Positions 1 to 64,000 of a stretch of DNA of 64,000 nt are shown here, piece by piece. This DNA comes from a virus. Taxonomy: Duplodnaviria > Caudoviricetes. Within the stretch, counting starts at the first letter, position 1. Each line of letters opens with the position of its first letter. The position numbers and the translations under genes were made by a program. The stretch covers positions 1 through 64,000 of the IMG/VR virus record IMGVR_UViG_3300031555_003626; one strand, 5' to 3'. The notes under the pieces were generated by a model, which saw only the letters and a list, made by a program, of their open reading frames with translations, did not search any database and was not told where the DNA came from.

Positions 1-2
1 GG

Positions 3-755
3 CCCGATGGAACTCCTGCACATACTATTAAAACTTTCTGTGCTGTTCGTACTTATGATCTTTCTAAGGAATTTCCTATTCTTACTCTTAGAACACAGGC
101 TTTTAAGGGCGTAGTAAGAGAGCTTCTTTGGATGTGGCAGAAGAAGTCTAATGTAGTTGATGAGCTTGGAAAGAGCGCAGCTATTTGGAGAGCCTGGGAA
201 GGTGAGGATGGAACTATTGGTAAGACCTACGGGTATCAGCTTGGTAAGGTTTCTGATTACGGCTATGGCAAGTTTGACCAGGTCGATAATCTTATTTACC
301 TTCTTAAGAACAAGCCTATGGATCGTAGAATGATTACAACTATGTGGTGCCCTCAGGATCTTAATGAAATGAACTTGCCTCCATGTGTCTATGAGACTCT
401 TTGGGATGTATCTGACGGCAAGCTTAATTGTACCGTAATTCAGCGTTCAGGCGATTTGCTGGCCGCAGCAGCTTCTGGCGGTTGGGACACTATTCAGTAT
501 GCCTTGCTTGTGCATATGCTTGCACAGGTTTGTGGATATCAGCCTGGAACCCTTATTCATCTCGTTAATAACTTACATATCTACGATCGTCATGTAGATC
601 TTGTAAAAGAAGTTATGGAGAATCCCGAGTATCCAGGACCTCAGCTTAAGCTCAATCCTGAGGTAAAAGATTTCTATGAGTTTACTGAAGATGACTTTGA
701 GCTTGTTGGCTACCAGTCTACTAAGCTTACTACTAAGTTTGAAGTTGCTGAATGA
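3..755 (+). CDS. thyA: Thymidylate synthase family protein, 5'-truncated by the window edge
   Basis: Frame is open from base 3 (PDGTPAHT...FPILTLR...ELLWMWQ). Motifs GKTYGYQ, RRMI, LPPC, QRSGD, NNLHIYDRH. Confidence 0.93.
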   Translation, partial: PDGTPAHTIKTFCAVRTYDLSKEFPILTLRTQAFKGVVRELLWMWQKKSNVVDELGKSAAIWRAWEGEDGTIGKTYGYQLGKVSDYGYGKFDQVDNLIYLLKNKPMDRRMITTMWCPQDLNEMNLPPCVYETLWDVSDGKLNCTVIQRSGDLLAAAASGGWDTIQYALLVHMLAQVCGYQPGTLIHLVNNLHIYDRHVDLVKEVMENPEYPGPQLKLNPEVKDFYEFTEDDFELVGYQSTKLTTKFEVAE

Positions 756-1003
756 AAACTATAATTAAATTGCCTTGCTCAGTCGGAGATACCGTTTGGG
801 CAAGGTCTTGGTATTACGGAGAAGCTGGTAATTGGAAGCATTGGCAGGTGACTAATTTGACAGTTACTCAAAATAAGAAAGGCATATGGACTAAGAAATT
901 TCGCGCTATGAGACTTGAGAATGGAAAGACTACTGCTCTTGCTCTCGAGTTTAGTATTGATGATATAGGAAATATCGTTTTTCTGGAGGAGCCAAATGAA
1001 TAA
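752..1003 (+). CDS. Hypothetical protein (83 aa)
   Basis: ATGA overlap with thyA stop; LPCSVGDTVW start typical of small phage proteins. Confidence 0.7.
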   Translation: MKTIIKLPCSVGDTVWARSWYYGEAGNWKHWQVTNLTVTQNKKGIWTKKFRAMRLENGKTTALALEFSIDDIGNIVFLEEPNE

Positions 1004-1544
1004 CTTTTTTAAACATCTTAAAATTATCAGAACTCATAGAAAATATGTTAGAAAGGCCTGTTTTAAAATGGGCCTCTTCTGGCAGGGGCTCACTCATGAC
1101 TTGAGCAAATATTCTTTAACAGAACTTAAGATCTGTAAATATTATACCGGCAAAAAGAGCCCTCATCAAGTAGCCCGCGAGCAACTTGGATATTCTCCTT
1201 CTTGGATTCATCATTATCATACTAATAAACATCATTTTCAGTACTGGTGGGATGAAGATGAAGAAGGCAAAATTATTCCTATGAAGATGCCTTATAAATA
1301 TGTTATTGAAAGCTTTTGTGATATGCTTGGCGCTTCGAAGGCCTATAATCCTGATAATTGGGCGCCCGAACTACTTTTGAATTATTGGGAAAACCATTGT
1401 AAAGGAAAGAGAATTCAGCATAATGATTCCGAAGCTTTTCTTGATGAGCTTATTATGCAACTAGTAGTTTTGGGTGAAAACGAATTTTTTGAGTGGTACA
1501 AAAATAATAAAAACTTTTTAAAGAAAGCTTATGAGGAAATGTGA
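996..1544 (+). CDS. HD-like DUF5662-type protein
   Basis: H..H, HDLSKY, HHYHTNKHH and DMLGA motifs. Confidence 0.7.
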   Translation: MNNFFKHLKIIRTHRKYVRKACFKMGLFWQGLTHDLSKYSLTELKICKYYTGKKSPHQVAREQLGYSPSWIHHYHTNKHHFQYWWDEDEEGKIIPMKMPYKYVIESFCDMLGASKAYNPDNWAPELLLNYWENHCKGKRIQHNDSEAFLDELIMQLVVLGENEFFEWYKNNKNFLKKAYEEM

Positions 1545-1545
1545 A

Positions 1546-1809
1546 ATGGATAAGACTGAGCAGACGACAATACATGATGTAACTTACCATACCGTTGGTA
1601 CTTATAAAATTCTTCAAAAGTGTTTAATATGCGAACAAACACAGACCGCTGAATATGATCCTGAAATTCATTCGGACGCTCGATATTTGTTATTTATTTG
1701 TGATGAATGCAAGGAAGCTATTGCTTTTATTAAAGACCTTAAAGCCAGTGTGAAAGAGGTGCCGGCAAGTCAAGCTAAAGAAATAGAAACGAGTATTGCT
1801 CTTTTATAA
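1546..1809 (+). CDS. Hypothetical protein with CxxC...CxxC zinc ribbon
   Basis: CLIC and CDEC motifs; probable ATG at 1546 after GAGGAA. Confidence 0.6.
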   Translation: MDKTEQTTIHDVTYHTVGTYKILQKCLICEQTQTAEYDPEIHSDARYLLFICDECKEAIAFIKDLKASVKEVPASQAKEIETSIALL

Positions 1810-1918
1810 AAATAATTTAAGGTAGGTATTTAAATATCCTACCTTTTATTGTATAATATTATAAGTAAAATATACTAAGTATTTTAAATAAAAATAATTA
1901 ATAAGGAGCATAAAAATT

Positions 1919-2140
1919 ATGAGACTTGAGTTAACTGAAAGCGTTAAAAAGTTTATCGATACCTTAGACAAGTCTGACCTTACTAAGGTTACCATCACTG
2001 AAGATGCGCTTGAAAGCGATGATGAAGGCATTTCTGAGAAAGTAGTAGAATTTGCCAAAGCTATGCTCGAAGCTACCGCCGAAAAATTAGATGCATACAA
2101 TACCCAGCTTCGAACTAAGCACCCAGAGTATTTTGAATGA
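1919..2140 (+). CDS. Hypothetical protein (73 aa)
   Basis: AAGGAG RBS; lies downstream of a terminator/promoter unit. Confidence 0.7.
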   Translation: MRLELTESVKKFIDTLDKSDLTKVTITEDALESDDEGISEKVVEFAKAMLEATAEKLDAYNTQLRTKHPEYFE

Positions 2141-2150
2141 GAGTGGCTAT

Positions 2151-2942
2151 ATGAATTATAAAGATTTTGTTTTAAACTATTTTGATGAGCAGCTTTTAAG
2201 CACAGTATGGCTTAAAAATAAAGACTCTGTTTATGCCAGCCAATACTTCGCTCTACAGACTAAAATTGAACAGAGCATTATTGAGTCGGAAGATAACGCA
2301 ATTTGGTTAGCCGAGCAAATCGATGAGCTTGTTGAGCTTTATATTTCACGATCAAAAACTCCGGCAGATTGGGTAGCACCGAAGAAGCGAACAACTAACG
2401 AACTAATTCATGATGAAAATGGAAGTCTTACACAAGAGTCTATTGAGCTTTTGCAGACAGCTATTTCAGATAAAAACAGTAAAAAGACTTTGATTTCGGA
2501 CACAGGCAAGACTATCTCATTTGGCGAGCGCTGGCATTCCATGCTTCAGGACAGTGGCTTTAAGTCAGTCGCCATTAACAGATTAACTGACTTTATTAGC
2601 AAGTTTATCGAGGCTGATGGCTGGGCTAAGTACTTTGTTGGAAATATTGGAAAGAACAATAAGCGCTCAATTCAAGAATATCACCCAATGGATAAGTATA
2701 ACTTAGACCACAATACTACATATGCTGCAATGCATCTTGGTGGAGATACTACAAAATGTGTCTTAGTATCTGTAGATACCGCCTCTTCTGATGGCAGAGG
2801 CGAACCGAGCGGCATGACATTCTTGGAAATTGGTGCTCATACAATTATTGATAGATTTATTGTAGGAAGTTTTAAAGTACATTCTGGAAGGCCCATTACA
2901 GAAGCCGGACCGGAAGAACTCGCAACATTACTAGATATTTAA
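2151..2942 (+). CDS. Hypothetical protein
   Basis: Long ORF; ATG 2151 follows the previous stop and is preferred to the overlapping 2091 start. Confidence 0.65.
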   Translation: MNYKDFVLNYFDEQLLSTVWLKNKDSVYASQYFALQTKIEQSIIESEDNAIWLAEQIDELVELYISRSKTPADWVAPKKRTTNELIHDENGSLTQESIELLQTAISDKNSKKTLISDTGKTISFGERWHSMLQDSGFKSVAINRLTDFISKFIEADGWAKYFVGNIGKNNKRSIQEYHPMDKYNLDHNTTYAAMHLGGDTTKCVLVSVDTASSDGRGEPSGMTFLEIGAHTIIDRFIVGSFKVHSGRPITEAGPEELATLLDI

Positions 2943-3016
2943 TTAAAAGCTGCTGTACTTTTTCAACCATTTATGTTATTATATTTAATATAAAATAACA
3001 TAAAGGAGTGTAGCCT

Positions 3017-3439
3017 ATGAATTATGATAAAATTAAAAATATATTCATAGATCTGTATGAGGAGCTTTGTGATACCTTTGATAATTTTGAGTCAGACTTT
3101 AATGAGGCAACAGGTCGCGAACAGATATTACAGGAAACCAAGTTATATCCGGAGCGAACAGACGTTGTAAGTTACTTTGAAAAAATTACCGAGTCAAGAG
3201 AAGCTGCTGAAGATTTTATTAAAGAATTACTAGCACCTTCAGTTAGAGCAAGAAACAGATTTGATGTAAGCAGTTCATATCACTATATCGTTGCCAAAGA
3301 AACCTTGACTAGTCATATTGTAGTCGGTCGAGATTCCACTGTTAACTATAATGCTTTTATCAAAAAGGTAGCAGCTGACTTTAAGCTTTATAAAAAAGAT
3401 GTACACGAGCTGATAAGAGAAACGAATAATGTAGAATAA
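3017..3439 (+). CDS. Hypothetical protein (140 aa)
   Basis: AAAGGAG RBS; followed by a terminator. Confidence 0.7.
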   Translation: MNYDKIKNIFIDLYEELCDTFDNFESDFNEATGREQILQETKLYPERTDVVSYFEKITESREAAEDFIKELLAPSVRARNRFDVSSSYHYIVAKETLTSHIVVGRDSTVNYNAFIKKVAADFKLYKKDVHELIRETNNVE

Positions 3440-3511
3440 AAGTAACGGCAGACTTATAAAATAGTCTGCCTTTTATTGTATTATATAATATGAATTATTT
3501 AGGAGGATAAA

Positions 3512-3979
3512 ATGAAAAGACCTTCAATAGATGAATATTATCTTAATATAGCTAAAGCTGTTTCAGGACGTTCTACCTGTTTACGAAAGCACTACGGGGC
3601 AGTTATTGTAAAAAATGGCGAAGTAGTTTCTACAGGCTTTAACGGACCGGTCAGAGGCGAATCACATTGCGGAAATTGTACTAAGGTTTCGTGTAATAAA
3701 GATATGGCCGAGTACTTGACTTGCCCAGCAGTTCATGCTGAAATGAACGCAATAATTTCTGCTAGTAGAAGTGAAATGCTTGACGCTGACCTTTATCTCG
3801 CCGGATTTGACGTAAAGTCAGGCGAGCCTGTTGAGTGCGAAGCTTGGCCTTGTGAGATTTGTTTAAGGCTTATTAAGAATGCCGGAATTTATCGTATTAT
3901 AAATAATAAAGGCGTTTGTTATATGCGCTCTGACGACAGTATTTTAAGACAACTTATAGAAAAGGAGAATAATTTATGA
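3512..3979 (+). CDS. dCMP deaminase
   Basis: RSTC, GFNG, HAEMNAI and PCEIC zinc-deaminase motifs. Confidence 0.92.
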   Translation: MKRPSIDEYYLNIAKAVSGRSTCLRKHYGAVIVKNGEVVSTGFNGPVRGESHCGNCTKVSCNKDMAEYLTCPAVHAEMNAIISASRSEMLDADLYLAGFDVKSGEPVECEAWPCEICLRLIKNAGIYRIINNKGVCYMRSDDSILRQLIEKENNL

Positions 3980-4491
3980 TTATCGGAATTTGCTGTGTAG
4001 ATAATAAGTGGGGACTGGGCAAGAAGAATGACCTTTTGTTTCACTTAAAAAAGGATATGCAGTTTTTTAGACAAACTACTGCTGATTCTATTGTGGTATG
4101 TGGGTATAATACCTTATTGAGCTTTCCTGGAGGAAAGCCCCTTAAGGGTCGCTCTACTATTTGTCTTTGTCCTGAGGAAGTAGAAAGAGATGACTGTTTC
4201 TGCGTTCATGACTTTGATGAGATGGTAAGACTTATTCAAGAACTTTCTAAGACTACAAATGTATATATTATTGGTGGTGGAATGCTTTACAATAGTATGG
4301 TTCCTTACTATGACGAAGTATATGTAAATAAAGTAGACGCGGACGGGAAAGCTGAAGTATTCTTCCCAAATCTTGACGAGCATCCTGACTATGAGCCTTA
4401 TCAGTTTCTTCCTGTTGTAGAAGATGAAGGCTATCAGACACGACTTGTAACATACAAAAGAAAAATTCCGCTTGAGCTGTTGGAGGGCTAA
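3976..4491 (+). CDS. folA: Dihydrofolate reductase
   Basis: GLGKKNDL, DMQFFRQTT, PLKGR, IIGGG and FFP motifs. Confidence 0.92.
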   Translation: MIIGICCVDNKWGLGKKNDLLFHLKKDMQFFRQTTADSIVVCGYNTLLSFPGGKPLKGRSTICLCPEEVERDDCFCVHDFDEMVRLIQELSKTTNVYIIGGGMLYNSMVPYYDEVYVNKVDADGKAEVFFPNLDEHPDYEPYQFLPVVEDEGYQTRLVTYKRKIPLELLEG

Positions 4492-4667
4492 TGAATAATC
4501 CTAAGTCAAAATGTGATTTTTGTCGCTACAAAACTTCAAGTGGCTGTATGGTATCGCCAAATTCTTATTATTGTAAAGAAGCAAATGATGAGTTTTATAG
4601 ATACCTACAGAGTAAGAAAACTGCTCAGCCGGCACAGAAATCTTTAAGATCATGGGATAAAAAATAA
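4491..4667 (+). CDS. Small Cys-rich protein (58 aa; not in the ORF track)
   Basis: TAATG coupling to DHFR, GGAGGG RBS; MNNPKSKCDFCRY...GC...YC. Confidence 0.6.
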   Translation: MNNPKSKCDFCRYKTSSGCMVSPNSYYCKEANDEFYRYLQSKKTAQPAQKSLRSWDKK

Positions 4668-4699
4668 GCTAAATTAAATAGATAAGAAAGTTTATTTTT

Positions 4700-4830
4700 G
4701 ATACCCATACTATACCTAAACGATACCTTAAAAGATACAAAAATGATACAATTAATAATAAATTAATTTTTATATATTTTTGGTTACCGCTTAGGATTTC
4801 TAGGCGGTAATTTTTTATTTGTATCAATTT
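4700..4830. repeat. Helically phased (G/T)ATAC repeats plus AT-rich tract; candidate replication origin
   Basis: GATAC/TATAC at 4700, 4711, 4722, 4734, 4745; A/T-only tract 4750-4781; inverted copy at 4821. Confidence 0.45.
4784..4816 (+). terminator. Rho-independent terminator
   Basis: TTACCGCTTAG / CTAGGCGGTAA stem followed by T6. Confidence 0.75.
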
Positions 4831-4886
4831 TTGAATAACTTTATTGTATTATATTTTGTATAAAATTTTAAAGGAGAGTTAAACTA

Positions 4887-5417
4887 ATGATTAAATTTCT
4901 TATTGAACCTGGTTATGACGTAAAGGCACCTGAGAGAGAAGCTGGAAACGCTGGCGTCGACTTCTACATTCCAAAGCACACGGATATCTTCGTAAAGGCG
5001 TTTAACGAGAAGAATACAGCAGCAAATGCTATTCTTGATATTAATAGCGATGGTGAGCCTATTATTAAGATTATGCCTCATGGCCGTGCTAATATTCCTT
5101 CCGGTGTGCGTAGCTTTATTCCTTCTAATGTAGCTCTTGAGGCGCAGAACAAGTCTGGCATTGCTACTAAGCATGGTCTTGTTTACGGCGCATCTGTAGT
5201 TGATGCATCATATAAAGGTATTATTCACATCTCACTTATTAATACTACGGGTAACACTATCGAGCTTCCTCTCGGCATGAAGGCAGTACAATTTTTGCCC
5301 AGACTCATCGATATTTCTCCTATTGAAGTGTATAATAATATGTCGCTTGATGAATTCTATAAAGATTTTGAATTTTCTAACCGAGGAGAAGGAGCTTTCG
5401 GTTCAACAGGCGTTTAA
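4887..5417 (+). CDS. dut: Trimeric dUTPase
   Basis: AGVDF, KSG, VVDASYKG and RGEGAFGSTG motifs. Confidence 0.92.
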   Translation: MIKFLIEPGYDVKAPEREAGNAGVDFYIPKHTDIFVKAFNEKNTAANAILDINSDGEPIIKIMPHGRANIPSGVRSFIPSNVALEAQNKSGIATKHGLVYGASVVDASYKGIIHISLINTTGNTIELPLGMKAVQFLPRLIDISPIEVYNNMSLDEFYKDFEFSNRGEGAFGSTGV

Positions 5418-5438
5418 TATTTTATTTTGGAGGAATTA

Positions 5439-6116
5439 ATGTCAACTTGTTTTTTGCGTGAAGTTTGTAACGGCAAAGATTGCCAAAAAGACTTCTGTCT
5501 CAGAAAATATAAAATGGACTCACTCTACTCAGCAGCTCTTATAACAGATAATCAGAAGAAGCACATCACTTTAAGAGTAGATGAAGATGGAACTGACCTT
5601 GAGCAGTTTAAGCAGCTCGCGGCCATTGAGAAAGATATTGTAAATTTTATTAATGACGGTAAAAATTTATATCTTCACTCAACTAACTGCGGAAATGGCA
5701 AGTCTTCTTGGAGTCTTAGACTTGCTCAGGCTTATTTTAATAAAATTTGGGCACGAACTGAAATAAAATGTAGAGTTTTATTTATTAGTGTTCCAAGATA
5801 CTTACTTGCAATTAAAGACAACATTTCAAATAGAAATGCTTATGCTGAGTATATTAAGGAAAACGTGCTTGAAGCAGACCTTGTGATTTTTGATGATCTA
5901 GCCGCAAAAATGGGGTCAGAATTTGAGCTGACCCATTTACTCAATATTATTGATAATAGAATTTCTTTAGGTAAGTCAAATATTTATACGTCTAATTTAA
6001 ACAGACAGCAACTTTATAATGCTCTCGGTGAAAGACTGACCAGCCGAGTGGCAAATATGTCTATTGATATTGAGCTATACGGAGCAGATAAAAGAGTTTT
6101 AACAAATGGAGGCTAA
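5439..6116 (+). CDS. DnaC/IstB-like helicase loader ATPase
   Basis: Walker A CGNGKS, Walker B IFDD, TSNL, RLTSR; directly upstream of the helicase. Confidence 0.8.
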   Translation: MSTCFLREVCNGKDCQKDFCLRKYKMDSLYSAALITDNQKKHITLRVDEDGTDLEQFKQLAAIEKDIVNFINDGKNLYLHSTNCGNGKSSWSLRLAQAYFNKIWARTEIKCRVLFISVPRYLLAIKDNISNRNAYAEYIKENVLEADLVIFDDLAAKMGSEFELTHLLNIIDNRISLGKSNIYTSNLNRQQLYNALGERLTSRVANMSIDIELYGADKRVLTNGG

Positions 6117-6119
6117 GCA

Positions 6120-7436
6120 ATGATTGCACAATTTCAGATTATTAATAAAGTACTCCAGAATAAGGATTACTCTTTTATTACCCTAAATAACCTTACTGCT
6201 GAGCACTTCTACGGCTATCAGGCAGAATATGAGTTTATTAAGGCTCACTACAATACTTATCATACTGTTCCTGATCGTCTTACTTTCGTTCAGCACTTCC
6301 CTGAGTTTGTTATTCAGGATGTAAACGAGCCTGATAATTATTTGATTGAGCAGCTCTATAACGACTATAATCAGAGCTATCTTGCTACTCGTCTTAATAA
6401 TCTTAAGAGACTTCTTGAGGCCGACGATACCGCTGGAGCAATGCAGTATTTCAAGGATTCTCTTGATAAGCTTCATACGGGCTCAGCACTTCAGTGCACT
6501 GATATTATGTCAGACACTTCAAGATATGACCGCTTCTTAGATATGACAGCTAATCAAGCAAAGTATTTTATTCCTACAGGTTTTCCTGAGCTTGATAAGA
6601 TTATTACAGGTATTGACCGTAGAAATGAGAATATGGTTATTGCAGCAAGAACCGGTGTAGGTAAGTCATGGTTACTGCTTACTATTGCGGCCGCTGTCGC
6701 CAAACAGGGTCTTACTGTTGGCATCTACTCAGGTGAGATGTCAGTAGACAAGGTAGGTTATCGTATTGATACCCTTTTGGGTAAGATTGATAATAAGAAA
6801 ATTTCTCGTGGCGATCTTTACTATAAAGATCACTATAAGAATTATTTGGATAATCTTAAGTGTTCAGGATATGGACCTATTAAGGTACTTACGCCAGCCG
6901 ATATCGCAGGACCTGCTACAGTAGATGCTCTTCAGGCATTTATTGAGAAAGAAAATCTTGATATTCTGTTTATTGACCAGTACTCTTTGCTTGAAGATAA
7001 TAGCAGAGCTAAAGTAGCTCATGAAAAGGTTGCTAATATCTCAAAGTCAATTAAGAATTTACAGGTACTTAAGCAGATTCCTATTATCGCAGTTTCTCAG
7101 ATGAATAGAACTAAGAATGAAGATAAGTCTCAGGATACCACTCAGATTGCACTTTCTGACCGGATTGGTCAAGATGCTACTGTTATTCTGATGGTAGATA
7201 AGCAGGATGCTGAAGACCCAAATCATCCTGGCGCTCATAAAGTTACTATTAACATTGTAAAGTCTCGTGATGGTGGCGATGGTAGAAAATTAGATTATCT
7301 TTGGAACTTTAACACAGGTGACTATCGTTATATCTCAAACGGTAATGATGGAGTCACTTCAGAAGAAGACTTTGAAGAGATTGAAAACAGCTACAGTGCA
7401 GATTATCCCGTAACTGATGGTGAGTGCCCGTTTTAA
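6120..7436 (+). CDS. dnaB: DnaB-like replicative helicase
   Basis: ARTGVGKS, SGEM, FIDQY, SQMNR, IGQDA and KSRDG motifs. Confidence 0.92.
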   Translation: MIAQFQIINKVLQNKDYSFITLNNLTAEHFYGYQAEYEFIKAHYNTYHTVPDRLTFVQHFPEFVIQDVNEPDNYLIEQLYNDYNQSYLATRLNNLKRLLEADDTAGAMQYFKDSLDKLHTGSALQCTDIMSDTSRYDRFLDMTANQAKYFIPTGFPELDKIITGIDRRNENMVIAARTGVGKSWLLLTIAAAVAKQGLTVGIYSGEMSVDKVGYRIDTLLGKIDNKKISRGDLYYKDHYKNYLDNLKCSGYGPIKVLTPADIAGPATVDALQAFIEKENLDILFIDQYSLLEDNSRAKVAHEKVANISKSIKNLQVLKQIPIIAVSQMNRTKNEDKSQDTTQIALSDRIGQDATVILMVDKQDAEDPNHPGAHKVTINIVKSRDGGDGRKLDYLWNFNTGDYRYISNGNDGVTSEEDFEEIENSYSADYPVTDGECPF

Positions 7437-7446
7437 GGAGTAGTAT

Positions 7447-8418
7447 ATGCCAGTACTTAGAGTTGATAATTATATAATTGAAACGCCTCTTTATGAGATA
7501 GTATGTCAACTCAAGATGGCGTTAACAAATGGTAAACTTAGAGAAATAAAGTCTTGGAGCGAAGGTGATGACAATATCGTTGTCACCTGCCCCAACAGAC
7601 ACCATAAAAATGGCCGTGAAGCACATGCGGCAATGAATATCTACGTAGGAACCAGCTCAAAGATTCCGTATGGATATTGTAAATGTTGGTCTTGTGACTT
7701 CCAGTGTAGCTTTGTTAAGTTTGTAGCGGAGTGCTTTGAGTGTTCAGAAGAGTTTGCTAAGAATTGGCTTAAAGATAAATATGGTAAAATATCTAGCTCA
7801 GGCATTACTTTGTGTGATGATATTGTTATAAAACAGAATAAAATGCCTGTCCGTATGCCACCGAGCTATTTAGACGCTTTTCAAGACTGGCACCCGTATT
7901 TAGCTCAAAGAAAACTTTCAAGAGAAGTCTGTGAGCTATTTAAAGTAAAGTATGACCCGCAAACAAGCCAGATCGTTTTTCCGTGCTTTGATGTTGCTGG
8001 AAAAATTATTATGGCTCCGAGAAGGTCTATCTATAATAAAACTTTCTATATTAATAAAGATCAAGATAAGCCTGTTTACTGTCTTGATTATATCATAAAA
8101 AATAATATTTCAACAGCAATGGTTTGTGAAGGCCCGATAGATGTACTTACTTGTTATACTTATGGGTATCCGGCAATCGGTACCTGGGGCAATCCCTCAC
8201 CTACACAAATAGATGCAATAAATAAATCACCTATTAAGGTTCTTTATATAGCTATGGATAATGATTGGGCAGGGCAAAGAATGGCTAACGTAATAAAAGC
8301 TGGCCTTGATCCACGAATTATTATAAAAAAAGTTCATTGGCTTCCAAATAAAAAAGACCCAAATGAACACTCTTATGAAGAATTTCAAAAAGTTATGAAT
8401 GAAGCTAAAAATTCATAA
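7447..8418 (+). CDS. DNA primase (zinc finger plus TOPRIM)
   Basis: CP..H...CWSC; EGPIDV; MDNDWAG; KDPNE. Confidence 0.9.
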   Translation: MPVLRVDNYIIETPLYEIVCQLKMALTNGKLREIKSWSEGDDNIVVTCPNRHHKNGREAHAAMNIYVGTSSKIPYGYCKCWSCDFQCSFVKFVAECFECSEEFAKNWLKDKYGKISSSGITLCDDIVIKQNKMPVRMPPSYLDAFQDWHPYLAQRKLSREVCELFKVKYDPQTSQIVFPCFDVAGKIIMAPRRSIYNKTFYINKDQDKPVYCLDYIIKNNISTAMVCEGPIDVLTCYTYGYPAIGTWGNPSPTQIDAINKSPIKVLYIAMDNDWAGQRMANVIKAGLDPRIIIKKVHWLPNKKDPNEHSYEEFQKVMNEAKNS

Positions 8419-8511
8419 ATCACATTGTATTATATAATATCGGCTGACATCCGATAAATATAAAAAATAAATAAAAAATACAAAAACAATACCAAAGGAG
8501 AAAATTCAAAA

Positions 8512-9414
8512 ATGTCAAATTCTACGTTTAATTTCGCACAGTATCAGCAGATCGCAGCTCAGGAGCAGACCCAGTCCGGCGACGGCACTAAGATTGGTTA
8601 TTTCAAGCTCAAAGATGATGGCGACATCGCTATCGCACGTATCAACCTCAGTTCTACCGATGAGTTTATGTTCGCAGCAGTTCATACTCTTCAGGTAGGT
8701 GGTAAGTGGATGAAGGTAAGTTGCCACAATCCTCTCGGCATGAACGCAGCTGGCTGTCCTCTTTGCTCTGCCCATCAGGCAAATCCTAAGGGCTCTATTA
8801 GCAAGTCCGCTAAGAAGATGTTCATTCCTATGCTCGTTTCTTACCGTGATCCTCAGTCTGCAACCGGTTATACACCTGTTACTCCCGTTATTTGGGATCG
8901 TCCTGCTCAGTTCTCTCGTGAGCTTGCTAATAAGCTTATGGTAGCAGGTAATCTTAAGGATGTTCTCGTTCTCATTACCCGTAACGGTAAGGCGGGTGAC
9001 ATGCAGACTACTTACTCTGTAGACGTTCTTCCTGCAACTCATCCCGTATTTAAGCCTGAGATGATTCCCGCTGACTTCAGTGCTTTCAATAACTTTAATA
9101 TCGCTAAGCACTCCTACTGGGAAAAGACTGTTGAGGAAATTAACACCTTCCTTGCTACCGGTCAGTTCCCTGAGGTTCCTAAGGCAAACAACCAGCAGAC
9201 TGTAAATAACGCAGCAACTTCTGCTAACACTTATGCAGCTCCTGCAACTCCTGCTTACACGGCACCTACTCAGACAGTTCCTACTCAGACAGTTCCTGCC
9301 TACACTGCTCCTGCTTATAATGCGGTTAATACCGCACCTGCAACAGCTCCCGCTATTAACACTGCTGGTTCCGAGCAGACTCCTGTGAGAAACTTCTCCG
9401 GCTTCAGCTTCTAA
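8512..9414 (+). CDS. Single-stranded DNA-binding protein (gp32-like)
   Basis: YFKLKDDGD, H...C...CPLC zinc site, low-complexity Ala/Thr/Pro tail; located between primase and polymerase; strong codon bias. Confidence 0.7.
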   Translation: MSNSTFNFAQYQQIAAQEQTQSGDGTKIGYFKLKDDGDIAIARINLSSTDEFMFAAVHTLQVGGKWMKVSCHNPLGMNAAGCPLCSAHQANPKGSISKSAKKMFIPMLVSYRDPQSATGYTPVTPVIWDRPAQFSRELANKLMVAGNLKDVLVLITRNGKAGDMQTTYSVDVLPATHPVFKPEMIPADFSAFNNFNIAKHSYWEKTVEEINTFLATGQFPEVPKANNQQTVNNAATSANTYAAPATPAYTAPTQTVPTQTVPAYTAPAYNAVNTAPATAPAINTAGSEQTPVRNFSGFSF

Positions 9415-9535
9415 TCTCAATTAGTTAAAACAAGATTAGGCTAATCTAAATTATACAAATTTAAAAGACGGGTCTAAAACGATCCGTCTTTTATTGTATT
9501 ATATTATATAAAATATATTTTAAGCGAGGTTATAC

Positions 9536-11404
9536 ATGAATAGTTTATTTGGTGGCTTTGATTTATCAGTAAGTGCAAAGCCAAAAGTATCACCTGAAGC
9601 TCTTATCAAAAAAGCAACCCCGACTGTTGCAGCAGAGCCTAAGAAGATAACTAATCAGAGTTTATTTGCTTCTGAAGAATTATCTGAATTTAATGTAGAA
9701 CTTAATAAACCTAAGCCTGAAGCCTTGGCTCGTAAGATTGCAAGTACTGAAGAAGGCGAAGTAGACGCTGCTAAGGTACTTAAGTCTAAGAAGGTATCTC
9801 TTGCTGAAAAGCTTGCCTTAATTAAAATTAAGGTCCTTGAAGTACTCGGTAAGCAGAGAAAGAACGTAGTTGTAATTAAGGATAAGGCAACTTTTGAAGA
9901 CTATGTTTCTAAGGCAATTGAGTTCGGTCGAATTGCAATAGACACTGAGACCAATAACTCTACCGACCCCATGACTTGTCAGCTAATGGGTCTTTGCTTG
10001 TATTATGAAGGCGGTAAGCAGGCTTATATTCCTATCAATCACGTTAACCCTGAAACTGGAGAACATCTTGATTGGCAGCTAACTGAAGAAGACTGTAGAG
10101 TACAGCTTCAGAGAATTAAGGATGCAGGCACTTTTGTAGTAATGCACAACGGTAAGTTCGATTATGAAGTTATTAAGTGCACTTGTGGTATTGAGATTGA
10201 GCCTGACTGGGATACTATGATAGGCGCTCATACTATCAATGAAAATGAGAAAATGAACCTCAAGTGGCAGTACATTAATAAGATTGACCCCACTCAGGAA
10301 AAGTATGATATCGAAAGCTTGTTCATCGTTCCGTATAAGTATGTAGAACCTGATATCTTTGCTCTCTACGCTGCGACCGACTCTATGATGACTGATAAAC
10401 TTTATGTATATCAGGTAGCTATTTTGGAAGCACCCGGCAACGAAAGACTTTACTGGATGTTTAAAACTATTGAGATGCCGATTGTTAAAGTTGCAGGCGA
10501 TATGGAGCTTATCGGTGTTTGTATTGACCAGGAATTTGGTGAAAGACTTCGTCTTAAGTTTAATCAGAATTTGGAAGATATTGACGTAAGAATTGAGCAA
10601 GAACTTGAGGCTCTCAAGCCTACAATTACAAAGTGGAAGAGCAGTAAGGATGCTACTGATAGAACTAAGCAGTTTGAGCCTAAGAAGACTACTCTCTCAC
10701 TTGCAAAGCTTGAAGAAAAGTATCCTTATGTAGACGAAAAGACTGGTAAAAGATACAAGGTTGGTAAGTCTAAAATTGAACAGCTTGCTGATCCTATCAA
10801 CCTTGCTTCGCCTACGCAGCTTGCTATACTATTTTATGATATTTTAAAGTGTCCTACGGTAAGCAAAAAATCGCCCAGAGGAACTGGAAAAGACGAGCTT
10901 GAGGCTTTAGCTGAGAGAACTGATATCGCGCTCTGTAAGCTGATTTTGGAGCGTCGTGGAGTGGTTAAACTTATCTCAACTTATATTGACGTTCTGCCTG
11001 CTCTTGCAAGACATTGGCCTGACGGACGTATTCGTTATAAGCTTAATTCTGTCGGTACTGATACTGGTCGTTTCTCTTCTGGTGGTGAATTTAAGTTCCT
11101 TGATGGTGATGAGCCTGTAGAAATTTCTGGATTTAACAGTCAGAATATTCCTTCTCGTGGAGACGGTAAAATCACTCGTCTTTTGTTTGAGGCTAAGAAA
11201 GAATTTGCTGATATTGAAGTGGATGTAGACCGTTTTACGGTACATGAAACAGCGGAGATCGAAACTGTTGACGGTTGGAAGTACGGAAAAGATATTGTAG
11301 CACTAAAAGATAGTGTACTTACGGACGATGGACCTGCTCTTATTGAAGTAGTTAGCTATGATGTTTTGAAGAAAGAATACGAATTTATTGTGAGGAAGTA
11401 TTAA
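9536..11404 (+). CDS. polA: Family A DNA polymerase, fragment 1 (3'-5' exonuclease, thumb, start of palm) plus Hint-like tail
   Basis: IAIDTET, HNGKFD, YAATD, NLASPTQL, TGRFSS, NSQNIP. Confidence 0.9.
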   Translation: MNSLFGGFDLSVSAKPKVSPEALIKKATPTVAAEPKKITNQSLFASEELSEFNVELNKPKPEALARKIASTEEGEVDAAKVLKSKKVSLAEKLALIKIKVLEVLGKQRKNVVVIKDKATFEDYVSKAIEFGRIAIDTETNNSTDPMTCQLMGLCLYYEGGKQAYIPINHVNPETGEHLDWQLTEEDCRVQLQRIKDAGTFVVMHNGKFDYEVIKCTCGIEIEPDWDTMIGAHTINENEKMNLKWQYINKIDPTQEKYDIESLFIVPYKYVEPDIFALYAATDSMMTDKLYVYQVAILEAPGNERLYWMFKTIEMPIVKVAGDMELIGVCIDQEFGERLRLKFNQNLEDIDVRIEQELEALKPTITKWKSSKDATDRTKQFEPKKTTLSLAKLEEKYPYVDEKTGKRYKVGKSKIEQLADPINLASPTQLAILFYDILKCPTVSKKSPRGTGKDELEALAERTDIALCKLILERRGVVKLISTYIDVLPALARHWPDGRIRYKLNSVGTDTGRFSSGGEFKFLDGDEPVEISGFNSQNIPSRGDGKITRLLFEAKKEFADIEVDVDRFTVHETAEIETVDGWKYGKDIVALKDSVLTDDGPALIEVVSYDVLKKEYEFIVRKY

Positions 11405-11835
11405 TGAAAGTAAGAACAAGAACTCAATATAAACTTGTCGGATCAGACTACTCTGCTCAAGAACCCCGTATAACAACGTATCTTTCTGGAGATCCAAACA
11501 TGCGACAGGCTTATCTCGAAGGCAAAGATTTATACTGCGTTATCGCATCAAATATTTATAATAATAAGTACGAAGAGAACCTGGAAAATTTTCCAGAAGG
11601 CCATGTACTTGAGCTTGACGGTAAAAAGACTGTGGCTGGAAATGATAAAAGCTATAAAAAGCAGGTTTCAGATAAGCTAGAAGTTCCTTATTATTATTTG
11701 GTACCAACTATTTCTGGAACAAAAGCGGCAGCTGAAATTCAGGCTGGTGATAGCATTATTGCTGATGAAGGTGCTTTTACTGTTGGTACTGTTGCGACTA
11801 TAAATGATATAACAACAATTTATTTTGTTGATTAA
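11404..11835 (+). CDS. polA: Family A DNA polymerase, fragment 2 (motif A) plus Hint-like tail
   Basis: LVGSDYSAQEPR (motif A), GKDLY; TAATG-coupled to fragment 1. Confidence 0.88.
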   Translation: MKVRTRTQYKLVGSDYSAQEPRITTYLSGDPNMRQAYLEGKDLYCVIASNIYNNKYEENLENFPEGHVLELDGKKTVAGNDKSYKKQVSDKLEVPYYYLVPTISGTKAAAEIQAGDSIIADEGAFTVGTVATINDITTIYFVD

Positions 11836-11895
11836 ATTATTAGCTAAATTAAATAGGATACATTCCGTAAATAACAGCGAGGAGCAATTTAATTT

Positions 11896-12915
11896 ATGCT
11901 ATATGTAATTTATTTAATCACAAATTTAATTAACAACAAAAAGTATGTTGGTCAGACTCAGCAAGGTCGCGAAGAAAAACGTTGGCAGGAGCATTTTGTT
12001 TACACAGTAAATGACAATAAGCTTCTTCATAATGCTATTAGAAAGTATGGCCCTGAAAATTTTGAAGTTAAGACTATAGAAACAGACATACCTGAAGAGC
12101 TAATTGACGAACGAGAATGCTATTATATTAAGTATTATAACACTTTCTATCTAAATAAACAAGGCTATAATATGACTGAAGGCGGCCAAGGGATTCACGG
12201 GTATATTCATACAGAAGAAACTAAGCAACAGATTAAAGAAAGTAATTTAGCTACTTGGCAAAAAATTAAAGAAGAAGAGCCTGAACGCTACTCTCGACTT
12301 TGTTTAAATAGAAGTCTTGCTAACAAAGGAAAGCCCAAATCTGCTGAGCATCGCGCTAAAATGAGTGTGATTGCTTCAGCACGTATTGGAGAGAAAAATT
12401 CTTTTTACGGAAAGCACTTTTCGGAAGAGTCAAAAGAAAAACAACGTGAAAACTGGAGAACTAAGTGCGAACCTATTAAAGCTTTTTCCGCACAAACTGG
12501 CCAGCTGTATAAAAAGTATTATACTGCGATGGATGCTGTTCGAGACTTAAATCTGCAAAGTAGCGCAAATAGCCGTATTATAACAATATGTAAAGAGCAA
12601 AAGGGTGTTGGTTATGGATTTATTTGGCGATATGAAAAAGATTGTCCGGATGATTTTATTTTGGTAGCTAAGCATGAGCCACTATTAAGGCAGGACACTG
12701 GAATTAAAAAGTCCGCTGTAGCAAAAAAAGTTTTTCAATATGATAGTCAAAACAACTTAATAGCAGAGTTTGAATCTGCGGCTGAGGCAGCACGTAAGCT
12801 TCAACCAGACCAAGCTAAGCAACGAAACTTAGCGAAAAAAATAAATTGTACTTGCCGAGGACAGTATAAAACTTGCCACGGTTATGTTTGGAGCTACATG
12901 AAATTAGACAGTTAA
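11896..12915 (+). mobile_element. Free-standing GIY-YIG homing endonuclease (NUMOD3/NUMOD1-like repeats) inside the polymerase locus
   Basis: VIYLITN..KKYVGQT, ERE, GYNMTEGG, HTEETKQ, GEKNSFYGKH; has its own promoter and RBS. Confidence 0.88.
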
Positions 12916-12960
12916 TATCGTATTTTATAATAATATAATTATTGAGGAGGTGATGCCTAC

Positions 12961-13920
12961 ATGAGTACTATTAAAACAATTGAAATAAAGTCCCCACCAA
13001 AGCTTCTTAATAAAGAAGGCAAGGAAAGACGTTCGGTTGCGAAGATGGTGCTTTTGTGACGAAACTTGGCACTTACGTATGGAATGGGGCCAAGCACGTT
13101 GGCAAAACGTATTAATAAAACAAATCAGGAAGCACAAGAGATTTTCGATAACTTCTTTAAGAGCTTTCCGAAGGTAGAAGAGCTTATTAATAGCTCGAAA
13201 GAATTTTTAAGAACTCACGGTTATGTAGAAGACTGGGCAGGTAGAAGACGTCATTTGACAGATTACTTCCTTAATCCTTATGAAGCTTCTTACATGGATC
13301 CTGATAAGCTTATTGCTCAGACTTTTAATCCTATTCTTGGTTGTGAGAGCAGACCTCTTGTAGATGATAAGCTCACTTCTTGGGTAAATAGAGCTAAGAC
13401 AACTAAGAATAATAAAGAATTTGATGAGCTTGCTAAGTTGGCAGCAAAAGAAGGAATTATTCTATCTGCAAATACCGGTAGAATCGCTCAGGCAGAGAGA
13501 CAGTGCCTTAATGCAAGAATTCAGGGATCTGCAGCTTCACTTACTAAGCTGGCTATGATCCAGATTCATAATAGTCAGGAACTTAAAGATATTGATGCAA
13601 AACTTGTTATGACTATTCATGATGAAGTTATGCTCGAATGCCCTGCTTTGTATGCAGACCAGGCATCCGAGATTCTTCCAAGAATTATGATTGATGCTGC
13701 TGCACCTTATATCGATGTTCCTATGAAATGTGACCCTGCTATTGAGTCTCGTTGGTATACTTCGGAGTACGCCGTAGCTGTTCAGTCTGAGTTTAAGAAG
13801 CTTACTGATAAAGGACTTGAAAGAGATGAAGCATTTAAGAAGCTTTATGCTAAGCACCCCGAGCTTCCTGAAGAAGCTATTTACAAAACTATTACTGAAG
13901 GCATTGACCTTGAATTTTAA
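12961..13920 (+). CDS. polA: Family A DNA polymerase, fragment 3 (motifs B and C), interrupted by an in-frame TGA at 13057-13059
   Basis: GAGGAGGTG RBS, then MSTIK...KERRSVAKMVLL*RNL-ALTYGMG in one frame; NARIQGSAA; TIHDEV. Confidence 0.85.
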
Positions 13921-13945
13921 TATACGAAGGAGAAATTTTTAAGTT

Positions 13946-14572
13946 TTGGTAACACCCGGATTTTTAGAGAATGGTATTGATTTTGACCCGTTGATCGACT
14001 ATTATGTGGCTAATAATTACTATGTTGAAGTGGTAAACCAATCAGAAGTTAAAGTAGCAACAGCTTTAACAGAAAGTGTTATTAATAATAGCCACGGATA
14101 TCAGGAGGAAGAGAGCTCTGCAAAGAAGCCTAACGTTAGGCTTCGAATGATTTTTAACTCTATGTTATGGGAAAAGATCGTAAAAAGAGTCAGTAGTTTA
14201 ATTAGGAAAAGCAGCGCTGTATGGCTAGTTGGTGGTTCTTATGAAAAAGGCACGGACTTCCAATCAACTGACGGCGTTGATATTGAAGCAAAAGTATATA
14301 AAGATATAAACAGCATGAATTTTTATGCTAAAAAAGGCTCTGTAGACTATACTGTATTTCATGGTGCCGAATATGTACTTTGTTATTTGATTAATAGTCA
14401 TGAAAATAAACACGTATATTGGCTTAAAAAAACTAATGGAATATATCATATATATAATGATGAAGGATTAGAGTACTTAACAAGCAAGCGCCTGCCACAG
14501 GTGATTCCAGTTTGTTACTGTACGATAAGGCCTGATAAAATTATTTTCGGTAAAAGTACTTATTGTACTTAA
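13946..14572 (+). CDS. Hypothetical protein, possible PD-(D/E)xK nuclease fold
   Basis: TDF.....DIEAK pattern; TTG start with long RBS spacing. Confidence 0.45.
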   Translation: MVTPGFLENGIDFDPLIDYYVANNYYVEVVNQSEVKVATALTESVINNSHGYQEEESSAKKPNVRLRMIFNSMLWEKIVKRVSSLIRKSSAVWLVGGSYEKGTDFQSTDGVDIEAKVYKDINSMNFYAKKGSVDYTVFHGAEYVLCYLINSHENKHVYWLKKTNGIYHIYNDEGLEYLTSKRLPQVIPVCYCTIRPDKIIFGKSTYCT

Positions 14573-14615
14573 TCTGCTAAATTATAATGATTAATATTTA
14601 ATATTGGAGATTATT

Positions 14616-15953
14616 ATGATTAAAACAGAATTTATGGAGCTTTATGAAGAGCTTAGTGAGATAAATGGAGATTCAATATCTATAGAAGGCGTTTCTTCAC
14701 CAGAAGAGCTAATGGACTGGATGAATGAAAACATTACTTATGAACTTGTAGATGATGAGTATTCTAACAGTAACGGAGTTCCTACTAAAACAGCAGAAGA
14801 AGTTTTAAAAACTGGCACTGGACATTGCGCTGAACAGTCCTATCTCGAAAAAGAAGTTCTTGATGATCTTGGTTACGAGACTTTCTTAGTAATGGTTAAA
14901 GAGAATAATTCTAAAAAAGAATACGGTGCGGAAGGTTCTGCTCATGTGTTTTTAGTTTATAAAGAAGGTAAAAATTACTGCTGGTTTGAGCATTCAATGC
15001 AGCATGCCAGAGGTATTCATAAATACACTTCTTTAGACGCGCTTCTACAGGATGTTGCTAATCAGTGGTGGCGCTATGATGAAAATTCTGATATTCTTGA
15101 AGTAAGAATGATGGATAAAGTTATCACAGGCGTTGACAACTGGGGACTTGCTAAAGAGTGCTATAAATTACCTGTAGAATATACTTTTGATATTTCTAAT
15201 AATATTATGGAGTCTGATGTTCCACTTGAAGAGTCTGTAAACAGCAACTCTCAAATTGATTATCTTCCAGTTTCAGACGTAGAGCTTTTTAAAGAGTATG
15301 CCGATGATATTTTGGACGGATATGGAAATATGTCTGATGCTGATATTAAGAGCTCTATTAAAGAAATTCATTTTGAAGGAAAGCTTGCTGGCTATATCGG
15401 TTTTTCTGAGTATGAGGAAAACGGAAGCAAGTGTCTCGGTATTGGTAATTTTATGATTATCGAGCGTGGTAAAGGCCTTGGCTCAGCAGTAATTCAAAAT
15501 ATTGTAGAAAAGTATAAAAATCAATATGATCTTATTTATTGCTTTGTAGATGCTAAAAATGACGGCGCTATCCGACTTTACAAAAAGCTTGGAAAAGTTT
15601 ATGATGAAGACGGTCCAAATGACAACGGTGAGTACTACGTAACTTTCTGGGACAACGGTAAATGGGATCTTGATGAGGAATTTGACCCACCGTATAATGA
15701 ACAACAAGTAAGAAATACTTATGGCGAGGAAACTTATCAGCGATTAATAAAAGACCCTGCTCATCTTTGGAGAATGAGAACAGGTATTGAGCTAATTCAT
15801 AGAGAGCCATCAAAAAAGGAGCTTGAAAGAATTTGGGCTAACTGGCAGCTTATGACGATTAATCAAAAACGTAAATCAGATGAAAAATCTAAAGAGTTGT
15901 TTGGCAAAACTAATGCTGAGCATTATGCAGAGCTTATCAAAACTTATAATTAA
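14616..15953 (+). CDS. Multidomain protein: transglutaminase-like, GNAT acetyltransferase, unknown C-terminal domain
   Basis: GHCAEQS...HVFLVY...WFE; RGKGLGS...NDGAIRLYKKLG; ATG 14616 after GGAG. Confidence 0.7.
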   Translation: MIKTEFMELYEELSEINGDSISIEGVSSPEELMDWMNENITYELVDDEYSNSNGVPTKTAEEVLKTGTGHCAEQSYLEKEVLDDLGYETFLVMVKENNSKKEYGAEGSAHVFLVYKEGKNYCWFEHSMQHARGIHKYTSLDALLQDVANQWWRYDENSDILEVRMMDKVITGVDNWGLAKECYKLPVEYTFDISNNIMESDVPLEESVNSNSQIDYLPVSDVELFKEYADDILDGYGNMSDADIKSSIKEIHFEGKLAGYIGFSEYEENGSKCLGIGNFMIIERGKGLGSAVIQNIVEKYKNQYDLIYCFVDAKNDGAIRLYKKLGKVYDEDGPNDNGEYYVTFWDNGKWDLDEEFDPPYNEQQVRNTYGEETYQRLIKDPAHLWRMRTGIELIHREPSKKELERIWANWQLMTINQKRKSDEKSKELFGKTNAEHYAELIKTYN

Positions 15954-16042
15954 ATAAACCTTTTTAAAGACGAGTTAGTAAAATAGCTCGTCTTTTATTG
16001 TATTATATAGTATGTAAAAATAAAATAAGGAGAAACTATAAA

Positions 16043-17182
16043 ATGATTTTAAAGACAAAGAATTTCCAGGAAGCAGCTAATAAGATTCTCTTGGCAGTTG
16101 GAGTAGACAAGGCAGCGGCAAATCTTGAGCTTGCCGCAAGAGATACTAAACTCTATCTCAGAGTTACAAATCGCGAGTGGTATTGCGCCGTAGCTTTTGA
16201 CCTCGAGACTCCCACAGAGTTCCGTGCTGTAGTAGACGCAAATCTCTTCCTTAATCTTATTTCAGGTATCAGCACCGAAGAGTTTGAGCTTGAGATTAAG
16301 GATACTGTTGTAGTAGTAAAGGCAGGCAGAAGCTCTTATAAGCTCGCCATGATTTATGAAAACGACCAGCTCATGAAGCTTCCTATTATTAAGCTTGATC
16401 CTGAGCAGGTAACAGTGAGTATGACTATCTCTAATGATATTCTTATGAGTATTCTTAACGTAAACAGCCGTGAGGTTCAGAAGGCTAAGAAGGTAGAAGT
16501 AAACGAGCTTCAGAGATACTACTACATCGATGAGACTGGTTGCTTTACTTTCACTACTGGTGCCTGCATCAATGCCTTCACTCTTGAAAAGCCTATCAAG
16601 CTTCTTCTTACTGATAAGGTAGTAAAGCTCTTTAAGCTCTTTGGCTCTGATGCTTTCCTGTCTTATGGTCATATTGTAAATGCTGATAATTCTCTTCAGC
16701 CTATCGTAGTTTTCCAGACTGAGGACGTCTATGTAGCAACCAGACTTCTTAGCGACGAAACCTGTATTCAGAAGGTTAAGGCACCCTGTGATGCAATGAA
16801 GGCTCTCGCTAAAGAAATTTATGAGCATAATCTCGTACTTTCTGCTACCGACCTTTCTGCAGCAATCAGCAGACTTCTTATGTTCCACAAGAATAGCAGT
16901 GCAAAGGCAGATCTTTCTTTTGTTCCTGCTTCTGTAGAGTTTTCCAATACAGAGCTTACTATCTCTGACATTTCTGGTGACAATAAGGAAGTTATTACTA
17001 TCGAAAACGGTAGCTCAACTCCCGGCGGTTATTCTATGGGTGTAAACCTTATTGACCTTAAGGCCGTTCTTGATTCTTGCAAGAATGAGCATATTACTAT
17101 GAACTGCGGTAACCACAAGTCTATTATTATCTGCCGAGCCAATATCAGTAATGTTATTGCTGAGACGAGGACTAAGGAATAA
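16043..17182 (+). CDS. Sliding clamp, DNA Pol III beta-like
   Basis: 379 aa with beta-clamp-like size and pattern; matching clamp-loader genes nearby. Confidence 0.7.
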   Translation: MILKTKNFQEAANKILLAVGVDKAAANLELAARDTKLYLRVTNREWYCAVAFDLETPTEFRAVVDANLFLNLISGISTEEFELEIKDTVVVVKAGRSSYKLAMIYENDQLMKLPIIKLDPEQVTVSMTISNDILMSILNVNSREVQKAKKVEVNELQRYYYIDETGCFTFTTGACINAFTLEKPIKLLLTDKVVKLFKLFGSDAFLSYGHIVNADNSLQPIVVFQTEDVYVATRLLSDETCIQKVKAPCDAMKALAKEIYEHNLVLSATDLSAAISRLLMFHKNSSAKADLSFVPASVEFSNTELTISDISGDNKEVITIENGSSTPGGYSMGVNLIDLKAVLDSCKNEHITMNCGNHKSIIICRANISNVIAETRTKE

Positions 17183-17676
17183 TGGCAAATACGACAATTG
17201 GTAAAAAGTGGGAAAGTAAATTTGAGTCAACTTGGATCAAACAATTTCCTGATAAGCTTATTTATCGTTTGCCAGACCAGCAAGGCGGTTATGCCGGTGA
17301 GGGAGGCTCTAATCCATGTGACTTCATGTGCTACCCAGGTAATTGTGTTTTAATGGTTGAGTGCAAGGCCCATAAAGGTGCTTCGATATCATTTAATGAT
17401 ATTCCACAGTATGAAAGACAGCTCAAATACAAAGATAAGTATAAAACTTTTCCTGGGGTACTTGTTTGGTTTTATGAGAAAGACCTAATCATTTGGGTAT
17501 CTATTGAAGAAATGGAAAAAATGGTTAATGATGGCGAGAAGTCGATTGGCCTTAGAATGATTGACGAGAAAAAACCTTACAAAAAATCGTATAATATTAT
17601 TAAGGTTGACGCTCAAAAGCTACGTACTTTTATGGAAGCAGACCTTATTAAATTAGTGGAGGTTTTGAATGGCTAA
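17182..17676 (+). CDS. RecU-like Holliday junction resolvase
   Basis: GKKWE, RLPD, PCDF, VECK. Confidence 0.7.
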   Translation: MANTTIGKKWESKFESTWIKQFPDKLIYRLPDQQGGYAGEGGSNPCDFMCYPGNCVLMVECKAHKGASISFNDIPQYERQLKYKDKYKTFPGVLVWFYEKDLIIWVSIEEMEKMVNDGEKSIGLRMIDEKKPYKKSYNIIKVDAQKLRTFMEADLIKLVEVLNG

Positions 17677-18157
17677 AGATTTAAATAAAGCTCTCGAAGC
17701 AGTTGAGCTCACCTACGGGCAGATTAAAGAAATTGCAGATAGCATGCTCGCTGGGCCTTTTGAAGAGCCTAATAGAATTGTAGAAATGATTCAATATAAT
17801 ATTGAGTCTATGTCTATTGAAATGCTCAGAGACTCTATCTTGAGACTTCAGCTTGCAGTCTATTCTTTGAGTGAGCTTAGAGATAGATCTGGCATTAAGG
17901 CAGTTTGTGCGGAAGCAATCAAGAAAGAGGCTTATGCTGCATCATATATCGGACAGGAAGGAACTGCCGGAGTAAAGGATTCTAATACCACTCTTGCGAT
18001 TTCCGAGAATATCGTTGCTCAGTGTCTCTATGACCTTGTAGCAAGTTTGGTTAAAACTAAGGTTGACCAGGTTCAAAGAATGATTGATTCTCTTAAAACA
18101 ATACTTATGAGTAGAATGCAAGAATTAAAGTTATCAAATAGCTCTATTTCTGATTGA
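17669..18157 (+). CDS. Hypothetical helical protein
   Basis: Coupled ORF with GGAGG RBS. Confidence 0.7.
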   Translation: MAKDLNKALEAVELTYGQIKEIADSMLAGPFEEPNRIVEMIQYNIESMSIEMLRDSILRLQLAVYSLSELRDRSGIKAVCAEAIKKEAYAASYIGQEGTAGVKDSNTTLAISENIVAQCLYDLVASLVKTKVDQVQRMIDSLKTILMSRMQELKLSNSSISD

Positions 18158-18234
18158 TACACTTAAATTAATTTAAAAGTGTCCTAAAATAATTCGCTAA
18201 ATTTAATAGAGAATAAACTTAGGAGATACTGAAA

Positions 18235-19107
18235 GTGGCAAAAATTTATAAAATAACTAATACTAAAAATGGTAAGTTTTATATCGGAATGACTGTTGAT
18301 TCACTTGAGCAGCGATTAAAAGAGCACATACAAGAATGTCGCAGATATGAACGCGGTACAGTAAAATATAAGTCTAGACTATATAATGCAATGATAGCTG
18401 ACGGTATACAGTACTTTATTATTGAGTTAGTAGAAGATAATGTACCGAGAGAACTTGTAGGAGAGCGGGAGCAGTATTATATTAAATTACTAAGGTCTCA
18501 AGATGACTCTATTGGTTATAATATCAGTAAAGGTGGCCGAGCAGGTCCACCGCAAGGTAAACATACTGAGCAGGCTAAATTGATGCAGTCAATCCATAAT
18601 AAGAATAAAATTTGGTGTTATGACCCAAATACATTGGAGTATCGAAAAGTACTTCCTGAGGATGTACCCGAAGGTTTTATTATCGGTATGCTTGAGAGCC
18701 ATAAAGCCAAATTAAAAGGTGAAAATAACGGTATGTATGGAAAAGTAGGTTCAAACCGAGGAAAAACTTTGTCAGAAGAGACAAAAAAGAGATCCAGTGA
18801 AACTAAAAAAGCTAGAAATAAAAATAGAAATTGGGCGTGGTATACAAATGGCTCAGAAGAACACTGGATTAATTTAAACGAAAAACAGCCCCCAGAAGGA
18901 TTTTATCCAGGGCGAATTCCGAATAAAAACGCACATCGAGTTTCTATTGAAATAGAAGATTTAATTGAGCATAAAACGTATCAATTTGATGCTTACAGCT
19001 TCGCACAAGAAGCCTTAAAACTATCTTATATGACTATTGTAAAGTCTATAAAAACAGGATGTATTATCAAGAATAGATATAAATGTAAGCTAAAAACTGA
19101 TAAATAA
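18235..19107 (+). mobile_element. Free-standing GIY-YIG homing endonuclease upstream of recA
   Basis: KIYKITN..KFYIGMT, ERE, GYNISKGG, GENNGMYGK, LSEETKK. Confidence 0.85.
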
Positions 19108-19121
19108 AGAAAGGATAAATT

Positions 19122-20318
19122 ATGGCTAAAGATACAGAAAAGAAACTTACAATGGCAGACTTTGCCAAAAAGCTAAACAAGGAATATAGTAATAATAACC
19201 TTGTTATTAAATCCGATATAGTGCCTGTTTATCAGAGACTTTCATCTGGTTTGATGGGTATGGATTATCCTCTATATGGAGGCATTCCTTACGGAAGACT
19301 TATGGTATTTGCAGGTCTTGAGCACTCTGGTAAGACCACTGCTGCTTGTGCAGCTATTGCAGCATATCAGCGTGAAAATCCTGACAAAATATGCGTTTAT
19401 GTGGATGTAGAACATTCACTTGATATTAAGTTCCAGGCAATAATGAACGGAATTGACCTTACTCATTTGTATTATATTAGTCCTGAAGGAATGTCAGGCG
19501 AGCAGATTCTTGAGATGATCCTTGAACTTGAGGATACTGAAGATATCGGTCTTATTGTACTTGACTCTATTCCTGCGCTCGTTCCTCAGTCTATTATGGA
19601 GAATGAGTTTACTAAGGATATGGGTATGCGCGGAAATATGGCAAAAGGTCTTCATAAGTTCTGCCCTACTATGTGTGATAAACTCGCTCGTAATAATAAC
19701 ATTATGATTATGATTAACCAGGTACGTGTTGCGGGTACTACTTATACTGGTGCTGCTATCTATAAGGAGCCGGGAGGAGATGCACCTCGTTATTATGCTT
19801 CTGTTAAAGTTCGTTTTGGTAAGAGAGTATTTATGAAGAACGGCGAAGAGATTAAGGGTGACGACGGTGAAGGAGCAGACGGATTCAGGCTTAAGTTTAA
19901 AATTACTAAGAATAAGACTTGTGCTTGCAACCGCGGTGGAGGATTTATTACGTATACCTACTTGAATGGTGCTGACACCGTAAATGACCTTATCGATGTT
20001 GCTCTTCAGTTTGACTTTATTAAGAGACTTAATAACGTAACTTATGCTCTCGTAAATCTTTCTACTGGCGAAGTAATCACTGACTCTGAAACCGGCGAGA
20101 CTCTTCAGGGTAAGAAGGCTTATTTGATTGAGTATCTTCATACGCATACTTCCTTCAGAGAAAAGTATCTTGCAATGATTAAAGAGTTTATTTCTGCTTC
20201 CAATGACAAGTCTGTTCTTGATAGAGATTCTCTTAAGGAAATTGAAGCAGAAGAAGATGCTATCGAAAGACCTCAGGAAGACGAAGTTAAGAGAAAGATT
20301 CTCCTTGAGGATGCTTAA
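19122..20318 (+). CDS. recA: RecA/UvsX recombinase
   Basis: GGIPYGR, GLEHSGKTT, DVEH, VLDSI, INQVR, PGG, KNK. Confidence 0.93.
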   Translation: MAKDTEKKLTMADFAKKLNKEYSNNNLVIKSDIVPVYQRLSSGLMGMDYPLYGGIPYGRLMVFAGLEHSGKTTAACAAIAAYQRENPDKICVYVDVEHSLDIKFQAIMNGIDLTHLYYISPEGMSGEQILEMILELEDTEDIGLIVLDSIPALVPQSIMENEFTKDMGMRGNMAKGLHKFCPTMCDKLARNNNIMIMINQVRVAGTTYTGAAIYKEPGGDAPRYYASVKVRFGKRVFMKNGEEIKGDDGEGADGFRLKFKITKNKTCACNRGGGFITYTYLNGADTVNDLIDVALQFDFIKRLNNVTYALVNLSTGEVITDSETGETLQGKKAYLIEYLHTHTSFREKYLAMIKEFISASNDKSVLDRDSLKEIEAEEDAIERPQEDEVKRKILLEDA

Positions 20319-20710
20319 TGGTTATAGGCACAGCAAAAAGAAATAAGGAAGGGGCTAAACCCCTTCCTACTCGTAGTTATTCTTCTAAACAAGAAAAAGC
20401 AGTATCAAAAGCAGTTGGCGGAAAGGTTCAGAAAAATTCTGGTGCTACTGCTTTTGATAAAGGTGACGTTATAGTCACAGGTAAGAACGGCTTTCTTCTT
20501 GAGTGTAAAACGAAGACTTCTGCCTCAGAGTCTATCTCTATTAAAAAAGAGTGGTTTGAGAAAAATCGTCAAGAATGTCTACTCACTGGAACTCCTCATC
20601 AGGCAGTAGTTTTTAACTTCGGACCTGGCGAAGAAAATCATTATATTATTGATGAATACTTATTTCAGTTTTTAAAAGAAAAACTTGATGAGCTGGAGGA
20701 TACGATATGA
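20318..20710 (+). CDS. PD-(D/E)xK Holliday junction resolvase-like nuclease
   Basis: QEK, NSGA, KGDV, LLECKT. Confidence 0.7.
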   Translation: MVIGTAKRNKEGAKPLPTRSYSSKQEKAVSKAVGGKVQKNSGATAFDKGDVIVTGKNGFLLECKTKTSASESISIKKEWFEKNRQECLLTGTPHQAVVFNFGPGEENHYIIDEYLFQFLKEKLDELEDTI

Positions 20711-20895
20711 TGCATAAAATGAAACTTAAAAAAGATACAAAAACTATTTATTATGCTTTTGTGCAAAAAATGGAAGTTCCAGCAGATGCTACTGAGCGAG
20801 AGATTGATGAGCTAGTTTGTAAACACCTTAAAGAGCCTGCAGATTACATGTGGTCAGATGAACCAGATTTATTTGACCTTGAGAAATATTGTTGA
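20707..20895 (+). CDS. Hypothetical protein
   Basis: Coupled ORF with GGAGG RBS. Confidence 0.6.
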   Translation: MMHKMKLKKDTKTIYYAFVQKMEVPADATEREIDELVCKHLKEPADYMWSDEPDLFDLEKYC

Positions 20896-20905
20896 GAGGT
20901 AAATT

Positions 20906-21109
20906 GTGGATATTAAAGATTATAGAATTATTGTAACTCTTGCAACAAGTCTTGCGCAGCCCTGCATTTGTAATGGCAGAACAGTTTATGAGTTAGATGT
21001 TGCAAAATTTATTAATGCTCTTGATAATATCTATCCAAATATTTGTATTCCAGTCTCACTGAATGGTGTGGTACTAAATCCAAAAGCTGAAAGTGAGGAA
21101 GAAGAATGA
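20906..21109 (+). CDS. Hypothetical protein
   Basis: GAGG RBS with GTG start. Confidence 0.55.
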   Translation: MDIKDYRIIVTLATSLAQPCICNGRTVYELDVAKFINALDNIYPNICIPVSLNGVVLNPKAESEEEE

Positions 21110-21471
21110 TTAGACCAATTATAAAAGAGCAGCTTGAAAAATGTCAATTTGCTGACTTAAATAACTTTGATCCTAATACAAATACTTTTTATATTAAAAA
21201 ATATTCTAAGCCTACATATGAGGTTAATCACTGTTATTTAGTTAAGCTTCCTTTAAATATTGTTAACGCCGCTGACTCTGTTTTAGCTGTTAACTGGAAT
21301 AACGGAACTTGTCCTAAAACTCAATATCTTAAAATCTATATTTCTAAAGCCCTCGGCACGATGATTTATGTAGACAGTATTGGTTTTGATTTTGATACTA
21401 AGCAGGATCTTAGTATGATGTGGTCTGGCTGGCTCGATAGCTCGCAGCTAACCCAGATTTCTGCTTTATAG
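21106..21471 (+). CDS. Hypothetical protein
   Basis: ATGA-coupled ORF. Confidence 0.65.
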   Translation: MIRPIIKEQLEKCQFADLNNFDPNTNTFYIKKYSKPTYEVNHCYLVKLPLNIVNAADSVLAVNWNNGTCPKTQYLKIYISKALGTMIYVDSIGFDFDTKQDLSMMWSGWLDSSQLTQISAL

Positions 21472-21523
21472 ATATGCGCTAAATTATTTAGTAAATAAAC
21501 TTAGACAGAGGAAAACCAATATT

Positions 21524-22603
21524 ATGACTTTATTTGAAGAATTTAAGCTCTATGAAAATATGTGGGAACCACTTACTGAGGCGGTATATCTTGAAGCATT
21601 GCCTACAAAACCTGGTATTTACTGTATTATTTTTAATGCATATGATAGTGAAGGAAAAGCTGTACAAAGAAAATATATTGGATTGGCTAAAGATATTCGA
21701 GCCAGAATACAAGAACATTTAAAAGCAGCGCGTCCAGACGGACGTGATTATGTGGTGTATAATGCTATGAGAAAGCATCCATATAAAGTAATTGTACTCG
21801 AAACTCTTGATATATATAATATTACAGCACTAGGGAAGCTCGAAAAGAAATGGATTCAAGATTTACACACATTTATAAATGATAACGCTGAGAATGATAA
21901 TATTAAAACTGTAAATTTTAATGGTCGAAATTATGATCTTACTTGTTCAGGGCCAGGTTATAATATGACTTTTGGTGGGGAAGGCGCCCCATGCTACCCG
22001 CCTGAGATTATTGATGAAATTATAGCACTATATAAGACAAATGAGTATCAGCACGTAAAAACTTATAAAGAGTTTAAAGAAAAATACAAAGCGCATCCGC
22101 AGTATAGTAAACTCAGCTATGATACGCTTAGATTATTTATAGAGGCCAATGATTTGCCTTGGTATAATGAACAAGAGAAAAAAACAGTAGTATATGCTAA
22201 TATTGTGAAACAAGGTGAAAAACTTGAAAAAGACGGGCATAAAAGGTCTTGTTTAATTGCAGTAAAAAATACTACCGACTCAAAGTACCGAATAGTCTGT
22301 GATTCTCAAGCTCAAGCAGATGCTCTTGTTGATTTTATTTGGAAACGCTTTAAAGCAGATTATGAGACTGAATTTAAAACTTATCTAGCAACTCGTACAA
22401 AGCGAGAGCGAGAAAATTCAGGAGCAATGCGCATCAAGTGGATTATTGAACAAGGTCTTTATGATAAGTATCTAGACCTCAGTCAGTACGACATTAGTGC
22501 TATTAAAAGTACTAAAAAGAGTCTTGGTGGTGAAGGGCAGACTGGTATAAAAATTGCTACTGGTCGAGGCAGTCTTTGTAGTATCGCTTACAATGCTGAG
22601 TAA
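21524..22603 (+). CDS. GIY-YIG nuclease with N-terminal FEEFKLYEN leader
   Basis: PGIYCI, KYIGLA, RIQEH, LEKKWI, GYNMTFGG. Confidence 0.8.
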   Translation: MTLFEEFKLYENMWEPLTEAVYLEALPTKPGIYCIIFNAYDSEGKAVQRKYIGLAKDIRARIQEHLKAARPDGRDYVVYNAMRKHPYKVIVLETLDIYNITALGKLEKKWIQDLHTFINDNAENDNIKTVNFNGRNYDLTCSGPGYNMTFGGEGAPCYPPEIIDEIIALYKTNEYQHVKTYKEFKEKYKAHPQYSKLSYDTLRLFIEANDLPWYNEQEKKTVVYANIVKQGEKLEKDGHKRSCLIAVKNTTDSKYRIVCDSQAQADALVDFIWKRFKADYETEFKTYLATRTKRERENSGAMRIKWIIEQGLYDKYLDLSQYDISAIKSTKKSLGGEGQTGIKIATGRGSLCSIAYNAE

Positions 22604-22696
22604 GTTTATAATAAAATAAAAGACGGTTCATTAAATTGGACCGTCTTTTATTGTATAATATAGTATATAAAAATATCTAAAAGAGGAAATAATACA

Positions 22697-23731
22697 ATGA
22701 AAAGTTTGGCTGTAAAATATCGTCCTACTACTTTTGAAACAGTTGCTGGACAAAATGTGACTACTAGAATTCTTAATAAAGTACTTGAAAAGCAGGCTTT
22801 CAAGAATGCCTATCTTTTTGCAGGCCCTTCTGGATGTGGCAAAACAACTTGTGCCCGTATTTTTGCTAATGCTATTAACGGAGGCATTGGCGAGCCCGTA
22901 GAAATTGACGGTGCATCTAATAATGGAGTAGACCAGGTAAGAGCTATCGTAGAGTCAGCTAATCAGAGAAGCCTTATTGGTAATTATAAGATTTATATTA
23001 TTGATGAGTGCCATATGATTACTTCCGCAGGCTGGAATGCTTTCTTGAAGGGGCTGGAGGATTGTCCTGAATATACTATCTTTATATTCTGCACCACCGA
23101 GCCCAATAAGATTCCTGTGACCATTCAGAATAGAATGCAGCGTTTTAATATCGCTAAGATTGGTGCTCAGGAAATCAAAGATAGACTCTTTTATGTTTGC
23201 CAGCAAGAAGGCTTTATTAACTACGAAGATACCTGCGAGCTTATTAGTAAGCTCTGTGATGGTTGTATGAGAGAAGCTCTTACGATGCTTGATCAGTGTG
23301 CTGATTTGTCTAACGATCTCAGCCTTGAAAATACTAAAGCAGTTCTCGGTGAGGCACCTTTTGAAAGAATGCTTAAGCTCACTAATTGTTTGATTGGCCA
23401 CAATGAGCAGTTTACTCTCGTAGCTATTGAAACTCTCGCTCAAGAAGGTAAGGACCTTAAGCAGTTTGTAAACGAGTATCTTAGCTTTACTCTTGAGCTT
23501 ACTAAGTATATCCTGTTCCAGAATATCGGTGCATCAAATATTCCTGCTTATCTTGAGAATGCTACTGACCCCATGATTAGCGTAAAGAGCACTACTTCTT
23601 TCGAGAATTCTTTGGGTTGGTTTAATAACCTTGCTACCAAGCTTCTTGAAGTTAAGAATGCTATTAAGTATGATACTTCAGTAAAGGCAGTTGTAGAAGC
23701 CTACATGCTCCAAATTTGTCGTGGCAATTAA
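22697..23731 (+). CDS. dnaX: Clamp loader gamma/tau-like subunit
   Basis: LAVKYRP, GPSGCGKTT, EIDGAS, IIDECH, CTTE. Confidence 0.9.
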   Translation: MKSLAVKYRPTTFETVAGQNVTTRILNKVLEKQAFKNAYLFAGPSGCGKTTCARIFANAINGGIGEPVEIDGASNNGVDQVRAIVESANQRSLIGNYKIYIIDECHMITSAGWNAFLKGLEDCPEYTIFIFCTTEPNKIPVTIQNRMQRFNIAKIGAQEIKDRLFYVCQQEGFINYEDTCELISKLCDGCMREALTMLDQCADLSNDLSLENTKAVLGEAPFERMLKLTNCLIGHNEQFTLVAIETLAQEGKDLKQFVNEYLSFTLELTKYILFQNIGASNIPAYLENATDPMISVKSTTSFENSLGWFNNLATKLLEVKNAIKYDTSVKAVVEAYMLQICRGN

Positions 23732-23805
23732 AAAATATTCGTATATATGCTAAATTAAATAGTGATTAAAAATCAAAGTTAATTGTAGTAAAGGAATATT
23801 TTATT

Positions 23806-24291
23806 ATGAAATTACATGAAGAATTTAAGCTCTATGAGAACCTATGGGATAACAAACCGGTAGAGCAAAATGAAGAAATTTCTAAGGGGTCTCTCAAAGA
23901 AGCCCGCAGTGTAGCTGAGATTAAAGCAGAGATTCGCACACTTATGAAAGAATTGCGAGATGCAGAAAGGGCAGAAAGGGCTGCTGCAACAACTTCGACT
24001 ACAACTCCTTCTGTTGCCTCGGTTAGTAAAGCTAAACCTACTAATGTATGGGTTTGGGACATCTATCTTACTCCTAAGAAAAAGGGCACTTGGACAAGTA
24101 TTCAAAATGATTTAGTATTTGAAACACAAGATAAAGCACTAGATGCTGCTTGGAGGCTACTTAATGAGCTTGACGACGAAGGAGAGCTTAGAGGCGATCC
24201 TGATGATTACTATGTAGAAGCTTTTGAAATTCCACTTAGCTCGGTATCAAAAGAAGTTCTTAATTATTCTAATCTTACACATTTAATATAA
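23806..24291 (+). CDS. Hypothetical protein with HEEFKLYEN leader
   Basis: Own promoter, AAGGA RBS and terminator. Confidence 0.75.
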   Translation: MKLHEEFKLYENLWDNKPVEQNEEISKGSLKEARSVAEIKAEIRTLMKELRDAERAERAAATTSTTTPSVASVSKAKPTNVWVWDIYLTPKKKGTWTSIQNDLVFETQDKALDAAWRLLNELDDEGELRGDPDDYYVEAFEIPLSSVSKEVLNYSNLTHLI

Positions 24292-24381
24292 TATAAAAAC
24301 TTTAAAGACAGTTCATTAAATTGAGCTGTCTTTTATTGTATAATATTATATATAATTATAACTTTATGGAGTTTATATTTA

Positions 24382-25176
24382 ATGAATATTATTGGACAAA
24401 CTAAATTACTTTCAAGAATTGCTACATACTATACTATGGAGTATCTTCCTAAAACTTTAATGTTTATTGGTCCGACTGGCTGTGGAAAACATACAATAGC
24501 GCGTTATGTAGCAGAAGAGTTTAAGCTTGACTTTATAGAAATCGAAGAGTCTGTATCTGCCCAGGACCTTGAGGATTATACACATAAAACTATTGATACT
24601 CTTTATCTTATCAACTTAAATAAGTTTACTGAAAAGCAGCAGAATCAGTTTTTGAAGTTTATTGAGGAGCCTTCGAAGTCTGTTTATGTTGTCTTGATTG
24701 CAAATTCTGAGGCTGGTATTTTAAATACTATTCTTAACAGAAGTATTAAATATCATCTTGAGCCTTATACAAAAGAACAGATTGAGCAGATTACTAATAC
24801 TTCTGTTAATGACCTTGCTTTTAAGATTTTTCAGACGCCTGGCAAACTTCTTAATTTAACAGAGCAGAGTTTTAACGATGTTCTGGGCTTAGCAAATACA
24901 GTAGTGCGCAGCATTAATAGAGCGACGTATCCAAATGCGCTCGTAGTGTCTACAAAAATTAACTATAAAGATTTGTATAATAAAATAGACTTTGACCTAT
25001 TTTTTGATGCAGTCGAGTACCTTGCATTAGAGGATTATATAAATAATAAAACTGAACAGAGCTTGACCGTATTTAAAACAACAAATCAGTTTAAGCAATA
25101 TACAACACAACAAAATCTTATTAAAGAAATTCTAATGATAAACTATCTTACTACACTTTGGGAGGCTGTACAATGA
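24382..25176 (+). CDS. Clamp loader delta-prime-like subunit
   Basis: IIGQ, GPTGCGK, QNQFLKFIEEP, TILNR. Confidence 0.75.
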   Translation: MNIIGQTKLLSRIATYYTMEYLPKTLMFIGPTGCGKHTIARYVAEEFKLDFIEIEESVSAQDLEDYTHKTIDTLYLINLNKFTEKQQNQFLKFIEEPSKSVYVVLIANSEAGILNTILNRSIKYHLEPYTKEQIEQITNTSVNDLAFKIFQTPGKLLNLTEQSFNDVLGLANTVVRSINRATYPNALVVSTKINYKDLYNKIDFDLFFDAVEYLALEDYINNKTEQSLTVFKTTNQFKQYTTQQNLIKEILMINYLTTLWEAVQ

Positions 25177-26090
25177 TTTTAATGGATCTTAAAAAATTTA
25201 TTACTGACAAAATTGTACCGTCAGACTTTATGATTTTTGTTAGTAAGGATTGCCCGTTTTTAGCTTCACAGTATGTAAAGGCCCTTGGAGATTTGTCTAT
25301 CAGTGGCATTAATAAAATAAATAGTATATATGAACCACAGCAGTCATCTATTATGCTTCTTACTAATACCGAAGGCGCTCTTAATGTTTTATATACTGAT
25401 ACTTTTGATGAACGTTCAGAAGATTATAGTCAGTTTGAAAATACTATCGTAGTATGTGAGCAAGTATCAAAAGATATTGCAAAAAATGTGGAAAATTATA
25501 TTATTAAATTTCCTAGGCTTACTGATTGGCAAATTTGTGATTATGCTAAAACTCTTTGTCCGAATGTGGAAGAAAGCGAGCTTATGTGGCTTGTCCAGGC
25601 GTCTGACAATAGTATCGAGAGAGTTTTAAACGAACTTGATAAGGTAGCTTTGTTTAGTAAAAACGAGCAGAAGGAAGTGCTTGCGGCTATTAGATTTGAC
25701 CCGCAGACGGACCTGTATAAAGCTGACCTTTTTGATATTGTCAATGCCTTAGTTGAAGGCGATATGCTGACTCTTAATGACTTTATGAAGCATAATGGCT
25801 GGGACATTCACGAGCCCGTTGTTTTAGTAAATAGAGCGTTTAACAGCTTGAAAAATATTATTTTGATTTCTCAAAATGCAAACTTGTCAGCTGAAGACTG
25901 TGGAGTATCTGCTGGACAGTTTAAATTTATCAAATATAAGTATAAGAGCCTTAATATGGCAGCAGTAAAGCAGAAGCTTAAGTTTCTTGCTAACTTTGAC
26001 TTGATGCTCAAAACGTCACAACTTGAGCTTAATAAACGAGACATGATGAGTTATATCATTAATAATATGTATTATAAAATAACTAACTAA
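25173..26090 (+). CDS. Clamp loader delta-like subunit
   Basis: NELDKVALF and LFDIVNAL patterns; follows the delta-prime-like gene. Confidence 0.65.
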   Translation: MILMDLKKFITDKIVPSDFMIFVSKDCPFLASQYVKALGDLSISGINKINSIYEPQQSSIMLLTNTEGALNVLYTDTFDERSEDYSQFENTIVVCEQVSKDIAKNVENYIIKFPRLTDWQICDYAKTLCPNVEESELMWLVQASDNSIERVLNELDKVALFSKNEQKEVLAAIRFDPQTDLYKADLFDIVNALVEGDMLTLNDFMKHNGWDIHEPVVLVNRAFNSLKNIILISQNANLSAEDCGVSAGQFKFIKYKYKSLNMAAVKQKLKFLANFDLMLKTSQLELNKRDMMSYIINNMYYKITN

Positions 26091-26101
26091 GGAGGACCTG
26101 A

Positions 26102-27049
26102 ATGGAAGAAACAGAACAGAAAGCTTTAGACAGGTTTTCCTACTCGAAAATCAGTGTCTATAAGCAGTGTCCTTTTAAATATCTGGTAAAATATAAAGAA
26201 AAGAATTTTGTTGATAGCAGTTCGATCGCAACAGAATTTGGAAGTCTCATTCATGAAACTGAAGAACGAATAGCAAAAGCACTTCGAAATGAACTGCCGA
26301 TAAATTATATCGCGCTTAAAAATCATTTCATTATCGAGAGCAGAAAACTTGCTCTAAAGTATCCGGCCGATTTCGGTAAACTAGATAAGTCAGGGAGAAC
26401 CTATAGAGAAAAAATATATCTTTATCTTGATTCTGCTATTTACCGACTTGAAAAATTTTTAAAGAATAACCCTAACTTAGTAATTATCGGTATTGAGCAG
26501 AAGTTTGAATATGACTACGACGGCGTCCATTCTTTTAATGGCTCTATTGACCGAGCATTTTTAAATATAAATACCGGTGAAATTTTAATTCAAGATATTA
26601 AAACCTGGCCAGTACCCGCACAGGACAGTGAGCTAAAAGTACCGCTTCAATTTGCTGTATATATGATGGCAGCTCAACAGCTTTGGGACACACCTTTTGA
26701 TAAAATCAAATGTGAGTATGACCTTCCTTTTTGTGATATTGTTCAGCCCGCGTTATCCGATAATATCGTAGAAGAAGGAAAGGCTGTTTTGGATAAATTG
26801 TTTAAAGGAATCCAAAATGAAAACTTTAAGCCTGCTATCTCAGCGCTCTGTCATTGGTGCGAATATAATCCTTTAACAAATCCCGGCATTCTTGACACAA
26901 AGCCTAATGCAATTTGTCCTTACTTTAGCACTTGGCAAAAATCTGGTGATAAGGTGTATGATACTATATGTAAATGGGAAGGCCTTGAGAGTATTGGGGT
27001 CGATAGACAGCTTATTATCAGTCAGCTAAGGCAGGCTACATCAGCCTAA
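26102..27049 (+). CDS. RecB/Cas4-like PD-(D/E)xK exonuclease
   Basis: SYSKI...CP, GSIDR, QDIKT, CHWCEY...CP. Confidence 0.8.
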   Translation: MEETEQKALDRFSYSKISVYKQCPFKYLVKYKEKNFVDSSSIATEFGSLIHETEERIAKALRNELPINYIALKNHFIIESRKLALKYPADFGKLDKSGRTYREKIYLYLDSAIYRLEKFLKNNPNLVIIGIEQKFEYDYDGVHSFNGSIDRAFLNINTGEILIQDIKTWPVPAQDSELKVPLQFAVYMMAAQQLWDTPFDKIKCEYDLPFCDIVQPALSDNIVEEGKAVLDKLFKGIQNENFKPAISALCHWCEYNPLTNPGILDTKPNAICPYFSTWQKSGDKVYDTICKWEGLESIGVDRQLIISQLRQATSA

Positions 27050-27122
27050 AACTACATAAGAGCCTATGAAAATAGGTTCTTTTTATTGTATAATATAATA
27101 TAAAGGTTTAAGGAGTTTATAA

Positions 27123-27947
27123 ATGAATTATCAATATGATTTAATTATAATTGGTGATAGCAAAGAAGGCAATCAAGTGGTAAAAAGTATTGCAATGACA
27201 AATCTTAATATTAAAATTGCTTTTATTAGCAGAGAGTTTAAGACTACAACGACACCTGATTTTTTAAATGTTGAGTACATAAAAGATGAAGTATTGCTCA
27301 CTGATTATAAAAACAGACTTTTCGGTTGTTATCTAAAAAGTGGTAACAGACTTTATACAACACATCTTGTCTTCGCTATGGGTCAAAAATATGCGCCTTT
27401 TACTGTTAATAACAAAAAGGTATCTAATGTTTTCAATTCCACAGTAGATATTCCTAAAGAAGCTAAGAAGCTACCCGCTATTGTATTAGCGCATAACGAA
27501 GCTGATATTACTATGGCTTTTGATGTTGCAAAGAAATATAAGTATGTTTATCTGTGCCTTGACGAATTCGGTGGGAAATGCTCTGAAGTTGTAAATAAAA
27601 AACTGCTACCTAAGCAATCATCAAATATTGTTGTTTTGCCAAACACACACATCAAGAAAGTTTCTGCTTACGATGAAACATTAATTAATGTCGAACTCGA
27701 TAATTACTCAACAGTACTTTGCGCAGCCATTTATGCTAAAACAGAGGTTAGTCCGGATACTGCTTGTATCCCGGCAAGAGCTGGTTTAATCAAGGCTAAT
27801 GAAGCAGGCTATCTTGAAACTAGCGATATGCTTGAATCTACATTAGTACCTAAGTGCTTTGCAGTTGGAAATTGTGCTCAAAAATGTACAAAGAAAATGA
27901 TAAATTCTTTGATAGAAACTATTTTAACAGATTTTGGAGGAACTTGA
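27123..27947 (+). CDS. Degenerate thioredoxin-reductase-like protein
   Basis: YDLIIIGD, GYLET...VPKCFAVGNC; canonical GxGxxG and redox CxxC are absent. Confidence 0.6.
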   Translation: MNYQYDLIIIGDSKEGNQVVKSIAMTNLNIKIAFISREFKTTTTPDFLNVEYIKDEVLLTDYKNRLFGCYLKSGNRLYTTHLVFAMGQKYAPFTVNNKKVSNVFNSTVDIPKEAKKLPAIVLAHNEADITMAFDVAKKYKYVYLCLDEFGGKCSEVVNKKLLPKQSSNIVVLPNTHIKKVSAYDETLINVELDNYSTVLCAAIYAKTEVSPDTACIPARAGLIKANEAGYLETSDMLESTLVPKCFAVGNCAQKCTKKMINSLIETILTDFGGT

Positions 27948-27948
27948 G

Positions 27949-28521
27949 ATGTTGACTATTGAACAAAAGAATAACAATGAAATTAAGTTTATGGAGCTTC
28001 TTGCTAAGCTTAATATTGATCTTACAGAGCTTAATAAGTTTCTTGATGAAGTTGACTACTTTAATAAGCCTGCTTCTACTCAATATATGGGAGCTTATCC
28101 TGGCGGACTTTGTGAGCATGCGCTTATTGTAGCCCACGAGCTAGGCGTTTTGTGTAACGCTTATTACCCCGGCCGATACACAGAGGAAGATGTTATTAAG
28201 GTAGCTTTGCTTAAAGATATTTATAAGGCGACTATGTATGAAGCTTATATGAAAAATGTTAAGGATGAAACTACCGGTCAGTGGATAACTCAGCCAGCCT
28301 ATAAAACACGTGAAGCTAATATGAGGCCTGTATTTGGCAATGCCGGCTTAAGTTCATATATGCAAATTAAAAAGTATGTCGAACTAACCGATGAGCAAAT
28401 TGAAGCAATTCTTCATTCAAGTCCCCAGAGCTTTGATCCTGATATTCACGAGGTAATGAGAACATACCCATTGGTAACGCTTACTAGAATGGCCGAGATT
28501 GCTGCTACTTATATTAATTAA
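27949..28521 (+). CDS. Degenerate HD-domain protein
   Basis: PAS..Y.GAYPGGLCEH, ALLKDIYK (KD in place of HD), EAILH. Confidence 0.65.
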   Translation: MLTIEQKNNNEIKFMELLAKLNIDLTELNKFLDEVDYFNKPASTQYMGAYPGGLCEHALIVAHELGVLCNAYYPGRYTEEDVIKVALLKDIYKATMYEAYMKNVKDETTGQWITQPAYKTREANMRPVFGNAGLSSYMQIKKYVELTDEQIEAILHSSPQSFDPDIHEVMRTYPLVTLTRMAEIAATYIN

Positions 28522-28614
28522 TACTATGAAAACGGTCTTCTACGAGACCGTTTTTTATTATATTTTATTGTATAATATAAGGTATAGTAAAAAAGTTTGT
28601 AAAGGAAACAACTC

Positions 28615-29634
28615 ATGAAAATTTTACTTTTTACTGACTTGCATATGTGCCCACGAGCAAGTATTATAAATAAATGGGGCACAAAATATCCAAGTAGACT
28701 CGAAAACTGTATTGAATCAGTAAACTGGCTAGAGAGGAAAGCTGAAGAGCTTGGTTGTGAGTATATCATCAATCTCGGTGACTTCTTTGATAAGCCTGAT
28801 CTTACTAGCGAGACTATTACTGCGTGCAATGAAATTAAGTGGTCTGATATAATGCACTACCACCTTGTCGGAAACCATGATGCATCAAATAGCTCACTTA
28901 CTTTTAATTCTGTAAACTGTTTAAGTGCTTCAAATCACGTTATTATTTCCGAGCCGATGATGCTGCCTTACAGCAATATCTGTTTTTTACCTTATATAAC
29001 CGAATGTGATAGAAAACCACTAAAAGAGTACTTCCCAGAAATACCCAATCAACCACGGATTATTCTTTCACACAATGATATTAGCGGAATTCAACTTGGC
29101 CCGGTAATGTCTAAAACAGGATTTTCGATCGAAGAAATTGAAACAAACTGTAGCCTGTTCATCAATGGTCACTTGCACAATGGTCAAGCAATTACTACAA
29201 AAGTTGTAAATCTAGGTAATCTCTCTGGAAAAGATTTTGGAGAAAATGCTCTACAGCATAGCCATAATATAGCAATACTTGATACTAAGGATTTATCGCT
29301 GACTTACATAGAAAATCCGCATGCTTATAATTTTTATAAGATTCAGATTGACTGTGAGAGTGATATGCTTTGTCTCAATATGCTTAAGAATAACGCAGTA
29401 CTTTCTATTAAGTGCGAGCAATCTTTGGTTGAAGCAGTTAAGCAAAAGCTAAGTACACTTAATAATGTTATCGAGTCGAGAATTATATTAGTTAAAAAGT
29501 TCGAAGAAGCTTCTGAGAGCACTACCGAGATTGATTTATCTGTGGACCATCTCGCTCGTTTTATTGAATGTTGTAAAACAAACATTGAGTATTCAACGCT
29601 ACTGGATGAAGAACTTAGTGAAATTTGTAAGTAA
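28615..29634 (+). CDS. SbcD/Mre11-like nuclease
   Basis: TDLH, GDFFD, GNHD, SH, NGHLH. Confidence 0.88.
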   Translation: MKILLFTDLHMCPRASIINKWGTKYPSRLENCIESVNWLERKAEELGCEYIINLGDFFDKPDLTSETITACNEIKWSDIMHYHLVGNHDASNSSLTFNSVNCLSASNHVIISEPMMLPYSNICFLPYITECDRKPLKEYFPEIPNQPRIILSHNDISGIQLGPVMSKTGFSIEEIETNCSLFINGHLHNGQAITTKVVNLGNLSGKDFGENALQHSHNIAILDTKDLSLTYIENPHAYNFYKIQIDCESDMLCLNMLKNNAVLSIKCEQSLVEAVKQKLSTLNNVIESRIILVKKFEEASESTTEIDLSVDHLARFIECCKTNIEYSTLLDEELSEICK

Positions 29635-29692
29635 TTATTGAAGTCGACTTCTATATAAAATATCGTATAATATATTAACAGGAGATTTCATA

Positions 29693-29998
29693 ATGACTAC
29701 AAAAACCCAGTTGAGAAAAGCTTATAAGAAAAGGCTTAACTCATTAAATAAAAACTTTTTCAAAGACTCGGACTTAGGTTTAAAGATTTTTGTTGAACAT
29801 CTTAAATTTAAGCGAGATATTTTAGCACTTGATAAGACTAATAAAAATACTCTTACAACTTTGGCGACAGCGATTGCTGAATTTGAGGCTTATCAAACAA
29901 CCGAAGACACTGAACAGAAAAGTTTCCATTGGAATAATTTTTGTACCTTTGTTAGATTAAACTTGGAGGATTGGCAAACACTAGATGATTCAGTTTAA
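29693..29998 (+). CDS. Hypothetical protein
   Basis: AGGAG RBS and upstream promoter motif. Confidence 0.65.
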   Translation: MTTKTQLRKAYKKRLNSLNKNFFKDSDLGLKIFVEHLKFKRDILALDKTNKNTLTTLATAIAEFEAYQTTEDTEQKSFHWNNFCTFVRLNLEDWQTLDDSV

Positions 29999-31847
29999 AA
30001 AGATTATTATACACAATTTTGGAAGTTACAGTCACGTAGAACTTGACCTACAAAATCGCGGCTTCTGCTTGGTATCCGGACAAAATAATTATACAAAAGA
30101 TAATGCTTTATCTAATGGTGCTGGAAAATCCGGATGCTTTAATGCAATCTGTTATGCCCTGACTGGCGAGACTATCAGCGGCGTACGAACAAATTTAAAG
30201 AATGTTAATATCGAAGAACCTGACTGTTGGGTACAACTCGACTTTCTATATGGTAGAGATATATACAGTATTTGTCGTACAGTGACCCCAAAGACCGACC
30301 TTAAAATATTTAAAAATGATATTGACTTAAGCGGTAAAGGCATCAGAGAATCTGAAAAAAAGCTATCAGAAATTTTGCCTGAACTTAATAAAGATTTTAT
30401 TGCTTCCTGCATAATTTTGGGACAGGGGATGCCCAATAAGTTTTCTTCCTTTAGCCCGAGTGGACGTAAGGATCTTCTTGAAAGACTTACTAAGTCTGAC
30501 TTCATGATTGAGGATTTAAAAAACCGTATTACAGGTCGTTTATCTGAACTCACTCTAAAAATCAGGGAGTATGAAGACAGTTTACTTGCTAATCGTACAC
30601 AACTTAACGGGCACACAGTAACGCTTGAAAGACTTAAGAATACCATAAGTAATCAGCAACGTCCTGACTTTGATAATTTAATAGCTCGACAGTCTTCCAA
30701 AGTTTCTCAGCTTGAGCAACAGAATACGAATTACATAAACCAAATAGCAGAAGTAGAAAAGCAGCTCGAGTCCTTAAATACTCAACTACTCACTATAACT
30801 AGTGAAAAATCAAAAGTATGTAGTGAAGAGCTGACTGCCTATAATGCGGCACGTGTAGAATTCTTTAATATAAAAGCTAATCTTGAAGCCAAGATAAACA
30901 GTCTCGAAAAAGAGATAGCAAAATTACAGGCTATCACCGATATTTGTCCGACTTGTGGACAGCATCTCCCTGACGTACACAAACCTGATACAAGTGAACA
31001 GGAAGCTACTTTACGAGACCTTTGGGAAGCGCTTAAAGAAACACTGGATGATATCCAGAAGTGTGAGAACAAACATAAAAATTACGTAGCTCAGATAGAT
31101 GAAGCATTTAAAGCTGACCTTGACCGGCTAACTAGTACGACTACGGAAACAAAAAAGACTTTATATGTAGCCAAAACCGAACATACAAAAATTAATGCTA
31201 ATTTAGAGTTTGAAAGAAATTCTTATAATAAACTTCTTTATGATAAACAAAATTGGGATAGCTTTGTGCTAAGACAACAGCAAGAAATTAGTACTATCGA
31301 AACAGAAGTTGCGAGGCTTACTAACTTAATTTCTATTACAAGCCTGGCTAAAGAAGATTTAGACCAACGTATTGCTGTCGTAAAGAAAATGGACCAACTT
31401 ACAAAGCGTGATTTCCGTGGTTACCTACTTACTAATATTATTACATATATTGACAGTAAAGCAAAAGACTATTGTCAAACTGTCTTTGGTACTCGAGAGC
31501 TTACTTTGGAAATTAATGGAAATGCTCTTGACATTACATATTGTGGTAAGGCATTTGATGGTTTATCGGGTGGAGAAAAGCAGAGAGTAGATTTGATTTT
31601 ACAACTTGCTATTCGAGAACTCTTAATCACTTATCTCGGACTTAGCGCAAATATTTTGGTGTTGGACGAAATTACCGACTTCCTTGATAAAAAAAGCTGT
31701 GATGCTGTTATGCGACTTCTTGAAAAAGAACTTCAGACGGTTGAATCTGTTTTTATAATTTCACACCACTCTGAGACTCTAGAAATACCAATAGACTCAA
31801 CTATCACAGTGGTAAAAAATGAAAATGGTATCAGTGAACTAAATTGA
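29985..31847 (+). CDS. SbcC/Rad50-like ATPase
   Basis: NGAGKS, Q-loop, coiled coil, CPTCG hook, LSGGE, VLDE, ISH. Confidence 0.9.
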   Translation: MIQFKKIIIHNFGSYSHVELDLQNRGFCLVSGQNNYTKDNALSNGAGKSGCFNAICYALTGETISGVRTNLKNVNIEEPDCWVQLDFLYGRDIYSICRTVTPKTDLKIFKNDIDLSGKGIRESEKKLSEILPELNKDFIASCIILGQGMPNKFSSFSPSGRKDLLERLTKSDFMIEDLKNRITGRLSELTLKIREYEDSLLANRTQLNGHTVTLERLKNTISNQQRPDFDNLIARQSSKVSQLEQQNTNYINQIAEVEKQLESLNTQLLTITSEKSKVCSEELTAYNAARVEFFNIKANLEAKINSLEKEIAKLQAITDICPTCGQHLPDVHKPDTSEQEATLRDLWEALKETLDDIQKCENKHKNYVAQIDEAFKADLDRLTSTTTETKKTLYVAKTEHTKINANLEFERNSYNKLLYDKQNWDSFVLRQQQEISTIETEVARLTNLISITSLAKEDLDQRIAVVKKMDQLTKRDFRGYLLTNIITYIDSKAKDYCQTVFGTRELTLEINGNALDITYCGKAFDGLSGGEKQRVDLILQLAIRELLITYLGLSANILVLDEITDFLDKKSCDAVMRLLEKELQTVESVFIISHHSETLEIPIDSTITVVKNENGISELN

Positions 31848-31868
31848 TAAAGGAGAATTTAATATCAT

Positions 31869-32693
31869 ATGTTATATAAAAAACCTGCAGGGATGAAGTA
31901 TACTGAGATGTGTGTCTATATTGATCAGAACGTGCCAAAGATAGCCACTCCTGAAGAATACCCAGAAATTGAAGCTACAGTATATAATTACTTGTGGCTG
32001 CTTGTAAAAGCACTGGCAATAAAAAAATGCATGTTTAAAAAATTTGAAGATTATGACGGCTATTCATTTTATGCTGCGACTCGACTATTCTTAGCCTTAC
32101 GTAAGAATTATTTAAATCAAGGTAAGATTATTAAAGGTAAACAAATTAGGCCGATAAAATCATGTTTAAACTATACTAAAGCTTTACTGTACCCAATGAA
32201 AATTGAGTATCAGCGAGAAACTTTTAAAGAAATTATTGAGGAAGAATTTGTATCTAAAAAGTTTGATGCTTTTGCTTTTAAAGAACAATTAAAAAATGAT
32301 GCGATAGATTCTTCTGAAATGGCTTCTCAACTTAGATTATATTTACAAGAAGCTATTAGTCAGCAAGGTAGATTACTAAATGAGCTTCTTAAAAAATCGC
32401 CTTTTGGACCGTCAACTTCTGAGTATAAAAGTCTAAAAATATCTGTCTTACTAAACAGTATTAATATTTTACAAACGAAAAAGAAATTAGTCATAACCAG
32501 CCAACAGAGTATTATTCTATGGCACTTACCCAAAAACATGACAAATTACGTAAAAATTTTAGTCAAAGAATTTTTTACAATGATAAAACTTGAAATTATG
32601 AGTTGCTTTAAAGAAGCCTGCCCGACCGATGACACGCTAGAGGCTATTTTGCAAGCAAACTGGGAGGAGAACTACTGTGAAGAACAACACTAA
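31869..32693 (+). CDS. Hypothetical protein (possible divergent sigma-like factor)
   Basis: 274 aa, helical; only a weak resemblance to sigma region 2. Confidence 0.5.
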   Translation: MLYKKPAGMKYTEMCVYIDQNVPKIATPEEYPEIEATVYNYLWLLVKALAIKKCMFKKFEDYDGYSFYAATRLFLALRKNYLNQGKIIKGKQIRPIKSCLNYTKALLYPMKIEYQRETFKEIIEEEFVSKKFDAFAFKEQLKNDAIDSSEMASQLRLYLQEAISQQGRLLNELLKKSPFGPSTSEYKSLKISVLLNSINILQTKKKLVITSQQSIILWHLPKNMTNYVKILVKEFFTMIKLEIMSCFKEACPTDDTLEAILQANWEENYCEEQH

Positions 32694-33069
32694 AAAGGCT
32701 TTAAATAATTTACACTTATCAGACATTTACTCTCTTATGCTTTTTGTACTTTTTAAGATACAAGAGATCCCAGAATACGCTGTAACTAGTGAGCTATGCT
32801 ATCTATTAGACGGGGCAAACATGACTCGTCTACTTACTTACTTTGCTGGACGTACAGTTAAGTTTCCTACTGAGGCAGAGTTAGCGGTTGTAACCAACGC
32901 TTTGCTAATGTATCAGTACATCAATCTGGACGGAGATACTTTTGTCGCGGCACAGAACAAGTTAGGAAAGCTTTCAAAAAAGGAACTGGATAAAGTGACT
33001 GAACTCTATATACAGCTATTACCCATTATGAAGCAATATAATATCGATAGGAGTCAGCTGCAAGGTTAA
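32677..33069 (+). CDS. Mor/Mu-C-like transcription regulator candidate
   Basis: LLDGANMTRLLTYFAGRTVKFP resembles the Mor-family L...FGG..IYIP motif. Confidence 0.45.
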   Translation: MKNNTKKALNNLHLSDIYSLMLFVLFKIQEIPEYAVTSELCYLLDGANMTRLLTYFAGRTVKFPTEAELAVVTNALLMYQYINLDGDTFVAAQNKLGKLSKKELDKVTELYIQLLPIMKQYNIDRSQLQG

Positions 33070-33071
33070 TT

Positions 33072-33290
33072 ATGGCAAAATTTGATAGAAGTCAACGTAC
33101 ATTTGAAACACGTGTTTCCTTTATTAGAGATATTTTCACCAATAAATATGAACCAATAGAAATTATGGCACATTGTATTCAATATAAATTGGATAAATCG
33201 TATGAAGCTTATTTTAATGATATTTTAAAGAGTGTGTGGAGCTTAAACGGCAAAGACCCAATAAAAATTTTAAAACAAATAGATAAGTAA
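33072..33290 (+). CDS. Hypothetical protein
   Basis: ORF within the operon. Confidence 0.6.
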   Translation: MAKFDRSQRTFETRVSFIRDIFTNKYEPIEIMAHCIQYKLDKSYEAYFNDILKSVWSLNGKDPIKILKQIDK

Positions 33291-33306
33291 TGAAAGGACA
33301 GTAAAT

Positions 33307-33636
33307 ATGGCAGCACAAACAAATATTGTAACAGACGTAAATAATCTACTAAGGTTACCTACTAAAGTATCGAACGAGCTAGTATCTAAAGCCTGTCTAT
33401 GTATCGGAAGTGCTATTAGTGAAGCTAAGGTAAAAGGCGAAACTCAGACTACTGTTAGTATAGGTATCGGTAGTCTGAGCGTAAATCTAGTAGACATGCA
33501 ATGTAAATTTGTTCCGGGGAAAGAACTAAAAACAGCAATTAAAAGAGCCCTTGATTCTCAGATCGACCCACTCGAACTTCTATTGGAACAAACTTTTTCG
33601 GATAAGTTATTAGCAATGTGTGAAGAGGTGCTTTAA
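33307..33636 (+). CDS. HU/IHF-like protein with shortened arm
   Basis: VSIGIGSLSV...KFVPGKELKTAIK resembles HU GFGTF...FKPGKALKDAV. Confidence 0.45.
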   Translation: MAAQTNIVTDVNNLLRLPTKVSNELVSKACLCIGSAISEAKVKGETQTTVSIGIGSLSVNLVDMQCKFVPGKELKTAIKRALDSQIDPLELLLEQTFSDKLLAMCEEVL

Positions 33637-34214
33637 TGTTAGAAAAAACCAAAGATAATCAAAACCAGGAAAATGAAACCATTTCTGAAGAGACTTCTTT
33701 GGCGCCAATCCCTGAAACAAACCTAGCTGAAATACGGGCTAACTTGACCGCAGAGTCCCAAAGATTAGTTGGGGAGCTTACTTTTGAGCGAGACCGACAA
33801 AAGATGCAAGCTATAGAGCAGCAGTTTAATGACATTCAGCGGAAGAAGCAGTTGGCTCGTGTGAGTAAGCTAAGTGATGTGCAGGATATGCTTACAGATC
33901 AATTCTATCAGCGCATATCTCAGAGACCTGACGAGATTTCAAATAAAGAAATGCTTGATGGTATGAAGGTTGTCCAGGATTTAATGGAAAAGAATTTGAA
34001 GCAAGCAGAAACAATTGAGGAAATTCCACAGCTTATTCAAATTAACCAGACAGAGGTCAACGTTGGAAATAATCTTAACAGAGATTCGCGAGAAAGAGTT
34101 AAAAATGCGGTGCTCGGTATACTTGATAGTATCAACAAAGTTCAGGTAGCACCAATCGAGTCCGATATAGATACGACTGATTTTATTGTAGAAGAAGAGG
34201 AAGATAATGGTTAA
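33636..34214 (+). CDS. Hypothetical coiled-coil protein
   Basis: TAATG-coupled ORF with acidic tail. Confidence 0.7.
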   Translation: MLEKTKDNQNQENETISEETSLAPIPETNLAEIRANLTAESQRLVGELTFERDRQKMQAIEQQFNDIQRKKQLARVSKLSDVQDMLTDQFYQRISQRPDEISNKEMLDGMKVVQDLMEKNLKQAETIEEIPQLIQINQTEVNVGNNLNRDSRERVKNAVLGILDSINKVQVAPIESDIDTTDFIVEEEEDNG

Positions 34215-34506
34215 AAACGACATAAAAAATATTTTAGCGCGACTTGAGATTGAGAGTACTGGTAGATATGAAAATAAGTTTTATATTATTCCAATAGAAA
34301 ATAGTGATGAGTATGCCAAGATGTACACTAAACTTAGCAAAAATGCGATTGATACTGAGTATCCTACTTTTGGTACAAATACTAATGATGCAACTGTTAA
34401 AATTGCAAACTACTTTGAGCTTGAAGAGGAGAATAATAAGTACTTACTATTTTTGATTGCGGATTTTCAAAAGGATGAATACTACCTTAAGATTGGAGAC
34501 GTATAA
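34207..34506 (+). CDS. Hypothetical protein
   Basis: Coupled ORF. Confidence 0.65.
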   Translation: MVKNDIKNILARLEIESTGRYENKFYIIPIENSDEYAKMYTKLSKNAIDTEYPTFGTNTNDATVKIANYFELEEENNKYLLFLIADFQKDEYYLKIGDV

Positions 34507-34865
34507 TGATTTTTGAGTACTCAGCTCAACGAACTTTTAATGACTCAATTGATGTGGTAGATATCGGCAATACTGCTTTGAGATGCACTAATGTAAAATT
34601 AGATGATTATTACATTATCTTAAAAACAATTATGGGTAAAACTTCTATTATTAAGTTCGGCCCCGTTTGCCCGGATATTGAAGTTTTAATAAATGACTTT
34701 GCAGTTACCTATAAAAAGATGGATTACAAAGAAGCAGGTATCTGCAAAGAAATTGATAAGTTTATAAATGATTTTAGAAAAGAAATTAACTCAATAGAAG
34801 AAATAACAGAGTATGAAGCGTGGCAAGCTTTTCCTGCTGTGCAGCAATACTTTGAAAATGCTTAA
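34506..34865 (+). CDS. Hypothetical protein
   Basis: TAATG-coupled ORF. Confidence 0.65.
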   Translation: MIFEYSAQRTFNDSIDVVDIGNTALRCTNVKLDDYYIILKTIMGKTSIIKFGPVCPDIEVLINDFAVTYKKMDYKEAGICKEIDKFINDFRKEINSIEEITEYEAWQAFPAVQQYFENA

Positions 34866-34874
34866 GGAGATATT

Positions 34875-35240
34875 ATGGCAAAGAAAGACGTACAGCAGTA
34901 TTTCTTTAATATGCTCGCGCAGTATCTTGAAGAAAAACAAAATTTAGCCGACTTTGAAGAAGCACTTAAAGACGGTCACATAACACAAGAACAAATGCAA
35001 GAAGCTCTTGATAATGTGGCTAACCTTGAAACTAATTATTATAGGCTAACTTATATCATGTATCTTTTAGACCTGCCCAATCGCAAGTCTAAGAAAACAT
35101 GCTATATAAAACAACATAAAGCAATCTTAGAAGAACTTAAAAAGCTTGGAGCAGATATTGACTCTATTAAAGAAGAAAATTCTGATGCGCTCATTCATTT
35201 TAAGACTGCTCTAAAAGCACTTAGAAAGGCAGGCGAGTAA
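34875..35240 (+). CDS. Hypothetical protein
   Basis: AAGGAG RBS; followed by a hairpin. Confidence 0.65.
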   Translation: MAKKDVQQYFFNMLAQYLEEKQNLADFEEALKDGHITQEQMQEALDNVANLETNYYRLTYIMYLLDLPNRKSKKTCYIKQHKAILEELKKLGADIDSIKEENSDALIHFKTALKALRKAGE

Positions 35241-35340
35241 TAAAAGCTCGCCTTTCAAAAAACCATTAAATTAATAATTTAATAAATTAATAATTTACTA
35301 TTTGCTAAATTTAATATATAACAGAAAGCGAGATTTAAAA

Positions 35341-36120
35341 ATGGAATCGATTATTTATGATATTGATACCCTATCTATTCCCTCTGAGCCTCTTACTTTT
35401 CTAACCGAGCAAGGCGCTAAGACTGAGGAAGGTGAAGAGATTATCAAAAAGATTAAGGAAGTTATGGAGGCAAATCCAGAGCTTCTAGCACTGTCTGCCC
35501 CGCAAATTGGTATTAGTAAGCGTATTTTCTGCCTACGTTTTAATGATCAGATTAAGACGTTTATTAATCCTATTATTACGAAGAAAAAGGGTCTTAATAT
35601 TGTTATAGAGACCTGCGCTTCTATGCCGGGCAAAGAGATTGTAATTGGTAGACCAGAAGAAATTACAGTAGTTTATTACAACGACAAGTTTGAGTATGAA
35701 GATAATAAACTTATTGGTATTGCTGCAAGTATGTTTGATCAGCAAGCACAAGTTCTTGATGGAGTGCTCCCTAGTGAACTTGGTCTTGTTTCTGACGTAG
35801 AAGAAGACGGCAAGATCGAAGAAGATGATTTAGTAGACATTATTCCTTTTTACAAGAATACATTTTTACCTACAAGAATGGCGGCATTAAGTGAAACTAT
35901 TTCTTCTGATGAAGAAGCTAAGAAATACTTCAAGCAACTAAAGTTTACTGAAGGTGTTATCAATGGTCGTAATGCTATCATAGAGCCTGAGGAAGAAACC
36001 GCTAAACGTGCTAAAGCTAAGAGGTCTGCAAATAGAGCCGTTCTTAATGCGGGTAAGGCAGAAGCTCTACACCAAAAAGCAGAATTTAAAAACTTTGTAC
36101 AAAGAGTTAGTAAAAAATAA
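35341..36120 (+). CDS. Peptide deformylase-like protein, predicted inactive
   Basis: LSAPQIG, FINP, ETCASMPG; DQQAQVLDG replaces HEXDHLXG. Confidence 0.75.
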   Translation: MESIIYDIDTLSIPSEPLTFLTEQGAKTEEGEEIIKKIKEVMEANPELLALSAPQIGISKRIFCLRFNDQIKTFINPIITKKKGLNIVIETCASMPGKEIVIGRPEEITVVYYNDKFEYEDNKLIGIAASMFDQQAQVLDGVLPSELGLVSDVEEDGKIEEDDLVDIIPFYKNTFLPTRMAALSETISSDEEAKKYFKQLKFTEGVINGRNAIIEPEEETAKRAKAKRSANRAVLNAGKAEALHQKAEFKNFVQRVSKK

Positions 36121-36131
36121 TGGAGGCTATT

Positions 36132-36290
36132 ATGGCTAAAAAGATGATAAGCCTTGAAATATCTGATGAATTAAGAGAAGCTCTAAGAGTGGAAGCTTTT
36201 AAGCGCTCACTTAGTATCTCAGCTCTAATTAGACAGCTTCTCGAGGCTCAGGTATTAAATAAGGATGAAAGCAGTGATGGACAAAACTAA
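36132..36290 (+). CDS. Ribbon-helix-helix DNA-binding protein (52 aa; not in the ORF track)
   Basis: GGAGG RBS; MAKKMISLEISDELREALRVEAFKRSLSISALIRQLL. Confidence 0.7.
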   Translation: MAKKMISLEISDELREALRVEAFKRSLSISALIRQLLEAQVLNKDESSDGQN

Positions 36291-38112
36291 TAAAATACTA
36301 GTAATAACAGAGTCACCGCATAAGGCAAAAGTAATTACTAAAATACTTAAAGATGCAGGATATACTAATGCCAGGGTAATAGCTAGTATTGGCCACATAC
36401 TAACTTTAGCCGATGGCAACAGAAAAGCCTTTAATTCAGGAATATACCCAGACGACAACTTTAGAATGAATTTAAAAATCGCTGAAGATAAGCATAAAGT
36501 TGTTGATGAAATAAAAACACAAGTAAATTGGGCAGAAAAAGTTTACGTCGCTGCTGACAATGATCGCGCGGGAAGTTTTATTTCATGGAGTTTACTTGAA
36601 TACGCTAAAATACCACGAAATAAAGCAGCTAGAATGGTAATGCACGAAATTACACCGAAAGCTGTTTTATATGCGCTTGAACACCCAGTTGAATTTGATA
36701 TGGCAATGGTAGACGCAGAAAAAGCAAGGCAGTGTACAGATAAGCTGCTTGGCTTCTCGCTGAGCCCTGAAGCTAAAAAGCATATCGGGGCAAAATCAGT
36801 AGGGCGTTGTCAATCTGTCGGACTTATGCTAGTGGCAGACAGAGAGAATGAAATACTAGATTTTATACCTGAAAAATATTTTAACCTTTATTTGAATTTT
36901 ACTAAAAACAGTAAAGATTTTAAAGCTAAGTACATTGGTTATAAAAATGAAAAATATGATAAGATTAAAGATGTCTTAGAAATAAAAACAATACAGTATA
37001 ATTGCCAACATGATAATTATATAATAGAAGACGTTTCTCAAACAAAACGAAATGAAAGTCCAAAGCCACCTTTTTGTACAGCAACTTTCCAGCAAGAAGC
37101 TTCATCAAGGCTTGGGCTAAAAGTAAAAGATGCAATGAGTATTGCGCAAAAACTTTATGAGGCAGGAAAAATTTCGTATATGCGCACAGACGACACTGAT
37201 ATGTCACCAGAGTTTTTAGAAGATCTCAAAGCTTATGTAGAGTCTGCCTACGGCAAAACAAAATATAAAGGCTTAAGAGCGAAAAAGGCTATTGGTGCTA
37301 TTACTCAAAATGGTCACGAGTGCTTACGTATTACCGACCCTGCCTTGACACCGGAAATCTTCGCACAAAAAGAAACAAATAACTTGGCCGTAAAAGTATA
37401 TACTCTAATATGGCAAAGAACGATTGCTTCCGTTATGCCAAATGCAATATATTCTGAAACAACTAATACTATAAACAATAACGACCATAAGTTTGTGCTG
37501 GTTGAAAAAGTATTAGTAGAACCTGGCTTTAGAACGATTTATTCCTACAGAGACGATGCTGATGAAGTTATTACAGAAACTTTTAAAGTCGGTGAAGTAT
37601 TAGAAAACACTAAACTCGAAGAAGTTGCTCGAGAAACCACACCTCCTGCACGCTTTACGGAAGCTTCTTTAGTAAAAGAGCTTCAGCGCCTTAATGTGGG
37701 TCGCCCCAGTACATTTTCGACAATAGTAGAAACTATCTTAAGTCCAACTAGAGGCTATGCAGACTTAGAAGATAGACAAATAGTACCAACAAGTAGAGGA
37801 CTTCAATTAGCTGCATATTGTAAACGAGCTTTTCCAAAACTAATTAACTTAAATTATACTAGATCTATGGAAGAACAGTTAGATAAAATTGCTTCTGGTG
37901 AGCTTAATTGGCTTGAGTACATGAATAGCTTTTATAAAGATTTAATTGAAACTATTGAGGCTAATCAAGAAACGGGCTTAGCAGATGAGGTCGAAGAAAA
38001 ACTTTGTCCAAAATGCGAGAGCCCGATGATTGTACGTCGTAGTCGCTTTGGTAAGCTTTTCTATGGCTGCTCCAAATATCCAAAATGTAATGGAATTATT
38101 AGTATTGATTGA
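36277..38112 (+). CDS. topA: DNA topoisomerase IA
   Basis: ITESPHKA, GH, DNDRAG, SVGRCQS, ISYMRTD, HECLR, GRPST, C-terminal zinc ribbon. Confidence 0.93.
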   Translation: MDKTNKILVITESPHKAKVITKILKDAGYTNARVIASIGHILTLADGNRKAFNSGIYPDDNFRMNLKIAEDKHKVVDEIKTQVNWAEKVYVAADNDRAGSFISWSLLEYAKIPRNKAARMVMHEITPKAVLYALEHPVEFDMAMVDAEKARQCTDKLLGFSLSPEAKKHIGAKSVGRCQSVGLMLVADRENEILDFIPEKYFNLYLNFTKNSKDFKAKYIGYKNEKYDKIKDVLEIKTIQYNCQHDNYIIEDVSQTKRNESPKPPFCTATFQQEASSRLGLKVKDAMSIAQKLYEAGKISYMRTDDTDMSPEFLEDLKAYVESAYGKTKYKGLRAKKAIGAITQNGHECLRITDPALTPEIFAQKETNNLAVKVYTLIWQRTIASVMPNAIYSETTNTINNNDHKFVLVEKVLVEPGFRTIYSYRDDADEVITETFKVGEVLENTKLEEVARETTPPARFTEASLVKELQRLNVGRPSTFSTIVETILSPTRGYADLEDRQIVPTSRGLQLAAYCKRAFPKLINLNYTRSMEEQLDKIASGELNWLEYMNSFYKDLIETIEANQETGLADEVEEKLCPKCESPMIVRRSRFGKLFYGCSKYPKCNGIISID

Positions 38113-38190
38113 TAAATTAAAGTGGTTAAGCTGTTTTAATTTGCTAAATTAATTGATTAAAAAAATTAAAATAAAGGAGATTAACTTTTA

Positions 38191-39222
38191 ATGCCTAAGA
38201 TTTTTACAACGCCAGAAGCCGAAGCAAAAGCTAGAAGGCAAATGCGTTATATATTAATAGCGGGTGGCTTAAGAAGTAAGGACCCTAATGAAGACCTTCC
38301 TTATAACTTTCAGCGCAGCCAATATTTAGACAGTGCTAAAAAAGTTTGTGATGAGCTTGTAAACAGAGACTTTACAGATATTGATAGCGAGCTTAATACC
38401 TTGCACTATTATGCACCGGTCAGTCGAGGTGAAGCACGTTTTAAAGCTGAGGGCTTCGCTAAAGCTATTGTTTATATGGCAGAGTTACTTGGACTATACT
38501 GGGATGATACTCTTAAAACACCTTATGAAATTGAAGAATTTAAAAAGACTAAACTAGGAGAGGCCGTATATAAGTATGGTAGATATATTTCGGCTGTTCA
38601 GGATAAGCCTGCAAGAGCTTCAAGAAGCGCTTCAAGTGCTTCAGCTGGAGGCAGCAATACAACAACAGCCCAAGCGCCACAAAACGGTTATAAGTCTTCT
38701 GGCGCACAGTCAGGTAATGTAAGAGACTTGCGCGCTCTTGATGGTGTGAGCGCTGGAGTTCCTGGTCAGAAAGTTACTGCGGGTGGAACGTTTATTTTTA
38801 GAATTGTCGGAGATAACCCACAGTCTAAGAACACTCCAAATGTATTTATTAAGCCCCTAAGCGCTTCTGGTGCTACCGGAAATACTAATAAGGTTTTCTT
38901 CAGCAGCGGCAATGGTTATACAGACTGCACTTGTTATTTTGATGATCAAAACGATGCTCAAGATTTCTTAGATAAGATGATTGCAGCAAATAGAATTCCT
39001 GCGAATGTCAGTAATCCGAGAGTAGTTAAGCGTAATGCGGATCCTAATGGATACTTCTTGGCTGGAACAGAATTCGGTGTTTGTGCAATAAGTGCTAAGA
39101 CTTTAAATGAAGCTTTAAATGAGACTTTAACAGAAGACACTACAGGCAGCTGGGAAAAAGCTACTGAAAGCTACACCAAAGAAGAACTTGAAGAACTTCA
39201 CACTTGGATGAGAAGAGATTAA
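38191..39222 (+). CDS. Hypothetical late protein
   Basis: GCTAAATT motif and AAGGAG RBS. Confidence 0.75.
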   Translation: MPKIFTTPEAEAKARRQMRYILIAGGLRSKDPNEDLPYNFQRSQYLDSAKKVCDELVNRDFTDIDSELNTLHYYAPVSRGEARFKAEGFAKAIVYMAELLGLYWDDTLKTPYEIEEFKKTKLGEAVYKYGRYISAVQDKPARASRSASSASAGGSNTTTAQAPQNGYKSSGAQSGNVRDLRALDGVSAGVPGQKVTAGGTFIFRIVGDNPQSKNTPNVFIKPLSASGATGNTNKVFFSSGNGYTDCTCYFDDQNDAQDFLDKMIAANRIPANVSNPRVVKRNADPNGYFLAGTEFGVCAISAKTLNEALNETLTEDTTGSWEKATESYTKEELEELHTWMRRD

Positions 39223-39238
39223 TTAGGAGGAAATACCC

Positions 39239-40879
39239 GTGAAAATAAATAAAATTATTACAGAGTCGGTAAAAAAAGCTTATATCGATCAATCTGGCAG
39301 TTTAGCATCAGTCAAAGATAAGCTTACTGCAAAAGCTAATGCAGACGGCTGCACAGACATTTATTATTTTGATGATCTTAAATTTGCTGAGCCGCTAAAA
39401 GCTGCTAAAGCCGGAGAAGATATTGTTGTGTATACAGATGAAGATTGCCAAGCCAACTGTCCAGAGCTTGCAACATTTAAAAATGTTACCATTCATGATA
39501 TAACTAGTGAATTTAAAAATGAGTCTCTTACTGAAGCGGAAGATACTGCAGATGAAGATATTGCAATTGATGACATTTTAGATGCGTCTGTTAGTGAGAT
39601 TGCTGATGCAGTTCAAGACGCTGCAGAGGAAGCTTCTGATGGTAAAGAGACTTACTCAGATGCGAAAGCACAAAAAATTGCTACCGAGCTAAAGACTGCT
39701 GCAAAAGGCTTTGATGCTGCTGCTTGGGCTCCTCTTGATGTACAAAGTGAACTTACTGATAAACTTGATGATTGTCTATCCAATGCCATGGTTGGTCATC
39801 ATATGGGCACACATGATGGTGTAGACCTTCTTGTTTGTGGATTACCTGGCTCAGGTAAGACAGGTATTACTAAACAGTGGGCAAAAGATAGAGGAGTAAA
39901 TCTTTTCTACCTTAATGCTAAGAATGATGACCTTGGCGCAATTCTTAACGGCTTCCCTGTAAATGTCGAAGAAGAAGATGAAGAACTTGGTAAAGTACAA
40001 CGAGTAGTTCGTTCGTATTCTAAGTCTTTGGATGCGCTCGATAGAAAAAATTCAGTATTATTCTTAGATGAGTTTAATAGAGCACCGTCTAAACTTCGTG
40101 CAGTTCTTCTTTCGCTTATTAATGAGCACGTAGTAGACGGTCCAGGTGAAGACGGTTTTAGACATTTCGATGAGCTTCTCTTCACAGTAGCCTGCATTAA
40201 CCCATCTGTTCCGACTGACCCCGGTGCTATGGACCTAAACGATGCAGAAATGTCTCGTTTTGTAGATACTTTGGACTGGGATTCTAACGTACCAGACGCA
40301 ATTAAATATATTAGATTTCATCTTAAAAAGATAATTGAGACGCTTGACTCTAAAGATGAACATTATAATTTCTTGTATGTTCGTTATAATAAAATTTTAA
40401 ATCTGGCTGAAGCACTCCTCACCTCCACCAACCCATTGTTTGAGTTTGACGACAGAGATGACCTTCTTGACTTGTTTAATGACCATGCTAAGATGCTTAA
40501 CCAGCGTTCAATTACAGATGCTCTTATGTCTCATGGCTATAGTAAAGAGAAATTTCTAAATTGGGTTGATAACTACTCAAAGTTCCTTGATAAAAACAAG
40601 GAAATGATTCACAATATTCTTGATAGCTGGGTTGAGCCTGAAGTAGTAGTACCCGGAGCGAACGGTGCACCTGCAACGCAGGCTACTGAGGCTCCTGCAG
40701 AAGATGCTGATAATCAAACTCCAGCAGATTCCGATGATTTTGATAGCGTTTTTGGTACAGAAGGTGAAGAGATCGATAGTGATTTATTTGGCAGTACCGC
40801 TTCTAACGCAGGTAAGGCTGCAAGAGTTAGCGCAGCTGATGCACTTAATCGTATAAAGGCTTTTGATTTCTCGCTCTAA
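39239..40879 (+). CDS. MoxR-like AAA+ ATPase
   Basis: GLPGSGKT, LFLDEFNRA, ACINP, SRF. Confidence 0.8.
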   Translation: MKINKIITESVKKAYIDQSGSLASVKDKLTAKANADGCTDIYYFDDLKFAEPLKAAKAGEDIVVYTDEDCQANCPELATFKNVTIHDITSEFKNESLTEAEDTADEDIAIDDILDASVSEIADAVQDAAEEASDGKETYSDAKAQKIATELKTAAKGFDAAAWAPLDVQSELTDKLDDCLSNAMVGHHMGTHDGVDLLVCGLPGSGKTGITKQWAKDRGVNLFYLNAKNDDLGAILNGFPVNVEEEDEELGKVQRVVRSYSKSLDALDRKNSVLFLDEFNRAPSKLRAVLLSLINEHVVDGPGEDGFRHFDELLFTVACINPSVPTDPGAMDLNDAEMSRFVDTLDWDSNVPDAIKYIRFHLKKIIETLDSKDEHYNFLYVRYNKILNLAEALLTSTNPLFEFDDRDDLLDLFNDHAKMLNQRSITDALMSHGYSKEKFLNWVDNYSKFLDKNKEMIHNILDSWVEPEVVVPGANGAPATQATEAPAEDADNQTPADSDDFDSVFGTEGEEIDSDLFGSTASNAGKAARVSAADALNRIKAFDFSL

Positions 40880-40903
40880 TCATGAGCTAAAGGAGATTTG
40901 ACT

Positions 40904-42085
40904 ATGCAAATAAATAGAGCATTACTAGAATCTTCTGATATAACTAGACACTTTATGACTGACGGAGAGCGAAAAGTTAAAAAAGCTCTCTGTCAGCTTT
41001 TAATAAATAAAGGTCATAGAAAATATGCAGAACGTTTCTGGAAATTTGATTTTAATATTATAGACTCTAAAAAACATCCCGATTTTACTGCAGCTATTTC
41101 TTTTGATGAAGCAACTGTATTTATTAGTGATGGCTTTTTAGGTACAAGCGAAGCTATTTTTAATCAGCTTGATGTTTTACTTCGTCATGAGCTCGCACAC
41201 AATCTTATGATGCATCAAATTCGTCTTATGCACATTTTTAAAAGATTACACAAAAACGACCCAGACGAAGCTTATGAGCATATTAGATACAGTGCCAGCT
41301 TACATCATATTTTAAATATTATAGAAGACTTCGAAATTTCTAATAAACGATATACTGATGCAGACAAAAAGATAGTCAAAGCAATGACACTTAACGGTAG
41401 ACAGATTGGTGGACTTATTACAGAAGAAGATAGAGCCCATTGGGCAAAAATGCCACTTGAAGCTATGTATGAGGAACTTTCTAACGAGCTTATTCAGATT
41501 AATCGTGATATTAGAAGTGATCCTTACTGGCAGCCGAGATCACGAGTAAAAAATAATACGCGTATCTATGACCCTATTGATATCACTGGTAGTGGCTTAG
41601 ATGCTGATACTAGAGCTATCGCAGTATATAGAGACATAATGAAGCCTTCTGGTATTCGTGCTCCTATAGATATATTTATAAAGTCTAAGATTTTTAATAG
41701 ATATGCAGATATTTATAAAAAATTAATAACAGTAGTCTATGAAGCTTTTAAAGATTTTGAAACTGATACAGAAAAACAAAAGCTTTTAGACATTGTAAAA
41801 GACATCGCTGGCACGAGCCCGCAGGAAAAGTTTGATATTATAAACCCAAGAACTGGCGAAATAGTGACAACTTTGTATACTCCTGAAGATAAGGTGTTAG
41901 CTAACGAAGTTTTAAAAAATCTTGGTGGCAATATTAATTACGACCCACTTAAATTTAATATAAAAAGAAAAACTAATTCTCAAGATTATAAAGATGCTTG
42001 GAATAAAGTTGTAGCAGCATTAGATAAAAAGCAGTATGATGATGAAACACTGAACCAAGTTTTAGCTGCAATAAATAATGCATAA
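40904..42085 (+). CDS. HEXXH metallopeptidase-like protein
   Basis: LRHELAHNLMMH and NIIEDFEIS, as in vWA-associated peptidase domains. Confidence 0.7.
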   Translation: MQINRALLESSDITRHFMTDGERKVKKALCQLLINKGHRKYAERFWKFDFNIIDSKKHPDFTAAISFDEATVFISDGFLGTSEAIFNQLDVLLRHELAHNLMMHQIRLMHIFKRLHKNDPDEAYEHIRYSASLHHILNIIEDFEISNKRYTDADKKIVKAMTLNGRQIGGLITEEDRAHWAKMPLEAMYEELSNELIQINRDIRSDPYWQPRSRVKNNTRIYDPIDITGSGLDADTRAIAVYRDIMKPSGIRAPIDIFIKSKIFNRYADIYKKLITVVYEAFKDFETDTEKQKLLDIVKDIAGTSPQEKFDIINPRTGEIVTTLYTPEDKVLANEVLKNLGGNINYDPLKFNIKRKTNSQDYKDAWNKVVAALDKKQYDDETLNQVLAAINNA

Positions 42086-42111
42086 TAGCAAAATTGAAAG
42101 GTAAAGACTAG

Positions 42112-43917
42112 ATGGATATTAAAGATATTTTAGATTCACTTGGAATAGACTTGACAAACCCAGATGCTAAGCGTGGTGCTGCTGAAGCTATTCAAGCGAT
42201 TCTCGGCTCTCGTACGCCCCCGCCACCCAATATGAGTGGAGCTGGACTTCCCGGTGAAAAAGAGATAGATGTTGAAATCGACCCGGACCTACTTCAGCCT
42301 TCGCAAAAGTTTAATCAACCAGAAAGTGATGAAGATATAGAAATTGAAGATGAAGAAGACATCTTAAGTCAAATTAAACATAACGAGTCAGAAGACGACC
42401 TAGAGGATGATGGAAATAGCTCTGGCGATGATTCGTTAGACAGCGACTCCAATGGTGATAAGACCGATTCTAAGGAAGACTCCGGTGAGGCAGGTGACGC
42501 TGAAGGTCAGGATAAGGGCGAAGAAGCTGATAAAAAGACTCCAGGCTCATCTGAAGAACCTAGCGACGAGGAGGAAGGCTCTGATGATAACGAGCAGAGC
42601 GGCAATGAGTCTGGCGAGGACGGAGAAGACATTGAAGGCGACGAGCTTGACGATAATGTAGACTCAGATGAAGTTAACGACGATGAATTAAAGAATTCTT
42701 ATGATGACGATGAAGATTCTGACGAGGACGAAGAAGAAACCGAAGATGAAGCTTCTGATGAAGATTCTGATGAAGACGAGTTTGATGAAGATGACGCTGA
42801 CGAAGTTGACTTCGATGATGAGTCTGAAGAAGATGAATTTGAATTTGATGAAGATGAGTTTTTAGACGATGAATTAAAGAATTCTTATGATGATCAAGAA
42901 ATAAAATCTAAGCATGAAGCACGTGTGAGAAAAAGAGAGCGCACTTTAACAGCGGCTAAAGCTGCACTGGAAAAAGCTAAAACTAGAAATGTCGCTCCTG
43001 CCCTAATTAGAGAGTTGGAAAAATCTATTGAAGCTCTTGAAAGCTTAGTAGAGGCTGCTCAGAAAAACTTAAAAGATATCTCAGACGATGAATTTAACTT
43101 AATGATAAATCGCGTATTTGATGCAATAAGCGCAGTTGGAGATACTGACCTTACCTTTACTACGGATGAAGAACGTGAGCTTAGAGCCCAAGAGATTAAG
43201 GCTGACCTTGGAAGTAGAGAAACCCAACAAGCACTTTCTGATGAAGATATTGCGGCAATCAGAGCGGAAACTCAGGCTGTCAAGGCTAGAGAAAAAGAAA
43301 CAGCTATCTATAAAAAGCCTGCGGCGAGCTCATTTAAAGGTTTCCGAGAATTTTTAAATAGCTTATATCGTGCTATTGCTTTACAGGTTCAAACTAATGA
43401 AGTACAAGATGATACCTGGTCTGCTATTAATAGACGTTATAGTGGTACAGGCGTACTAAAGCAGGGACAGCGTAAGAATGACCTTCCAGATAGAAAAATT
43501 CCAATAATTGATTTCTATTTTGACTGTTCAGGCTCTTGGGGACCTAAAGATATAGAAGTTGGCAAGAGAGCTGTTAGTACTTTAGTAGATATGGAAGAAA
43601 AAGGTCAGATTAAAATTAATATATACTACTTCTCAAACCATGTATTTAACGATATGCAGTCTGCTCTTGATGAAGGTGGTACAAGAGCTTGGAATGATAT
43701 TGTAAAAAATATCATTAGTACGCAAGCTACTAATGTTGTCATTATGACAGACGCCGATATGGAAGACTGGTGGGAAGGCCCAGAAGCCTTAAAATATACC
43801 GTTCCAGGCTATGTCTGGTATCTCTGGAGAGATGGACAAAACGCGCCAAGACTCCCGAGAGACCTCAAAGGGCGTGGCGGTGTGCAGCAGTTCTCATTTA
43901 GTCAGGGAGATGTTTAA
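42112..43917 (+). CDS. vWA domain protein with long acidic linker
   Basis: MIDAS DCSGS, GGT, MTDAD. Confidence 0.75.
   Translation: MDIKDILDSLGIDLTNPDAKRGAAEAIQAILGSRTPPPPNMSGAGLPGEKEIDVEIDPDLLQPSQKFNQPESDEDIEIEDEEDILSQIKHNESEDDLEDDGNSSGDDSLDSDSNGDKTDSKEDSGEAGDAEGQDKGEEADKKTPGSSEEPSDEEEGSDDNEQSGNESGEDGEDIEGDELDDNVDSDEVNDDELKNSYDDDEDSDEDEEETEDEASDEDSDEDEFDEDDADEVDFDDESEEDEFEFDEDEFLDDELKNSYDDQEIKSKHEARVRKRERTLTAAKAALEKAKTRNVAPALIRELEKSIEALESLVEAAQKNLKDISDDEFNLMINRVFDAISAVGDTDLTFTTDEERELRAQEIKADLGSRETQQALSDEDIAAIRAETQAVKAREKETAIYKKPAASSFKGFREFLNSLYRAIALQVQTNEVQDDTWSAINRRYSGTGVLKQGQRKNDLPDRKIPIIDFYFDCSGSWGPKDIEVGKRAVSTLVDMEEKGQIKINIYYFSNHVFNDMQSALDEGGTRAWNDIVKNIISTQATNVVIMTDADMEDWWEGPEALKYTVPGYVWYLWRDGQNAPRLPRDLKGRGGVQQFSFSQGDV
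42679..42893 (+). repeat. 29-bp direct repeat within the acidic linker
   Basis: GACGATGAATTAAAGAATTCTTATGATGA at 42679 and 42865. Confidence 0.8.
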
Positions 43918-43919
43918 TA

Positions 43920-44366
43920 ATGGGCATTACGATTAAAGATAAAATTAAAGCAGATAAAAATTTTATAAATGACTTGATTGCGAAAAGCTGGGAAGATAGC
44001 GAAAGTATTCAAAATCAGATAGACTGTATTGAAACTGATTCTGAGATAGCTGCTAAAACAGTAAAGCTACTAAAAGATCTTCTTACTAGTTATTATGTAT
44101 TTACTGGCTGTTTAGAAAATCTTGCAAACGAACCAGTTGAAGCTGCTAGGATTAATGAGCCTGTAGAAGTTGCTGAGCCTGAGGTTATTGTGCCGGAAAA
44201 GCTTACAATAATTCCGGAAGAACCCGTAAAAGCTAATAATGAACCAGATATTGATTTCTTTTCAGAGCTAGATGCTGATGAACCGGAAAGCGAGCCCTTT
44301 GAGTACTTTGTAGACTTCGACGACCCTGTCGGTGAACCGCTAACAGATGATGATTTATATAATTAA
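43920..44366 (+). CDS. Hypothetical acidic protein
   Basis: ORF within the operon, followed by a terminator. Confidence 0.65.
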   Translation: MGITIKDKIKADKNFINDLIAKSWEDSESIQNQIDCIETDSEIAAKTVKLLKDLLTSYYVFTGCLENLANEPVEAARINEPVEVAEPEVIVPEKLTIIPEEPVKANNEPDIDFFSELDADEPESEPFEYFVDFDDPVGEPLTDDDLYN

Positions 44367-44423
44367 ATAATTAATAAAAGCTTCGTATTTGTTTACGAGG
44401 CTTTTTATTTCTGCTAAATTATA

Positions 44424-44477
44424 CGACGGCTGTGGCAACAAAGCGGACTTAGCCTTTCACCGCCGCTATGGCCGTCG
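44424..44477 (+). ncRNA. Candidate structured leader RNA
   Basis: CGACGGCTGTGGC / GCTATGGCCGTCG 13-bp stem enclosing a GCGG/CCGC stem. Confidence 0.4.
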
Positions 44478-44513
44478 CTTGTTTGTAAATAAATTTCATA
44501 AGGAGTATACCTA

Positions 44514-45815
44514 ATGATAAATGATAAACTTTTTTTAGAAGAATTTGATGAAGAGCCCATTGAAGAAGCTAAAAAAGCTAAGCGTAGACGTAAGAAACCC
44601 TGTAGCTCTATTACTTACACCACAGGTGATATTGGCTTAAATATAGATAGATTTAATACTGCTATGGGAACGGCTGACCTTGGCGATTCTGGTGCTGATA
44701 CTGGAGCTTCAGAAGGTGGAGCTATAGGAGAAAGTCTCAAACTAAAAGAAAGCTGGGAAGAATTTGATTTTGAAGATTATAATAGCGATGATGTAGTTAC
44801 AGTTGTAATCGTTGACAAAAGATTTGATCCTCTATTTAAAAAGGACCACAAAGAGTCTTTAAGTAGGAATAATGTAAAAGTAGAGGGACACTATTTTAAC
44901 GGAATCGTTGTAACTGGCAAAGTTGGTGACATTATCCAAGTCTGTGATGACTGTCATGTAATGAATCCAAATAAAATTTTTATGGAAGCTTTATCGCTTA
45001 CTGAAGCTAAACGCTATGTACGCAGATATTATATCCGTCCACAAAATATATTCTGTTCCAACAAGGCTGAAATACTCAAGGCGCTTATCGAACTTGATGA
45101 TGCTAACTGTAGCGTCTACACTCTTAACAATCTCGGCGACGATAAAGATGTAAGTAAACTTATGAATAGTGATATTATTTATTACTATGATGATGGAATC
45201 CTTTATGATAAGAATCACGTAAAGGTTATGGATTACGACCTTTCTATTAAAAAAGAAGAAGAACGTAAAAAACTCGCTAAAGTTAACGATGACTCTAAAG
45301 AGTTTAAGTCAGAGTACGAAGACCGTATGACAGCAGCTACCGAGTTAGAAGAAAGCCAGGAGGCACTAGACGGTGCTTTTAATACAGTATTAGATGGTAT
45401 TTTTGATAACTGTGATTATGATGTTATTAGCGCTGATTTTACGCCAATGGGTGATAAAGTTATTATTACTTTAAATCATAATGCTTATGACATCGAGGCT
45501 GCTGCTGAGGAGCTTATGACCTGTCTAGATAATGCTGGTATCCCTGCAATTGATTGGAATACTAATGGCTCAAACGTGTTTATTTTTACACTAAACCCTG
45601 ATAATGCCTTTGATCTTGACTTTGACGATGTCAATGTTTATGGTGAAAATTTAACAGAAGCTATGCACGAGGCTTGCTGCATTTGTGGCGAATCTATTGA
45701 TGGCTATGGAAATAACCCTGAACCATATATGAGCGCCGACAAAGGTCGATGCTGTGACTCGTGTAATCTTCATTTCGTAATTCCACTGAGAATTGAACAA
45801 TCAGAGGAGGCTTAA
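44514..45815 (+). CDS. Hypothetical multidomain late protein with C-terminal Cys cluster
   Basis: CCICG...GNNPEP...CCDSCN; many LxE sites. Confidence 0.7.
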   Translation: MINDKLFLEEFDEEPIEEAKKAKRRRKKPCSSITYTTGDIGLNIDRFNTAMGTADLGDSGADTGASEGGAIGESLKLKESWEEFDFEDYNSDDVVTVVIVDKRFDPLFKKDHKESLSRNNVKVEGHYFNGIVVTGKVGDIIQVCDDCHVMNPNKIFMEALSLTEAKRYVRRYYIRPQNIFCSNKAEILKALIELDDANCSVYTLNNLGDDKDVSKLMNSDIIYYYDDGILYDKNHVKVMDYDLSIKKEEERKKLAKVNDDSKEFKSEYEDRMTAATELEESQEALDGAFNTVLDGIFDNCDYDVISADFTPMGDKVIITLNHNAYDIEAAAEELMTCLDNAGIPAIDWNTNGSNVFIFTLNPDNAFDLDFDDVNVYGENLTEAMHEACCICGESIDGYGNNPEPYMSADKGRCCDSCNLHFVIPLRIEQSEEA

Positions 45816-45816
45816 T

Positions 45817-47244
45817 ATGGCAACAGTATATGATCCGGCGATTCTTATGCCTACAAAGCCCGAAATAGAGAAAATCTTATCGGCAAAAGTGAGCTATGAA
45901 GCAGCACAAAGTAAGCCTGACAGAGATATCTGGAATAAAAAGAACTTTAATCTAACCCCATGGGGTATTGCTTATAATTGTAGTAAAGCCAAACACGATA
46001 AGTCTGTGGCTTCGGCGAAGAGCAAAGGCAAAAAAGTACCAAATGCAAGAGCCGATGATGCACTAAGATACTTTATTATTGCAGTGGCAATCGGCTGGCA
46101 GGAACTTATTGACCAGTTAAAGCGCACCATAAAAAACTGGGGGTATACCACAGGTGAGCTTCAAGAAATGGCTAAGCAAGTTTGGCAACAACCAGCTAAT
46201 GCTCAACTAATTTCAACTACAGTAGAGTTAGTACAAGCTGAAGGTAAAATTAAGCTGACGGAAGCAATCGAAAAGCACGATTCCCTAAACAGCAAACTGT
46301 TTACAAAAGAAGAAATGCTAAAAGATAAAGTACGCGATAAAATGCTAGAAATCGTTGATACTTTCTTAGATGACCTAAAAGAGCAAGATATTAAAATAAA
46401 AGTTGACGACATTTTATTTATTGGGTCTAATGCTAGTTACAACTATACAAAAGATAGTGATATAGACCTTCACATACTTGCAAATACTAAAGCTGTTGAT
46501 TACCCGGCAGACCTTGGAGCAGCAATATACAGTGCATATAGAAGTATCTTTAATAAAAATTTAGATATAACTCTTTATGATATTCCACTTGAGATTTTTG
46601 TAGAAACTGAAGATAGTGCAAGGGTGAGCAATGGAGTTTATTCCGTAAAGAAAAATAAATGGATCAAAAAGCCAATACAAGAAGAGATTCCAGAATACGA
46701 TAAAGAGGCACTTAATAAGCTTGTCGATGAGTGGGAAGAAAAGTGTAAGAAGCTTATTGATGATATAAAAGCAGACAAGCTTGATGATGAGAAAAAAGTT
46801 GTTAAGATGCTCGAAGATATTTACGAGAAACTTCGTAAGAAGGGCGTTGCTAAAGGCGAATATGCTATCGAAAACCTTGCGTTTAAGGAGCTTAGAAACA
46901 AAGGCTATCTTGATCAACTAAAAGACTATAGAAATGAGCTTACTTCTAAAAGACTTTCTCTTGAAGAGCAATTAAGTGCTAAGGCTAGACGAAATATTGA
47001 AATTCAAATTGCTCGAGCTGCAGGCACTCAGCCAATTATTCAAGATAATGGAATGTTCTTCATCTATAATCTAAAAGCTTCCGAGATAGACAGAGCTGTA
47101 AGAGCTCTTAAAGCACTCGATTTCGTCGAAGAGGTATATAGCTCTGAAAGCGGCAAACTTGATTTCAGTAAAATGATAATGGCTCCAGGGCAAATGCCTG
47201 CTAAGTATTATAATATTAGAGGCAAAATAAACTGGCCTGATTAA
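45817..47244 (+). CDS. Pol-beta superfamily nucleotidyltransferase
   Basis: IGSNASYNYTKDSDIDLH (GS...DxD); ATG 45817 after GAGGAGG. Confidence 0.8.
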   Translation: MATVYDPAILMPTKPEIEKILSAKVSYEAAQSKPDRDIWNKKNFNLTPWGIAYNCSKAKHDKSVASAKSKGKKVPNARADDALRYFIIAVAIGWQELIDQLKRTIKNWGYTTGELQEMAKQVWQQPANAQLISTTVELVQAEGKIKLTEAIEKHDSLNSKLFTKEEMLKDKVRDKMLEIVDTFLDDLKEQDIKIKVDDILFIGSNASYNYTKDSDIDLHILANTKAVDYPADLGAAIYSAYRSIFNKNLDITLYDIPLEIFVETEDSARVSNGVYSVKKNKWIKKPIQEEIPEYDKEALNKLVDEWEEKCKKLIDDIKADKLDDEKKVVKMLEDIYEKLRKKGVAKGEYAIENLAFKELRNKGYLDQLKDYRNELTSKRLSLEEQLSAKARRNIEIQIARAAGTQPIIQDNGMFFIYNLKASEIDRAVRALKALDFVEEVYSSESGKLDFSKMIMAPGQMPAKYYNIRGKINWPD

Positions 47245-47319
47245 AATTAAATAATTAAAGTATCTGATCTCATAAAAATGGGATCAGGTATTTTCTTTTA
47301 TAAAAGGAGATGTGATATA

Positions 47320-48126
47320 ATGACAAAAATAAAAGTCTGTTTAGATGCTGGTCACTATGGTAAATATAACCAAAGCCCAGTTAATTCAAAATACTATGAG
47401 TCAGATATGGCTTGGAAGCTACACCTAAAGTTAAAGAAATATTTAGAAGCCTATGGTATTGAAGTAACTACAACTCGTACAAAGCAGAAAAATGATATGA
47501 AATTAACTGCAAGAGGTAAAACAGCCAAAGGCTGTGATTTATTTCTATCTATTCATTCCAACGCAGCAACTAAAGAATCTGTAGACTATCCGGTAGCTTT
47601 CGTACCTATTAATGGAAGTGCTGATAAACTCGGTGCGGAATTAGCGAGATGTATTGAGCAAGTAATGGAAACTAAACAAAGTGGACGAGCTGTTTCAAAA
47701 AAATCAGAAAAAGGTAATTGGGATTATTATAGTGTTATTAACGGAGCAGTTTCTGTGGGTGTACCCGGAATAATACTGGAGCACAGCTTTCATACAAATA
47801 CGAAAGCCACAAAATGGCTAATGGTAGATTCAAACCTTGAGAACCTGGCTAAAGCTGAAGCCAATGTTATTGCAAAATATTTTAATATAAGTAATAAGAC
47901 TATGAAAGTTGAATTACCTTTACTATTTTTAAATATGAAAAGCGATACTGTTAAAGCTCTACAAACCTTACTTATCGGATATGGCTACTCCTGCGGTAAG
48001 GCCGGAGCTGATGGCGACTTTGGTAATAATACGGTTCAAGCATTAAAAAGTTTTCAAAAAGATAAAGAACTTATCGTAGATGGCTGCTGCGGAGCTAAGA
48101 CTTGGTCAAAACTTCTCGGAGTATAA
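47320..48126 (+). CDS. Endolysin: N-acetylmuramoyl-L-alanine amidase (amidase_3) plus PG-binding domain
   Basis: LDAGH, SIHSNA, ILEHSFH; DGDFG..T...FQ...DG..G..TW. Confidence 0.9.
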   Translation: MTKIKVCLDAGHYGKYNQSPVNSKYYESDMAWKLHLKLKKYLEAYGIEVTTTRTKQKNDMKLTARGKTAKGCDLFLSIHSNAATKESVDYPVAFVPINGSADKLGAELARCIEQVMETKQSGRAVSKKSEKGNWDYYSVINGAVSVGVPGIILEHSFHTNTKATKWLMVDSNLENLAKAEANVIAKYFNISNKTMKVELPLLFLNMKSDTVKALQTLLIGYGYSCGKAGADGDFGNNTVQALKSFQKDKELIVDGCCGAKTWSKLLGV

Positions 48127-48176
48127 AAGCATTTGCTAAATTATACGTAAACAAACTTGAAAGGACAAAGAGCTAT

Positions 48177-49073
48177 ATGAAAAGGCAAACTCTACAGGAG
48201 CAATGCTTAATAGAATTATATAAGCTGGATGAAGCTACAAGAAATCAACTTATAGCTCAGTCTAGAAATGTTGGACGATATAAGGATATCTCTCGTGGCA
48301 AAACACGCATGGAGCGCAAGAAGTATTCTAAAGTAGCTAACGCCGTAAAATCTTATAACGAAATTAACATGAATGATTTCTGGAAAAGTGATATACTTAA
48401 GGTAAACATTCCAGTAGTCGGCGAAACTGATGAGTATACTGTTACAATAAAGCTTGAGGGCGTTGTAGCTGAACTTCAGAAAAATATTAAAAATAATCAA
48501 AATAAATTTGAGTTTAAAGCAATTATTCAAGCATTGACTAAAGTTTTTAACACTTCTGACGTCTACGTAAAATGCACTTGCCCTGATTTTAAGTATAGAT
48601 TCGCCCACCACTTAATAGTTGCTAATGTATCCGTAGATGACTCTTCAAAGGATCCTGGACCTGGAAAAGGAATAGTCAACCCAAATGATGATAAGGGCAG
48701 AGGCTGTAAGCATGTTTTATGTGTATTGTCAAATGGAAGCTGGATGATGAAAGTAGCATCAGTAATAAATAACTACTGTCATTATCTGTCTGAGAAAAAA
48801 CCTGATGCTTTTCTAAAACTCGTTTTTCCTAAGCTTTATGGTGTTCCTGCAGACGAAGCCGATCAAAATGGTATTGTAGAAGATAATGAAGATCTTGAGT
48901 CTGGTAAAGACCTTATCGACGTTGTTAATGACTGGGCCCGTAATAGAGGTAAGTTTAAAAAAGGCTCCAATAAAAATCCTGTCACTAGTACAGGCCCCGG
49001 TGATAAGAAAAACAAGGAAGAGCCTGATGAAGCTTCTGAAGAGCCTGTTGAGGAAATAGAAGATAAAAAATAA
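48177..49073 (+). CDS. SWIM zinc-finger protein
   Basis: CTCPDF...CKH. Confidence 0.7.
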   Translation: MKRQTLQEQCLIELYKLDEATRNQLIAQSRNVGRYKDISRGKTRMERKKYSKVANAVKSYNEINMNDFWKSDILKVNIPVVGETDEYTVTIKLEGVVAELQKNIKNNQNKFEFKAIIQALTKVFNTSDVYVKCTCPDFKYRFAHHLIVANVSVDDSSKDPGPGKGIVNPNDDKGRGCKHVLCVLSNGSWMMKVASVINNYCHYLSEKKPDAFLKLVFPKLYGVPADEADQNGIVEDNEDLESGKDLIDVVNDWARNRGKFKKGSNKNPVTSTGPGDKKNKEEPDEASEEPVEEIEDKK

Positions 49074-49121
49074 TATCGTATAATATATAGTATAGAAATA
49101 TATAGGAGATTTTTCGAATTG

Positions 49122-51191
49122 ATGATGTCAAACGAAATAGATTTAAAAATACTTGACAGTTTATCTCCAGAAGAACGAGTACTTGCGCTAGAAATACTGA
49201 AAGAATACTCCCAAGAAGGATTTTCTGAGTTGTTGGAAGAATTAAAGTATTCCGACTTTGAAGAGATTCCCGTAGATATAATGACATTTATTTCTGATGA
49301 ACGATATTTAGGCCGAGGCCTTTATATCAAAGATGAATTCACGGGAGAACGTAAATGCACAGTTTTCCCATACTGGATAGAGAAACTAAAAGAAATTTTT
49401 CCAGACAATATTACAACTCGATATAACACAGTAATTCTTACTGGTTCTATCGGTCTTGGTAAATCTTTTATTGCTGTTGTTTGTCAGTTATATTTACTAT
49501 ATCGCATGTTGTGTTTAAAAGACCCATACACCTATTATGGCTTACAGCCTATCGATAAAATTACATTCTCTATGTTAAACGTAACATTGGAAGCTGCCCA
49601 AGGTGTTGGTTGGGACAAGATGCAGCAGTTGCTACAGAGCTCTGACTGGTTCATGGAACGTGGAAATATGAATGCCAGCAGAACAAACCCACAATGGCAA
49701 CCTCCAAAAGGTATTGAGCTTGTATTTGGTTCTAGTAATAGACACGTAGTTGGTCGTGCACTATTTTCTAACTTCTCAGATGAAGTTAACTTTGGTGTCG
49801 GTAATAACGTAGAGAAACAAAAAGCAAAGCTTAAGAAAATGATTTCTCAGATCGATGCCCGTATGATTTCTCGTTTTGGTAAAGGCACATATCTTCCAAC
49901 TATGAATATAATAGCTTCCTCAAAAGATTCTGAACAAGCATTTATGGAATCTTATATTGAGATGAAGCGTCAAAACGAAAGTAAAACTACTCTCATTGTT
50001 GATGAGCCTCAGTGGGTTGTTAGGAATGATAAAGGTTCACCTGATGACCCTGGAAGCTTTTATGTTGCCGTCGGAAATAAGTTCCTAGCGCACGAACTAC
50101 TTCCAGTCGGAGCGACCGAAGAAGAAGTAAATGCTTATAGAGAAAAAGGTTACTTCATGTTAAAAGTTCCTCCAATTTATCGAGAAGCTTTTGAAGATAA
50201 CATAGACCTGGCTCTAACGGATAATGCGGGCATTTCTACTTCTAACTCTACTAAATATATCTCAGGTATTAGACTTAATCAAATAAAAACAGATGAATAC
50301 AAAAATCCATTCATTAAAGATATTATTGAAGTCGGTAATGCACCAGACGATATAGTACAATATTCTAATTTCTTTGATATATCTCAAATTAACCCGAGAG
50401 ATCTAGCTCGCCCTTTGTTTATTCATCTAGATATGTCGCTCTCAGGAGACAAAACTGGTATTGCAGGTACTTGGATTACAGGTAAGCGTCCAGGCGTTGT
50501 AGGCGAAGAAAACACAGGAAGAGAATTAGACTTTAAGGCGGCATTTTCCGTATCAGTAAAAGCACCAAAAGGCTATCAAGTAAGTTTTGAAAAAACCAGA
50601 AATTTCATAAGATGGCTTCGTGATAGAGGCTTTGCTATAAAATGCGTAAGCATGGATACTTATCAGTCGGCTAATATGGCACAATCACTCACTGCTGATG
50701 GATTTAAAACACAGATCCTCTCGGTAGACCGAGTTGACACTATTGGCACTGAAAACGGACGACCTGCTAGAGTGTGTAAGCCATATGCTTTCTTTAAAAC
50801 AGCTATCTACGAGCGACATTTAACACTATATCGCAGATGTGACCTACTGACAGAAGAAATAACTAATCTAGAAAGATTATCTGATGGGCATGTGGACCAC
50901 CCGAAAAGTGGAAGTAAAGACCAAGCAGACGCATTATGTGGTTCACTTTATACCGCAAGTCAGTTTGCAGAAGAATATTCTTATGATTATGGCGAGAATT
51001 TAGGGACTGCCTTAGATGTTAATGCTGAGGCGTCAGATGAATATAGAAAGCATCAAATAATAGCAGAATTTCAAGAAGAGCTTACTAAAATTTATTGGGA
51101 TACGCAAGTAGCCGACGAAGCTATAAATTATCAGAAAAAACAAGAATATGAATCATACCAAGAAATTATGAACGGTATAATAATTTTATGA
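49122..51191 (+). CDS. Terminase large subunit
   Basis: GSIGLGKS, FSDE, ASS, HLDMSLSGD, DHP...KDQADA. Confidence 0.88.
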   Translation: MMSNEIDLKILDSLSPEERVLALEILKEYSQEGFSELLEELKYSDFEEIPVDIMTFISDERYLGRGLYIKDEFTGERKCTVFPYWIEKLKEIFPDNITTRYNTVILTGSIGLGKSFIAVVCQLYLLYRMLCLKDPYTYYGLQPIDKITFSMLNVTLEAAQGVGWDKMQQLLQSSDWFMERGNMNASRTNPQWQPPKGIELVFGSSNRHVVGRALFSNFSDEVNFGVGNNVEKQKAKLKKMISQIDARMISRFGKGTYLPTMNIIASSKDSEQAFMESYIEMKRQNESKTTLIVDEPQWVVRNDKGSPDDPGSFYVAVGNKFLAHELLPVGATEEEVNAYREKGYFMLKVPPIYREAFEDNIDLALTDNAGISTSNSTKYISGIRLNQIKTDEYKNPFIKDIIEVGNAPDDIVQYSNFFDISQINPRDLARPLFIHLDMSLSGDKTGIAGTWITGKRPGVVGEENTGRELDFKAAFSVSVKAPKGYQVSFEKTRNFIRWLRDRGFAIKCVSMDTYQSANMAQSLTADGFKTQILSVDRVDTIGTENGRPARVCKPYAFFKTAIYERHLTLYRRCDLLTEEITNLERLSDGHVDHPKSGSKDQADALCGSLYTASQFAEEYSYDYGENLGTALDVNAEASDEYRKHQIIAEFQEELTKIYWDTQVADEAINYQKKQEYESYQEIMNGIIIL

Positions 51192-51214
51192 TTTTATAAA
51201 GGAGACCATAGATT

Positions 51215-53173
51215 ATGGCAGAAGAAAATAAGTACGTTAAACCCAAGCAGGCCCCTAGTACCTTAATAGGAAGTCAAACACAGCCAATAACGCTTGATAA
51301 TACTACTACTCTTGATATAGATACTAAAAAAATATTAATTGATAATATCATAGAGGCTGGGCTAAGCAGCCAGCTAGATATTGCCAAATTAGAAAATTTT
51401 ACAAGTATATCTAACTCTCGCGACCAAATATATCAACTTATCGACACTATGGCGCAAGATTCAGCCGTTTCAGCAATACTTAAAACCTATGCAGAGAATG
51501 CCTGTGAGCCTGCAGATAATGGCCACGTTATCTGGTGCGAGTCTACTGACCCAAATACAAGTAAATTTATCAATTACATACTTAATGTTATGAATGCCGA
51601 TAAAAATATGTATGGCTGGGCGTACAGTATCTGCAAATATGGTGATATATATTTAAGGCTATTCAGAGAATCAGACTACGCCGATGATTTATTTAAAGCT
51701 GATAATGTAGATATGGTTAATTCTACACGAGGTCGGCTAAACGAAGACTACGCAAGTGAAGAAAAGCTAGATGAGGCGGTTAAACTACGCCTACATGCTA
51801 ATCATGACCCATACAGCTTCTATGTGGAGCAGGTAGATGACCCAGGCACAATGTTCGAACTAGGTAAATTCGGTAAAACTTATGGTTATGTAGAAACACC
51901 TAATGAAGACATAGGCCTTGATGCAACTTCTACTTTATTTGGCGGGCAGTCTATGACTGGCACATATAACTTTAAAATGAAGTCTGCTGACGTTATTGTT
52001 TGGCAAGCAGACGATTTTGTACACGGCTGTCTCGAAGATAACTTCACAAGATATCCCGAAACTGTTGAGTTATTTATAGACCCTGAGGGCACCAAGAGTC
52101 AGATTTATAAAGTTAGAAGAGGTAAATCTCTTTTATACGACAACTATAAAGTTTGGCGAGAAAGGTCACTACTCGAACAGGCAGCGCTTCTAAACAGAAT
52201 TACTCGCTCAAGTATTGTTCGTAAGGTAGGTGTCGAAGTTGGTGACATGCCAAAAGAGCAAGTAAAGCAGACTTTACACAGAGTAAAAGAGATGATGGAG
52301 CAAAAAAGTGCGCTCAATACCGGAACTTCCATGAACGAGTACAATAACCCCGGACCTATTGAAAATAATATCTACTTTGCTACTCATGAAGGTAAAGGCA
52401 ATATTACTGTAGAGGCTGTAGGCGGTGATGTTGATGTAAAAAATCTTGCTGACCTTGACTATTGGAATAATAAGTTTTATTCCGCATATGGTGTGCCCAA
52501 ACAGTATTATGGATGGACAGACGATGCAGCAGGATTTAATGGAGGCTCGTCTCTAGCAATTATATCAAGTGAGTTTGCTAAAGGCGTCAAAAGAGTTCAA
52601 AACGCGCTTATTCAAATGGTTACCGATGCAATTAATCTATTTCTATTAAATAGAGGTCTTAAAAGCTATCTAAATAACTTCACGCTTAAAATGAAGGCGC
52701 CGCTGACACAAGAAGAGATTGACTATAGGTCTGACCTATCTAATAAAATTAACGCTATAAGTAGCATTCAAGGTTTGTTTACTGATATTGAAGATAAGGC
52801 TCGTCGCCTAAGGATTCTTAAGACATTGCTCGGTGGACTCAATTATGGTGATAGCATCTTTACCGAGATTGACGCAGAAATAAAAGCGATAGAAGAAGCT
52901 GAAGCAAAGGCTGCAGAAGAAGCAGCACTCGAAGGAACTGACGTCACCGCTACAGAAACCCCAAGTGAGCCTGCAGATGAAACCAATGATACTGAAGACC
53001 TAGACCTTGGTACACTCGCAGACCTTGAGTCATTTAACACAAACGGTGGCAGTGAGTTCTTAACAGAAGATCAAGAAGTTTTAAACACTGAAGTATCAAC
53101 AATCTTGACAGAAGACGACCTTCCTTCTCCTGTTGAATTAGATGCAGAAAAAGATTTTTCAGAAAATAATTGA
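51215..53173 (+). CDS. Portal protein (T4 gp20-like)
   Basis: KYGD, GKSLL, RITRS...VGDMP, LADLDYW..K.Y.AYGVP, EFAK. Confidence 0.85.
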   Translation: MAEENKYVKPKQAPSTLIGSQTQPITLDNTTTLDIDTKKILIDNIIEAGLSSQLDIAKLENFTSISNSRDQIYQLIDTMAQDSAVSAILKTYAENACEPADNGHVIWCESTDPNTSKFINYILNVMNADKNMYGWAYSICKYGDIYLRLFRESDYADDLFKADNVDMVNSTRGRLNEDYASEEKLDEAVKLRLHANHDPYSFYVEQVDDPGTMFELGKFGKTYGYVETPNEDIGLDATSTLFGGQSMTGTYNFKMKSADVIVWQADDFVHGCLEDNFTRYPETVELFIDPEGTKSQIYKVRRGKSLLYDNYKVWRERSLLEQAALLNRITRSSIVRKVGVEVGDMPKEQVKQTLHRVKEMMEQKSALNTGTSMNEYNNPGPIENNIYFATHEGKGNITVEAVGGDVDVKNLADLDYWNNKFYSAYGVPKQYYGWTDDAAGFNGGSSLAIISSEFAKGVKRVQNALIQMVTDAINLFLLNRGLKSYLNNFTLKMKAPLTQEEIDYRSDLSNKINAISSIQGLFTDIEDKARRLRILKTLLGGLNYGDSIFTEIDAEIKAIEEAEAKAAEEAALEGTDVTATETPSEPADETNDTEDLDLGTLADLESFNTNGGSEFLTEDQEVLNTEVSTILTEDDLPSPVELDAEKDFSENN

Positions 53174-53199
53174 TAGTTAATTTTGAAAGGTAAAACAAA

Positions 53200-53673
53200 A
53201 TGATAAATAAATCAGACTTAATGACAGTTTTGGTCGCACTTGAAGACAGAGGTTTAGATATTAACCCTATAATGAAAAAGCTTATCACTTCAAAAGAAGT
53301 CTCTCACGAAGTATTAAAGTTTATTCTGGATAATAAAGGCATTGAGGTAGCCAATTTCTACGAAATGCTTAGAAAAAAGCACAACGATAAGAAATCGCCC
53401 TTATATCATAATATTGTAAAAGAAGTTTCAGACCCCGAAGAAGTTATTACTACCCTAGCTTGCTTACTAGTACAAATTACTTTATATAGTAAGAAGCTTC
53501 CCACGAACAAAGAAATCTTTCAGCGTGAAGTACGAGCTGAAGAAATTACTAGGGTGCTTAATAGCTACTATGCTACCGGGCTCATGGATCAGTGTCTAGC
53601 GCTTCTTAAGCTAATTAAAACCGATTTACTTGTGCTTGAGCACATCAGCGGTCGTAGAGAAGCTTTAGTATAA
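53200..53673 (+). CDS. Hypothetical protein
   Basis: ORF after portal, followed by a terminator. Confidence 0.7.
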   Translation: MINKSDLMTVLVALEDRGLDINPIMKKLITSKEVSHEVLKFILDNKGIEVANFYEMLRKKHNDKKSPLYHNIVKEVSDPEEVITTLACLLVQITLYSKKLPTNKEIFQREVRAEEITRVLNSYYATGLMDQCLALLKLIKTDLLVLEHISGRREALV

Positions 53674-53845
53674 AATATACTTTAGATTAAACTGTGGTTT
53701 TATTAGACCACGGTTTAATTTTTTTATTTTTATAACTGCAACGCAATAAACTTTAACTGCTAAAAAATAATTAGCTAAATTATTTGATTAGACAACAGTC
53801 TAAAATACAAAATCGATTTATTACAAAACTAAGGAGATAACTATA

Positions 53846-54181
53846 ATGGAACTAAAAAATGGTTATAAGGTAATTTATGACAAGGCTGTTAATGGTGAGC
53901 ACATTTTCTATGCTTCTAAGACTGGCGCTTTTGCAGATGCAGAGGAAATTTTAAGAGCTACCGCTGGCGAGTATAAGCTTATTTATGAGAAGGCTGGCAA
54001 GTTCTACGGAAGTAAGACAGGTATTCCTGCTGAAGGTGACTTCTGCTTTGCAGGTTTTGATAAAGTATTCGTTGAAACTGAAGTTGACGCTGGCAGTGAG
54101 CCTGAGGCTGTAAATGAAGAGCCGGTAGTAGAAGAGCCTGTTGTTGACGACGAAACTCCTGTAGAAGATCCTGCTGAATAA
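53846..54181 (+). CDS. Small late protein with internal duplication
   Basis: Own promoter motif and AAGGAG RBS. Confidence 0.7.
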   Translation: MELKNGYKVIYDKAVNGEHIFYASKTGAFADAEEILRATAGEYKLIYEKAGKFYGSKTGIPAEGDFCFAGFDKVFVETEVDAGSEPEAVNEEPVVEEPVVDDETPVEDPAE

Positions 54182-54261
54182 TTTTTAATAAGTTGATAAA
54201 TTATTAGCTAAATTATTTAGATTAAAAACTTCTATGAAAAGGAGGCTAAGTAAAAATAAAA

Positions 54262-56160
54262 ATGACTAAAAGTAATGAAATACTAGAGGCATTAAAAATG
54301 CAGCCTCTTACAGAAGAAGAAAAGGCTAGTCGTCATATTTTAGGTAGATGGTACGGTCCTATTGCAACCTGTAACGAGAGTACTCGTAACGGTAGACGTT
54401 ATAATAGAGAGCTTTGGGAAAAAGCATTAAATGATGAGCTCTTCCACGAGAAAATTGCTAATAAATGCTTGTTCCTTGAACTTGGCCACCCACAGGATAG
54501 AGAAGAGACGGATATGTCTAAGGTATGTGCCTGTATTCCTGAAATGCCTAAGATTATTGATGGCGACCTTTGTGCTTGCGTTGATATTCTAGATACACCA
54601 AATGGTAGAATTCTGAAAACACTTTGTGATTATGGATTTGTTCCCGGTGTTTCTTCCAGAGGTTCTGGTGATGTAATGCCAAATAACGACGTTGATCCTG
54701 ATACCTTCTATCTAGAGACCTTCGATTGCGTTGCAATTCCAGCAGTAAAAAGAGCTAGAGGCGTAATGTGTGAATCTTTAGATAAAAACGCAGTTAATCT
54801 TAAAAAGGCTCTTACTGAGTCTATAAATAAGGCCAGTGAAGAGGATAAAGCAATTATGAAAGAAACTCTTGAAAACTTAGCTATCGATATTGAAACTTCT
54901 GAGGAAGCTAAGGAAGAACTTGTTGAAAAGAGACTATCTGTGGACGAGATTCCCTGGGACCCTGAAGAAGACCCTAATCTTTTAACTGAAGACGCTGAGG
55001 CCGAGGATGAGGAAGAAACCTCTGATGAGATAGAAGCCGAGTCCGAAGACACCACAGAATCAGAAGTTATCGAAGAGGTTCCTGAAGAAGCTACTGAAGA
55101 ACCAGAAGAGGTTATTGTAGATGTTGATAGTGCTGAAGAAGTTACAGTAAATACTGTTGCTGACGCTATCGAGCAGCTACAAGAGTACGATGATAATACA
55201 GAAGTGCAGTTTGAACCCATTGAAATAGATGGTAAGGAATATAATATCGACAAACTTGAAACTTTTGTAGACGAAGACGCTAATATCTTAGTAGTAGGTG
55301 TTAACTGTGAAGAAGCTGAAATAAGTTCAGATGACACAGATTCAAATATAGAAGCTCAATCTGAAGACGAAGAAATTTCTGTTGAAAATTCTGATGAGCC
55401 CGAAGATACTGATCAGTCAGCCGAAGATGCCGGAGATGAAGAAGTAATCGAAAGCTTAAAAGAAATGATTAGACAGAAAGAAGCTTTGGAAACCGAAATT
55501 AGTGATTTGCGTAAAGCTAAATCAGTTGGCGATGCCAAAGAAAAGGAATTACAAGAAAAACTAAATAGGTACAGAACTGCATTTAGAACAACTAGTGCGG
55601 AAGCCGCGAAAGTTCCTGAGCTGCAATCTAAAGTAAAAGAGCTAACCGAGCAATTAACACAAGCTCAAAACAATGTAAAAGCATTAAATGAAAAAGTTAA
55701 CAAGGCACAACAGCTAAAAGAGAGCATTGAAGGTAATAAGGCTAACGAAAGACGCTTGAATGAAGAAGTGTCTAGACTTACCAAGAGATCTGAAGCTCTT
55801 GAAGCTAAACTTGAAGGTCAAACAAAGCAGTATACTGAAAAGCTTGAAGAAAGAACAAATTTAGCTAAGAAGTATAAAGCTCGCTTTATTGAAACTCTTA
55901 CTAAATACATTGAGTCTAAAGCAAGTATGCTTGGTGTTAAACCTTCTGAAATCACAAGCCGCCTCAATGAAAGCTATACTCTTGCAGATGTTGATGCTGT
56001 TTGTAACAAAATTCTTGATTCTACTAATACGTTTAGTAGACTTCCATTCAGCGGAAGGACTAAGGTCTCTGCTCGTATAACAGAGTCTGTTTCAAATAAG
56101 ACTTCTGAATACGAAGATGACGACCTTTCCAGCCTTTATGAGCTCGCTGGATTGAAGTAA
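54262..56160 (+). CDS. Prohead protease (gp21-like) fused to acidic/coiled-coil scaffold
   Basis: RNGRRY, ELGHP, DTPNG, GVSSRGSG, FDCVA.P; C-terminal coiled coil. Confidence 0.88.
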   Translation: MTKSNEILEALKMQPLTEEEKASRHILGRWYGPIATCNESTRNGRRYNRELWEKALNDELFHEKIANKCLFLELGHPQDREETDMSKVCACIPEMPKIIDGDLCACVDILDTPNGRILKTLCDYGFVPGVSSRGSGDVMPNNDVDPDTFYLETFDCVAIPAVKRARGVMCESLDKNAVNLKKALTESINKASEEDKAIMKETLENLAIDIETSEEAKEELVEKRLSVDEIPWDPEEDPNLLTEDAEAEDEEETSDEIEAESEDTTESEVIEEVPEEATEEPEEVIVDVDSAEEVTVNTVADAIEQLQEYDDNTEVQFEPIEIDGKEYNIDKLETFVDEDANILVVGVNCEEAEISSDDTDSNIEAQSEDEEISVENSDEPEDTDQSAEDAGDEEVIESLKEMIRQKEALETEISDLRKAKSVGDAKEKELQEKLNRYRTAFRTTSAEAAKVPELQSKVKELTEQLTQAQNNVKALNEKVNKAQQLKESIEGNKANERRLNEEVSRLTKRSEALEAKLEGQTKQYTEKLEERTNLAKKYKARFIETLTKYIESKASMLGVKPSEITSRLNESYTLADVDAVCNKILDSTNTFSRLPFSGRTKVSARITESVSNKTSEYEDDDLSSLYELAGLK

Positions 56161-56221
56161 TAAACTATAAGCTCAAAAAAACAAAATTTTAAATAAAAAT
56201 TAAATTAAAAGAGGTAAAATT

Positions 56222-57547
56222 ATGAGACAAAATCTTCTTGAAACATATAGCCGTCAGCTTAAGGTTGCTGAGGCTTATGTAGCTAAAAACTTTGAAGGTA
56301 AGACCATGTCTAGCAACACCGCTCTTACTACTGCTGTTCTTCTTGACAACACTAACCGTTGGCTCACCGAGTCTATGGACATCGGCGCTCTTGGCAACGC
56401 TACTGATCGTTCCAGCCTTGGCGCTTGGAAGAAGTTCTGCCTTAACCTTACTAACATTGCAGTTCCTTCCCTTATTGCTAACGATCTTGTAATCGTTCAT
56501 CCTATGACTTCTTACTCTGGTTCCGTTGCATACCTTAAGTATGTAGCTCTTGATGAGAAGAAGATCGGTGGTAACACTGAACTCAACAGCGTGTTCGGCC
56601 TTGGTCAGATGGACGACATGCGTATGAGCTACACCTCTCAAGTTGTTGTTGAGACTCTTGATGAGACTGCTGCTCTTTCCTTCACAGCTGACGAAATTGT
56701 TACTGATGGCTTCAAGTACTTTGACAAGGCTACTAATACCGCTAAGACTGCTACCTACAAGGTAAACGGTGAGTACGTTGAGGGCGCTTACACTCCTAAG
56801 GCTGGTGACAGAGTTGCTTACAAGGTAGCTGACTACCAGATGGAGAAAGTTCCTGCAACTAAGATTCCTACTATCGGTCCTAAGATGGAGCACATTCCTC
56901 TTGTAGCTGAGCCTCGTAGAATCGCTGTTCGTTATGACCAGATCACTGCTTTCCAGGCTAAGACTGACTACGGCTTCTCTCTTGACAAGCAGATCGCTGA
57001 GCAGGCTTGCGGCGAGCTTGCATACGAAATCGACACCGAGATCGTAGACATGCTTTACACTGCTGCTTTTGCACAGAAAGAAAAGCTTGCTGACTGGTCT
57101 AAGACTCTTCCTGCAGGCGTTTCTAAGTTCGAGCACTACAATGGCTTCCTTGAGGTTGTTGAAATGGCTAAGGCTATCATCTACAATAGAACTAAGAAGT
57201 TCCACCCCAACTACATGGTAATCGCTTCTGACGTTCTTCCTGTTCTTCGTTTCGTTAACGGCTTCACTGCAGTTAAGAACGCTAAGATGAATGGTCCTTA
57301 CAAGGTTGGTGAGCTTGACGGTCTTGCAGTTTATGTATCTCCTATGCTCAAGAGCGGTGAGTTCTTCCTTGGTCTCAACGGTAACGATATGATGTCTTCT
57401 GCTGGTGTTTACGCACCTTACATGGCAATCGTTCCTACTCAGCTTCTTGGTACTCCTGATGGTGGTCTTGCACAAGGCTTCAGCACCTGGTATGCTAAGG
57501 CACTCCTTAACGAGAACCTCCTTGTTGCTGGTCGCATCGTTGACTAA
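56222..57547 (+). CDS. Major capsid protein (gp23-like)
   Basis: VHPMT...G, EIDTEI, GVYAPY; extreme codon bias; position after the protease. Confidence 0.9.
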   Translation: MRQNLLETYSRQLKVAEAYVAKNFEGKTMSSNTALTTAVLLDNTNRWLTESMDIGALGNATDRSSLGAWKKFCLNLTNIAVPSLIANDLVIVHPMTSYSGSVAYLKYVALDEKKIGGNTELNSVFGLGQMDDMRMSYTSQVVVETLDETAALSFTADEIVTDGFKYFDKATNTAKTATYKVNGEYVEGAYTPKAGDRVAYKVADYQMEKVPATKIPTIGPKMEHIPLVAEPRRIAVRYDQITAFQAKTDYGFSLDKQIAEQACGELAYEIDTEIVDMLYTAAFAQKEKLADWSKTLPAGVSKFEHYNGFLEVVEMAKAIIYNRTKKFHPNYMVIASDVLPVLRFVNGFTAVKNAKMNGPYKVGELDGLAVYVSPMLKSGEFFLGLNGNDMMSSAGVYAPYMAIVPTQLLGTPDGGLAQGFSTWYAKALLNENLLVAGRIVD

Positions 57548-57570
57548 TTAATAATCACTTAGGTTTAAAA

Positions 57571-57599
57571 TAAAGGTCCCTTCTGGGACCTTTATTTTT
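57571..57599 (+). terminator. Terminator after the capsid gene
   Basis: AAAGGTCC / GGACCTTT stem followed by a T-rich tract. Confidence 0.75.
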
Positions 57600-57734
57600 C
57601 TTAGTTGTAAATACAATTTTTAAGATAGAAGTAAAAATTTAAAATAATACATTTACAAAGGGATTATTCTATTTTAGGATAGTCTCTTTTTTATTTGCTA
57701 AATTATTTAGTAATAAAGACAAGGAGGAATAACC

Positions 57735-58457
57735 TTGAAATTAGATGAAGTAATTGATGAGGTCCGCCTCGAGCTTACTGGTTACGTGTTAGATATGGAA
57801 ATAGCAGATGAGACTATTGTTTCTGTTATTAAAAAAGCTCTTAGAGAGCTTACTAGATACTGGGATGAGTCAACATTAATTACAGCGCCTTTCGCAAGCT
57901 GTATAAGCCTTGATGGTGAGTTTTTTAAAGAAGAAGTTAGCTCTATCGTTAATATATATCGAACAGAAGGTTTTGGAGATTCGTCCGATGGGCTTTCAGT
58001 TATGAACGATCCAGTTCAAATGGCCCAGTTTGCTATTTTTAGCAACGGAGGCACGATGTACAATCTTCAAGACTACGTTATGAATTACGCTTCTTGGATG
58101 ACCATGTATCAAATAAAAAATACTATATCTACTGATCTTTCTTTTAGAGAAGACAGACACGATAATAAGTTATACATTAGTTGTGGAAACTCCACACCGA
58201 GAATGATTACTATTGAGTACATTCCGAAGCTAAAATCTGTTGAAGATATTAAAAGTGATTACTGGATTGATATCTTAATAAGACTATGTGTCGCCATGAC
58301 AAAAGTTGTTTTAGGAAGAATCCGTACACGCTTTACGCAAAGTAATGCGCTCTGGACTCAAGATGGTGATAAAATTTTGGAAGAGGGTAACACCGAATTA
58401 AAAGAACTTCGTGAAATACTTAGAGTCAATAGTAATTTAATTATTCTTCATGATTAA
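57735..58457 (+). CDS. Neck/head-tail adaptor (gp13-like)
   Basis: LGRIR.RF...DGD.ILEEG..E pattern; position after the capsid gene. Confidence 0.6.
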   Translation: MKLDEVIDEVRLELTGYVLDMEIADETIVSVIKKALRELTRYWDESTLITAPFASCISLDGEFFKEEVSSIVNIYRTEGFGDSSDGLSVMNDPVQMAQFAIFSNGGTMYNLQDYVMNYASWMTMYQIKNTISTDLSFREDRHDNKLYISCGNSTPRMITIEYIPKLKSVEDIKSDYWIDILIRLCVAMTKVVLGRIRTRFTQSNALWTQDGDKILEEGNTELKELREILRVNSNLIILHD

Positions 58458-58486
58458 TGAAATTTAAAAGGAGATTTAACATAAAA

Positions 58487-60085
58487 ATGAAAGAATCTAT
58501 TACAAAGTTTGATCTAGAGTCTGCTTTTAAGGCTCTCGATGAAATCGAAATACCTAAGACGGGCAAAGTTAAAGCGAATAAGCCTGCACTTACAGAGATT
58601 TTCTCACGCAAGTCTAAGTTTGATGCTCTTATGGAAGAGTACTATGACATTAGTAGCAATGAAGGTTTGGAAGATGCTAAAGAAGTTCGTGAAGCTGAAA
58701 TAGCTCAAGCAAAACTTGATCGTATTGAGAAAATCGTTGACCTTGACGCAGAATCTGCTGAAGATCTTCTAACTTCTTATGTTGGTAAGCACATTATTCA
58801 GTGCCCCCAATGTATGACACTCTTCTATAAGAATCCTGAAGATGTCGTAGCTTCTGAAGAAGACCCTACAACTGTAAACGTGAATGAAGTTTGTCAACAT
58901 TGCGGAAACGAGAGCGGTTACAGTCTAATTGGTAAGGTTGGTGAGGCTGCGCCTGAAGTTACTGAAGAACCTGTTGCAGAAGAAGGCGAGCTTGACCTAA
59001 ATCTTGACGCCGAAGAAGGCGCAGAGGAAGAAGTTCCTATGGATGAACTTAACTTTGATGACGAGCTAGAAGAGCTCGACCTTGACCTTGAGGAAGAGCC
59101 TACTGGAGAAGAGGAAGAGAAGAAAGAAGAAGCTTTTGTTTCTCATGTCGGCGACACACTTGTAGAAGAACTTGCTGATGATAAAGAGCTTGACGCAAAG
59201 CTTGATGCACACAGCGAGTACATTGATTATCTTAGAGCTGCAATTGCTCAAGAAGAAGCGGCGCTAGAAAAAGCTGATAATGAGCAAATTAAAACAGCTA
59301 TTCAAAGAAATATTAATGCATTCAAAGTAGACCTTGAAAATGCACTTCCTGAGGCTGTTAAAAATGATGAAGCTACTGTCGAAGAGCCCACTAATGAAGT
59401 TGAAGATATTGAAATTGAAACGGAACCTGAAGACGAGGAAGCAGCGGAAGAGGTAGTTGAGAGCTTAACAGAGGCACTCCACGAAGAGTCCGATAACGAT
59501 ATTTCGGATGCCGAGTTTGAGCAGCTTATGAACTCTTCTGAATTTAAGAAGCCTATTTCTGATGTAGCTGTTAGAGCAATGCTTAGTGCAGAAAAAGATA
59601 ATTCGGAAGAAGCACCTATTAAGGAATCGGTGTCTACTTATTTCTGTATGGATTGCGGTTATGAAGTGGAGCTCGACGATAGCGAATACGATGGCGTGTG
59701 CCCACATTGCAAAGAGCACCACGGGTTCGTCAAATCAGAGGAAGACTTAGATGAAGTTTTTAATGATGTCGAAGAGCTTCAAGAAAGCGCTCTCGAGAAT
59801 CTTATTTCCAGTTCTTTAGTAGAACTTTATGGCAACGTTGCCGGCTTCAGACTCAAGGATTGCACTTATGAAGATAAGAAGCTTATGGTAGAAGGCGTAA
59901 TTCATTTTACTTCTGGTAATACAAGAAAAACCACATATACTTTTAATGAGGCTTTAATTGCGGCAGATAAAGTTACTTTACGTGGTTTAAATGAAAAGCT
60001 TGGCAATGATAAGCAGTTCTTTATTACTGGTTATACTGAAAATAAAACCTTTATTACTGAATCTTTTAAAACCGCTAAAAACTAG
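58487..60085 (+). CDS. Acidic virion-associated protein with two zinc-ribbon-like Cys clusters
   Basis: CPQC...CQHC and CMDC...CPHC; many LxE sites. Confidence 0.65.
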   Translation: MKESITKFDLESAFKALDEIEIPKTGKVKANKPALTEIFSRKSKFDALMEEYYDISSNEGLEDAKEVREAEIAQAKLDRIEKIVDLDAESAEDLLTSYVGKHIIQCPQCMTLFYKNPEDVVASEEDPTTVNVNEVCQHCGNESGYSLIGKVGEAAPEVTEEPVAEEGELDLNLDAEEGAEEEVPMDELNFDDELEELDLDLEEEPTGEEEEKKEEAFVSHVGDTLVEELADDKELDAKLDAHSEYIDYLRAAIAQEEAALEKADNEQIKTAIQRNINAFKVDLENALPEAVKNDEATVEEPTNEVEDIEIETEPEDEEAAEEVVESLTEALHEESDNDISDAEFEQLMNSSEFKKPISDVAVRAMLSAEKDNSEEAPIKESVSTYFCMDCGYEVELDDSEYDGVCPHCKEHHGFVKSEEDLDEVFNDVEELQESALENLISSSLVELYGNVAGFRLKDCTYEDKKLMVEGVIHFTSGNTRKTTYTFNEALIAADKVTLRGLNEKLGNDKQFFITGYTENKTFITESFKTAKN

Positions 60086-60151
60086 TTTAACTTAAAACTT
60101 AAGGAGAGTTTAGGCTCTCCTTAAGGTACTTTTTAGAAAGGAGCTCTAGGA

Positions 60152-60667
60152 ATGTCAGACGCTAGAAATGACTATGGCTTTCTCATCCGTGGAAATGACA
60201 TAAAATTATATCGTGCTTGGTTTAAAGAAATGACCCGGTTACACGGTATTAACGTCATTTATAAAGAACCTTTAAAAAATAAAGACTATGACAATAGAGG
60301 CGATCTAATTAGTGGATATAAGCCTGGAATTACGGTTGGCTGTATCTTTCAAGAGCACCCTGACCAGAAATCGCTTAAGAAGATGGGCTGGGTTGCAGAG
60401 CTCCAAGAAGGCTCTTCTATTATTCATGTGCCTTATGATTTACCAGGGCTTCAAATTGGCGCTCTTTTCGACGTTCCGAGCGGACTAGATAAGGCTAAGC
60501 CAAGAACATTCCGTGTAATTAGCCTACAGAATATTATGATTTATCCTGCTTCTGTTGCATGTGAAATTGCTCTTGAGTATGAGTCAATAGATGAACAGCA
60601 TTTAACTATGACTGCGCATGAAAAAGAAGATATGCCTTTACTAATTGACCGAGAAGAGGATGATTAG
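60152..60667 (+). CDS. Head closure/neck protein candidate (gp14-like)
   Basis: Position and the LHGINVIY...LKKMGW pattern. Confidence 0.45.
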   Translation: MSDARNDYGFLIRGNDIKLYRAWFKEMTRLHGINVIYKEPLKNKDYDNRGDLISGYKPGITVGCIFQEHPDQKSLKKMGWVAELQEGSSIIHVPYDLPGLQIGALFDVPSGLDKAKPRTFRVISLQNIMIYPASVACEIALEYESIDEQHLTMTAHEKEDMPLLIDREEDD

Positions 60668-60672
60668 AATTT

Positions 60673-62127
60673 ATGAATATTCCAATAACATTTCTCACTG
60701 AGGCTATTGATAGTCAAAGTGTTTTAAAAATATTAATTAATAAAAATAAACAAATTGATATAAACCATCCTAAGTATAATTATTATAAGTCACTGGCTGA
60801 CTGGGCTAACCCTAGACAGCAGGAAAAAATAAAAAAGATTGACTTAAGCACCCTTAAATTATCTGACAGAAGTTTAATTGGAAAAAAACTTATTAGCCGA
60901 CATAACACACTCGGTAGCTTATTGGACGCGCTGAAAAACTTAATGGACCAAGAAGGCCGGTACAATCCTGAAAGCGAATTAGCTCAGCTAATTCAGCAAA
61001 CTACCGTAGACGTCTTAGCAAGCTTAAGTAAACTAGAAGATAGCAGCAAGCTACCCGAAGACCCGGAAGAAGAACCAACTAAACCGGAAGAAGCTAATAA
61101 GCCGGAAGAGCCAGATAATGATGATATAGAGCTTTATCAAGGTATGGACTGGACTGCTGAAAAAGCTCAAAGACTTAAAAGTAGCGAGGGCGCTCCGTCT
61201 ACGATACTCGATAAATTCTATGATGATTATTATAGTGTGGAATATGCTGGTGTAGAATCACCCGAAAAAGACACAAAAGGTATAGTAGCTAAGTTAAAGA
61301 ACTTAGATAAAATTCTAATTCCTGAATTTAATGCCCTCGGATATAACCCCGAAGTAAACCCACTTGCACAGTTTTTAAAACTCTTAATTGAGTATAAACC
61401 AGATATATTTAATAGACTTACTATAAATACTTACGGTGCTGTCCATAATTCTTTTATAAATAAATATATTACGGGTAATATGCTCGGTAAAAAATTTGAT
61501 GAGACAAATATCTTATTCTGCAGCGATCTTTATGCTAATAATGGATTAGATATAATAGAATATTTATCGCTTCAAGATCAAGTTCTTAAAGCCAAAAAGA
61601 ATAGTGAATACGTAGAGGATGCCTATCTCATAGCTAAAATATTCATTCAGCAAAGTATTCAACCTGAACAAGCAGAACAAAAATCGAATTATAGTGCTCA
61701 GGTAGAAAAGCTACTAGATATGCAAAAACCTAAACAGCCTGGTGACGATAATGCTAAACTGAGGTCTTTACTTGAGATACGAGAACTCTATCGACACATA
61801 TTTAAAGTCGAAGCTGAGAAGACTAAGAAAAAGGTAAATTTAAAAACTGTTAATGATATAGTAGACGAAGCCGAAAAACAAGATGTCGTACTAGATATGA
61901 TAAAGCTTATCCTAGCTCAGAATGATTATGCTGGCTCTACTAAGTACGCAGAAGAAGCTCAAATGTTTGATGGCTGGCTTGATAAGCGTAATCATACATA
62001 CACTAATAAAAGTATTGAGACAAGTAGAAAGATACTTTTAGATTACACCTTAAATGCTGAAGCTCTCAGTTTAATAATACAAAACTTAGTACACCGTATA
62101 AACGAGCCGACGGAGAACAAGAAATAA
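60673..62127 (+). CDS. Hypothetical protein
   Basis: Long ORF starting MNIPITFLTEA. Confidence 0.7.
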   Translation: MNIPITFLTEAIDSQSVLKILINKNKQIDINHPKYNYYKSLADWANPRQQEKIKKIDLSTLKLSDRSLIGKKLISRHNTLGSLLDALKNLMDQEGRYNPESELAQLIQQTTVDVLASLSKLEDSSKLPEDPEEEPTKPEEANKPEEPDNDDIELYQGMDWTAEKAQRLKSSEGAPSTILDKFYDDYYSVEYAGVESPEKDTKGIVAKLKNLDKILIPEFNALGYNPEVNPLAQFLKLLIEYKPDIFNRLTINTYGAVHNSFINKYITGNMLGKKFDETNILFCSDLYANNGLDIIEYLSLQDQVLKAKKNSEYVEDAYLIAKIFIQQSIQPEQAEQKSNYSAQVEKLLDMQKPKQPGDDNAKLRSLLEIRELYRHIFKVEAEKTKKKVNLKTVNDIVDEAEKQDVVLDMIKLILAQNDYAGSTKYAEEAQMFDGWLDKRNHTYTNKSIETSRKILLDYTLNAEALSLIIQNLVHRINEPTENKK

Positions 62128-62453
62128 TGTTTTTTTCGATAAAAACAGATAGTAAAAAACCTATAAGTATTATAAAACTAAAAACGTTAGTTAGAGCTCG
62201 ATCACTTATTTCTCTATATCCTATGCGAGGCACTGAAGTAATTTTAAATAATTATCTAGTAGAAAACTATAAGCTTACCTTAAAAAACGCTTGTTTTTTA
62301 TTACTGGCTAATTTGTATTTTAGCGCCGGGGAAGAAAATGAAATTATCTTCTTTTTTAAAGATGAAAAGTATGACCAGCTTGCTAGAATAATTACTTATG
62401 GAATAGATAATATTTCTGGCAGTCAAATATTAAAAACCGCGCTGAGTACCTAA
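62127..62453 (+). CDS. Hypothetical protein
   Basis: TAATG-coupled ORF. Confidence 0.6.
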   Translation: MFFSIKTDSKKPISIIKLKTLVRARSLISLYPMRGTEVILNNYLVENYKLTLKNACFLLLANLYFSAGEENEIIFFFKDEKYDQLARIITYGIDNISGSQILKTALST

Positions 62454-62469
62454 GAAAGGAGTATTTGCT

Positions 62470-63117
62470 ATGGCAATAAGTTATTATGATGATGCAGTTA
62501 CTGCTAAAATAAAGGGTTGGCTAGCTGATAGCTCTACGCTAAGAGTACTCAACCCGGATGAAACAAAGAGAGCTATTGAGCTACACGCTGAAGACTCTGG
62601 TGATAAGCCGCTACAACTGCCTCTATTAACAATATCTAGAAATAAAGAGCTCGAAATAGCTAATCCAATTAAACAAAGTAAATCTTTTGATGGCTTAGTA
62701 ATTCAAAATGATACTACAAATGCTGCGACGGTTCATATGAATGTCATTCCAGTAAAAACACTTTATCAATTAGATATCTATACAAAAAGACAACTTGATG
62801 CAGATGAATATGTACGGCAGTTTTTATTTAAGCTAATAAATAACCCACAAATTATTGTAGAAATTCCTTATAATAACTACTTAGTTAAACACACAGCAAA
62901 TTTAAGAGTTTTAAATAGTGTTTCTGATACAAGCGATATTCCAAATCACCTTTTCCCTGGGCAGTTTTATCGTTGGACAATTCAGCTAGAGCTTCAAGAT
63001 GGTTTTCTATTTAGTATACCATATAAAAAGAATTGGCGCTTTATTGGTGTTGAATACAACTTTAGTGAGAAAATAGAAGACCCTGAGCTTGACACGAAAG
63101 AACAATTTATTTGCTAA
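62470..63117 (+). CDS. Tail terminator/completion protein candidate (gp15-like)
   Basis: LPLLTISR and PVKTLYQLDIYT patterns; immediately upstream of the sheath. Confidence 0.55.
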   Translation: MAISYYDDAVTAKIKGWLADSSTLRVLNPDETKRAIELHAEDSGDKPLQLPLLTISRNKELEIANPIKQSKSFDGLVIQNDTTNAATVHMNVIPVKTLYQLDIYTKRQLDADEYVRQFLFKLINNPQIIVEIPYNNYLVKHTANLRVLNSVSDTSDIPNHLFPGQFYRWTIQLELQDGFLFSIPYKKNWRFIGVEYNFSEKIEDPELDTKEQFIC

Positions 63118-63203
63118 AAATTATTTGCTAAATTAATTGAGTTTAGTGACTCACAAATTTAATGTATAAAAATTATTAAAATAAATAAGGAGATTCATTT
63201 AGT

Positions 63204-64000
63204 ATGCCAAAAATACTTATTAATGAAATTGATAGAACTACTGCCGGCACTCCCGGTGAGTACTCTAATAACACTGTTCTTATTTGTGGTTTCTCAGCAA
63301 GAACAAATGAAGACATCATTGCTGGCGGCGTAGATGCTGGTTATACCCTCCCTGATGAAAACGGTGTTTTTGAGTTCTACTCTAAAAATGACTTTGAAGA
63401 CACAATTGGTAAAGTGTCTCCATTTTTAAGTGAAAATGAGCACATCCCTGCACACTATGGTAACCAGATGGCTTATGAGCTACTTAAGCAAGGTTATCCT
63501 AGCGTAATTTATCTATCTCTTGGTAAGGTACCTAGCACAGACAAAGAAATTGTAGAAGCTTTAGAAAGAATTGCTGATACAGATACTTGGGAGATTTTTA
63601 AGGATAAAGCAAGTTATGACTTTAGATTTGTTACTCACGGCTTGTTAGCTTCTCATGATACTCATGACCTTAAGACTGCCACTGAGAATAAAGAAAAAGC
63701 AACAAAAGATTATACCGATGCAGAAAAGGCTTATAACGACGCCGTAGCGGCTAAAGCAGAGCTTGAGGCAGAAGAAGGTTATAATGCAGATTCAGCTGAA
63801 GCAAAGGCAGCGGATAAAGCAATAGCTAATGCAGCTAAGGCAAAGGAGGCAGCAGAGGCTGCTCTTAACGCTGCAATTACTGCATACGACTATGCACACG
63901 CAGACTGCTTCTCTGAAAGTGACTTTGAAGCGGCTAATGAAGCAATTGTTGGTCTTGCTACTTATGCTAAGCAGACTGAGGACTATGAAGCTGTTCCTGG
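63204..64000 (+). CDS. Tail sheath protein, 3'-truncated by the window edge
   Basis: AAGGAG RBS; MPKILINEIDRT...DFEDTIG; frame open to the end of the window. Confidence 0.65.
   Translation, partial: MPKILINEIDRTTAGTPGEYSNNTVLICGFSARTNEDIIAGGVDAGYTLPDENGVFEFYSKNDFEDTIGKVSPFLSENEHIPAHYGNQMAYELLKQGYPSVIYLSLGKVPSTDKEIVEALERIADTDTWEIFKDKASYDFRFVTHGLLASHDTHDLKTATENKEKATKDYTDAEKAYNDAVAAKAELEAEEGYNADSAEAKAADKAIANAAKAKEAAEAALNAAITAYDYAHADCFSESDFEAANEAIVGLATYAKQTEDYEAVP

Follow-up and report, generated by a model that had tools for sequence, protein, structure and literature searches.

Catalytically dead mini-Hint modules as candidate clasps between the chains of a split phage family A DNA polymerase

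A phage of 218 kb encodes its family A DNA polymerase as separate chains with additional residues at their broken ends, and the locus, contained in a 64,000-nt stretch of the genome (hereafter the window), raises the question of whether these residues splice the chains into one, hold them together or do neither. The reading favored here, to which we give a probability of about 0.62, is that they make up dead mini-Hint clasps, in which a broken domain re-forms non-covalently and clips the polymerase chains to one another, alongside an endonuclease cassette.

All features of the locus lie on the plus strand. Fragment 1 (F1; 9536..11404, 622 aa; Pfam DNA_pol_A_exo1 and DNA_pol_A) contains the 3′-5′ exonuclease, the thumb and the palm as far as the strand that precedes motif A, followed by tail 1, and could be aligned through residue 553 with the polymerases of phages Dp-1 and CS32. 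Its stop codon overlaps the start of fragment 2 in the sequence TAATG (11402-11406). Fragment 2 (F2; 11404..11835, 143 aa; Pfam DNA_pol_A positions 150-201; 106 homologues) consists of head 2, motif A (DYSAQEPR), the N-terminal fingers and tail 2, and is followed by a free-standing GIY-YIG homing-endonuclease gene that also encodes NUMOD1/NUMOD3 DNA-binding motifs (11896..12915; Pfam GIY-YIG 8e-7, NUMOD3 2.6e-11, NUMOD1 2.1e-6). Fragment 3 (F3) starts with an ATG at 12961, and its first 32 codons, up to a take-off codon TTG (12961..13056), include head 3 and the start of motif B (RRSVAKMVLL). After a 12-nt insert (TGA CGA AAC TTG, 13057..13068), the remainder of F3 (13069..13920; Pfam DNA_pol_A 1.2e-39; 39% identical to Dp-1 across 268 aa) supplies ALTYGMG of motif B, fingers, motif C (HDE) and the C-terminus. 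F1, F2 and F3 each have their own Shine-Dalgarno sequence and start codon; those of F2 (GAGGAAG, 11392..11398) and F3 (GAGGAGGTGAT, 12944..12954) were read from the sequence. Pfam and the Dp-1 alignment thus recover the exonuclease domain and motifs A, B and C of a family A DNA polymerase, motif B being interrupted by the insert. No GenBank phage matched the locus by megablast, and the homologues that tblastn returned were all distant and one-piece (Dp-1, CS32). Besides the modules described below, the polymerase pieces have extensive native interfaces in common, the palm sheet being cut between strands.

The extra residues were delimited by comparison with unsplit genes. In the alignment to the one-piece Dp-1 and CS32 polymerases, homology ends after RLLFEAK and restarts at YKLVGSDY, which therefore defines a 68-aa tail 1 (11198..11401) and head 2 (MKVRTRTQ, 11404..11427). 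Relatives that are unsplit at site 2 (P0093, P0102, P0106) read ..TVCGYKTHLNKEGKERR... and lack tail 2, which is thereby fixed at 64 aa (NDKSYKK...IYFVD, 11641..11832), with head 3 as MSTIKTIEIKSPPK. Head 3 (MSTIKTIEIKSPP, 12961..12999) is conserved in L006, L025, L086, L087 and L089. Profiles of the two tails aligned to each other with hhalign at a probability of 94.5% (E 7.5e-8, 50 columns), and their joint alignment is colinear. A preliminary description, made from the sequence alone, had proposed mutually alignable tails of about 68 and 64 aa followed by short beta-like heads; the alignments and relatives place these segments to the base, and the hhalign comparison agrees that the tails are homologous. 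Tails and heads together make up a small all-beta domain of about 78 aa that is present twice, with strands 1-6 assigned to the tail and the final strand to the head: tail 1 and head 2 form module 1, located in the hairpin immediately before motif A, and tail 2 and head 3 form module 2, immediately before the motif-B O-helix. The only further copies in the genome are duplicates of these two, at 229.7-230.3 kb, where the assembly overlaps. In public data the tails are conserved among more than 280 homologues of fragment 1 and about 100 of fragment 2, and their dN/dS is 0.10-0.14 (0.11 for tail 2) against 0.006-0.09 for the polymerase core; the tails are under purifying selection.

The origin of this domain was sought in both sequence and structure. 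A profile of the module searched against 1.84 billion proteins gave 336 matches at E≤1e-3. Besides PolA fragments these included stretches overlapping Pfam Hint_2, PT-HINT or Intein_splicing, with examples in terminases and other hosts (P0242 (1.4e-10), P0258, P0260, P0261, P0265 and P0266), and true inteins were reached at E 1e-10 to 1e-7 in the same 1.84e9 proteins. The top matches of a tail-2 profile among PDB sequences were the BIL domain 2lwy (5.6e-4), the gp41-1 intein (0.01) and a DnaX intein (0.015). Profile A2, in which polymerase flanks were still included, gave only E 0.78 to gp41-1, and Pfam PT-HINT was detected weakly, below its threshold, in 5 of 20 tails. An AlphaFold2 model of the one-piece module of locus L021 (pLDDT 93-97) was compared with 48,161 PDB chains, of which the best 13 all belonged to the Hint superfamily; PI-SceI superposed with Z 7.2 and an rmsd of 1.8 Å over 61 residues, and Prp8, MchDnaB-1 and gp41-1 followed at Z 6.9-7.0. 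The model of tail 2 (pLDDT 87), whose residue 14 is the equivalent of intein residue 1, had only inteins among its top 10 structural matches (Z 6.4, 1.5 Å, 53 residues). Across both models the top chains were solely inteins or Hint-superfamily members at Z 6-7.2 and 1.5-2.2 Å, although Z values of 6-7 fall within the range that the search tool labels common and the 50-60 or so superposed residues amount to about half a Hint domain; the case for the fold rests on all top matches being inteins and on the agreement with the sequence profile. Foldseek, one of the checks suggested beforehand, also ranked inteins first for the L021 module (best gp41-1, E 0.019), yet by itself returned nothing at E≤0.001. 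Taken together, profiles and predicted folds identify the module as a miniaturized descendant of a Hint (intein) domain, in keeping with the intein/Hint-like motif initially noticed in the tails.

That tail and head belong to a single domain is seen most directly in 13 related loci where the module lies in frame within a one-piece polymerase. Eleven of these were examined; nine are complete open frames of 980-1111 aa that contain motifs A to C, and the other two run past the end of the locus. Head 2 corresponds to strand E88-95 (..IKVRTRY) of the L021 one-piece module, as it does in eight other aligned loci, and in the L021 model the head sequence forms the predicted final strand. The heads, likened in the preliminary description to the starts of split-intein C-fragments, are accordingly the last strand of the same domain in this model and in the one-piece loci, and on this combined sequence and model evidence tail and head constitute one domain. 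Of the accompanying proposal that the modules are split-intein relics, the Hint/intein ancestry stands, whereas an origin from a split rather than a contiguous mini-intein does not follow, given the one-piece in-frame forms. These forms show in addition that the module is tolerated or useful without a split; it might thus have another role. Prediction of the complex between tail 2 and head 3, the AlphaFold-Multimer type of check that had been called for, gave an ipSAE of 0.57 against 0.01 for the best control, with runs sharing at least 83% of contacts and a partner pLDDT of at least 55. Of 80 solved complexes, 58 reach the mark applied, as do 2 of 110 mismatches, but scores of 0.60 or less comprise only 7 of the 80 solved complexes and both passing mismatches, counts that are approximate here because analysis-specific alignments were used; the prediction was graded as weak support, a pass at the lower end.

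These observations are consistent with the following mechanism. Each module copy is broken in the loop before its last strand, leaving six strands on the upstream chain and the seventh on the downstream chain. The chains are translated separately from their own ribosome-binding sites, F1 and F2 being translationally coupled. The head strand would then slot into the tail sheet in the manner of split-intein halves, and the rebuilt domain would clip the polymerase pieces beside the active site without a peptide bond and be retained in the mature enzyme. The break is the slot of the GIY-YIG gene, at site 2 in the window and at site 1 in relatives, and module and endonuclease would together make a mobile cassette that splits the gene and renders the split tolerable. 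We infer both that docking is non-covalent and that docking is the function under selection.

A different outcome, in which the modules are genuine but unconventional split inteins that trans-splice all three chains into one, would draw on the same Hint homology and fold, on the layout of 'fractured genes', where split inteins beside a free-standing endonuclease gene do splice (PMC2677866), and on a Cys near the module start in some variants (PWCYL). The residues for such chemistry were not found. At the equivalent of intein residue 1, Cys or Ser is absent as a conserved feature from the window and the family, the position being Thr in tail 1, Glu93 in F2 and T/S/V/I/L/E/K across relatives. 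No block B TxxH and no conserved His occur in a 30-row module alignment, in which only T24, G27 and G45 are invariant or nearly so. The His-Asn end of block G is likewise lacking in window and family, and the heads, with consensus sequences MKV(R/K)TRT.Y and M..(T)IE(V/I)KSPP, end in K/R-T-R or I-K-S-P-P without a conserved Asn or Gln. The tail-2 variants with 'PWC' were considered as live inteins and rejected, since their Cys falls near position 5 and they have the same non-intein heads, MSTIKTIEVKSPP. The module, moreover, measures about 78 aa, whereas known splicing domains have at least about 125 aa, and only some 60 of its residues superpose. Because conserved Cys/Ser1, TxxH and terminal Asn are all wanting, as the absence of an N-terminal Cys/Ser block and of a His-Asn-(C/S/T) end had already indicated, splicing by these modules is judged very unlikely from their residues, and trans-splicing of the three chains is a highly improbable account.

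The distribution of the endonuclease bears on the clasp reading from another side. At site 2 an endonuclease gene sits in the module break both in the window and in L006/L007 (a 66% identical gene); at site 1, which has none in the window, L014 and L048 carry an intact GIY-YIG gene and L089 and L035 a decayed one. The suggestion that the modules offer the endonuclease an insertion point thus gains from relatives in which the gene lies exactly in the broken loop at both sites. Three states of the module coexist in one family (one-piece, split, and split with an endonuclease gene), and the module is missing from site 1 in 35 related loci and from site 2 in 73, although these loci include near-duplicates and so are not independent events. 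In P0077 site 1 is clean and module 2 is present; some 30 codons upstream of that module, the identity of P0077 to P0018 jumps from 49% to 83%, a hint of mobility.

It might instead be supposed that the mini-Hint module serves this polymerase lineage in an accessory function (for example as a clamp, helicase or DNA contact), that its most permissive loop is simply where the splits happen to land, and that mainly native interfaces hold the chains, any docking being incidental. The 13 one-piece loci (nine with full-length frames), purifying selection on the tails with or without an endonuclease gene, and the dispensability of the Aeh1 NrdA tails for fragment association (PMC3045599) would all fit. 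The module-free loci at both sites imply, however, that the polymerase does not need the module; two homologous copies at two conserved sites, both endonuclease-associated, form the pattern of a mobile element, and the same topological loop is broken in each copy. We regard the accessory role as unlikely. Phage polymerase genes frequently contain group I introns that bear endonucleases, and with a site-1 insert of only about 230 nt the tails could be read as translation running into self-splicing introns of the SPO1 type, or as meaningless cassette flanks or junk. A search of 9000-14500 returned no Rfam family even with the cutoff relaxed to E≤1. Each fragment has a start codon behind a strong Shine-Dalgarno, and the tails are conserved as protein (dN/dS about 0.1), fold confidently in prediction and run in frame, without a break, through the one-piece relatives; a group I intron or other RNA element was rejected on the Rfam result and on the inserts being selected protein, and this explanation retains next to no credence. 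Scarcely better placed is the idea that selfish DNA has broken the gene into a decaying pseudogene while another enzyme replicates the genome: two splits and an in-frame TGA in motif B would suit it, but the catalytic motifs are all intact, core dN/dS is 0.006-0.09, L006/L007 share the architecture and the tailed split fragments have hundreds of public homologues.

Among known systems the clasp reading comes closest to the fractured genes of phage-like DNA, in which split inteins, gp41-1 included (PDB 6qaz/6riz), flank a free-standing homing-endonuclease gene (Dassa et al. 2009, PMC2677866). Shared features are a replication gene divided into neighboring ORFs at a conserved position, Hint pieces on the ends, a GIY-YIG gene between them, and gp41-1 among the best sequence and structure matches. 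A cut gene with an intervening endonuclease is found in the window (site 2) and in L014, L048 and L089 (site 1), whereas splicing-competent intein halves are not, window and family being devoid of splicing residues. Fractured-gene inteins reach full size (about 125 aa), retain Cys1, TxxH and HN+Ser/Cys, and trans-splice (PMC2677866); the polymerase module is about 78 aa long, lacks any conserved splicing residue, occurs also unsplit in one-piece polymerases and must remain in the mature enzyme. In Aeromonas phage Aeh1 (nrdA-a/mobE/nrdA-b), an essential gene is likewise split by homing-endonuclease insertion, translated separately and equipped with tails lacking in unsplit homologues; these were proposed as interaction domains, and their authors raised a degenerate-intein origin (Crona et al. 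2011, PMC3045599). In Aeh1 the tails, short charged peptides with neither a recognized fold nor intein homology, act in dimerization of heterodimers (PMC3045599), unlike the polymerase tails, which form a recognizable, conserved Hint-derived domain, twice per enzyme, with a putative interaction role. By fold and profile the module shares a superfamily with BIL, PT-HINT, Vint and the Hedgehog C-terminal domain, non-splicing relatives that are full-size and retain at least the N-terminal nucleophile for autoprocessing. To our knowledge none of these is known as a split non-catalytic clasp. No earlier account of split polymerases with non-splicing mini-Hint tails turned up in the literature searched, which by itself does not prove that none exists.

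If the clasp reading is right, it offers a natural case of a protein-splicing element decayed to a plain non-covalent clasp and of a selfish endonuclease splitting an essential gene without killing it, and would give the idea of 'interaction tails' on endonuclease-split genes a defined fold. Metagenomic PolA genes of this type, hundreds of which look 'truncated', probably encode functional multi-chain enzymes. With in-frame, split and endonuclease-bearing states in one family, how split genes and split inteins evolve becomes directly testable, and a piece of 70 aa that re-forms a domain with a strand of 7-13 aa could serve as an orthogonal protein-complementation tag.

F3 poses a further problem that the preliminary description did not mention. 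Its in-frame TGA (13057) is the first codon of the 12-nt insert in motif B, which ends with a copy of the preceding TTG and is missing in relatives with a clean motif B; the polymerase earlier called tripartite does consist of separate fragments, but because of this insert F3 would be whole only if ribosomes hop over 12 nt. Analogous inserts of 9, 11 and 35 nt occur in L006, L089 and L087, and relatives have TGA, TAG or TAA stops in the equivalent inserts, several of which shift the frame. An alternative genetic code or read-through of the TGA was rejected on these varied stops and frame-shifting inserts, no tRNA genes being present in the window. We suggest tentatively, at somewhat less than even odds, that a mobile cassette widespread in large phages neutralizes its own damage twice, through docking of a dead split mini-intein and through short-range ribosome hopping over a short stop-first insert in the nearby catalytic motif, which would probably be the target of the endonuclease; programmed bypassing would then be common and not an oddity of T4. 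The T4 topoisomerase genes 39/60, split by mobA and with a 50-nt translational bypass in gene 60 (bioRxiv 10.1101/2022.08.31.505936), resemble the locus in joining an endonuclease-split enzyme gene to a stop-first non-coding insert between matching codons just downstream. Unlike T4, where the Hint-derived module is missing, the polymerase inserts range from 5 to 35 nt, that of the window being 12 nt long, and fall within motif A or B.

The window covers the opening 64 kb of a virus record of 233 kb, and its positions 9536-13920 encode a family-A DNA polymerase as several fragments. By Pfam, fragment 1 (F1; 9536-11404, 622 aa) carries the exonuclease together with the initial third of the polymerase domain, fragment 2 (F2; 11404-11835, 143 aa) carries motif A, and fragment 3 (F3; from the ATG at 12961 to 13920) carries the remainder. 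A GIY-YIG/NUMOD homing-endonuclease gene (11896-12915) lies between F2 and F3. Since the F2 start overlaps the F1 stop (TAATG) with GAGGAAG ahead of it, and GAGGAGGTGAT precedes F3, the pieces are built for separate translation. A 100 % identical copy of part of the locus (G000 229688-230325, window 11195-11832) lies near the record end; this repeat at 229.7-230.3 kb is a long terminal repeat or else stems from overlap in the assembly of a circularly permuted ~218-kb genome, and the overlapping record ends put the true genome size at about 218 kb.

The pieces were compared by alignment with two polymerases made as one chain, those of Streptococcus phage Dp-1 and Clostridium phage CS32. At the F1/F2 break (site 1), polymerase homology ends after ..ITRLLFEAK and restarts at ..YKLVGSDYSAQEPR, leaving a C-terminal tail of 68 aa on F1 (tail 1, 11198-11401) and a short N-terminal beta-strand start on F2 (head 2, MKVRTRT(Q)). 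Because relatives that are unsplit at the F2/F3 break (site 2; P0093, P0102 and P0106) read ..EGTVLELDGNKTVCGYKTHLNKEGKERRSVAKMVLLALTYGMG, tail 2 spans 11641-11832 (64 aa) and head 3 is MSTIKTIEIKSPPK at the start of F3. These comparisons confirm the tails and heads at the split ends, and the tail coordinates and lengths in the preliminary description proved exact. The mutual similarity of the tails claimed there was also recovered, as their profiles align over 50 columns (probability 94.5 %, E 7.5e-8) and a joint alignment is colinear over the full tail length. Tails are kept in more than 280 fragment-1 and ~100 fragment-2 homologues from public metagenomes, their dN/dS relative to related sequences is 0.10-0.14 (polymerase core, 0.006-0.09), and an Rfam search of the region gave no match, even at E≤1; an origin as intron read-through or junk was rejected on these grounds. 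Synonymous divergence around the module is strongly mosaic (window 9536-11640 against L008/L009, two related loci): dS relative to L008 is 0.44 for the F1 core, 0.13 for tail 1 and 1.17 for the F2 core, a pattern that suggests recombination breakpoints at the module borders.

Both sites were classified in 84 related loci. No insert was present at site 1 in 35 and at site 2 in 73; the polymerase was split without a gene in the break in 28 and 4 loci, respectively, and with a gene inside it in 8 and 5, while two loci were unclassifiable at site 2 and none at site 1. The remaining 13 loci, all at site 1 (none at site 2), carry tail 1, a loop and head 2 in frame as one segment of ~78 aa. Complete frames of 980-1111 aa with motifs A, B and C were found in nine of the 11 in-frame loci checked, and the other two extend past the locus end. 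Judged from these one-segment loci, tail and head are parts of a single domain (the module), broken in the loop that precedes its last strand. First fragments of remoter polymerases (L069:3331-3780, L078:3165-3527 and L045:3393-3767) end in divergent tails (e.g. ..DRCEEIELADGTWQWVELVKVGDKL..) that look even more intein-like, and the module family is probably wider than sampled here.

The structure of the one-piece module of L021 was predicted with AlphaFold2 from a 22-row alignment. The model is an eight-strand all-beta domain (pLDDT 93-97) whose last strand is the head sequence. In a Foldseek-independent search of 48,161 PDB chains, ranks 1-13 all belonged to the Hint superfamily, BIL domains among them, with PI-SceI at Z 7.2 (rmsd 1.8 Å, 61 residues) and the Prp8, MchDnaB-1 and gp41-1 inteins at Z 6.9-7.0; Vint followed at rank 15 and the Hedgehog C-terminal domain at rank 25. 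Foldseek placed the same inteins at the top, yet under its significance line. Tail 2 modelled alone (pLDDT 87) gave inteins as its top ten matches (Z 6.4, rmsd 1.5 Å, 53 residues), intein residue 1 corresponding to model residue 14, Glu93 of F2. Since Z scores of 6-7 are common among small beta domains, the argument from fold rests on the all-intein top matches together with independent sequence evidence. A profile built from polymerase modules only matched 336 proteins among 1.84 billion at E≤1e-3, comprising PolA fragments as well as true intein-bearing terminases and others (E 1e-10 to 1e-7), and in the intein-bearing proteins the aligned segment overlaps a Pfam Hint_2, PT-HINT or Intein_splicing domain. 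With the tail-2 profile, a BIL domain (5.6e-4), gp41-1 (0.01) and a DnaX intein (0.015) ranked first among 177,635 PDB sequences. Hint ancestry of the tails, proposed in the preliminary description from motif resemblance, is thus well supported by the module profile and the all-intein top folds.

That the module still splices is very improbable. Where inteins have residue 1, the module varies (T/S/V/I/L/E/K); its alignment holds no conserved His and no TxxH; and the heads, ending ..TRT.Y or ..KSPP, lack Asn and Gln. The module is also only ~78 aa long, ~60 residues of which superpose on Hint domains of 125-150 aa. Variants reading 'PWCYL' were considered as live inteins and rejected, the Cys lying near position 5 and the head being of the same non-intein type. 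As far as they can be read from sequence, the defining catalytic features are all missing, and loss of splicing is well supported; the lack of a Cys/Ser block and a His-Asn end first noted in this virus holds across the module alignment and the heads.

At both conserved sites the break in the module falls in the same topological loop, and endonuclease genes occupy exactly that loop. GIY-YIG genes are found at site 2 in the window and in L006/L007, and at site 1 in L014 and L048 (intact) and in L089 and L035 (decayed). The site-1 break of L074 (2095-3951) holds a 619-aa ORF of unknown family, and the site-2 break of L087/L088 (L087:4522-5487) encodes a 321-aa HTH-type protein, so the slot is not exclusive to GIY-YIG genes. 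The insertion point suggested for the endonuclease is matched by the position of such genes in the break at both sites, and other genes use it too. The fragment P0077 has module 2 and a clean site 1. Some 30 codons before its module begins, the identity of P0077 to P0018 climbs from 49 % to 83 %, a jump that lateral transfer with co-conversion of the flank would be expected to produce; this is a single case.

The best reading of these data is a mobile cassette consisting of the N-part of the module, an endonuclease gene and the last strand of the module. After translation, the last strand would rejoin the N-part by strand complementation, and the re-formed domain would clip the polymerase chains together as split-intein halves associate, without ligation. 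We infer the docking step, and a clasp function for the module is plausible. Complex prediction for tail 2 with the 32-aa F3 start, using our own alignments for the query, scored 0.57 (best control, 0.01; tool grade 'weak support'), passing a mark that 58 of the 80 solved complexes and two of 110 mismatches also pass; scores of 0.60 or less belong to only seven of those 80 complexes and to both passing mismatches. Contacts agreed by at least 83 % between runs, and partner pLDDT was at least 55. In the main rival reading, which is unlikely, the module serves as an accessory domain and native polymerase interfaces hold the chains; in Aeh1 NrdA the cassette-derived tails were unnecessary for fragment association (PMC3045599). 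The function proposed for the clasp here corresponds to that of those tails, and their authors speculated on a degenerate-intein origin; the present tails differ in having a demonstrable Hint-derived fold, twice in one enzyme. In arrangement the locus matches 'fractured genes' (PMC2677866), except that a live intein is absent. No description of such a non-splicing mini-Hint module was found in the searchable literature.

The polymerase had been called tripartite, and three separately startable fragments are indeed present, but F3 itself carries a TGA within motif B (TTG-TGA-CGA-AAC-TTG, 13054-13068) that would need a 12-nt hop. The 12-nt insert lies between matching flank codons (TTG/TGACGAAAC/TTG), its removal gives the motif B spacing of clean relatives (..AKMVLLALTYGMG), and it is absent from the clean loci L008, L025 and L086. 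Comparable motif B inserts occur in L006:5606-5668 (ACT/TAGCGT/ACT, 9 nt) and L089:4522-4586 (ACC/TAAAGTGA/ACT, 11 nt, frame-shifting). A 35-nt insert in L087:5590-5678 opens TTG/TGA and lacks a matching landing codon ahead of GCA CTT ACT, with TCG adjacent; either the gene is truly broken or a longer bypass re-pairs imperfectly there. The part downstream of the motif B inserts is served by neither a start codon nor a Shine-Dalgarno sequence. Stop-first inserts of 5-12 nt also interrupt motif A, within GSDYS..AQEPR, in L016:4031-4078, L033:4034-4084, L014:4031-4084, L035:4031-4081, L048:4031-4077, L066:4031-4077 and L040:3978-4024 (e.g. TCT/TAG/TCT, GAA/TAGCCT/GAG and GCC/TA/GCT). The flanks of most inserts are identical or synonymous codons. 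Because the inserts draw on all three stop codons and several of them are frame-shifting, both a code change and read-through are excluded; the inserts look like short programmed ribosome hops. Should the hop fail, the enzyme would be in four pieces, with the O-helix cut. At site 1, no endonuclease gene was detected in L016, L033, L066 and L040, and such a gene or its remnant is present in L014, L048 and L035. Motif A of the window (11440-11481) is clean.

Follow-up and report, generated by a model that had tools for sequence, protein, structure and literature searches.

The window analysed here, a 64,000-nucleotide stretch of phage DNA, carries a family A DNA polymerase gene interrupted by a free-standing GIY-YIG/NUMOD nuclease gene (11896-12915) and again, within polymerase motif B, by an insert of 12 nt whose first base (13057) lies 142 nt beyond the end of the nuclease stop codon at 12915. 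Comparison with ~45 related contigs indicates that nuclease and insert probably form a mobile homing cassette, in which the insert would be hopped over by ribosomes and would protect the DNA of its carrier. The interrupted gene is the sole DNA polymerase gene in the ~218-kb genome of this uncultured phage, in which we found one family A locus and no family B polymerase. The locus appears a second time at 230329-231573 of the 233-kb record because the record repeats its first ~14.8 kb, and it therefore counts as one. No deposited phage gave a megablast match to this one, and the nearest by protein, such as Dp-1 and phiCTP1, are <40% identical.

The interrupted polymerase locus

The features of the locus are the following.

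9536..11404, + strand: polymerase fragment 1, 622 aa (ORF list; Pfam DNA_pol_A_exo1 and DNA_pol_A)
11404..11835, + strand: polymerase fragment 2, 143 aa, holding motif A, which is without insert in the window
11841..11851, + strand: 11-nt motif upstream of the nuclease gene, a candidate late promoter element (from motif matches in the genome)
11896..12915, + strand: free-standing GIY-YIG homing endonuclease gene (HEG-2), 339 aa (Pfam GIY-YIG, NUMOD3 and NUMOD1)
12945..12953, + strand: GGAGG-type Shine-Dalgarno of the restarted polymerase fragment, read from the sequence and kept in all cassette-bearing relatives
12961..13056, + strand: pre-gap part of polymerase fragment 3, 32 codons, comprising a new N-terminal extension followed by native sequence through the first half of motif B
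13057..13068, + strand: 12-nt insert, absent from uninterrupted relatives (TGA at 13057-13059, six spacer bases at 13060-13065, landing codon TTG at 13066-13068)
13069..13920, + strand: polymerase remainder with the second half of motif B, motif C and the C-terminus (Pfam DNA_pol_A), in frame with 12961

Fragment 1 contains the 3'-5' exonuclease and the N-terminal part of the polymerase, and it meets fragment 2 in an ATGA stop/start overlap, a split that is also present in relatives. From ~11634 fragment 2 has a cassette-derived C-terminal extension of ~66 aa in place of the native sequence; the blastn alignment of the window to the nuclease-free contig L001 ends at 11633, and this tail weakly resembles the tail of fragment 1 in relatives. 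The polymerase restarts at ATG 12961, and the frame 12961-13920 is open except for a single TGA at 13057-13059, immediately after the take-off codon TTG (13054-13056) that closes the pre-gap part. Conservation and a high Lys content mark the N-terminal extension, and the gaps of 12 nt are rich in purines.

The original prediction had proposed that a free-standing GIY-YIG gene splits the polymerase, and both the ORFs and the Pfam matches agree with this at the coordinates given above. It had also proposed that a new promoter-like motif and a ribosome-binding site precede the downstream fragment; the latter is present (GGAGG-type, 12945-12953, with ATG at 12961), but for the former there is a weak match only, at 12912-12939, which is no commoner than in shuffled sequence. 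In HEG-2 the GIY-YIG domain spans residues 3-83, NUMOD3 residues 145-184 and NUMOD1 residues 277-302, all of them over the curated cut-offs, and with its N-terminal GIY-YIG domain and NUMOD DNA-binding modules the predicted protein fits the GIY-YIG homing endonucleases of the I-TevI/Seg type. Full-length relatives of HEG-2 fall into 29 protein clusters with 47-95% identity, and in all six clusters that were looked up the gene lies at the same polymerase site. A scan of IMG/VR with the window's nuclease found no relatives, and one with a second GIY-YIG family, which occupies another polymerase site and whose DNA-binding part is unrelated to that of HEG-2, found only distant relatives in other contexts. 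The 11-nt motif upstream of HEG-2 has 15 matches in the genome at <=1 mismatch (6.5 expected), and it also precedes structural genes and, in L007, the second nuclease family. By eye, insert-free motif B has no CNNNG, the I-TevI-type cleavage motif, a result that is uninformative. Around another GIY-YIG gene in the window (18235-19107), comparison with L001 shows neighbouring genes free of mini-inserts.

Two other origins for this arrangement were considered and rejected. In the case of a group I intron-encoded endonuclease, an Rfam search of 11200-13400 gave no family matches at E <= 1, group I and group II introns included, in line with the earlier statement that no group I intron core is present, and the flanks of the nuclease gene are separate ORFs with their own stop, ribosome-binding site and start. 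In the case of a gene fractured by a split intein (PMC2677866), the junction residues are not Cys/Ser...His-Asn and the polymerase fragments have no intein/Hint match in Pfam at E <= 0.01.

The insert as part of a probable mobile unit

Eight uninterrupted relatives read K-M-V-L-L-A-L-T-Y-G-M-G in motif B, whereas the window reads K-M-V-L-L-[stop-R-N-L]-A-L-T-Y-G-M-G, and the original prediction of a 12-nt insert in conserved polymerase codons, about 140 bp past the nuclease stop, is thus confirmed. The insert follows a TTG take-off codon and its own last codon is also TTG; it is identical in L029 and has a one-base variant in L036 and L065. Among the ~45 related contigs we have found 14 insert variants of 7, 8, 9, 10 or 12 nt, located in motif A or B, with unrelated gap sequences at five codon positions across the two motifs. 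Examples of the other lengths are these.

L022:4276-4283: 8 nt, GAA to GAG
L023:147-156: 10 nt
L036:3454-3460: 7 nt
L066:1393-1399: 7 nt
L005:5995-6003: 9 nt

A stop (TAG, TGA or TAA) lies immediately 3' of the take-off codon in all 14 variants and is followed by C in 11 of them. Take-off and landing codons are identical in eight variants, differ at the wobble position in four and involve a first-position G-U pair in two, and deleting each insert exactly regains the native codon series of the uninterrupted relatives. Fourteen variants that share one design (stop first, matching codon last, exact restoration) are therefore not due to chance. Stops that have mutated are still stops (TAG in L014, TAA in L061), and the gap codons alternate among Arg, Gln, Leu and Gly, without any coding constraint seen within the gap. 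Downstream of the inserts, dN/dS between insert-bearing alleles is 0.02-0.09, and the residues that directly follow the motif A gap show no variation, with synonymous differences in their codons, a pattern that marks the coding sequence 3' of the inserts as being under strong purifying selection. Several polymerases (L028, L029, L036, L065 and L067-L070) contain two inserts and would need two hops, a costly arrangement if hopping in this host were inefficient. A genome-wide scan for the codon-stop-codon signature was too noisy for use without homologues.

Insert and endonuclease also occur together among relatives in the way that had been predicted. The motif B insert is present in 11 of 11 contigs with HEG-2 at the site and in 1 of 28 without it (p = 7e-9), and the motif A insert in 6 of 6 contigs with the second nuclease family and in 15 of 35 without it (p = 0.02). 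Over both sites, 17 of 17 nuclease-bearing alleles have an insert, and each nuclease family pairs with inserts in the nearest downstream motif. About half of the insert-bearing contigs, 15 with a motif A insert and L029 with one in motif B, have no nuclease; the insert is thus not dependent on the nuclease and the link is one-way only. In the metagenome sample JAEIGA01, naive alleles coexist with alleles that have the insert alone and with alleles that have both nuclease and insert. L029, the sole nuclease-free contig with a motif B insert, has retained the protein tails added by the cassette and has lost the nuclease ORF, which identifies it as a remnant cassette.

The window itself is a mosaic, with a backbone near-identical to nuclease-free relatives and a cassette tract that differs from them, inside which the insert lies.

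~11455 to ~13100-13110, + strand: co-converted, cassette-derived DNA (sliding identity; informative sites; L001-like backbone around it)

The core insertion (11634-13008) stands in place of 22 nt of the nuclease-free allele. Informative sites are cassette-like in 10 of 10 cases at 13035-13099 and in 4 of 61 from 13116 on (Fisher p = 2e-9), where 57 of the 61 are backbone-like, and this places the breakpoint at 13099-13116. Three further mosaics have their crossover within ~50 nt 3' of their insert. Furthermore, on a tree of the downstream sequence (23 rows) the insert state changes at least nine times for motif A and at least three times for motif B, and the nearest kin of the window are nuclease-free. 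All these data support that the insert belongs to a mobile unit together with the nuclease.

Such a unit would extend over ~11634-13068 plus short flanking conversion tracts, and it would consist of the C-terminal tail on the upstream piece, the nuclease gene, a ribosome-binding site with a start codon and a short N-terminal tail, and, 48 nt further on, the insert. The mosaics suggest that it would spread when the nuclease cuts, at motif B or close to it, the nuclease-free alleles that co-infecting relatives carry, and repair copies the cassette from the invaded genome, a form of intron-less homing. In the carrier's own DNA the 12 nt would break up the target and leave the carrier uncut; we infer that the insert in this way keeps the nuclease of its own cassette from cutting, a form of self-immunity. 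Insert alleles without a nuclease would be remnants, or else resistant alleles maintained, or spreading, as free riders.

A different account, which we consider unlikely, accepts that the cassette is mobile and the gap hopped, and takes the insert to be a repair scar, or a resistance allele against another nuclease, that is linked to the cassette by proximity only. The commonness of inserts without an adjacent nuclease (the 15 motif A contigs and L029) would suit it, and linked synonymous changes within the 48 nt that separate the insert from the cassette might protect by themselves. However, it does not sit well with the presence of an insert in every nuclease-bearing allele (17 of 17), nor with the match of each nuclease family, with unrelated DNA-binding parts, to its own motif. 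Moreover, in the precedent of T4 MobA the bypass insert is protective and flanking polymorphisms alone are not (bioRxiv 10.1101/2022.08.31.505936).

Decoding across the insert

A translated insert would wreck the catalytic O-helix and must therefore be invisible to the protein, and most likely the ribosomes hop over the 12 nt. As judged from the comparison with uninterrupted relatives, peptidyl-tRNA-Leu would stand on TTG 13054 with TGA followed by C, a poor termination context, in the A site; the tRNA would then release, the mRNA would slide by 12 nt and the tRNA would re-pair at TTG 13066, so that GCA 13069 would be read next and the native K-M-V-L-L-A-L-T-Y-G be produced. A take-off hairpin is clear in the L022, L023 and L031 types and absent or weak in the window and L005 types, with p = 0.019 for all types combined against randomised spacer bases. 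For the window's insert it is weak (-0.5 kcal/mol, rank 3593 of 4096), and shuffled sequences fold as well as its 51-nt context (z = -1.1).

Removal of the additional bases at the mRNA level, be it by a tiny intron, by editing or by polymerase slippage, is very unlikely. Sequence comparison is blind to whether removal takes place in the RNA or on the ribosome, a doubt once raised likewise for T4 gene 60, and in some of the insert types the gap can lie within a small hairpin. However, there was no Rfam match, and 7-12 nt is too short for the known self-splicing introns, which to the best of our knowledge are all far longer. In addition, a stop in the first position and in-frame matching codons suit a ribosomal mechanism and would have no role in excision.

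Less probable still is that the polymerase is split once more, with a 32-aa peptide ending at TGA 13057 and a restart at TTG 13066 that would yield four chains. TTG is a permitted start that gene callers use, the 8-nt type makes an ATGA overlap with an ATG start (P0065-type proteins), and the polymerase already functions as separate chains. Nevertheless, no Shine-Dalgarno precedes 13066, and in most variants the landing site has no start codon, the landing codons of the other types being ACT, GCT, CTC, TCN, GAA, GAG and TCG. A break within the O-helix or motif A would also part catalytic residues, and a restart leaves the constant match between landing and take-off codons unexplained. For the window type and the 8-nt type alone, re-initiation at the landing site keeps some slight plausibility. 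Readthrough, where a near-cognate tRNA would read TGA and add four residues to motif B, is the least probable of all, since, in spite of TGA followed by C being leaky in bacteria and the window's insert being in frame, the 7-, 8- and 10-nt inserts at the same sites are not divisible by three and therefore cannot be rescued by it, all three stop codons occur, none of the 13 phage tRNAs is a suppressor, the gap codons are without coding constraint, and four added residues would alter the Lys-to-Tyr spacing of the O-helix.

Comparison with known systems

The closest parallel to the hopped cassette proposed here is the MobA element of T4, which consists of the homing endonuclease gene mobA and the 50-nt translational bypass of gene 60, and which was described by Bonocora et al. 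(2011), cited and extended by Manning and Atkins (bioRxiv 10.1101/2022.08.31.505936). There the bypass is present in every nuclease-bearing phage and retained in some without the nuclease, it is accompanied by added tails, and it blocks MobA nicking (bioRxiv 10.1101/2022.08.31.505936). Likewise, in the present case a free-standing nuclease splits an essential replication gene in its catalytic region with C- and N-terminal tails added, the gap is found in every nuclease-bearing genome and kept in some after nuclease loss, and the insert co-occurs with the nuclease and sits inside the co-converted tract. Landing codons that match the take-off codons, with a stop directly 3' of take-off, as in gene 60-type bypassing, are found in all 14 variants. 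However, the nuclease here is GIY-YIG/NUMOD, whereas MobA is an HNH enzyme to which it has no homology (Pfam gives GIY-YIG, NUMOD3 and NUMOD1 only), the host gene is a family A polymerase (polA) and not topoisomerase II, and the gap is of 7-12 nt, as opposed to ~50 nt, without sequence similarity. Furthermore, the one homologous cassette of T4 contrasts with many unrelated gaps in the present phages, spread over five codon positions of motifs A and B, and here we see neither a UUCG-type take-off stem-loop nor a signal in the nascent peptide. Bypass and protection have been demonstrated by experiment in T4; in our case both are putative. The window's cassette is on this comparison an analogue and not a member of the MobA element. 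The differences in nuclease family, gap length and host gene support an origin of the nuclease-plus-bypass combination independent of that in T4, as had been foreseen.

Synthetic 'stop-hops' in Escherichia coli (Weiss et al. 1987; O'Connor et al. 1989; as reviewed in PMC5009743) resemble the decoding proposed here in that, with a stop in the A site, the peptidyl-tRNA leaves and re-pairs a few nt downstream at a matching codon, and in that a codon-stop-codon unit gives one amino acid. Those were engineered and of low efficiency, whereas the present ones would be natural, in an essential gene, in many variants and of up to 12 nt; the same review, from 2016, states that no natural in-frame stop-hop was known (PMC5009743). 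Intron-less homing has been described for the T4 Seg endonucleases and for seg43(25) in the polymerase gene of Aeromonas phage 25 (PMC2988022). Seg enzymes are also free-standing GIY-YIG genes that cut a gene next to their own site in a co-infecting relative, whereupon the flanks are co-converted (marker exclusion), and seg43(25) likewise splits a DNA polymerase gene, but no coding-gap insert has been described for them and protection comes from differences in target sequence (PMC2988022). In collaborative (trans) homing, as for F-CphI with the psbA intron and mobE with the I-TevIII intron (PMC6083498, PMC2790892), the target of a free-standing nuclease in its own genome is interrupted by a nearby neutral element and both move together, although the protecting element is there a self-splicing group I intron and here 7-12 nt that are apparently neutralised at translation. 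Finally, nrdA of phage Aeh1 is split by MobE (PMC3045599). That insertion also divides an enzyme gene and leaves cassette-derived tails, which there aid reassembly of the pieces, but it has no bypass element.

To the best of our knowledge, natural bypassing is known in very few systems, namely T4 gene 60 and its homologues, yeast mitochondria and a Streptomyces phage terminase. With 14 or more natural variants of a minimal hop signal, all of them in an essential gene, this phage clade would provide a ready mutational series for the requirements of ribosome hopping. If nuclease-plus-bypass has evolved again, such a solution looks like what generally results when homing endonucleases come into conflict with ultra-conserved targets. 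More tentatively, it is possible that phage genes have repeatedly evolved stop-initiated mini-gaps of 7-12 nt as a general resistance to homing endonucleases at codons too conserved to mutate, with host ribosomes hopping short distances efficiently on no other signals than two matching codons and a stop with C after it. Mini-gaps would then be a natural counterpart of the 'functional resistance alleles' against gene drives, and their abundance, two-hop genomes included, would imply that short hops are efficient, perhaps by means of phage tRNAs or another phage factor. Genes of this kind are called as truncated fragments, such as the polymerase proteins of 284, 351 and 366 aa in public databases.

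The interrupted polymerase locus

The family A DNA polymerase of the window is encoded by a fragmented gene, and all the genes surrounding the nuclease and the insert lie on the + strand. The parts of the locus are:

9536-11404, +, polymerase fragment of 622 aa, exonuclease and N-terminal polymerase (ORF and domain analysis)
11404-11835, +, polymerase fragment of 143 aa, motif A (ORF and domain analysis)
11896-12915, +, inserted ORF of 339 aa, GIY-YIG with NUMOD3 and NUMOD1 (Pfam)
12945-12953, +, RBS before the downstream polymerase frame
12961-13920, +, downstream polymerase frame, whose sole interruption is the TGA at 13057-13059

The DNA around this in-frame TGA reads TTG (13054), TGA, CGA, AAC, TTG (13066), GCA, and no Rfam family, introns included, matched across 11200-13400. 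The original prediction had described a polymerase split by a free-standing nuclease gene, with restart signals and a 12-nt insert downstream; this description was accurate in all points, the "promoter-like motif" being only weak.

The window covers the opening 64 kb of a virus record of 233,329 bp. The record closes with a second copy of its first ∼14.8 kb (window 1-14836 returns as genome 218494-233329), so the genome should be ∼218.5 kb, and the locus is present twice in the record (second copy at 230329-231573). The repeated stretch is a terminal repeat, or else it arose where the assembly of a circularly permuted genome of ∼218.5 kb overlapped itself.

An ATGA overlap at 11401-11404 divides the polymerase into N and C pieces, the same as in most relatives, while in a 51% identical relative (L030:829-3912; L-numbers denote related phage contigs) it is a single undivided ORF. 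A second junction type (e.g. L019, L024), with a different tail, a 30-70-nt spacer carrying an RBS and a new start, occurs both with and without nuclease and insert. The tail that the cassette adds to the C-terminus of fragment 2 (window 11634-11832) is weakly similar in pairwise comparison (E = 3e-4) to L007:4620-4811, the natural tail of an N-terminal polymerase piece, and the cassette may have copied a small domain aiding reassembly of the polymerase pieces. No intein family of Pfam matched it.

Nuclease, insert and their probable joint transfer

We searched IMG/VR, a collection of metagenomes and a contig index based on proteins for relatives; this phage clade was represented by ∼45 distinct contigs, the identity of their polymerases being 47-99%. 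Motif B is uninterrupted in most of them, the window being longer by exactly 12 nt, and further relatives have other small inserts in motif A or motif B. Two GIY-YIG families are found in these genes, HEG-2 (that of the window) and HEG-1, which have only the catalytic domain in common (37% identity over 138 aa). HEG-2 always lies inside the second polymerase piece, and the protein relatives looked up, down to 47% identity, all occupy this site too. The co-occurrence of insert and endonuclease expected by the original prediction was borne out at this site: a motif B insert is present in 11/11 HEG-2 contigs (8 distinct sequences) and in 1/28 contigs without HEG-2 (p = 7e-9 when contigs are counted, 2e-6 when distinct sequences are). 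The exception, L029, keeps the added tails and RBS of the cassette and has only 34 nt at the position of the nuclease ORF. HEG-1 lies between the first two polymerase pieces, and 85-95 nt downstream of it there is always an insert in motif A (six of six contigs); among contigs without HEG-1 this insert is present in 15 and absent in 20 (p = 0.02). For both families the counts lack phylogenetic independence, the insert states being nevertheless scattered on the tree.

A tree of 23 rows was built from sequence beyond the conversion tracts on their downstream side; it requires a minimum of 9 changes for the motif A inserts (L026 and L027, whose motif A state is not known, being scored absent) and of 3 for those in motif B. 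The window clusters (support 99) with three contigs free of nuclease and insert and one with a motif A insert only.

Comparison with the nuclease-free L001 showed that the alignment runs as far as 11633 and resumes at 13009, the window having 1375 nt in between in place of 22 nt. Positions 13035-13099 match the cassette-bearing L029 at 10/10 informative sites, and from 13116 onwards the sequence matches the L001/L002/L013 backbone at 57/61 (Fisher p = 2e-9), so that the insert lies in the imported tract; on the left, backbone-like sequence stops near 11455. Right-hand crossovers also fall ∼3-50 nt past the insert in L029 (motif B) and in L007 and L014 (motif A). This pattern fits that expected from double-strand-break repair off a cassette-bearing template; selection for carrying the insert would produce the same pattern, which alone does not place the cut. 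We are highly confident that the cassette is mobile, insert included.

Two other GIY-YIG genes were observed. One, a free-standing gene at window 18235-19107, is replaced by 29 nt in the close relative L001, and no mini-insert was seen in the genes flanking it; the other, at L005:658-1386, lies between the primase and the next gene in L005/L006 and is absent there in the window.

Decoding of the inserts

Inserts by motif and take-off codon (the codon before the insert's stop)
Motif B, second Leu: window's 12 nt, 13057-13068, also L029:1066-1077
Motif B, second Leu: one-base variant of these 12 nt, L036, L065
Motif B, second Leu: 12 nt unrelated to the window's, CTT to CTC, L028:5052-5063
Motif B, second Leu: 7 nt, CTC to CTC, L066:1393-1399
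Motif B, Thr: three 9-nt versions, L005:5995-6003, L067:2631-2639, L068
Motif A, Ser: 12-nt versions with TAG or TAA, L007:5743-5754, L014:322-333, L061:3444-3455
Motif A, Ser: 7 nt, L067:1053-1059
Motif A, Glu: 8 nt, L022:4276-4283
Motif A, Glu: 10 nt, L023:147-156
Motif A, Glu: 7 nt, L036:3454-3460, L068:1056-1062
Motif A, Pro: 9 nt, L031:1470-1478

All 14 variants open with a stop codon, read in the frame that precedes the insert, and close with three bases (the landing codon) that copy the take-off codon or differ from it only by wobble or a first-position G-U pair, and deletion of the insert gives back the native codon series, and also the frame for those of 7, 8 and 10 nt. A C directly follows the stop in 11 of the 14. 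The motif B gap of L067 (2625-2639) is an exact 6-nt duplication around TAG, which hints that some gaps originated by short duplication during repair.

The genome has a single family A polymerase locus, no family B polymerase was found in it, and the Pol III alpha family gave only a sub-threshold match. No suppressor tRNA is present among the 13 phage tRNAs, which include a tRNA-Leu(CAA) reading TTG. Furthermore, dN/dS is 0.02-0.09 3' of the insert (insert-bearing alleles differing at most synonymous sites), the residues just after the motif A gap are invariant with variable codons, a mutated stop is still a stop (TAG to TAA), and contigs of ∼214 kb that carry such alleles come from independent samples. 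With a sole polymerase, no suppressor, purifying selection and stops that are kept, translation must therefore cross the gap and continue in the frame of the landing codon. A peptidyl-tRNA hop from take-off to landing codon would account for all 14 variants by one mechanism, and we consider it likely that the gap is neutralised by such a ribosomal hop. Removal of the gap bases at the RNA level is a conceivable alternative. Re-initiation is conceivable only where a start exists at the landing site, namely at the TTG of the window, not preceded by an RBS, and in the 8-nt type, which generates an ATG; readthrough is ruled out for lengths not divisible by three. In three types the take-off codon and the stop clearly fall in the 5' arm and the loop, respectively, of a small hairpin; this hairpin is weak for the insert of the window, and we do not count it as a common signal.

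The 13 tRNAs form a cluster outside the window (genome 190268-196863) that covers most take-off codons of the clade (Leu-CAA, Leu-TAG, Thr-TGT, Glu-TTC, Glu-CTC and Pro-TGG). Stop-codon recoding is probable in the phage of a more distant contig, L045 (IMGVR_UViG_3300021255_001010, 2470-4071), whose polymerase, at 40% identity, is crossed by four stops in frame at positions that align with Trp and other residues.

Proposed self-immunity and comparison with the MobA element

The nuclease, perhaps expressed late, would cut insert-free polymerase alleles of co-infecting relatives, and repair would copy tail, nuclease gene, restart signals and insert as one. Because the protein would permit no change in the target codons and such nucleases would tolerate synonymous changes, few means of destroying the site may be left, an insertion ignored by the ribosome being one of them. 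The many different gaps, apparently of independent origin at five codon positions in two motifs, would fit repeated selection of immune alleles, as does the abundance of nuclease-free insert-bearing alleles, which could result from nuclease gene loss or spread as immune templates under a nuclease acting in trans. We infer this mechanism with the support of the MobA element of phage T4 (the mobA nuclease and the gene 60 translational bypass), in which nicking is blocked by the bypass insert and not by flanking polymorphisms (bioRxiv 10.1101/2022.08.31.505936). Self-immunity against the adjacent nuclease is a reasonably probable role for the insert, and we favour, with moderate confidence, the combined reading of a mobile cassette with a hopped gap that confers self-immunity.

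The likeness to the MobA element holds point by point (split gene, added tails, downstream stop-initiated gap, gap outlasting loss of the nuclease). However, the two are not homologous, as nuclease family, host gene, gap length and gap sequence are all distinct, and unlike the MobA element this clade has no single conserved cassette. The polymerase gaps resemble the synthetic stop-hops of the 1980s, for which natural cases are not known according to the review of Atkins (PMC5009743). The gene 60 cassette was termed "unique" in a 2022 preprint (bioRxiv 10.1101/2022.08.31.505936), and no account of nuclease-linked hops of 7-12 nt within polymerase genes came up in the literature searched.

Genes of both nuclease families, and several structural genes, are preceded by an 11-nt motif (window 11841-11851, 38141, 48133, 53772, 54205, 57695 and 63125; L007:4837-4850). 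As a candidate late promoter, this motif would place nuclease expression late. Finally, four kinds of polymerase allele (naive, insert-only, nuclease-plus-insert and double-insert) co-occur in the JAEIGA01 metagenome (contigs L013-L036), a mixture that looks like ongoing conflict inside one phage population.

Follow-up and report, generated by a model that had tools for sequence, protein, structure and literature searches.

Stop-led coding gaps in a split phage DNA polymerase gene: strong comparative support for a proposed new form of programmed translational bypassing

The DNA polymerase gene (polA) of an uncultured gut phage is interrupted inside polymerase motif B by a 12-nt coding gap that begins with an in-frame stop codon, and we consider it highly probable that ribosomes pass this gap by programmed bypassing. 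Among relatives, 26 distinct gaps were found at two sites in the same gene: motif B has 14 of them and motif A the other 12. A matched-codon hop, which a preliminary description of the locus had proposed, would be the sole single mechanism that fits all 26, and the comparison among them strongly supports the gap as a new form of programmed translational bypassing.

The window, by which we mean the whole 64,000-nt stretch analyzed, opens a record of 233 kb that has approximately 218 kb of unique sequence and a terminal overlap (about 223300-233329 versus 4846-14836). The overlapping copies are identical from primase to polA; over their whole length they align at 95.8%, and some offset or discrepancy lies within or ahead of the helicase gene. 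A second copy of the gap, at genome position 231454, falls in this overlap and is not independent. Genes of helicase-like, primase, RecA and clamp-loader type accompany polA in a replication module. Also inserted there is an ORF (449 aa; 14604-15953) that encodes transglutaminase-like and GNAT acetyltransferase domains and varies among relatives.

polA occupies positions 9536-13920, all on the plus strand, and is split into ORFs of 622 aa and 143 aa, a GIY-YIG gene, and ORFs of 32 aa and 283 aa. Piece 1 (622 aa, 9536..11404; Pfam DNA_pol_A_exo1 and DNA_pol_A) comprises the 3'-5' exonuclease and the start of the polymerase domain, followed by an intein-like (Hint-fold) tail of approximately 55 aa. 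Piece 2 (143 aa, 11404..11835) carries motif A and, from approximately 11641, a C-terminal extension added by the cassette. Next comes a free-standing putative homing endonuclease of 339 aa with GIY-YIG, NUMOD3 and NUMOD1 domains by Pfam (11896..12915). Piece 3 has a strong RBS (12944..12952), kept in all split relatives inspected, and an ATG at 12961 that opens a 32-codon pre-gap ORF (12961..13056) encoding a 14-aa cassette-added N-terminal extension and then motif B as far as the Leu codon used for take-off, TTG 13054-13056. The 12-nt gap (13057..13068) consists of a UGA-C stop, 6 nt and the landing TTG (13066-13068), after which a resume frame of 283 codons (13069..13920) supplies the motif B Tyr, motif C and the C-terminus. 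A promoter-like site at 12912-12939 does not rise above chance (7 found versus 4.2 +/- 2.2).

Re-reading the sequence bore out every coordinate given for the RBS, the start codon and the single-frame string TTG-TGA-CGA-AAC-TTG, which lies between the 32-codon ORF and the remainder of motif B. The motif B Lys codon (13042-13044), the TGA (13057-13059) and the Tyr codon (13078-13080) share one frame throughout. With 13057-13068 taken out, the translation reads K-M-V-L-L-A-L-T-Y. The claim that this removal restores a Tyr eight residues after the Lys agrees with all 114 uninterrupted homologues, each of which has exactly 7 residues between K and Y (MVLLALT in 107), and the proposed motif B register matches that of the solved Bacillus Pol I. 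An alignment of homologues, suggested at the same time, yielded the relatives that lack the 12 nt: L001 and L002 are continuous and gap-free, and L031 is split, with the start of its third piece as in the window, but gap-free. The predicted bypass product of 315 aa has the length of the continuous piece in L031, and the 32 pre-gap residues are 94% identical to the first 32 of that protein. No cultured close relative was found, the best match having 39-41% identity.

An assembly error is ruled out, because the same 12-nt gap and gene pattern recur in other samples and in diverged relatives. Positions 12944-13110 are identical in five further assemblies (L011-L015), the 143/339/32/278-aa gene pattern was found again in JGI and ENA samples, and the identical gap occurs in relatives whose downstream dS is 0.8-0.95.

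The gene downstream of the gap is under purifying selection: dN/dS of the downstream frame is 0.03-0.11 at dS 0.4-3 among diverged relatives, including other gap carriers, and 280-codon downstream frames are intact in 30 distinct sequences. Pseudogenes are the usual meaning of premature stops, and the polymerase could be dead and the host enzyme used in its place. The chance that this is so is close to negligible, given such constraint among gap-bearing alleles, the conservation of the pre-gap peptide, and a full replication module with no other polymerase. In the complete genome polA is the only DNA polymerase gene found; a weak DNA_pol3_alpha match at 85682 was below the cut-off.

The 26 gaps range from 5 to 57 nt and fall into frames 0, +1 and +2 in 12, 7 and 7 cases, with five take-off residues: Ser, Ala and Glu in motif A, and Leu and Thr in motif B. 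Motif B gaps follow either Leu (K+4) or Thr (K+7) and measure 9, 10, 11, 12, 13, 35 or 37 nt; examples, written with a slash after the take-off codon, are ACT/TAG CGT ACT (L005), CTT/TAG GGA AGG CTC (L023), ACC/TAA AGTGA ACT (L018) and TTG/TAG CAGCT TTG (L020). Motif A gaps measure 5, 6, 7, 8, 11, 12 or 57 nt and are minimal in TCT/TAG TCT (L067) and GAA/TAG C GAA (L020). They were located in polA piece 2 of L007 (5736-5747 region), L017, L020, L023-25, L036, L040, L041, L045, L054-56, L060, L063 and L066-69. The motif A site lies behind the first polA split. Every relative seen retains that split, often in a nuclease-free form with TAATG coupling, and motif A gaps occur only where a separate RBS serves piece 2. 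Motif A of the window has no gap; several genomes have gaps at both motifs. In every allele, and in all three frames, removal of the gap restores the canonical motif.

An in-frame stop comes first in 26 of 26 gaps (TAG 13, TGA 11, TAA 2), mostly in TGA-C or TAG-C context, and UGA-C is a leaky stop context. Among this genome's own genes 81% end in TAA and 1 of 188 in TGA-C. Readthrough of the UGA, or reassignment of the stop, would lengthen the O-helix by four residues; the window gap is in frame, its stop context is leaky, and some database proteins show TAG alleles as Gln. We nevertheless regard this explanation as extremely improbable. It fails for 14 of the 26 gaps, whose lengths are not divisible by three. 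Each of the three stop codons occurs among the alleles, the phage genome encodes no suppressor tRNA, and none of the 114 intact homologues tolerates an insertion. Coding density is barely changed by treating TAG or TGA as sense (0.825 and 0.824, versus 0.805). A Gln at the stop position appears in P0016, P0048, P0123, P0219 and others, apparently from code-15 gene calls; the Gln stands exactly where DNA-level alleles have TAG, which indicates gene-calling artefacts, the DNA-level confirmation coming from the same motifs in sequences other than those protein records. A stop-recoded phage (code 15 or 4) was rejected, as there is no genome-wide sense TAG or TGA and no suppressor tRNA. Three out-of-frame gaps contain a stop in the resume frame, and a simple frameshift is therefore excluded.

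The landing codon is synonymous with the take-off codon in 20 of 26 alleles and changes along with it, a count reached in 0 of 200,000 permutations, bearing in mind that the alleles are related and not fully independent. At least two of three bases are common to take-off and landing in 25 of 26 (chance about 0.13 each). The two codons are identical in only 10 of 26, most differences being at the wobble base, and thus most pairs are wobble matches, not exact repeats. In 19 of the 20 synonymous alleles no cognate triplet lies between the stop and the landing codon; the one exception is a triplet inside a -20 kcal/mol hairpin of the 57-nt gap. Six alleles land on a non-synonymous codon (e.g., TTG to GTG, TCG or TTC). 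As a caveat for the hop, an insertion that duplicated one codon would likewise yield matched codons.

These landing codons also bear on termination followed by reinitiation, in which the 32-aa peptide would be released on its own and would assemble non-covalently with a second protein begun at TTG 13066. TTG 13066 is a valid start with a weak GTGA 6 nt upstream, polA is already made in pieces, and a TTG, GTG or ATG stands in the resume frame in 8 of 26 alleles. The other 18 have no start codon there, and the Thr-site alleles have their nearest downstream ATG beyond the motif B Tyr-Gly, a pair that the protein would then lack. The break would also fall in the middle of the O-helix, and the match of non-start landing codons to their take-off codons would be left unaccounted for. 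We therefore judge reinitiation very unlikely as the general explanation. Since its gap is in frame and its landing TTG can serve as a start, the window allele taken alone is compatible with reinitiation and with readthrough, and either could be a source of side products from it.

Removal of the gap at the RNA level, by excision of a micro-intron or by jumping of the RNA polymerase, has in our estimation just as small a chance of being right. The gaps lie between short direct repeats, and that of the window is enclosed by an outer stem, but the repeats are mostly imperfect at the wobble position, and lengths of 5-13 nt are far below ribozyme size. No Rfam intron match was found at 9400-14200, and the gap ends have no conserved bases (10 different end combinations). 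No RNA-level process predicts a leading stop in 26 of 26 gaps or matching at the amino-acid level. A group I or II intron was rejected for want of an Rfam core and of conserved gap ends.

Pattern scans of IMG/VR and GTDB for further motif B gaps added only chance matches. The motif A pattern outside polymerases gave seven chance matches, none with a leading stop, and a genome-wide scan for sites combining a short ORF, a stop and matched codons found no other convincing site.

Programmed bypassing by a matched-codon hop is the preferred reading. Stop hops without assistance are in general inefficient. The long gaps (35, 37 and 57 nt) have T4-like stem-loops of -17 to -21 kcal/mol with the take-off codon in the 5' arm; a stable take-off stem-loop is present in these and in some short alleles, and absent in the window allele. 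The inner hairpin with the stop in its loop, put forward in the preliminary description, is not stable (MFE 0; best +0.5 kcal/mol), and across alleles stop-enclosing hairpins show only weak enrichment (combined p 0.04-0.07); as a general signal such a hairpin is weak. The proposed outer stem (13047-52/13068-73) does fold here (-7.5 kcal/mol, z -3.1) but is weakened in most same-gap alleles, where GTA replaces GTG and breaks one pair. The Lys/Arg-rich nascent peptide, also singled out earlier, turns out to be ordinary motif B sequence, and its 94% identity in the gap-free L031 lends no support to a bypass-specific nascent peptide. The GTGA 6 nt upstream of the landing TTG is made of take-off and stop codon bases and is not general across alleles; no conserved mini-SD is evident in the short alleles. 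The phage encodes a cluster of 13 tRNA genes (genome 190268-196863) that includes a Leu(CAA) tRNA cognate to the take-off codon.

Gap and endonuclease move together. The GIY-YIG cassette is missing at this site in unsplit relatives (L001-L004, L007-L010). L001 and L002, the nearest by downstream sequence, have a continuous 383-aa second piece with neither nuclease nor gap, from which it follows that the nuclease arrived together with the piece-2 C-terminal tail, the new RBS and the 14-aa piece-3 N-terminal tail. Near the cassette the window resembles cassette-bearing L042 and L046 (2-3 of 51 nt differ before the gap) and farther downstream it resembles cassette-free L001 and L002, a mosaic. 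On the polA tree the gap types are scattered, and they agree for the most part with the nuclease tree; L054 and L058, which hardly differ downstream, have 10- and 37-nt gaps. The mosaic and the tracking of gap types with the nuclease are as homing with co-conversion predicts.

Gaps outlast loss of the nuclease in relatives. The split polA is kept in L013 (3493-4512) and L019 (2142-2681), though the endonuclease gene is broken. Split sites of other relatives hold ORFs (L029:3522-4487, L041:2951-3733, L045:315-1283, L036:663-2288) of different types (HTH-rich putative nuclease, divergent GIY-YIG, LAGLIDADG-like, DUF7487), which suggests that the nuclease can be replaced by other types. L020, a genome with both gaps, has a canonical intein with a LAGLIDADG domain (635 aa; 3553-5460) in its post-gap piece. 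In the window two further GIY-YIG-domain genes are present at 18235-19107, free-standing before an intact recA, and at 21524-22603; no gap site was found adjoining either.

Structure models of the two tails match inteins with middling scores: the piece-1 tail (11189-11404) at Z 6.2, rmsd 1.8 and 54 aligned residues, and the piece-2 tail (11641-11835) at Z 6.1, rmsd 1.5 and 53 aligned, with inteins in its top seven rows. The two tails are homologous (hhalign E 2.7e-5), and the ESM Atlas gave no match for the tail. Neither the catalytic Cys/Ser nor the C-terminal His-Asn followed by Cys/Ser/Thr was seen in the tail alignments. An active split intein was rejected: the Hint fold is modelled and the splicing residues are absent, from which we infer non-covalent assembly. 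The modelled Hint-fold tails are probably a non-splicing assembly module. A predicted complex between the piece-2 tail and the 32-aa peptide scores 0.49, against 0.02 for the best control, and lends this support too weak to rely on; its runs agree in at least 84% of contacts and partner pLDDT is at least 54. Of 80 solved pairs 58 reach the mark for such scores, as do 2 of 110 mismatched ones; those reaching it at 0.60 or below are 7 of the 80 solved pairs and both mismatches.

In the mechanism that we propose, a homing-endonuclease cassette split the sole DNA polymerase gene of the phage, bringing a Hint-like C-terminal tail, the GIY-YIG gene, a new RBS, an N-terminal tail, a recoded start of motif B and the short gap. 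Ribosomes starting at 12961 would reach UUG with the weak UGA-C stop in the A site; peptidyl-tRNA(Leu) would detach, the mRNA would slide 12 nt and the tRNA would re-pair at the next UUG. Decoding would then pick up at GCA to give a 315-aa subunit with an intact O-helix and the junction peptide MVLLALTYGMGPSTLAK, while the remaining ribosomes would release the 32-aa peptide. The three polymerase pieces would assemble non-covalently via their splicing-dead intein-like tails. By analogy with T4 MobA, the gap would interrupt the nuclease recognition site within codons too conserved to mutate, so that self-immunity would come at no cost in protein sequence, and the gap thus probably shields the endonuclease target. 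We lean slightly towards a broader proposition: that in gut phages natural minimal hops (5-13 nt, down to codon-stop-codon), with no dedicated RNA structure or peptide signal, have repeatedly arisen at two catalytic motifs of one essential polymerase, with two hops per enzyme in some genomes, as a general and evolvable form of endonuclease self-immunity.

To our knowledge, natural programmed bypassing is confined to very few systems: T4 gene 60 and its relatives, the yeast mitochondrial byps and the Hau3 terminase. A literature search with most subscription papers outside its reach found no report of bypassing in phage polA. The series described here offers 26 natural variants of 5-57 nt in one gene with gap-free controls, and the signals needed for the hop are therefore directly testable; the same holds for the route by which a minimal gap might lengthen into one of T4 type. 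On this reading, the annotation of such phage polymerases as fragments or stop-recoded genes is wrong.

The closest parallel is the T4 gene 39-mobA-gene 60 cassette (Manning & Atkins, bioRxiv 10.1101/2022.08.31.505936). There too an essential gene is divided by an endonuclease that brings C- and N-terminal extensions, translation of the second ORF begins at a start of its own, a stop-first gap lies in conserved codons with matched or wobble take-off and landing, the gap outlasts nuclease loss, and the nuclease family is swappable. The T4 cassette involves topoisomerase II and the HNH endonuclease MobA, in contrast to family A DNA polymerase and GIY-YIG here. Its bypass is 50 nt and the shortest gap reported is 20 nt (bioRxiv 10.1101/2022.08.31.505936), compared with mostly 5-13 nt here, and take-off is at Gly or Asp compared with Leu, Thr, Ser, Ala or Glu. 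Unlike the T4 cassette, polA has two independent sites in one gene and intein-like tails, and its short alleles, some excepted, have no stable take-off stem-loop, nor is a conserved mini-SD evident in them. The marks of MobA descent, Gly46/Asp45 of the topoisomerase II large subunit and MobA-type tails, are absent. The polA cassette is an analogue of the T4 MobA element, non-homologous to it and not a member of its family.

No natural hopping over an in-frame stop was known to a 2016 review (Atkins et al., PMC5009743). The synthetic E. coli stop hops it describes include a case of 9 nt decoded as one residue, to which the TCT-TAG-TCT of L067 corresponds exactly; those hops are constructs, whereas the ones here are apparently natural and required for an essential gene. 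In the accessible text on the Streptomyces phage Hau3 terminase, a 10-nt bypass with two sites in the gene is described, and mass spectrometry in E. coli, using a UAA variant, detected the junction peptide (Antonov et al. 2023, PMC10732093). A short gap in an essential phage gene and two sites per gene are thus common to both systems; the Hau3 bypass is triggered by a rare UUA sense codon and considered regulatory, and that text describes no endonuclease link (PMC10732093). The arrangement also resembles fractured genes with split inteins (PMC2677866), in which a free-standing endonuclease lies between split parts of a replication gene and tails reunite the pieces, and the Aeh1 nrdA gene split by MobE, with its free-standing endonuclease and added tails (as described in bioRxiv 10.1101/2022.08.31.505936); assembly here is probably non-covalent, as in Aeh1. 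As far as the accessible portions of these sources go, neither the fractured split-intein genes nor Aeh1 nrdA are described as having a bypass, and the polA tails differ from those of the split inteins in being Hint-like without splicing residues.
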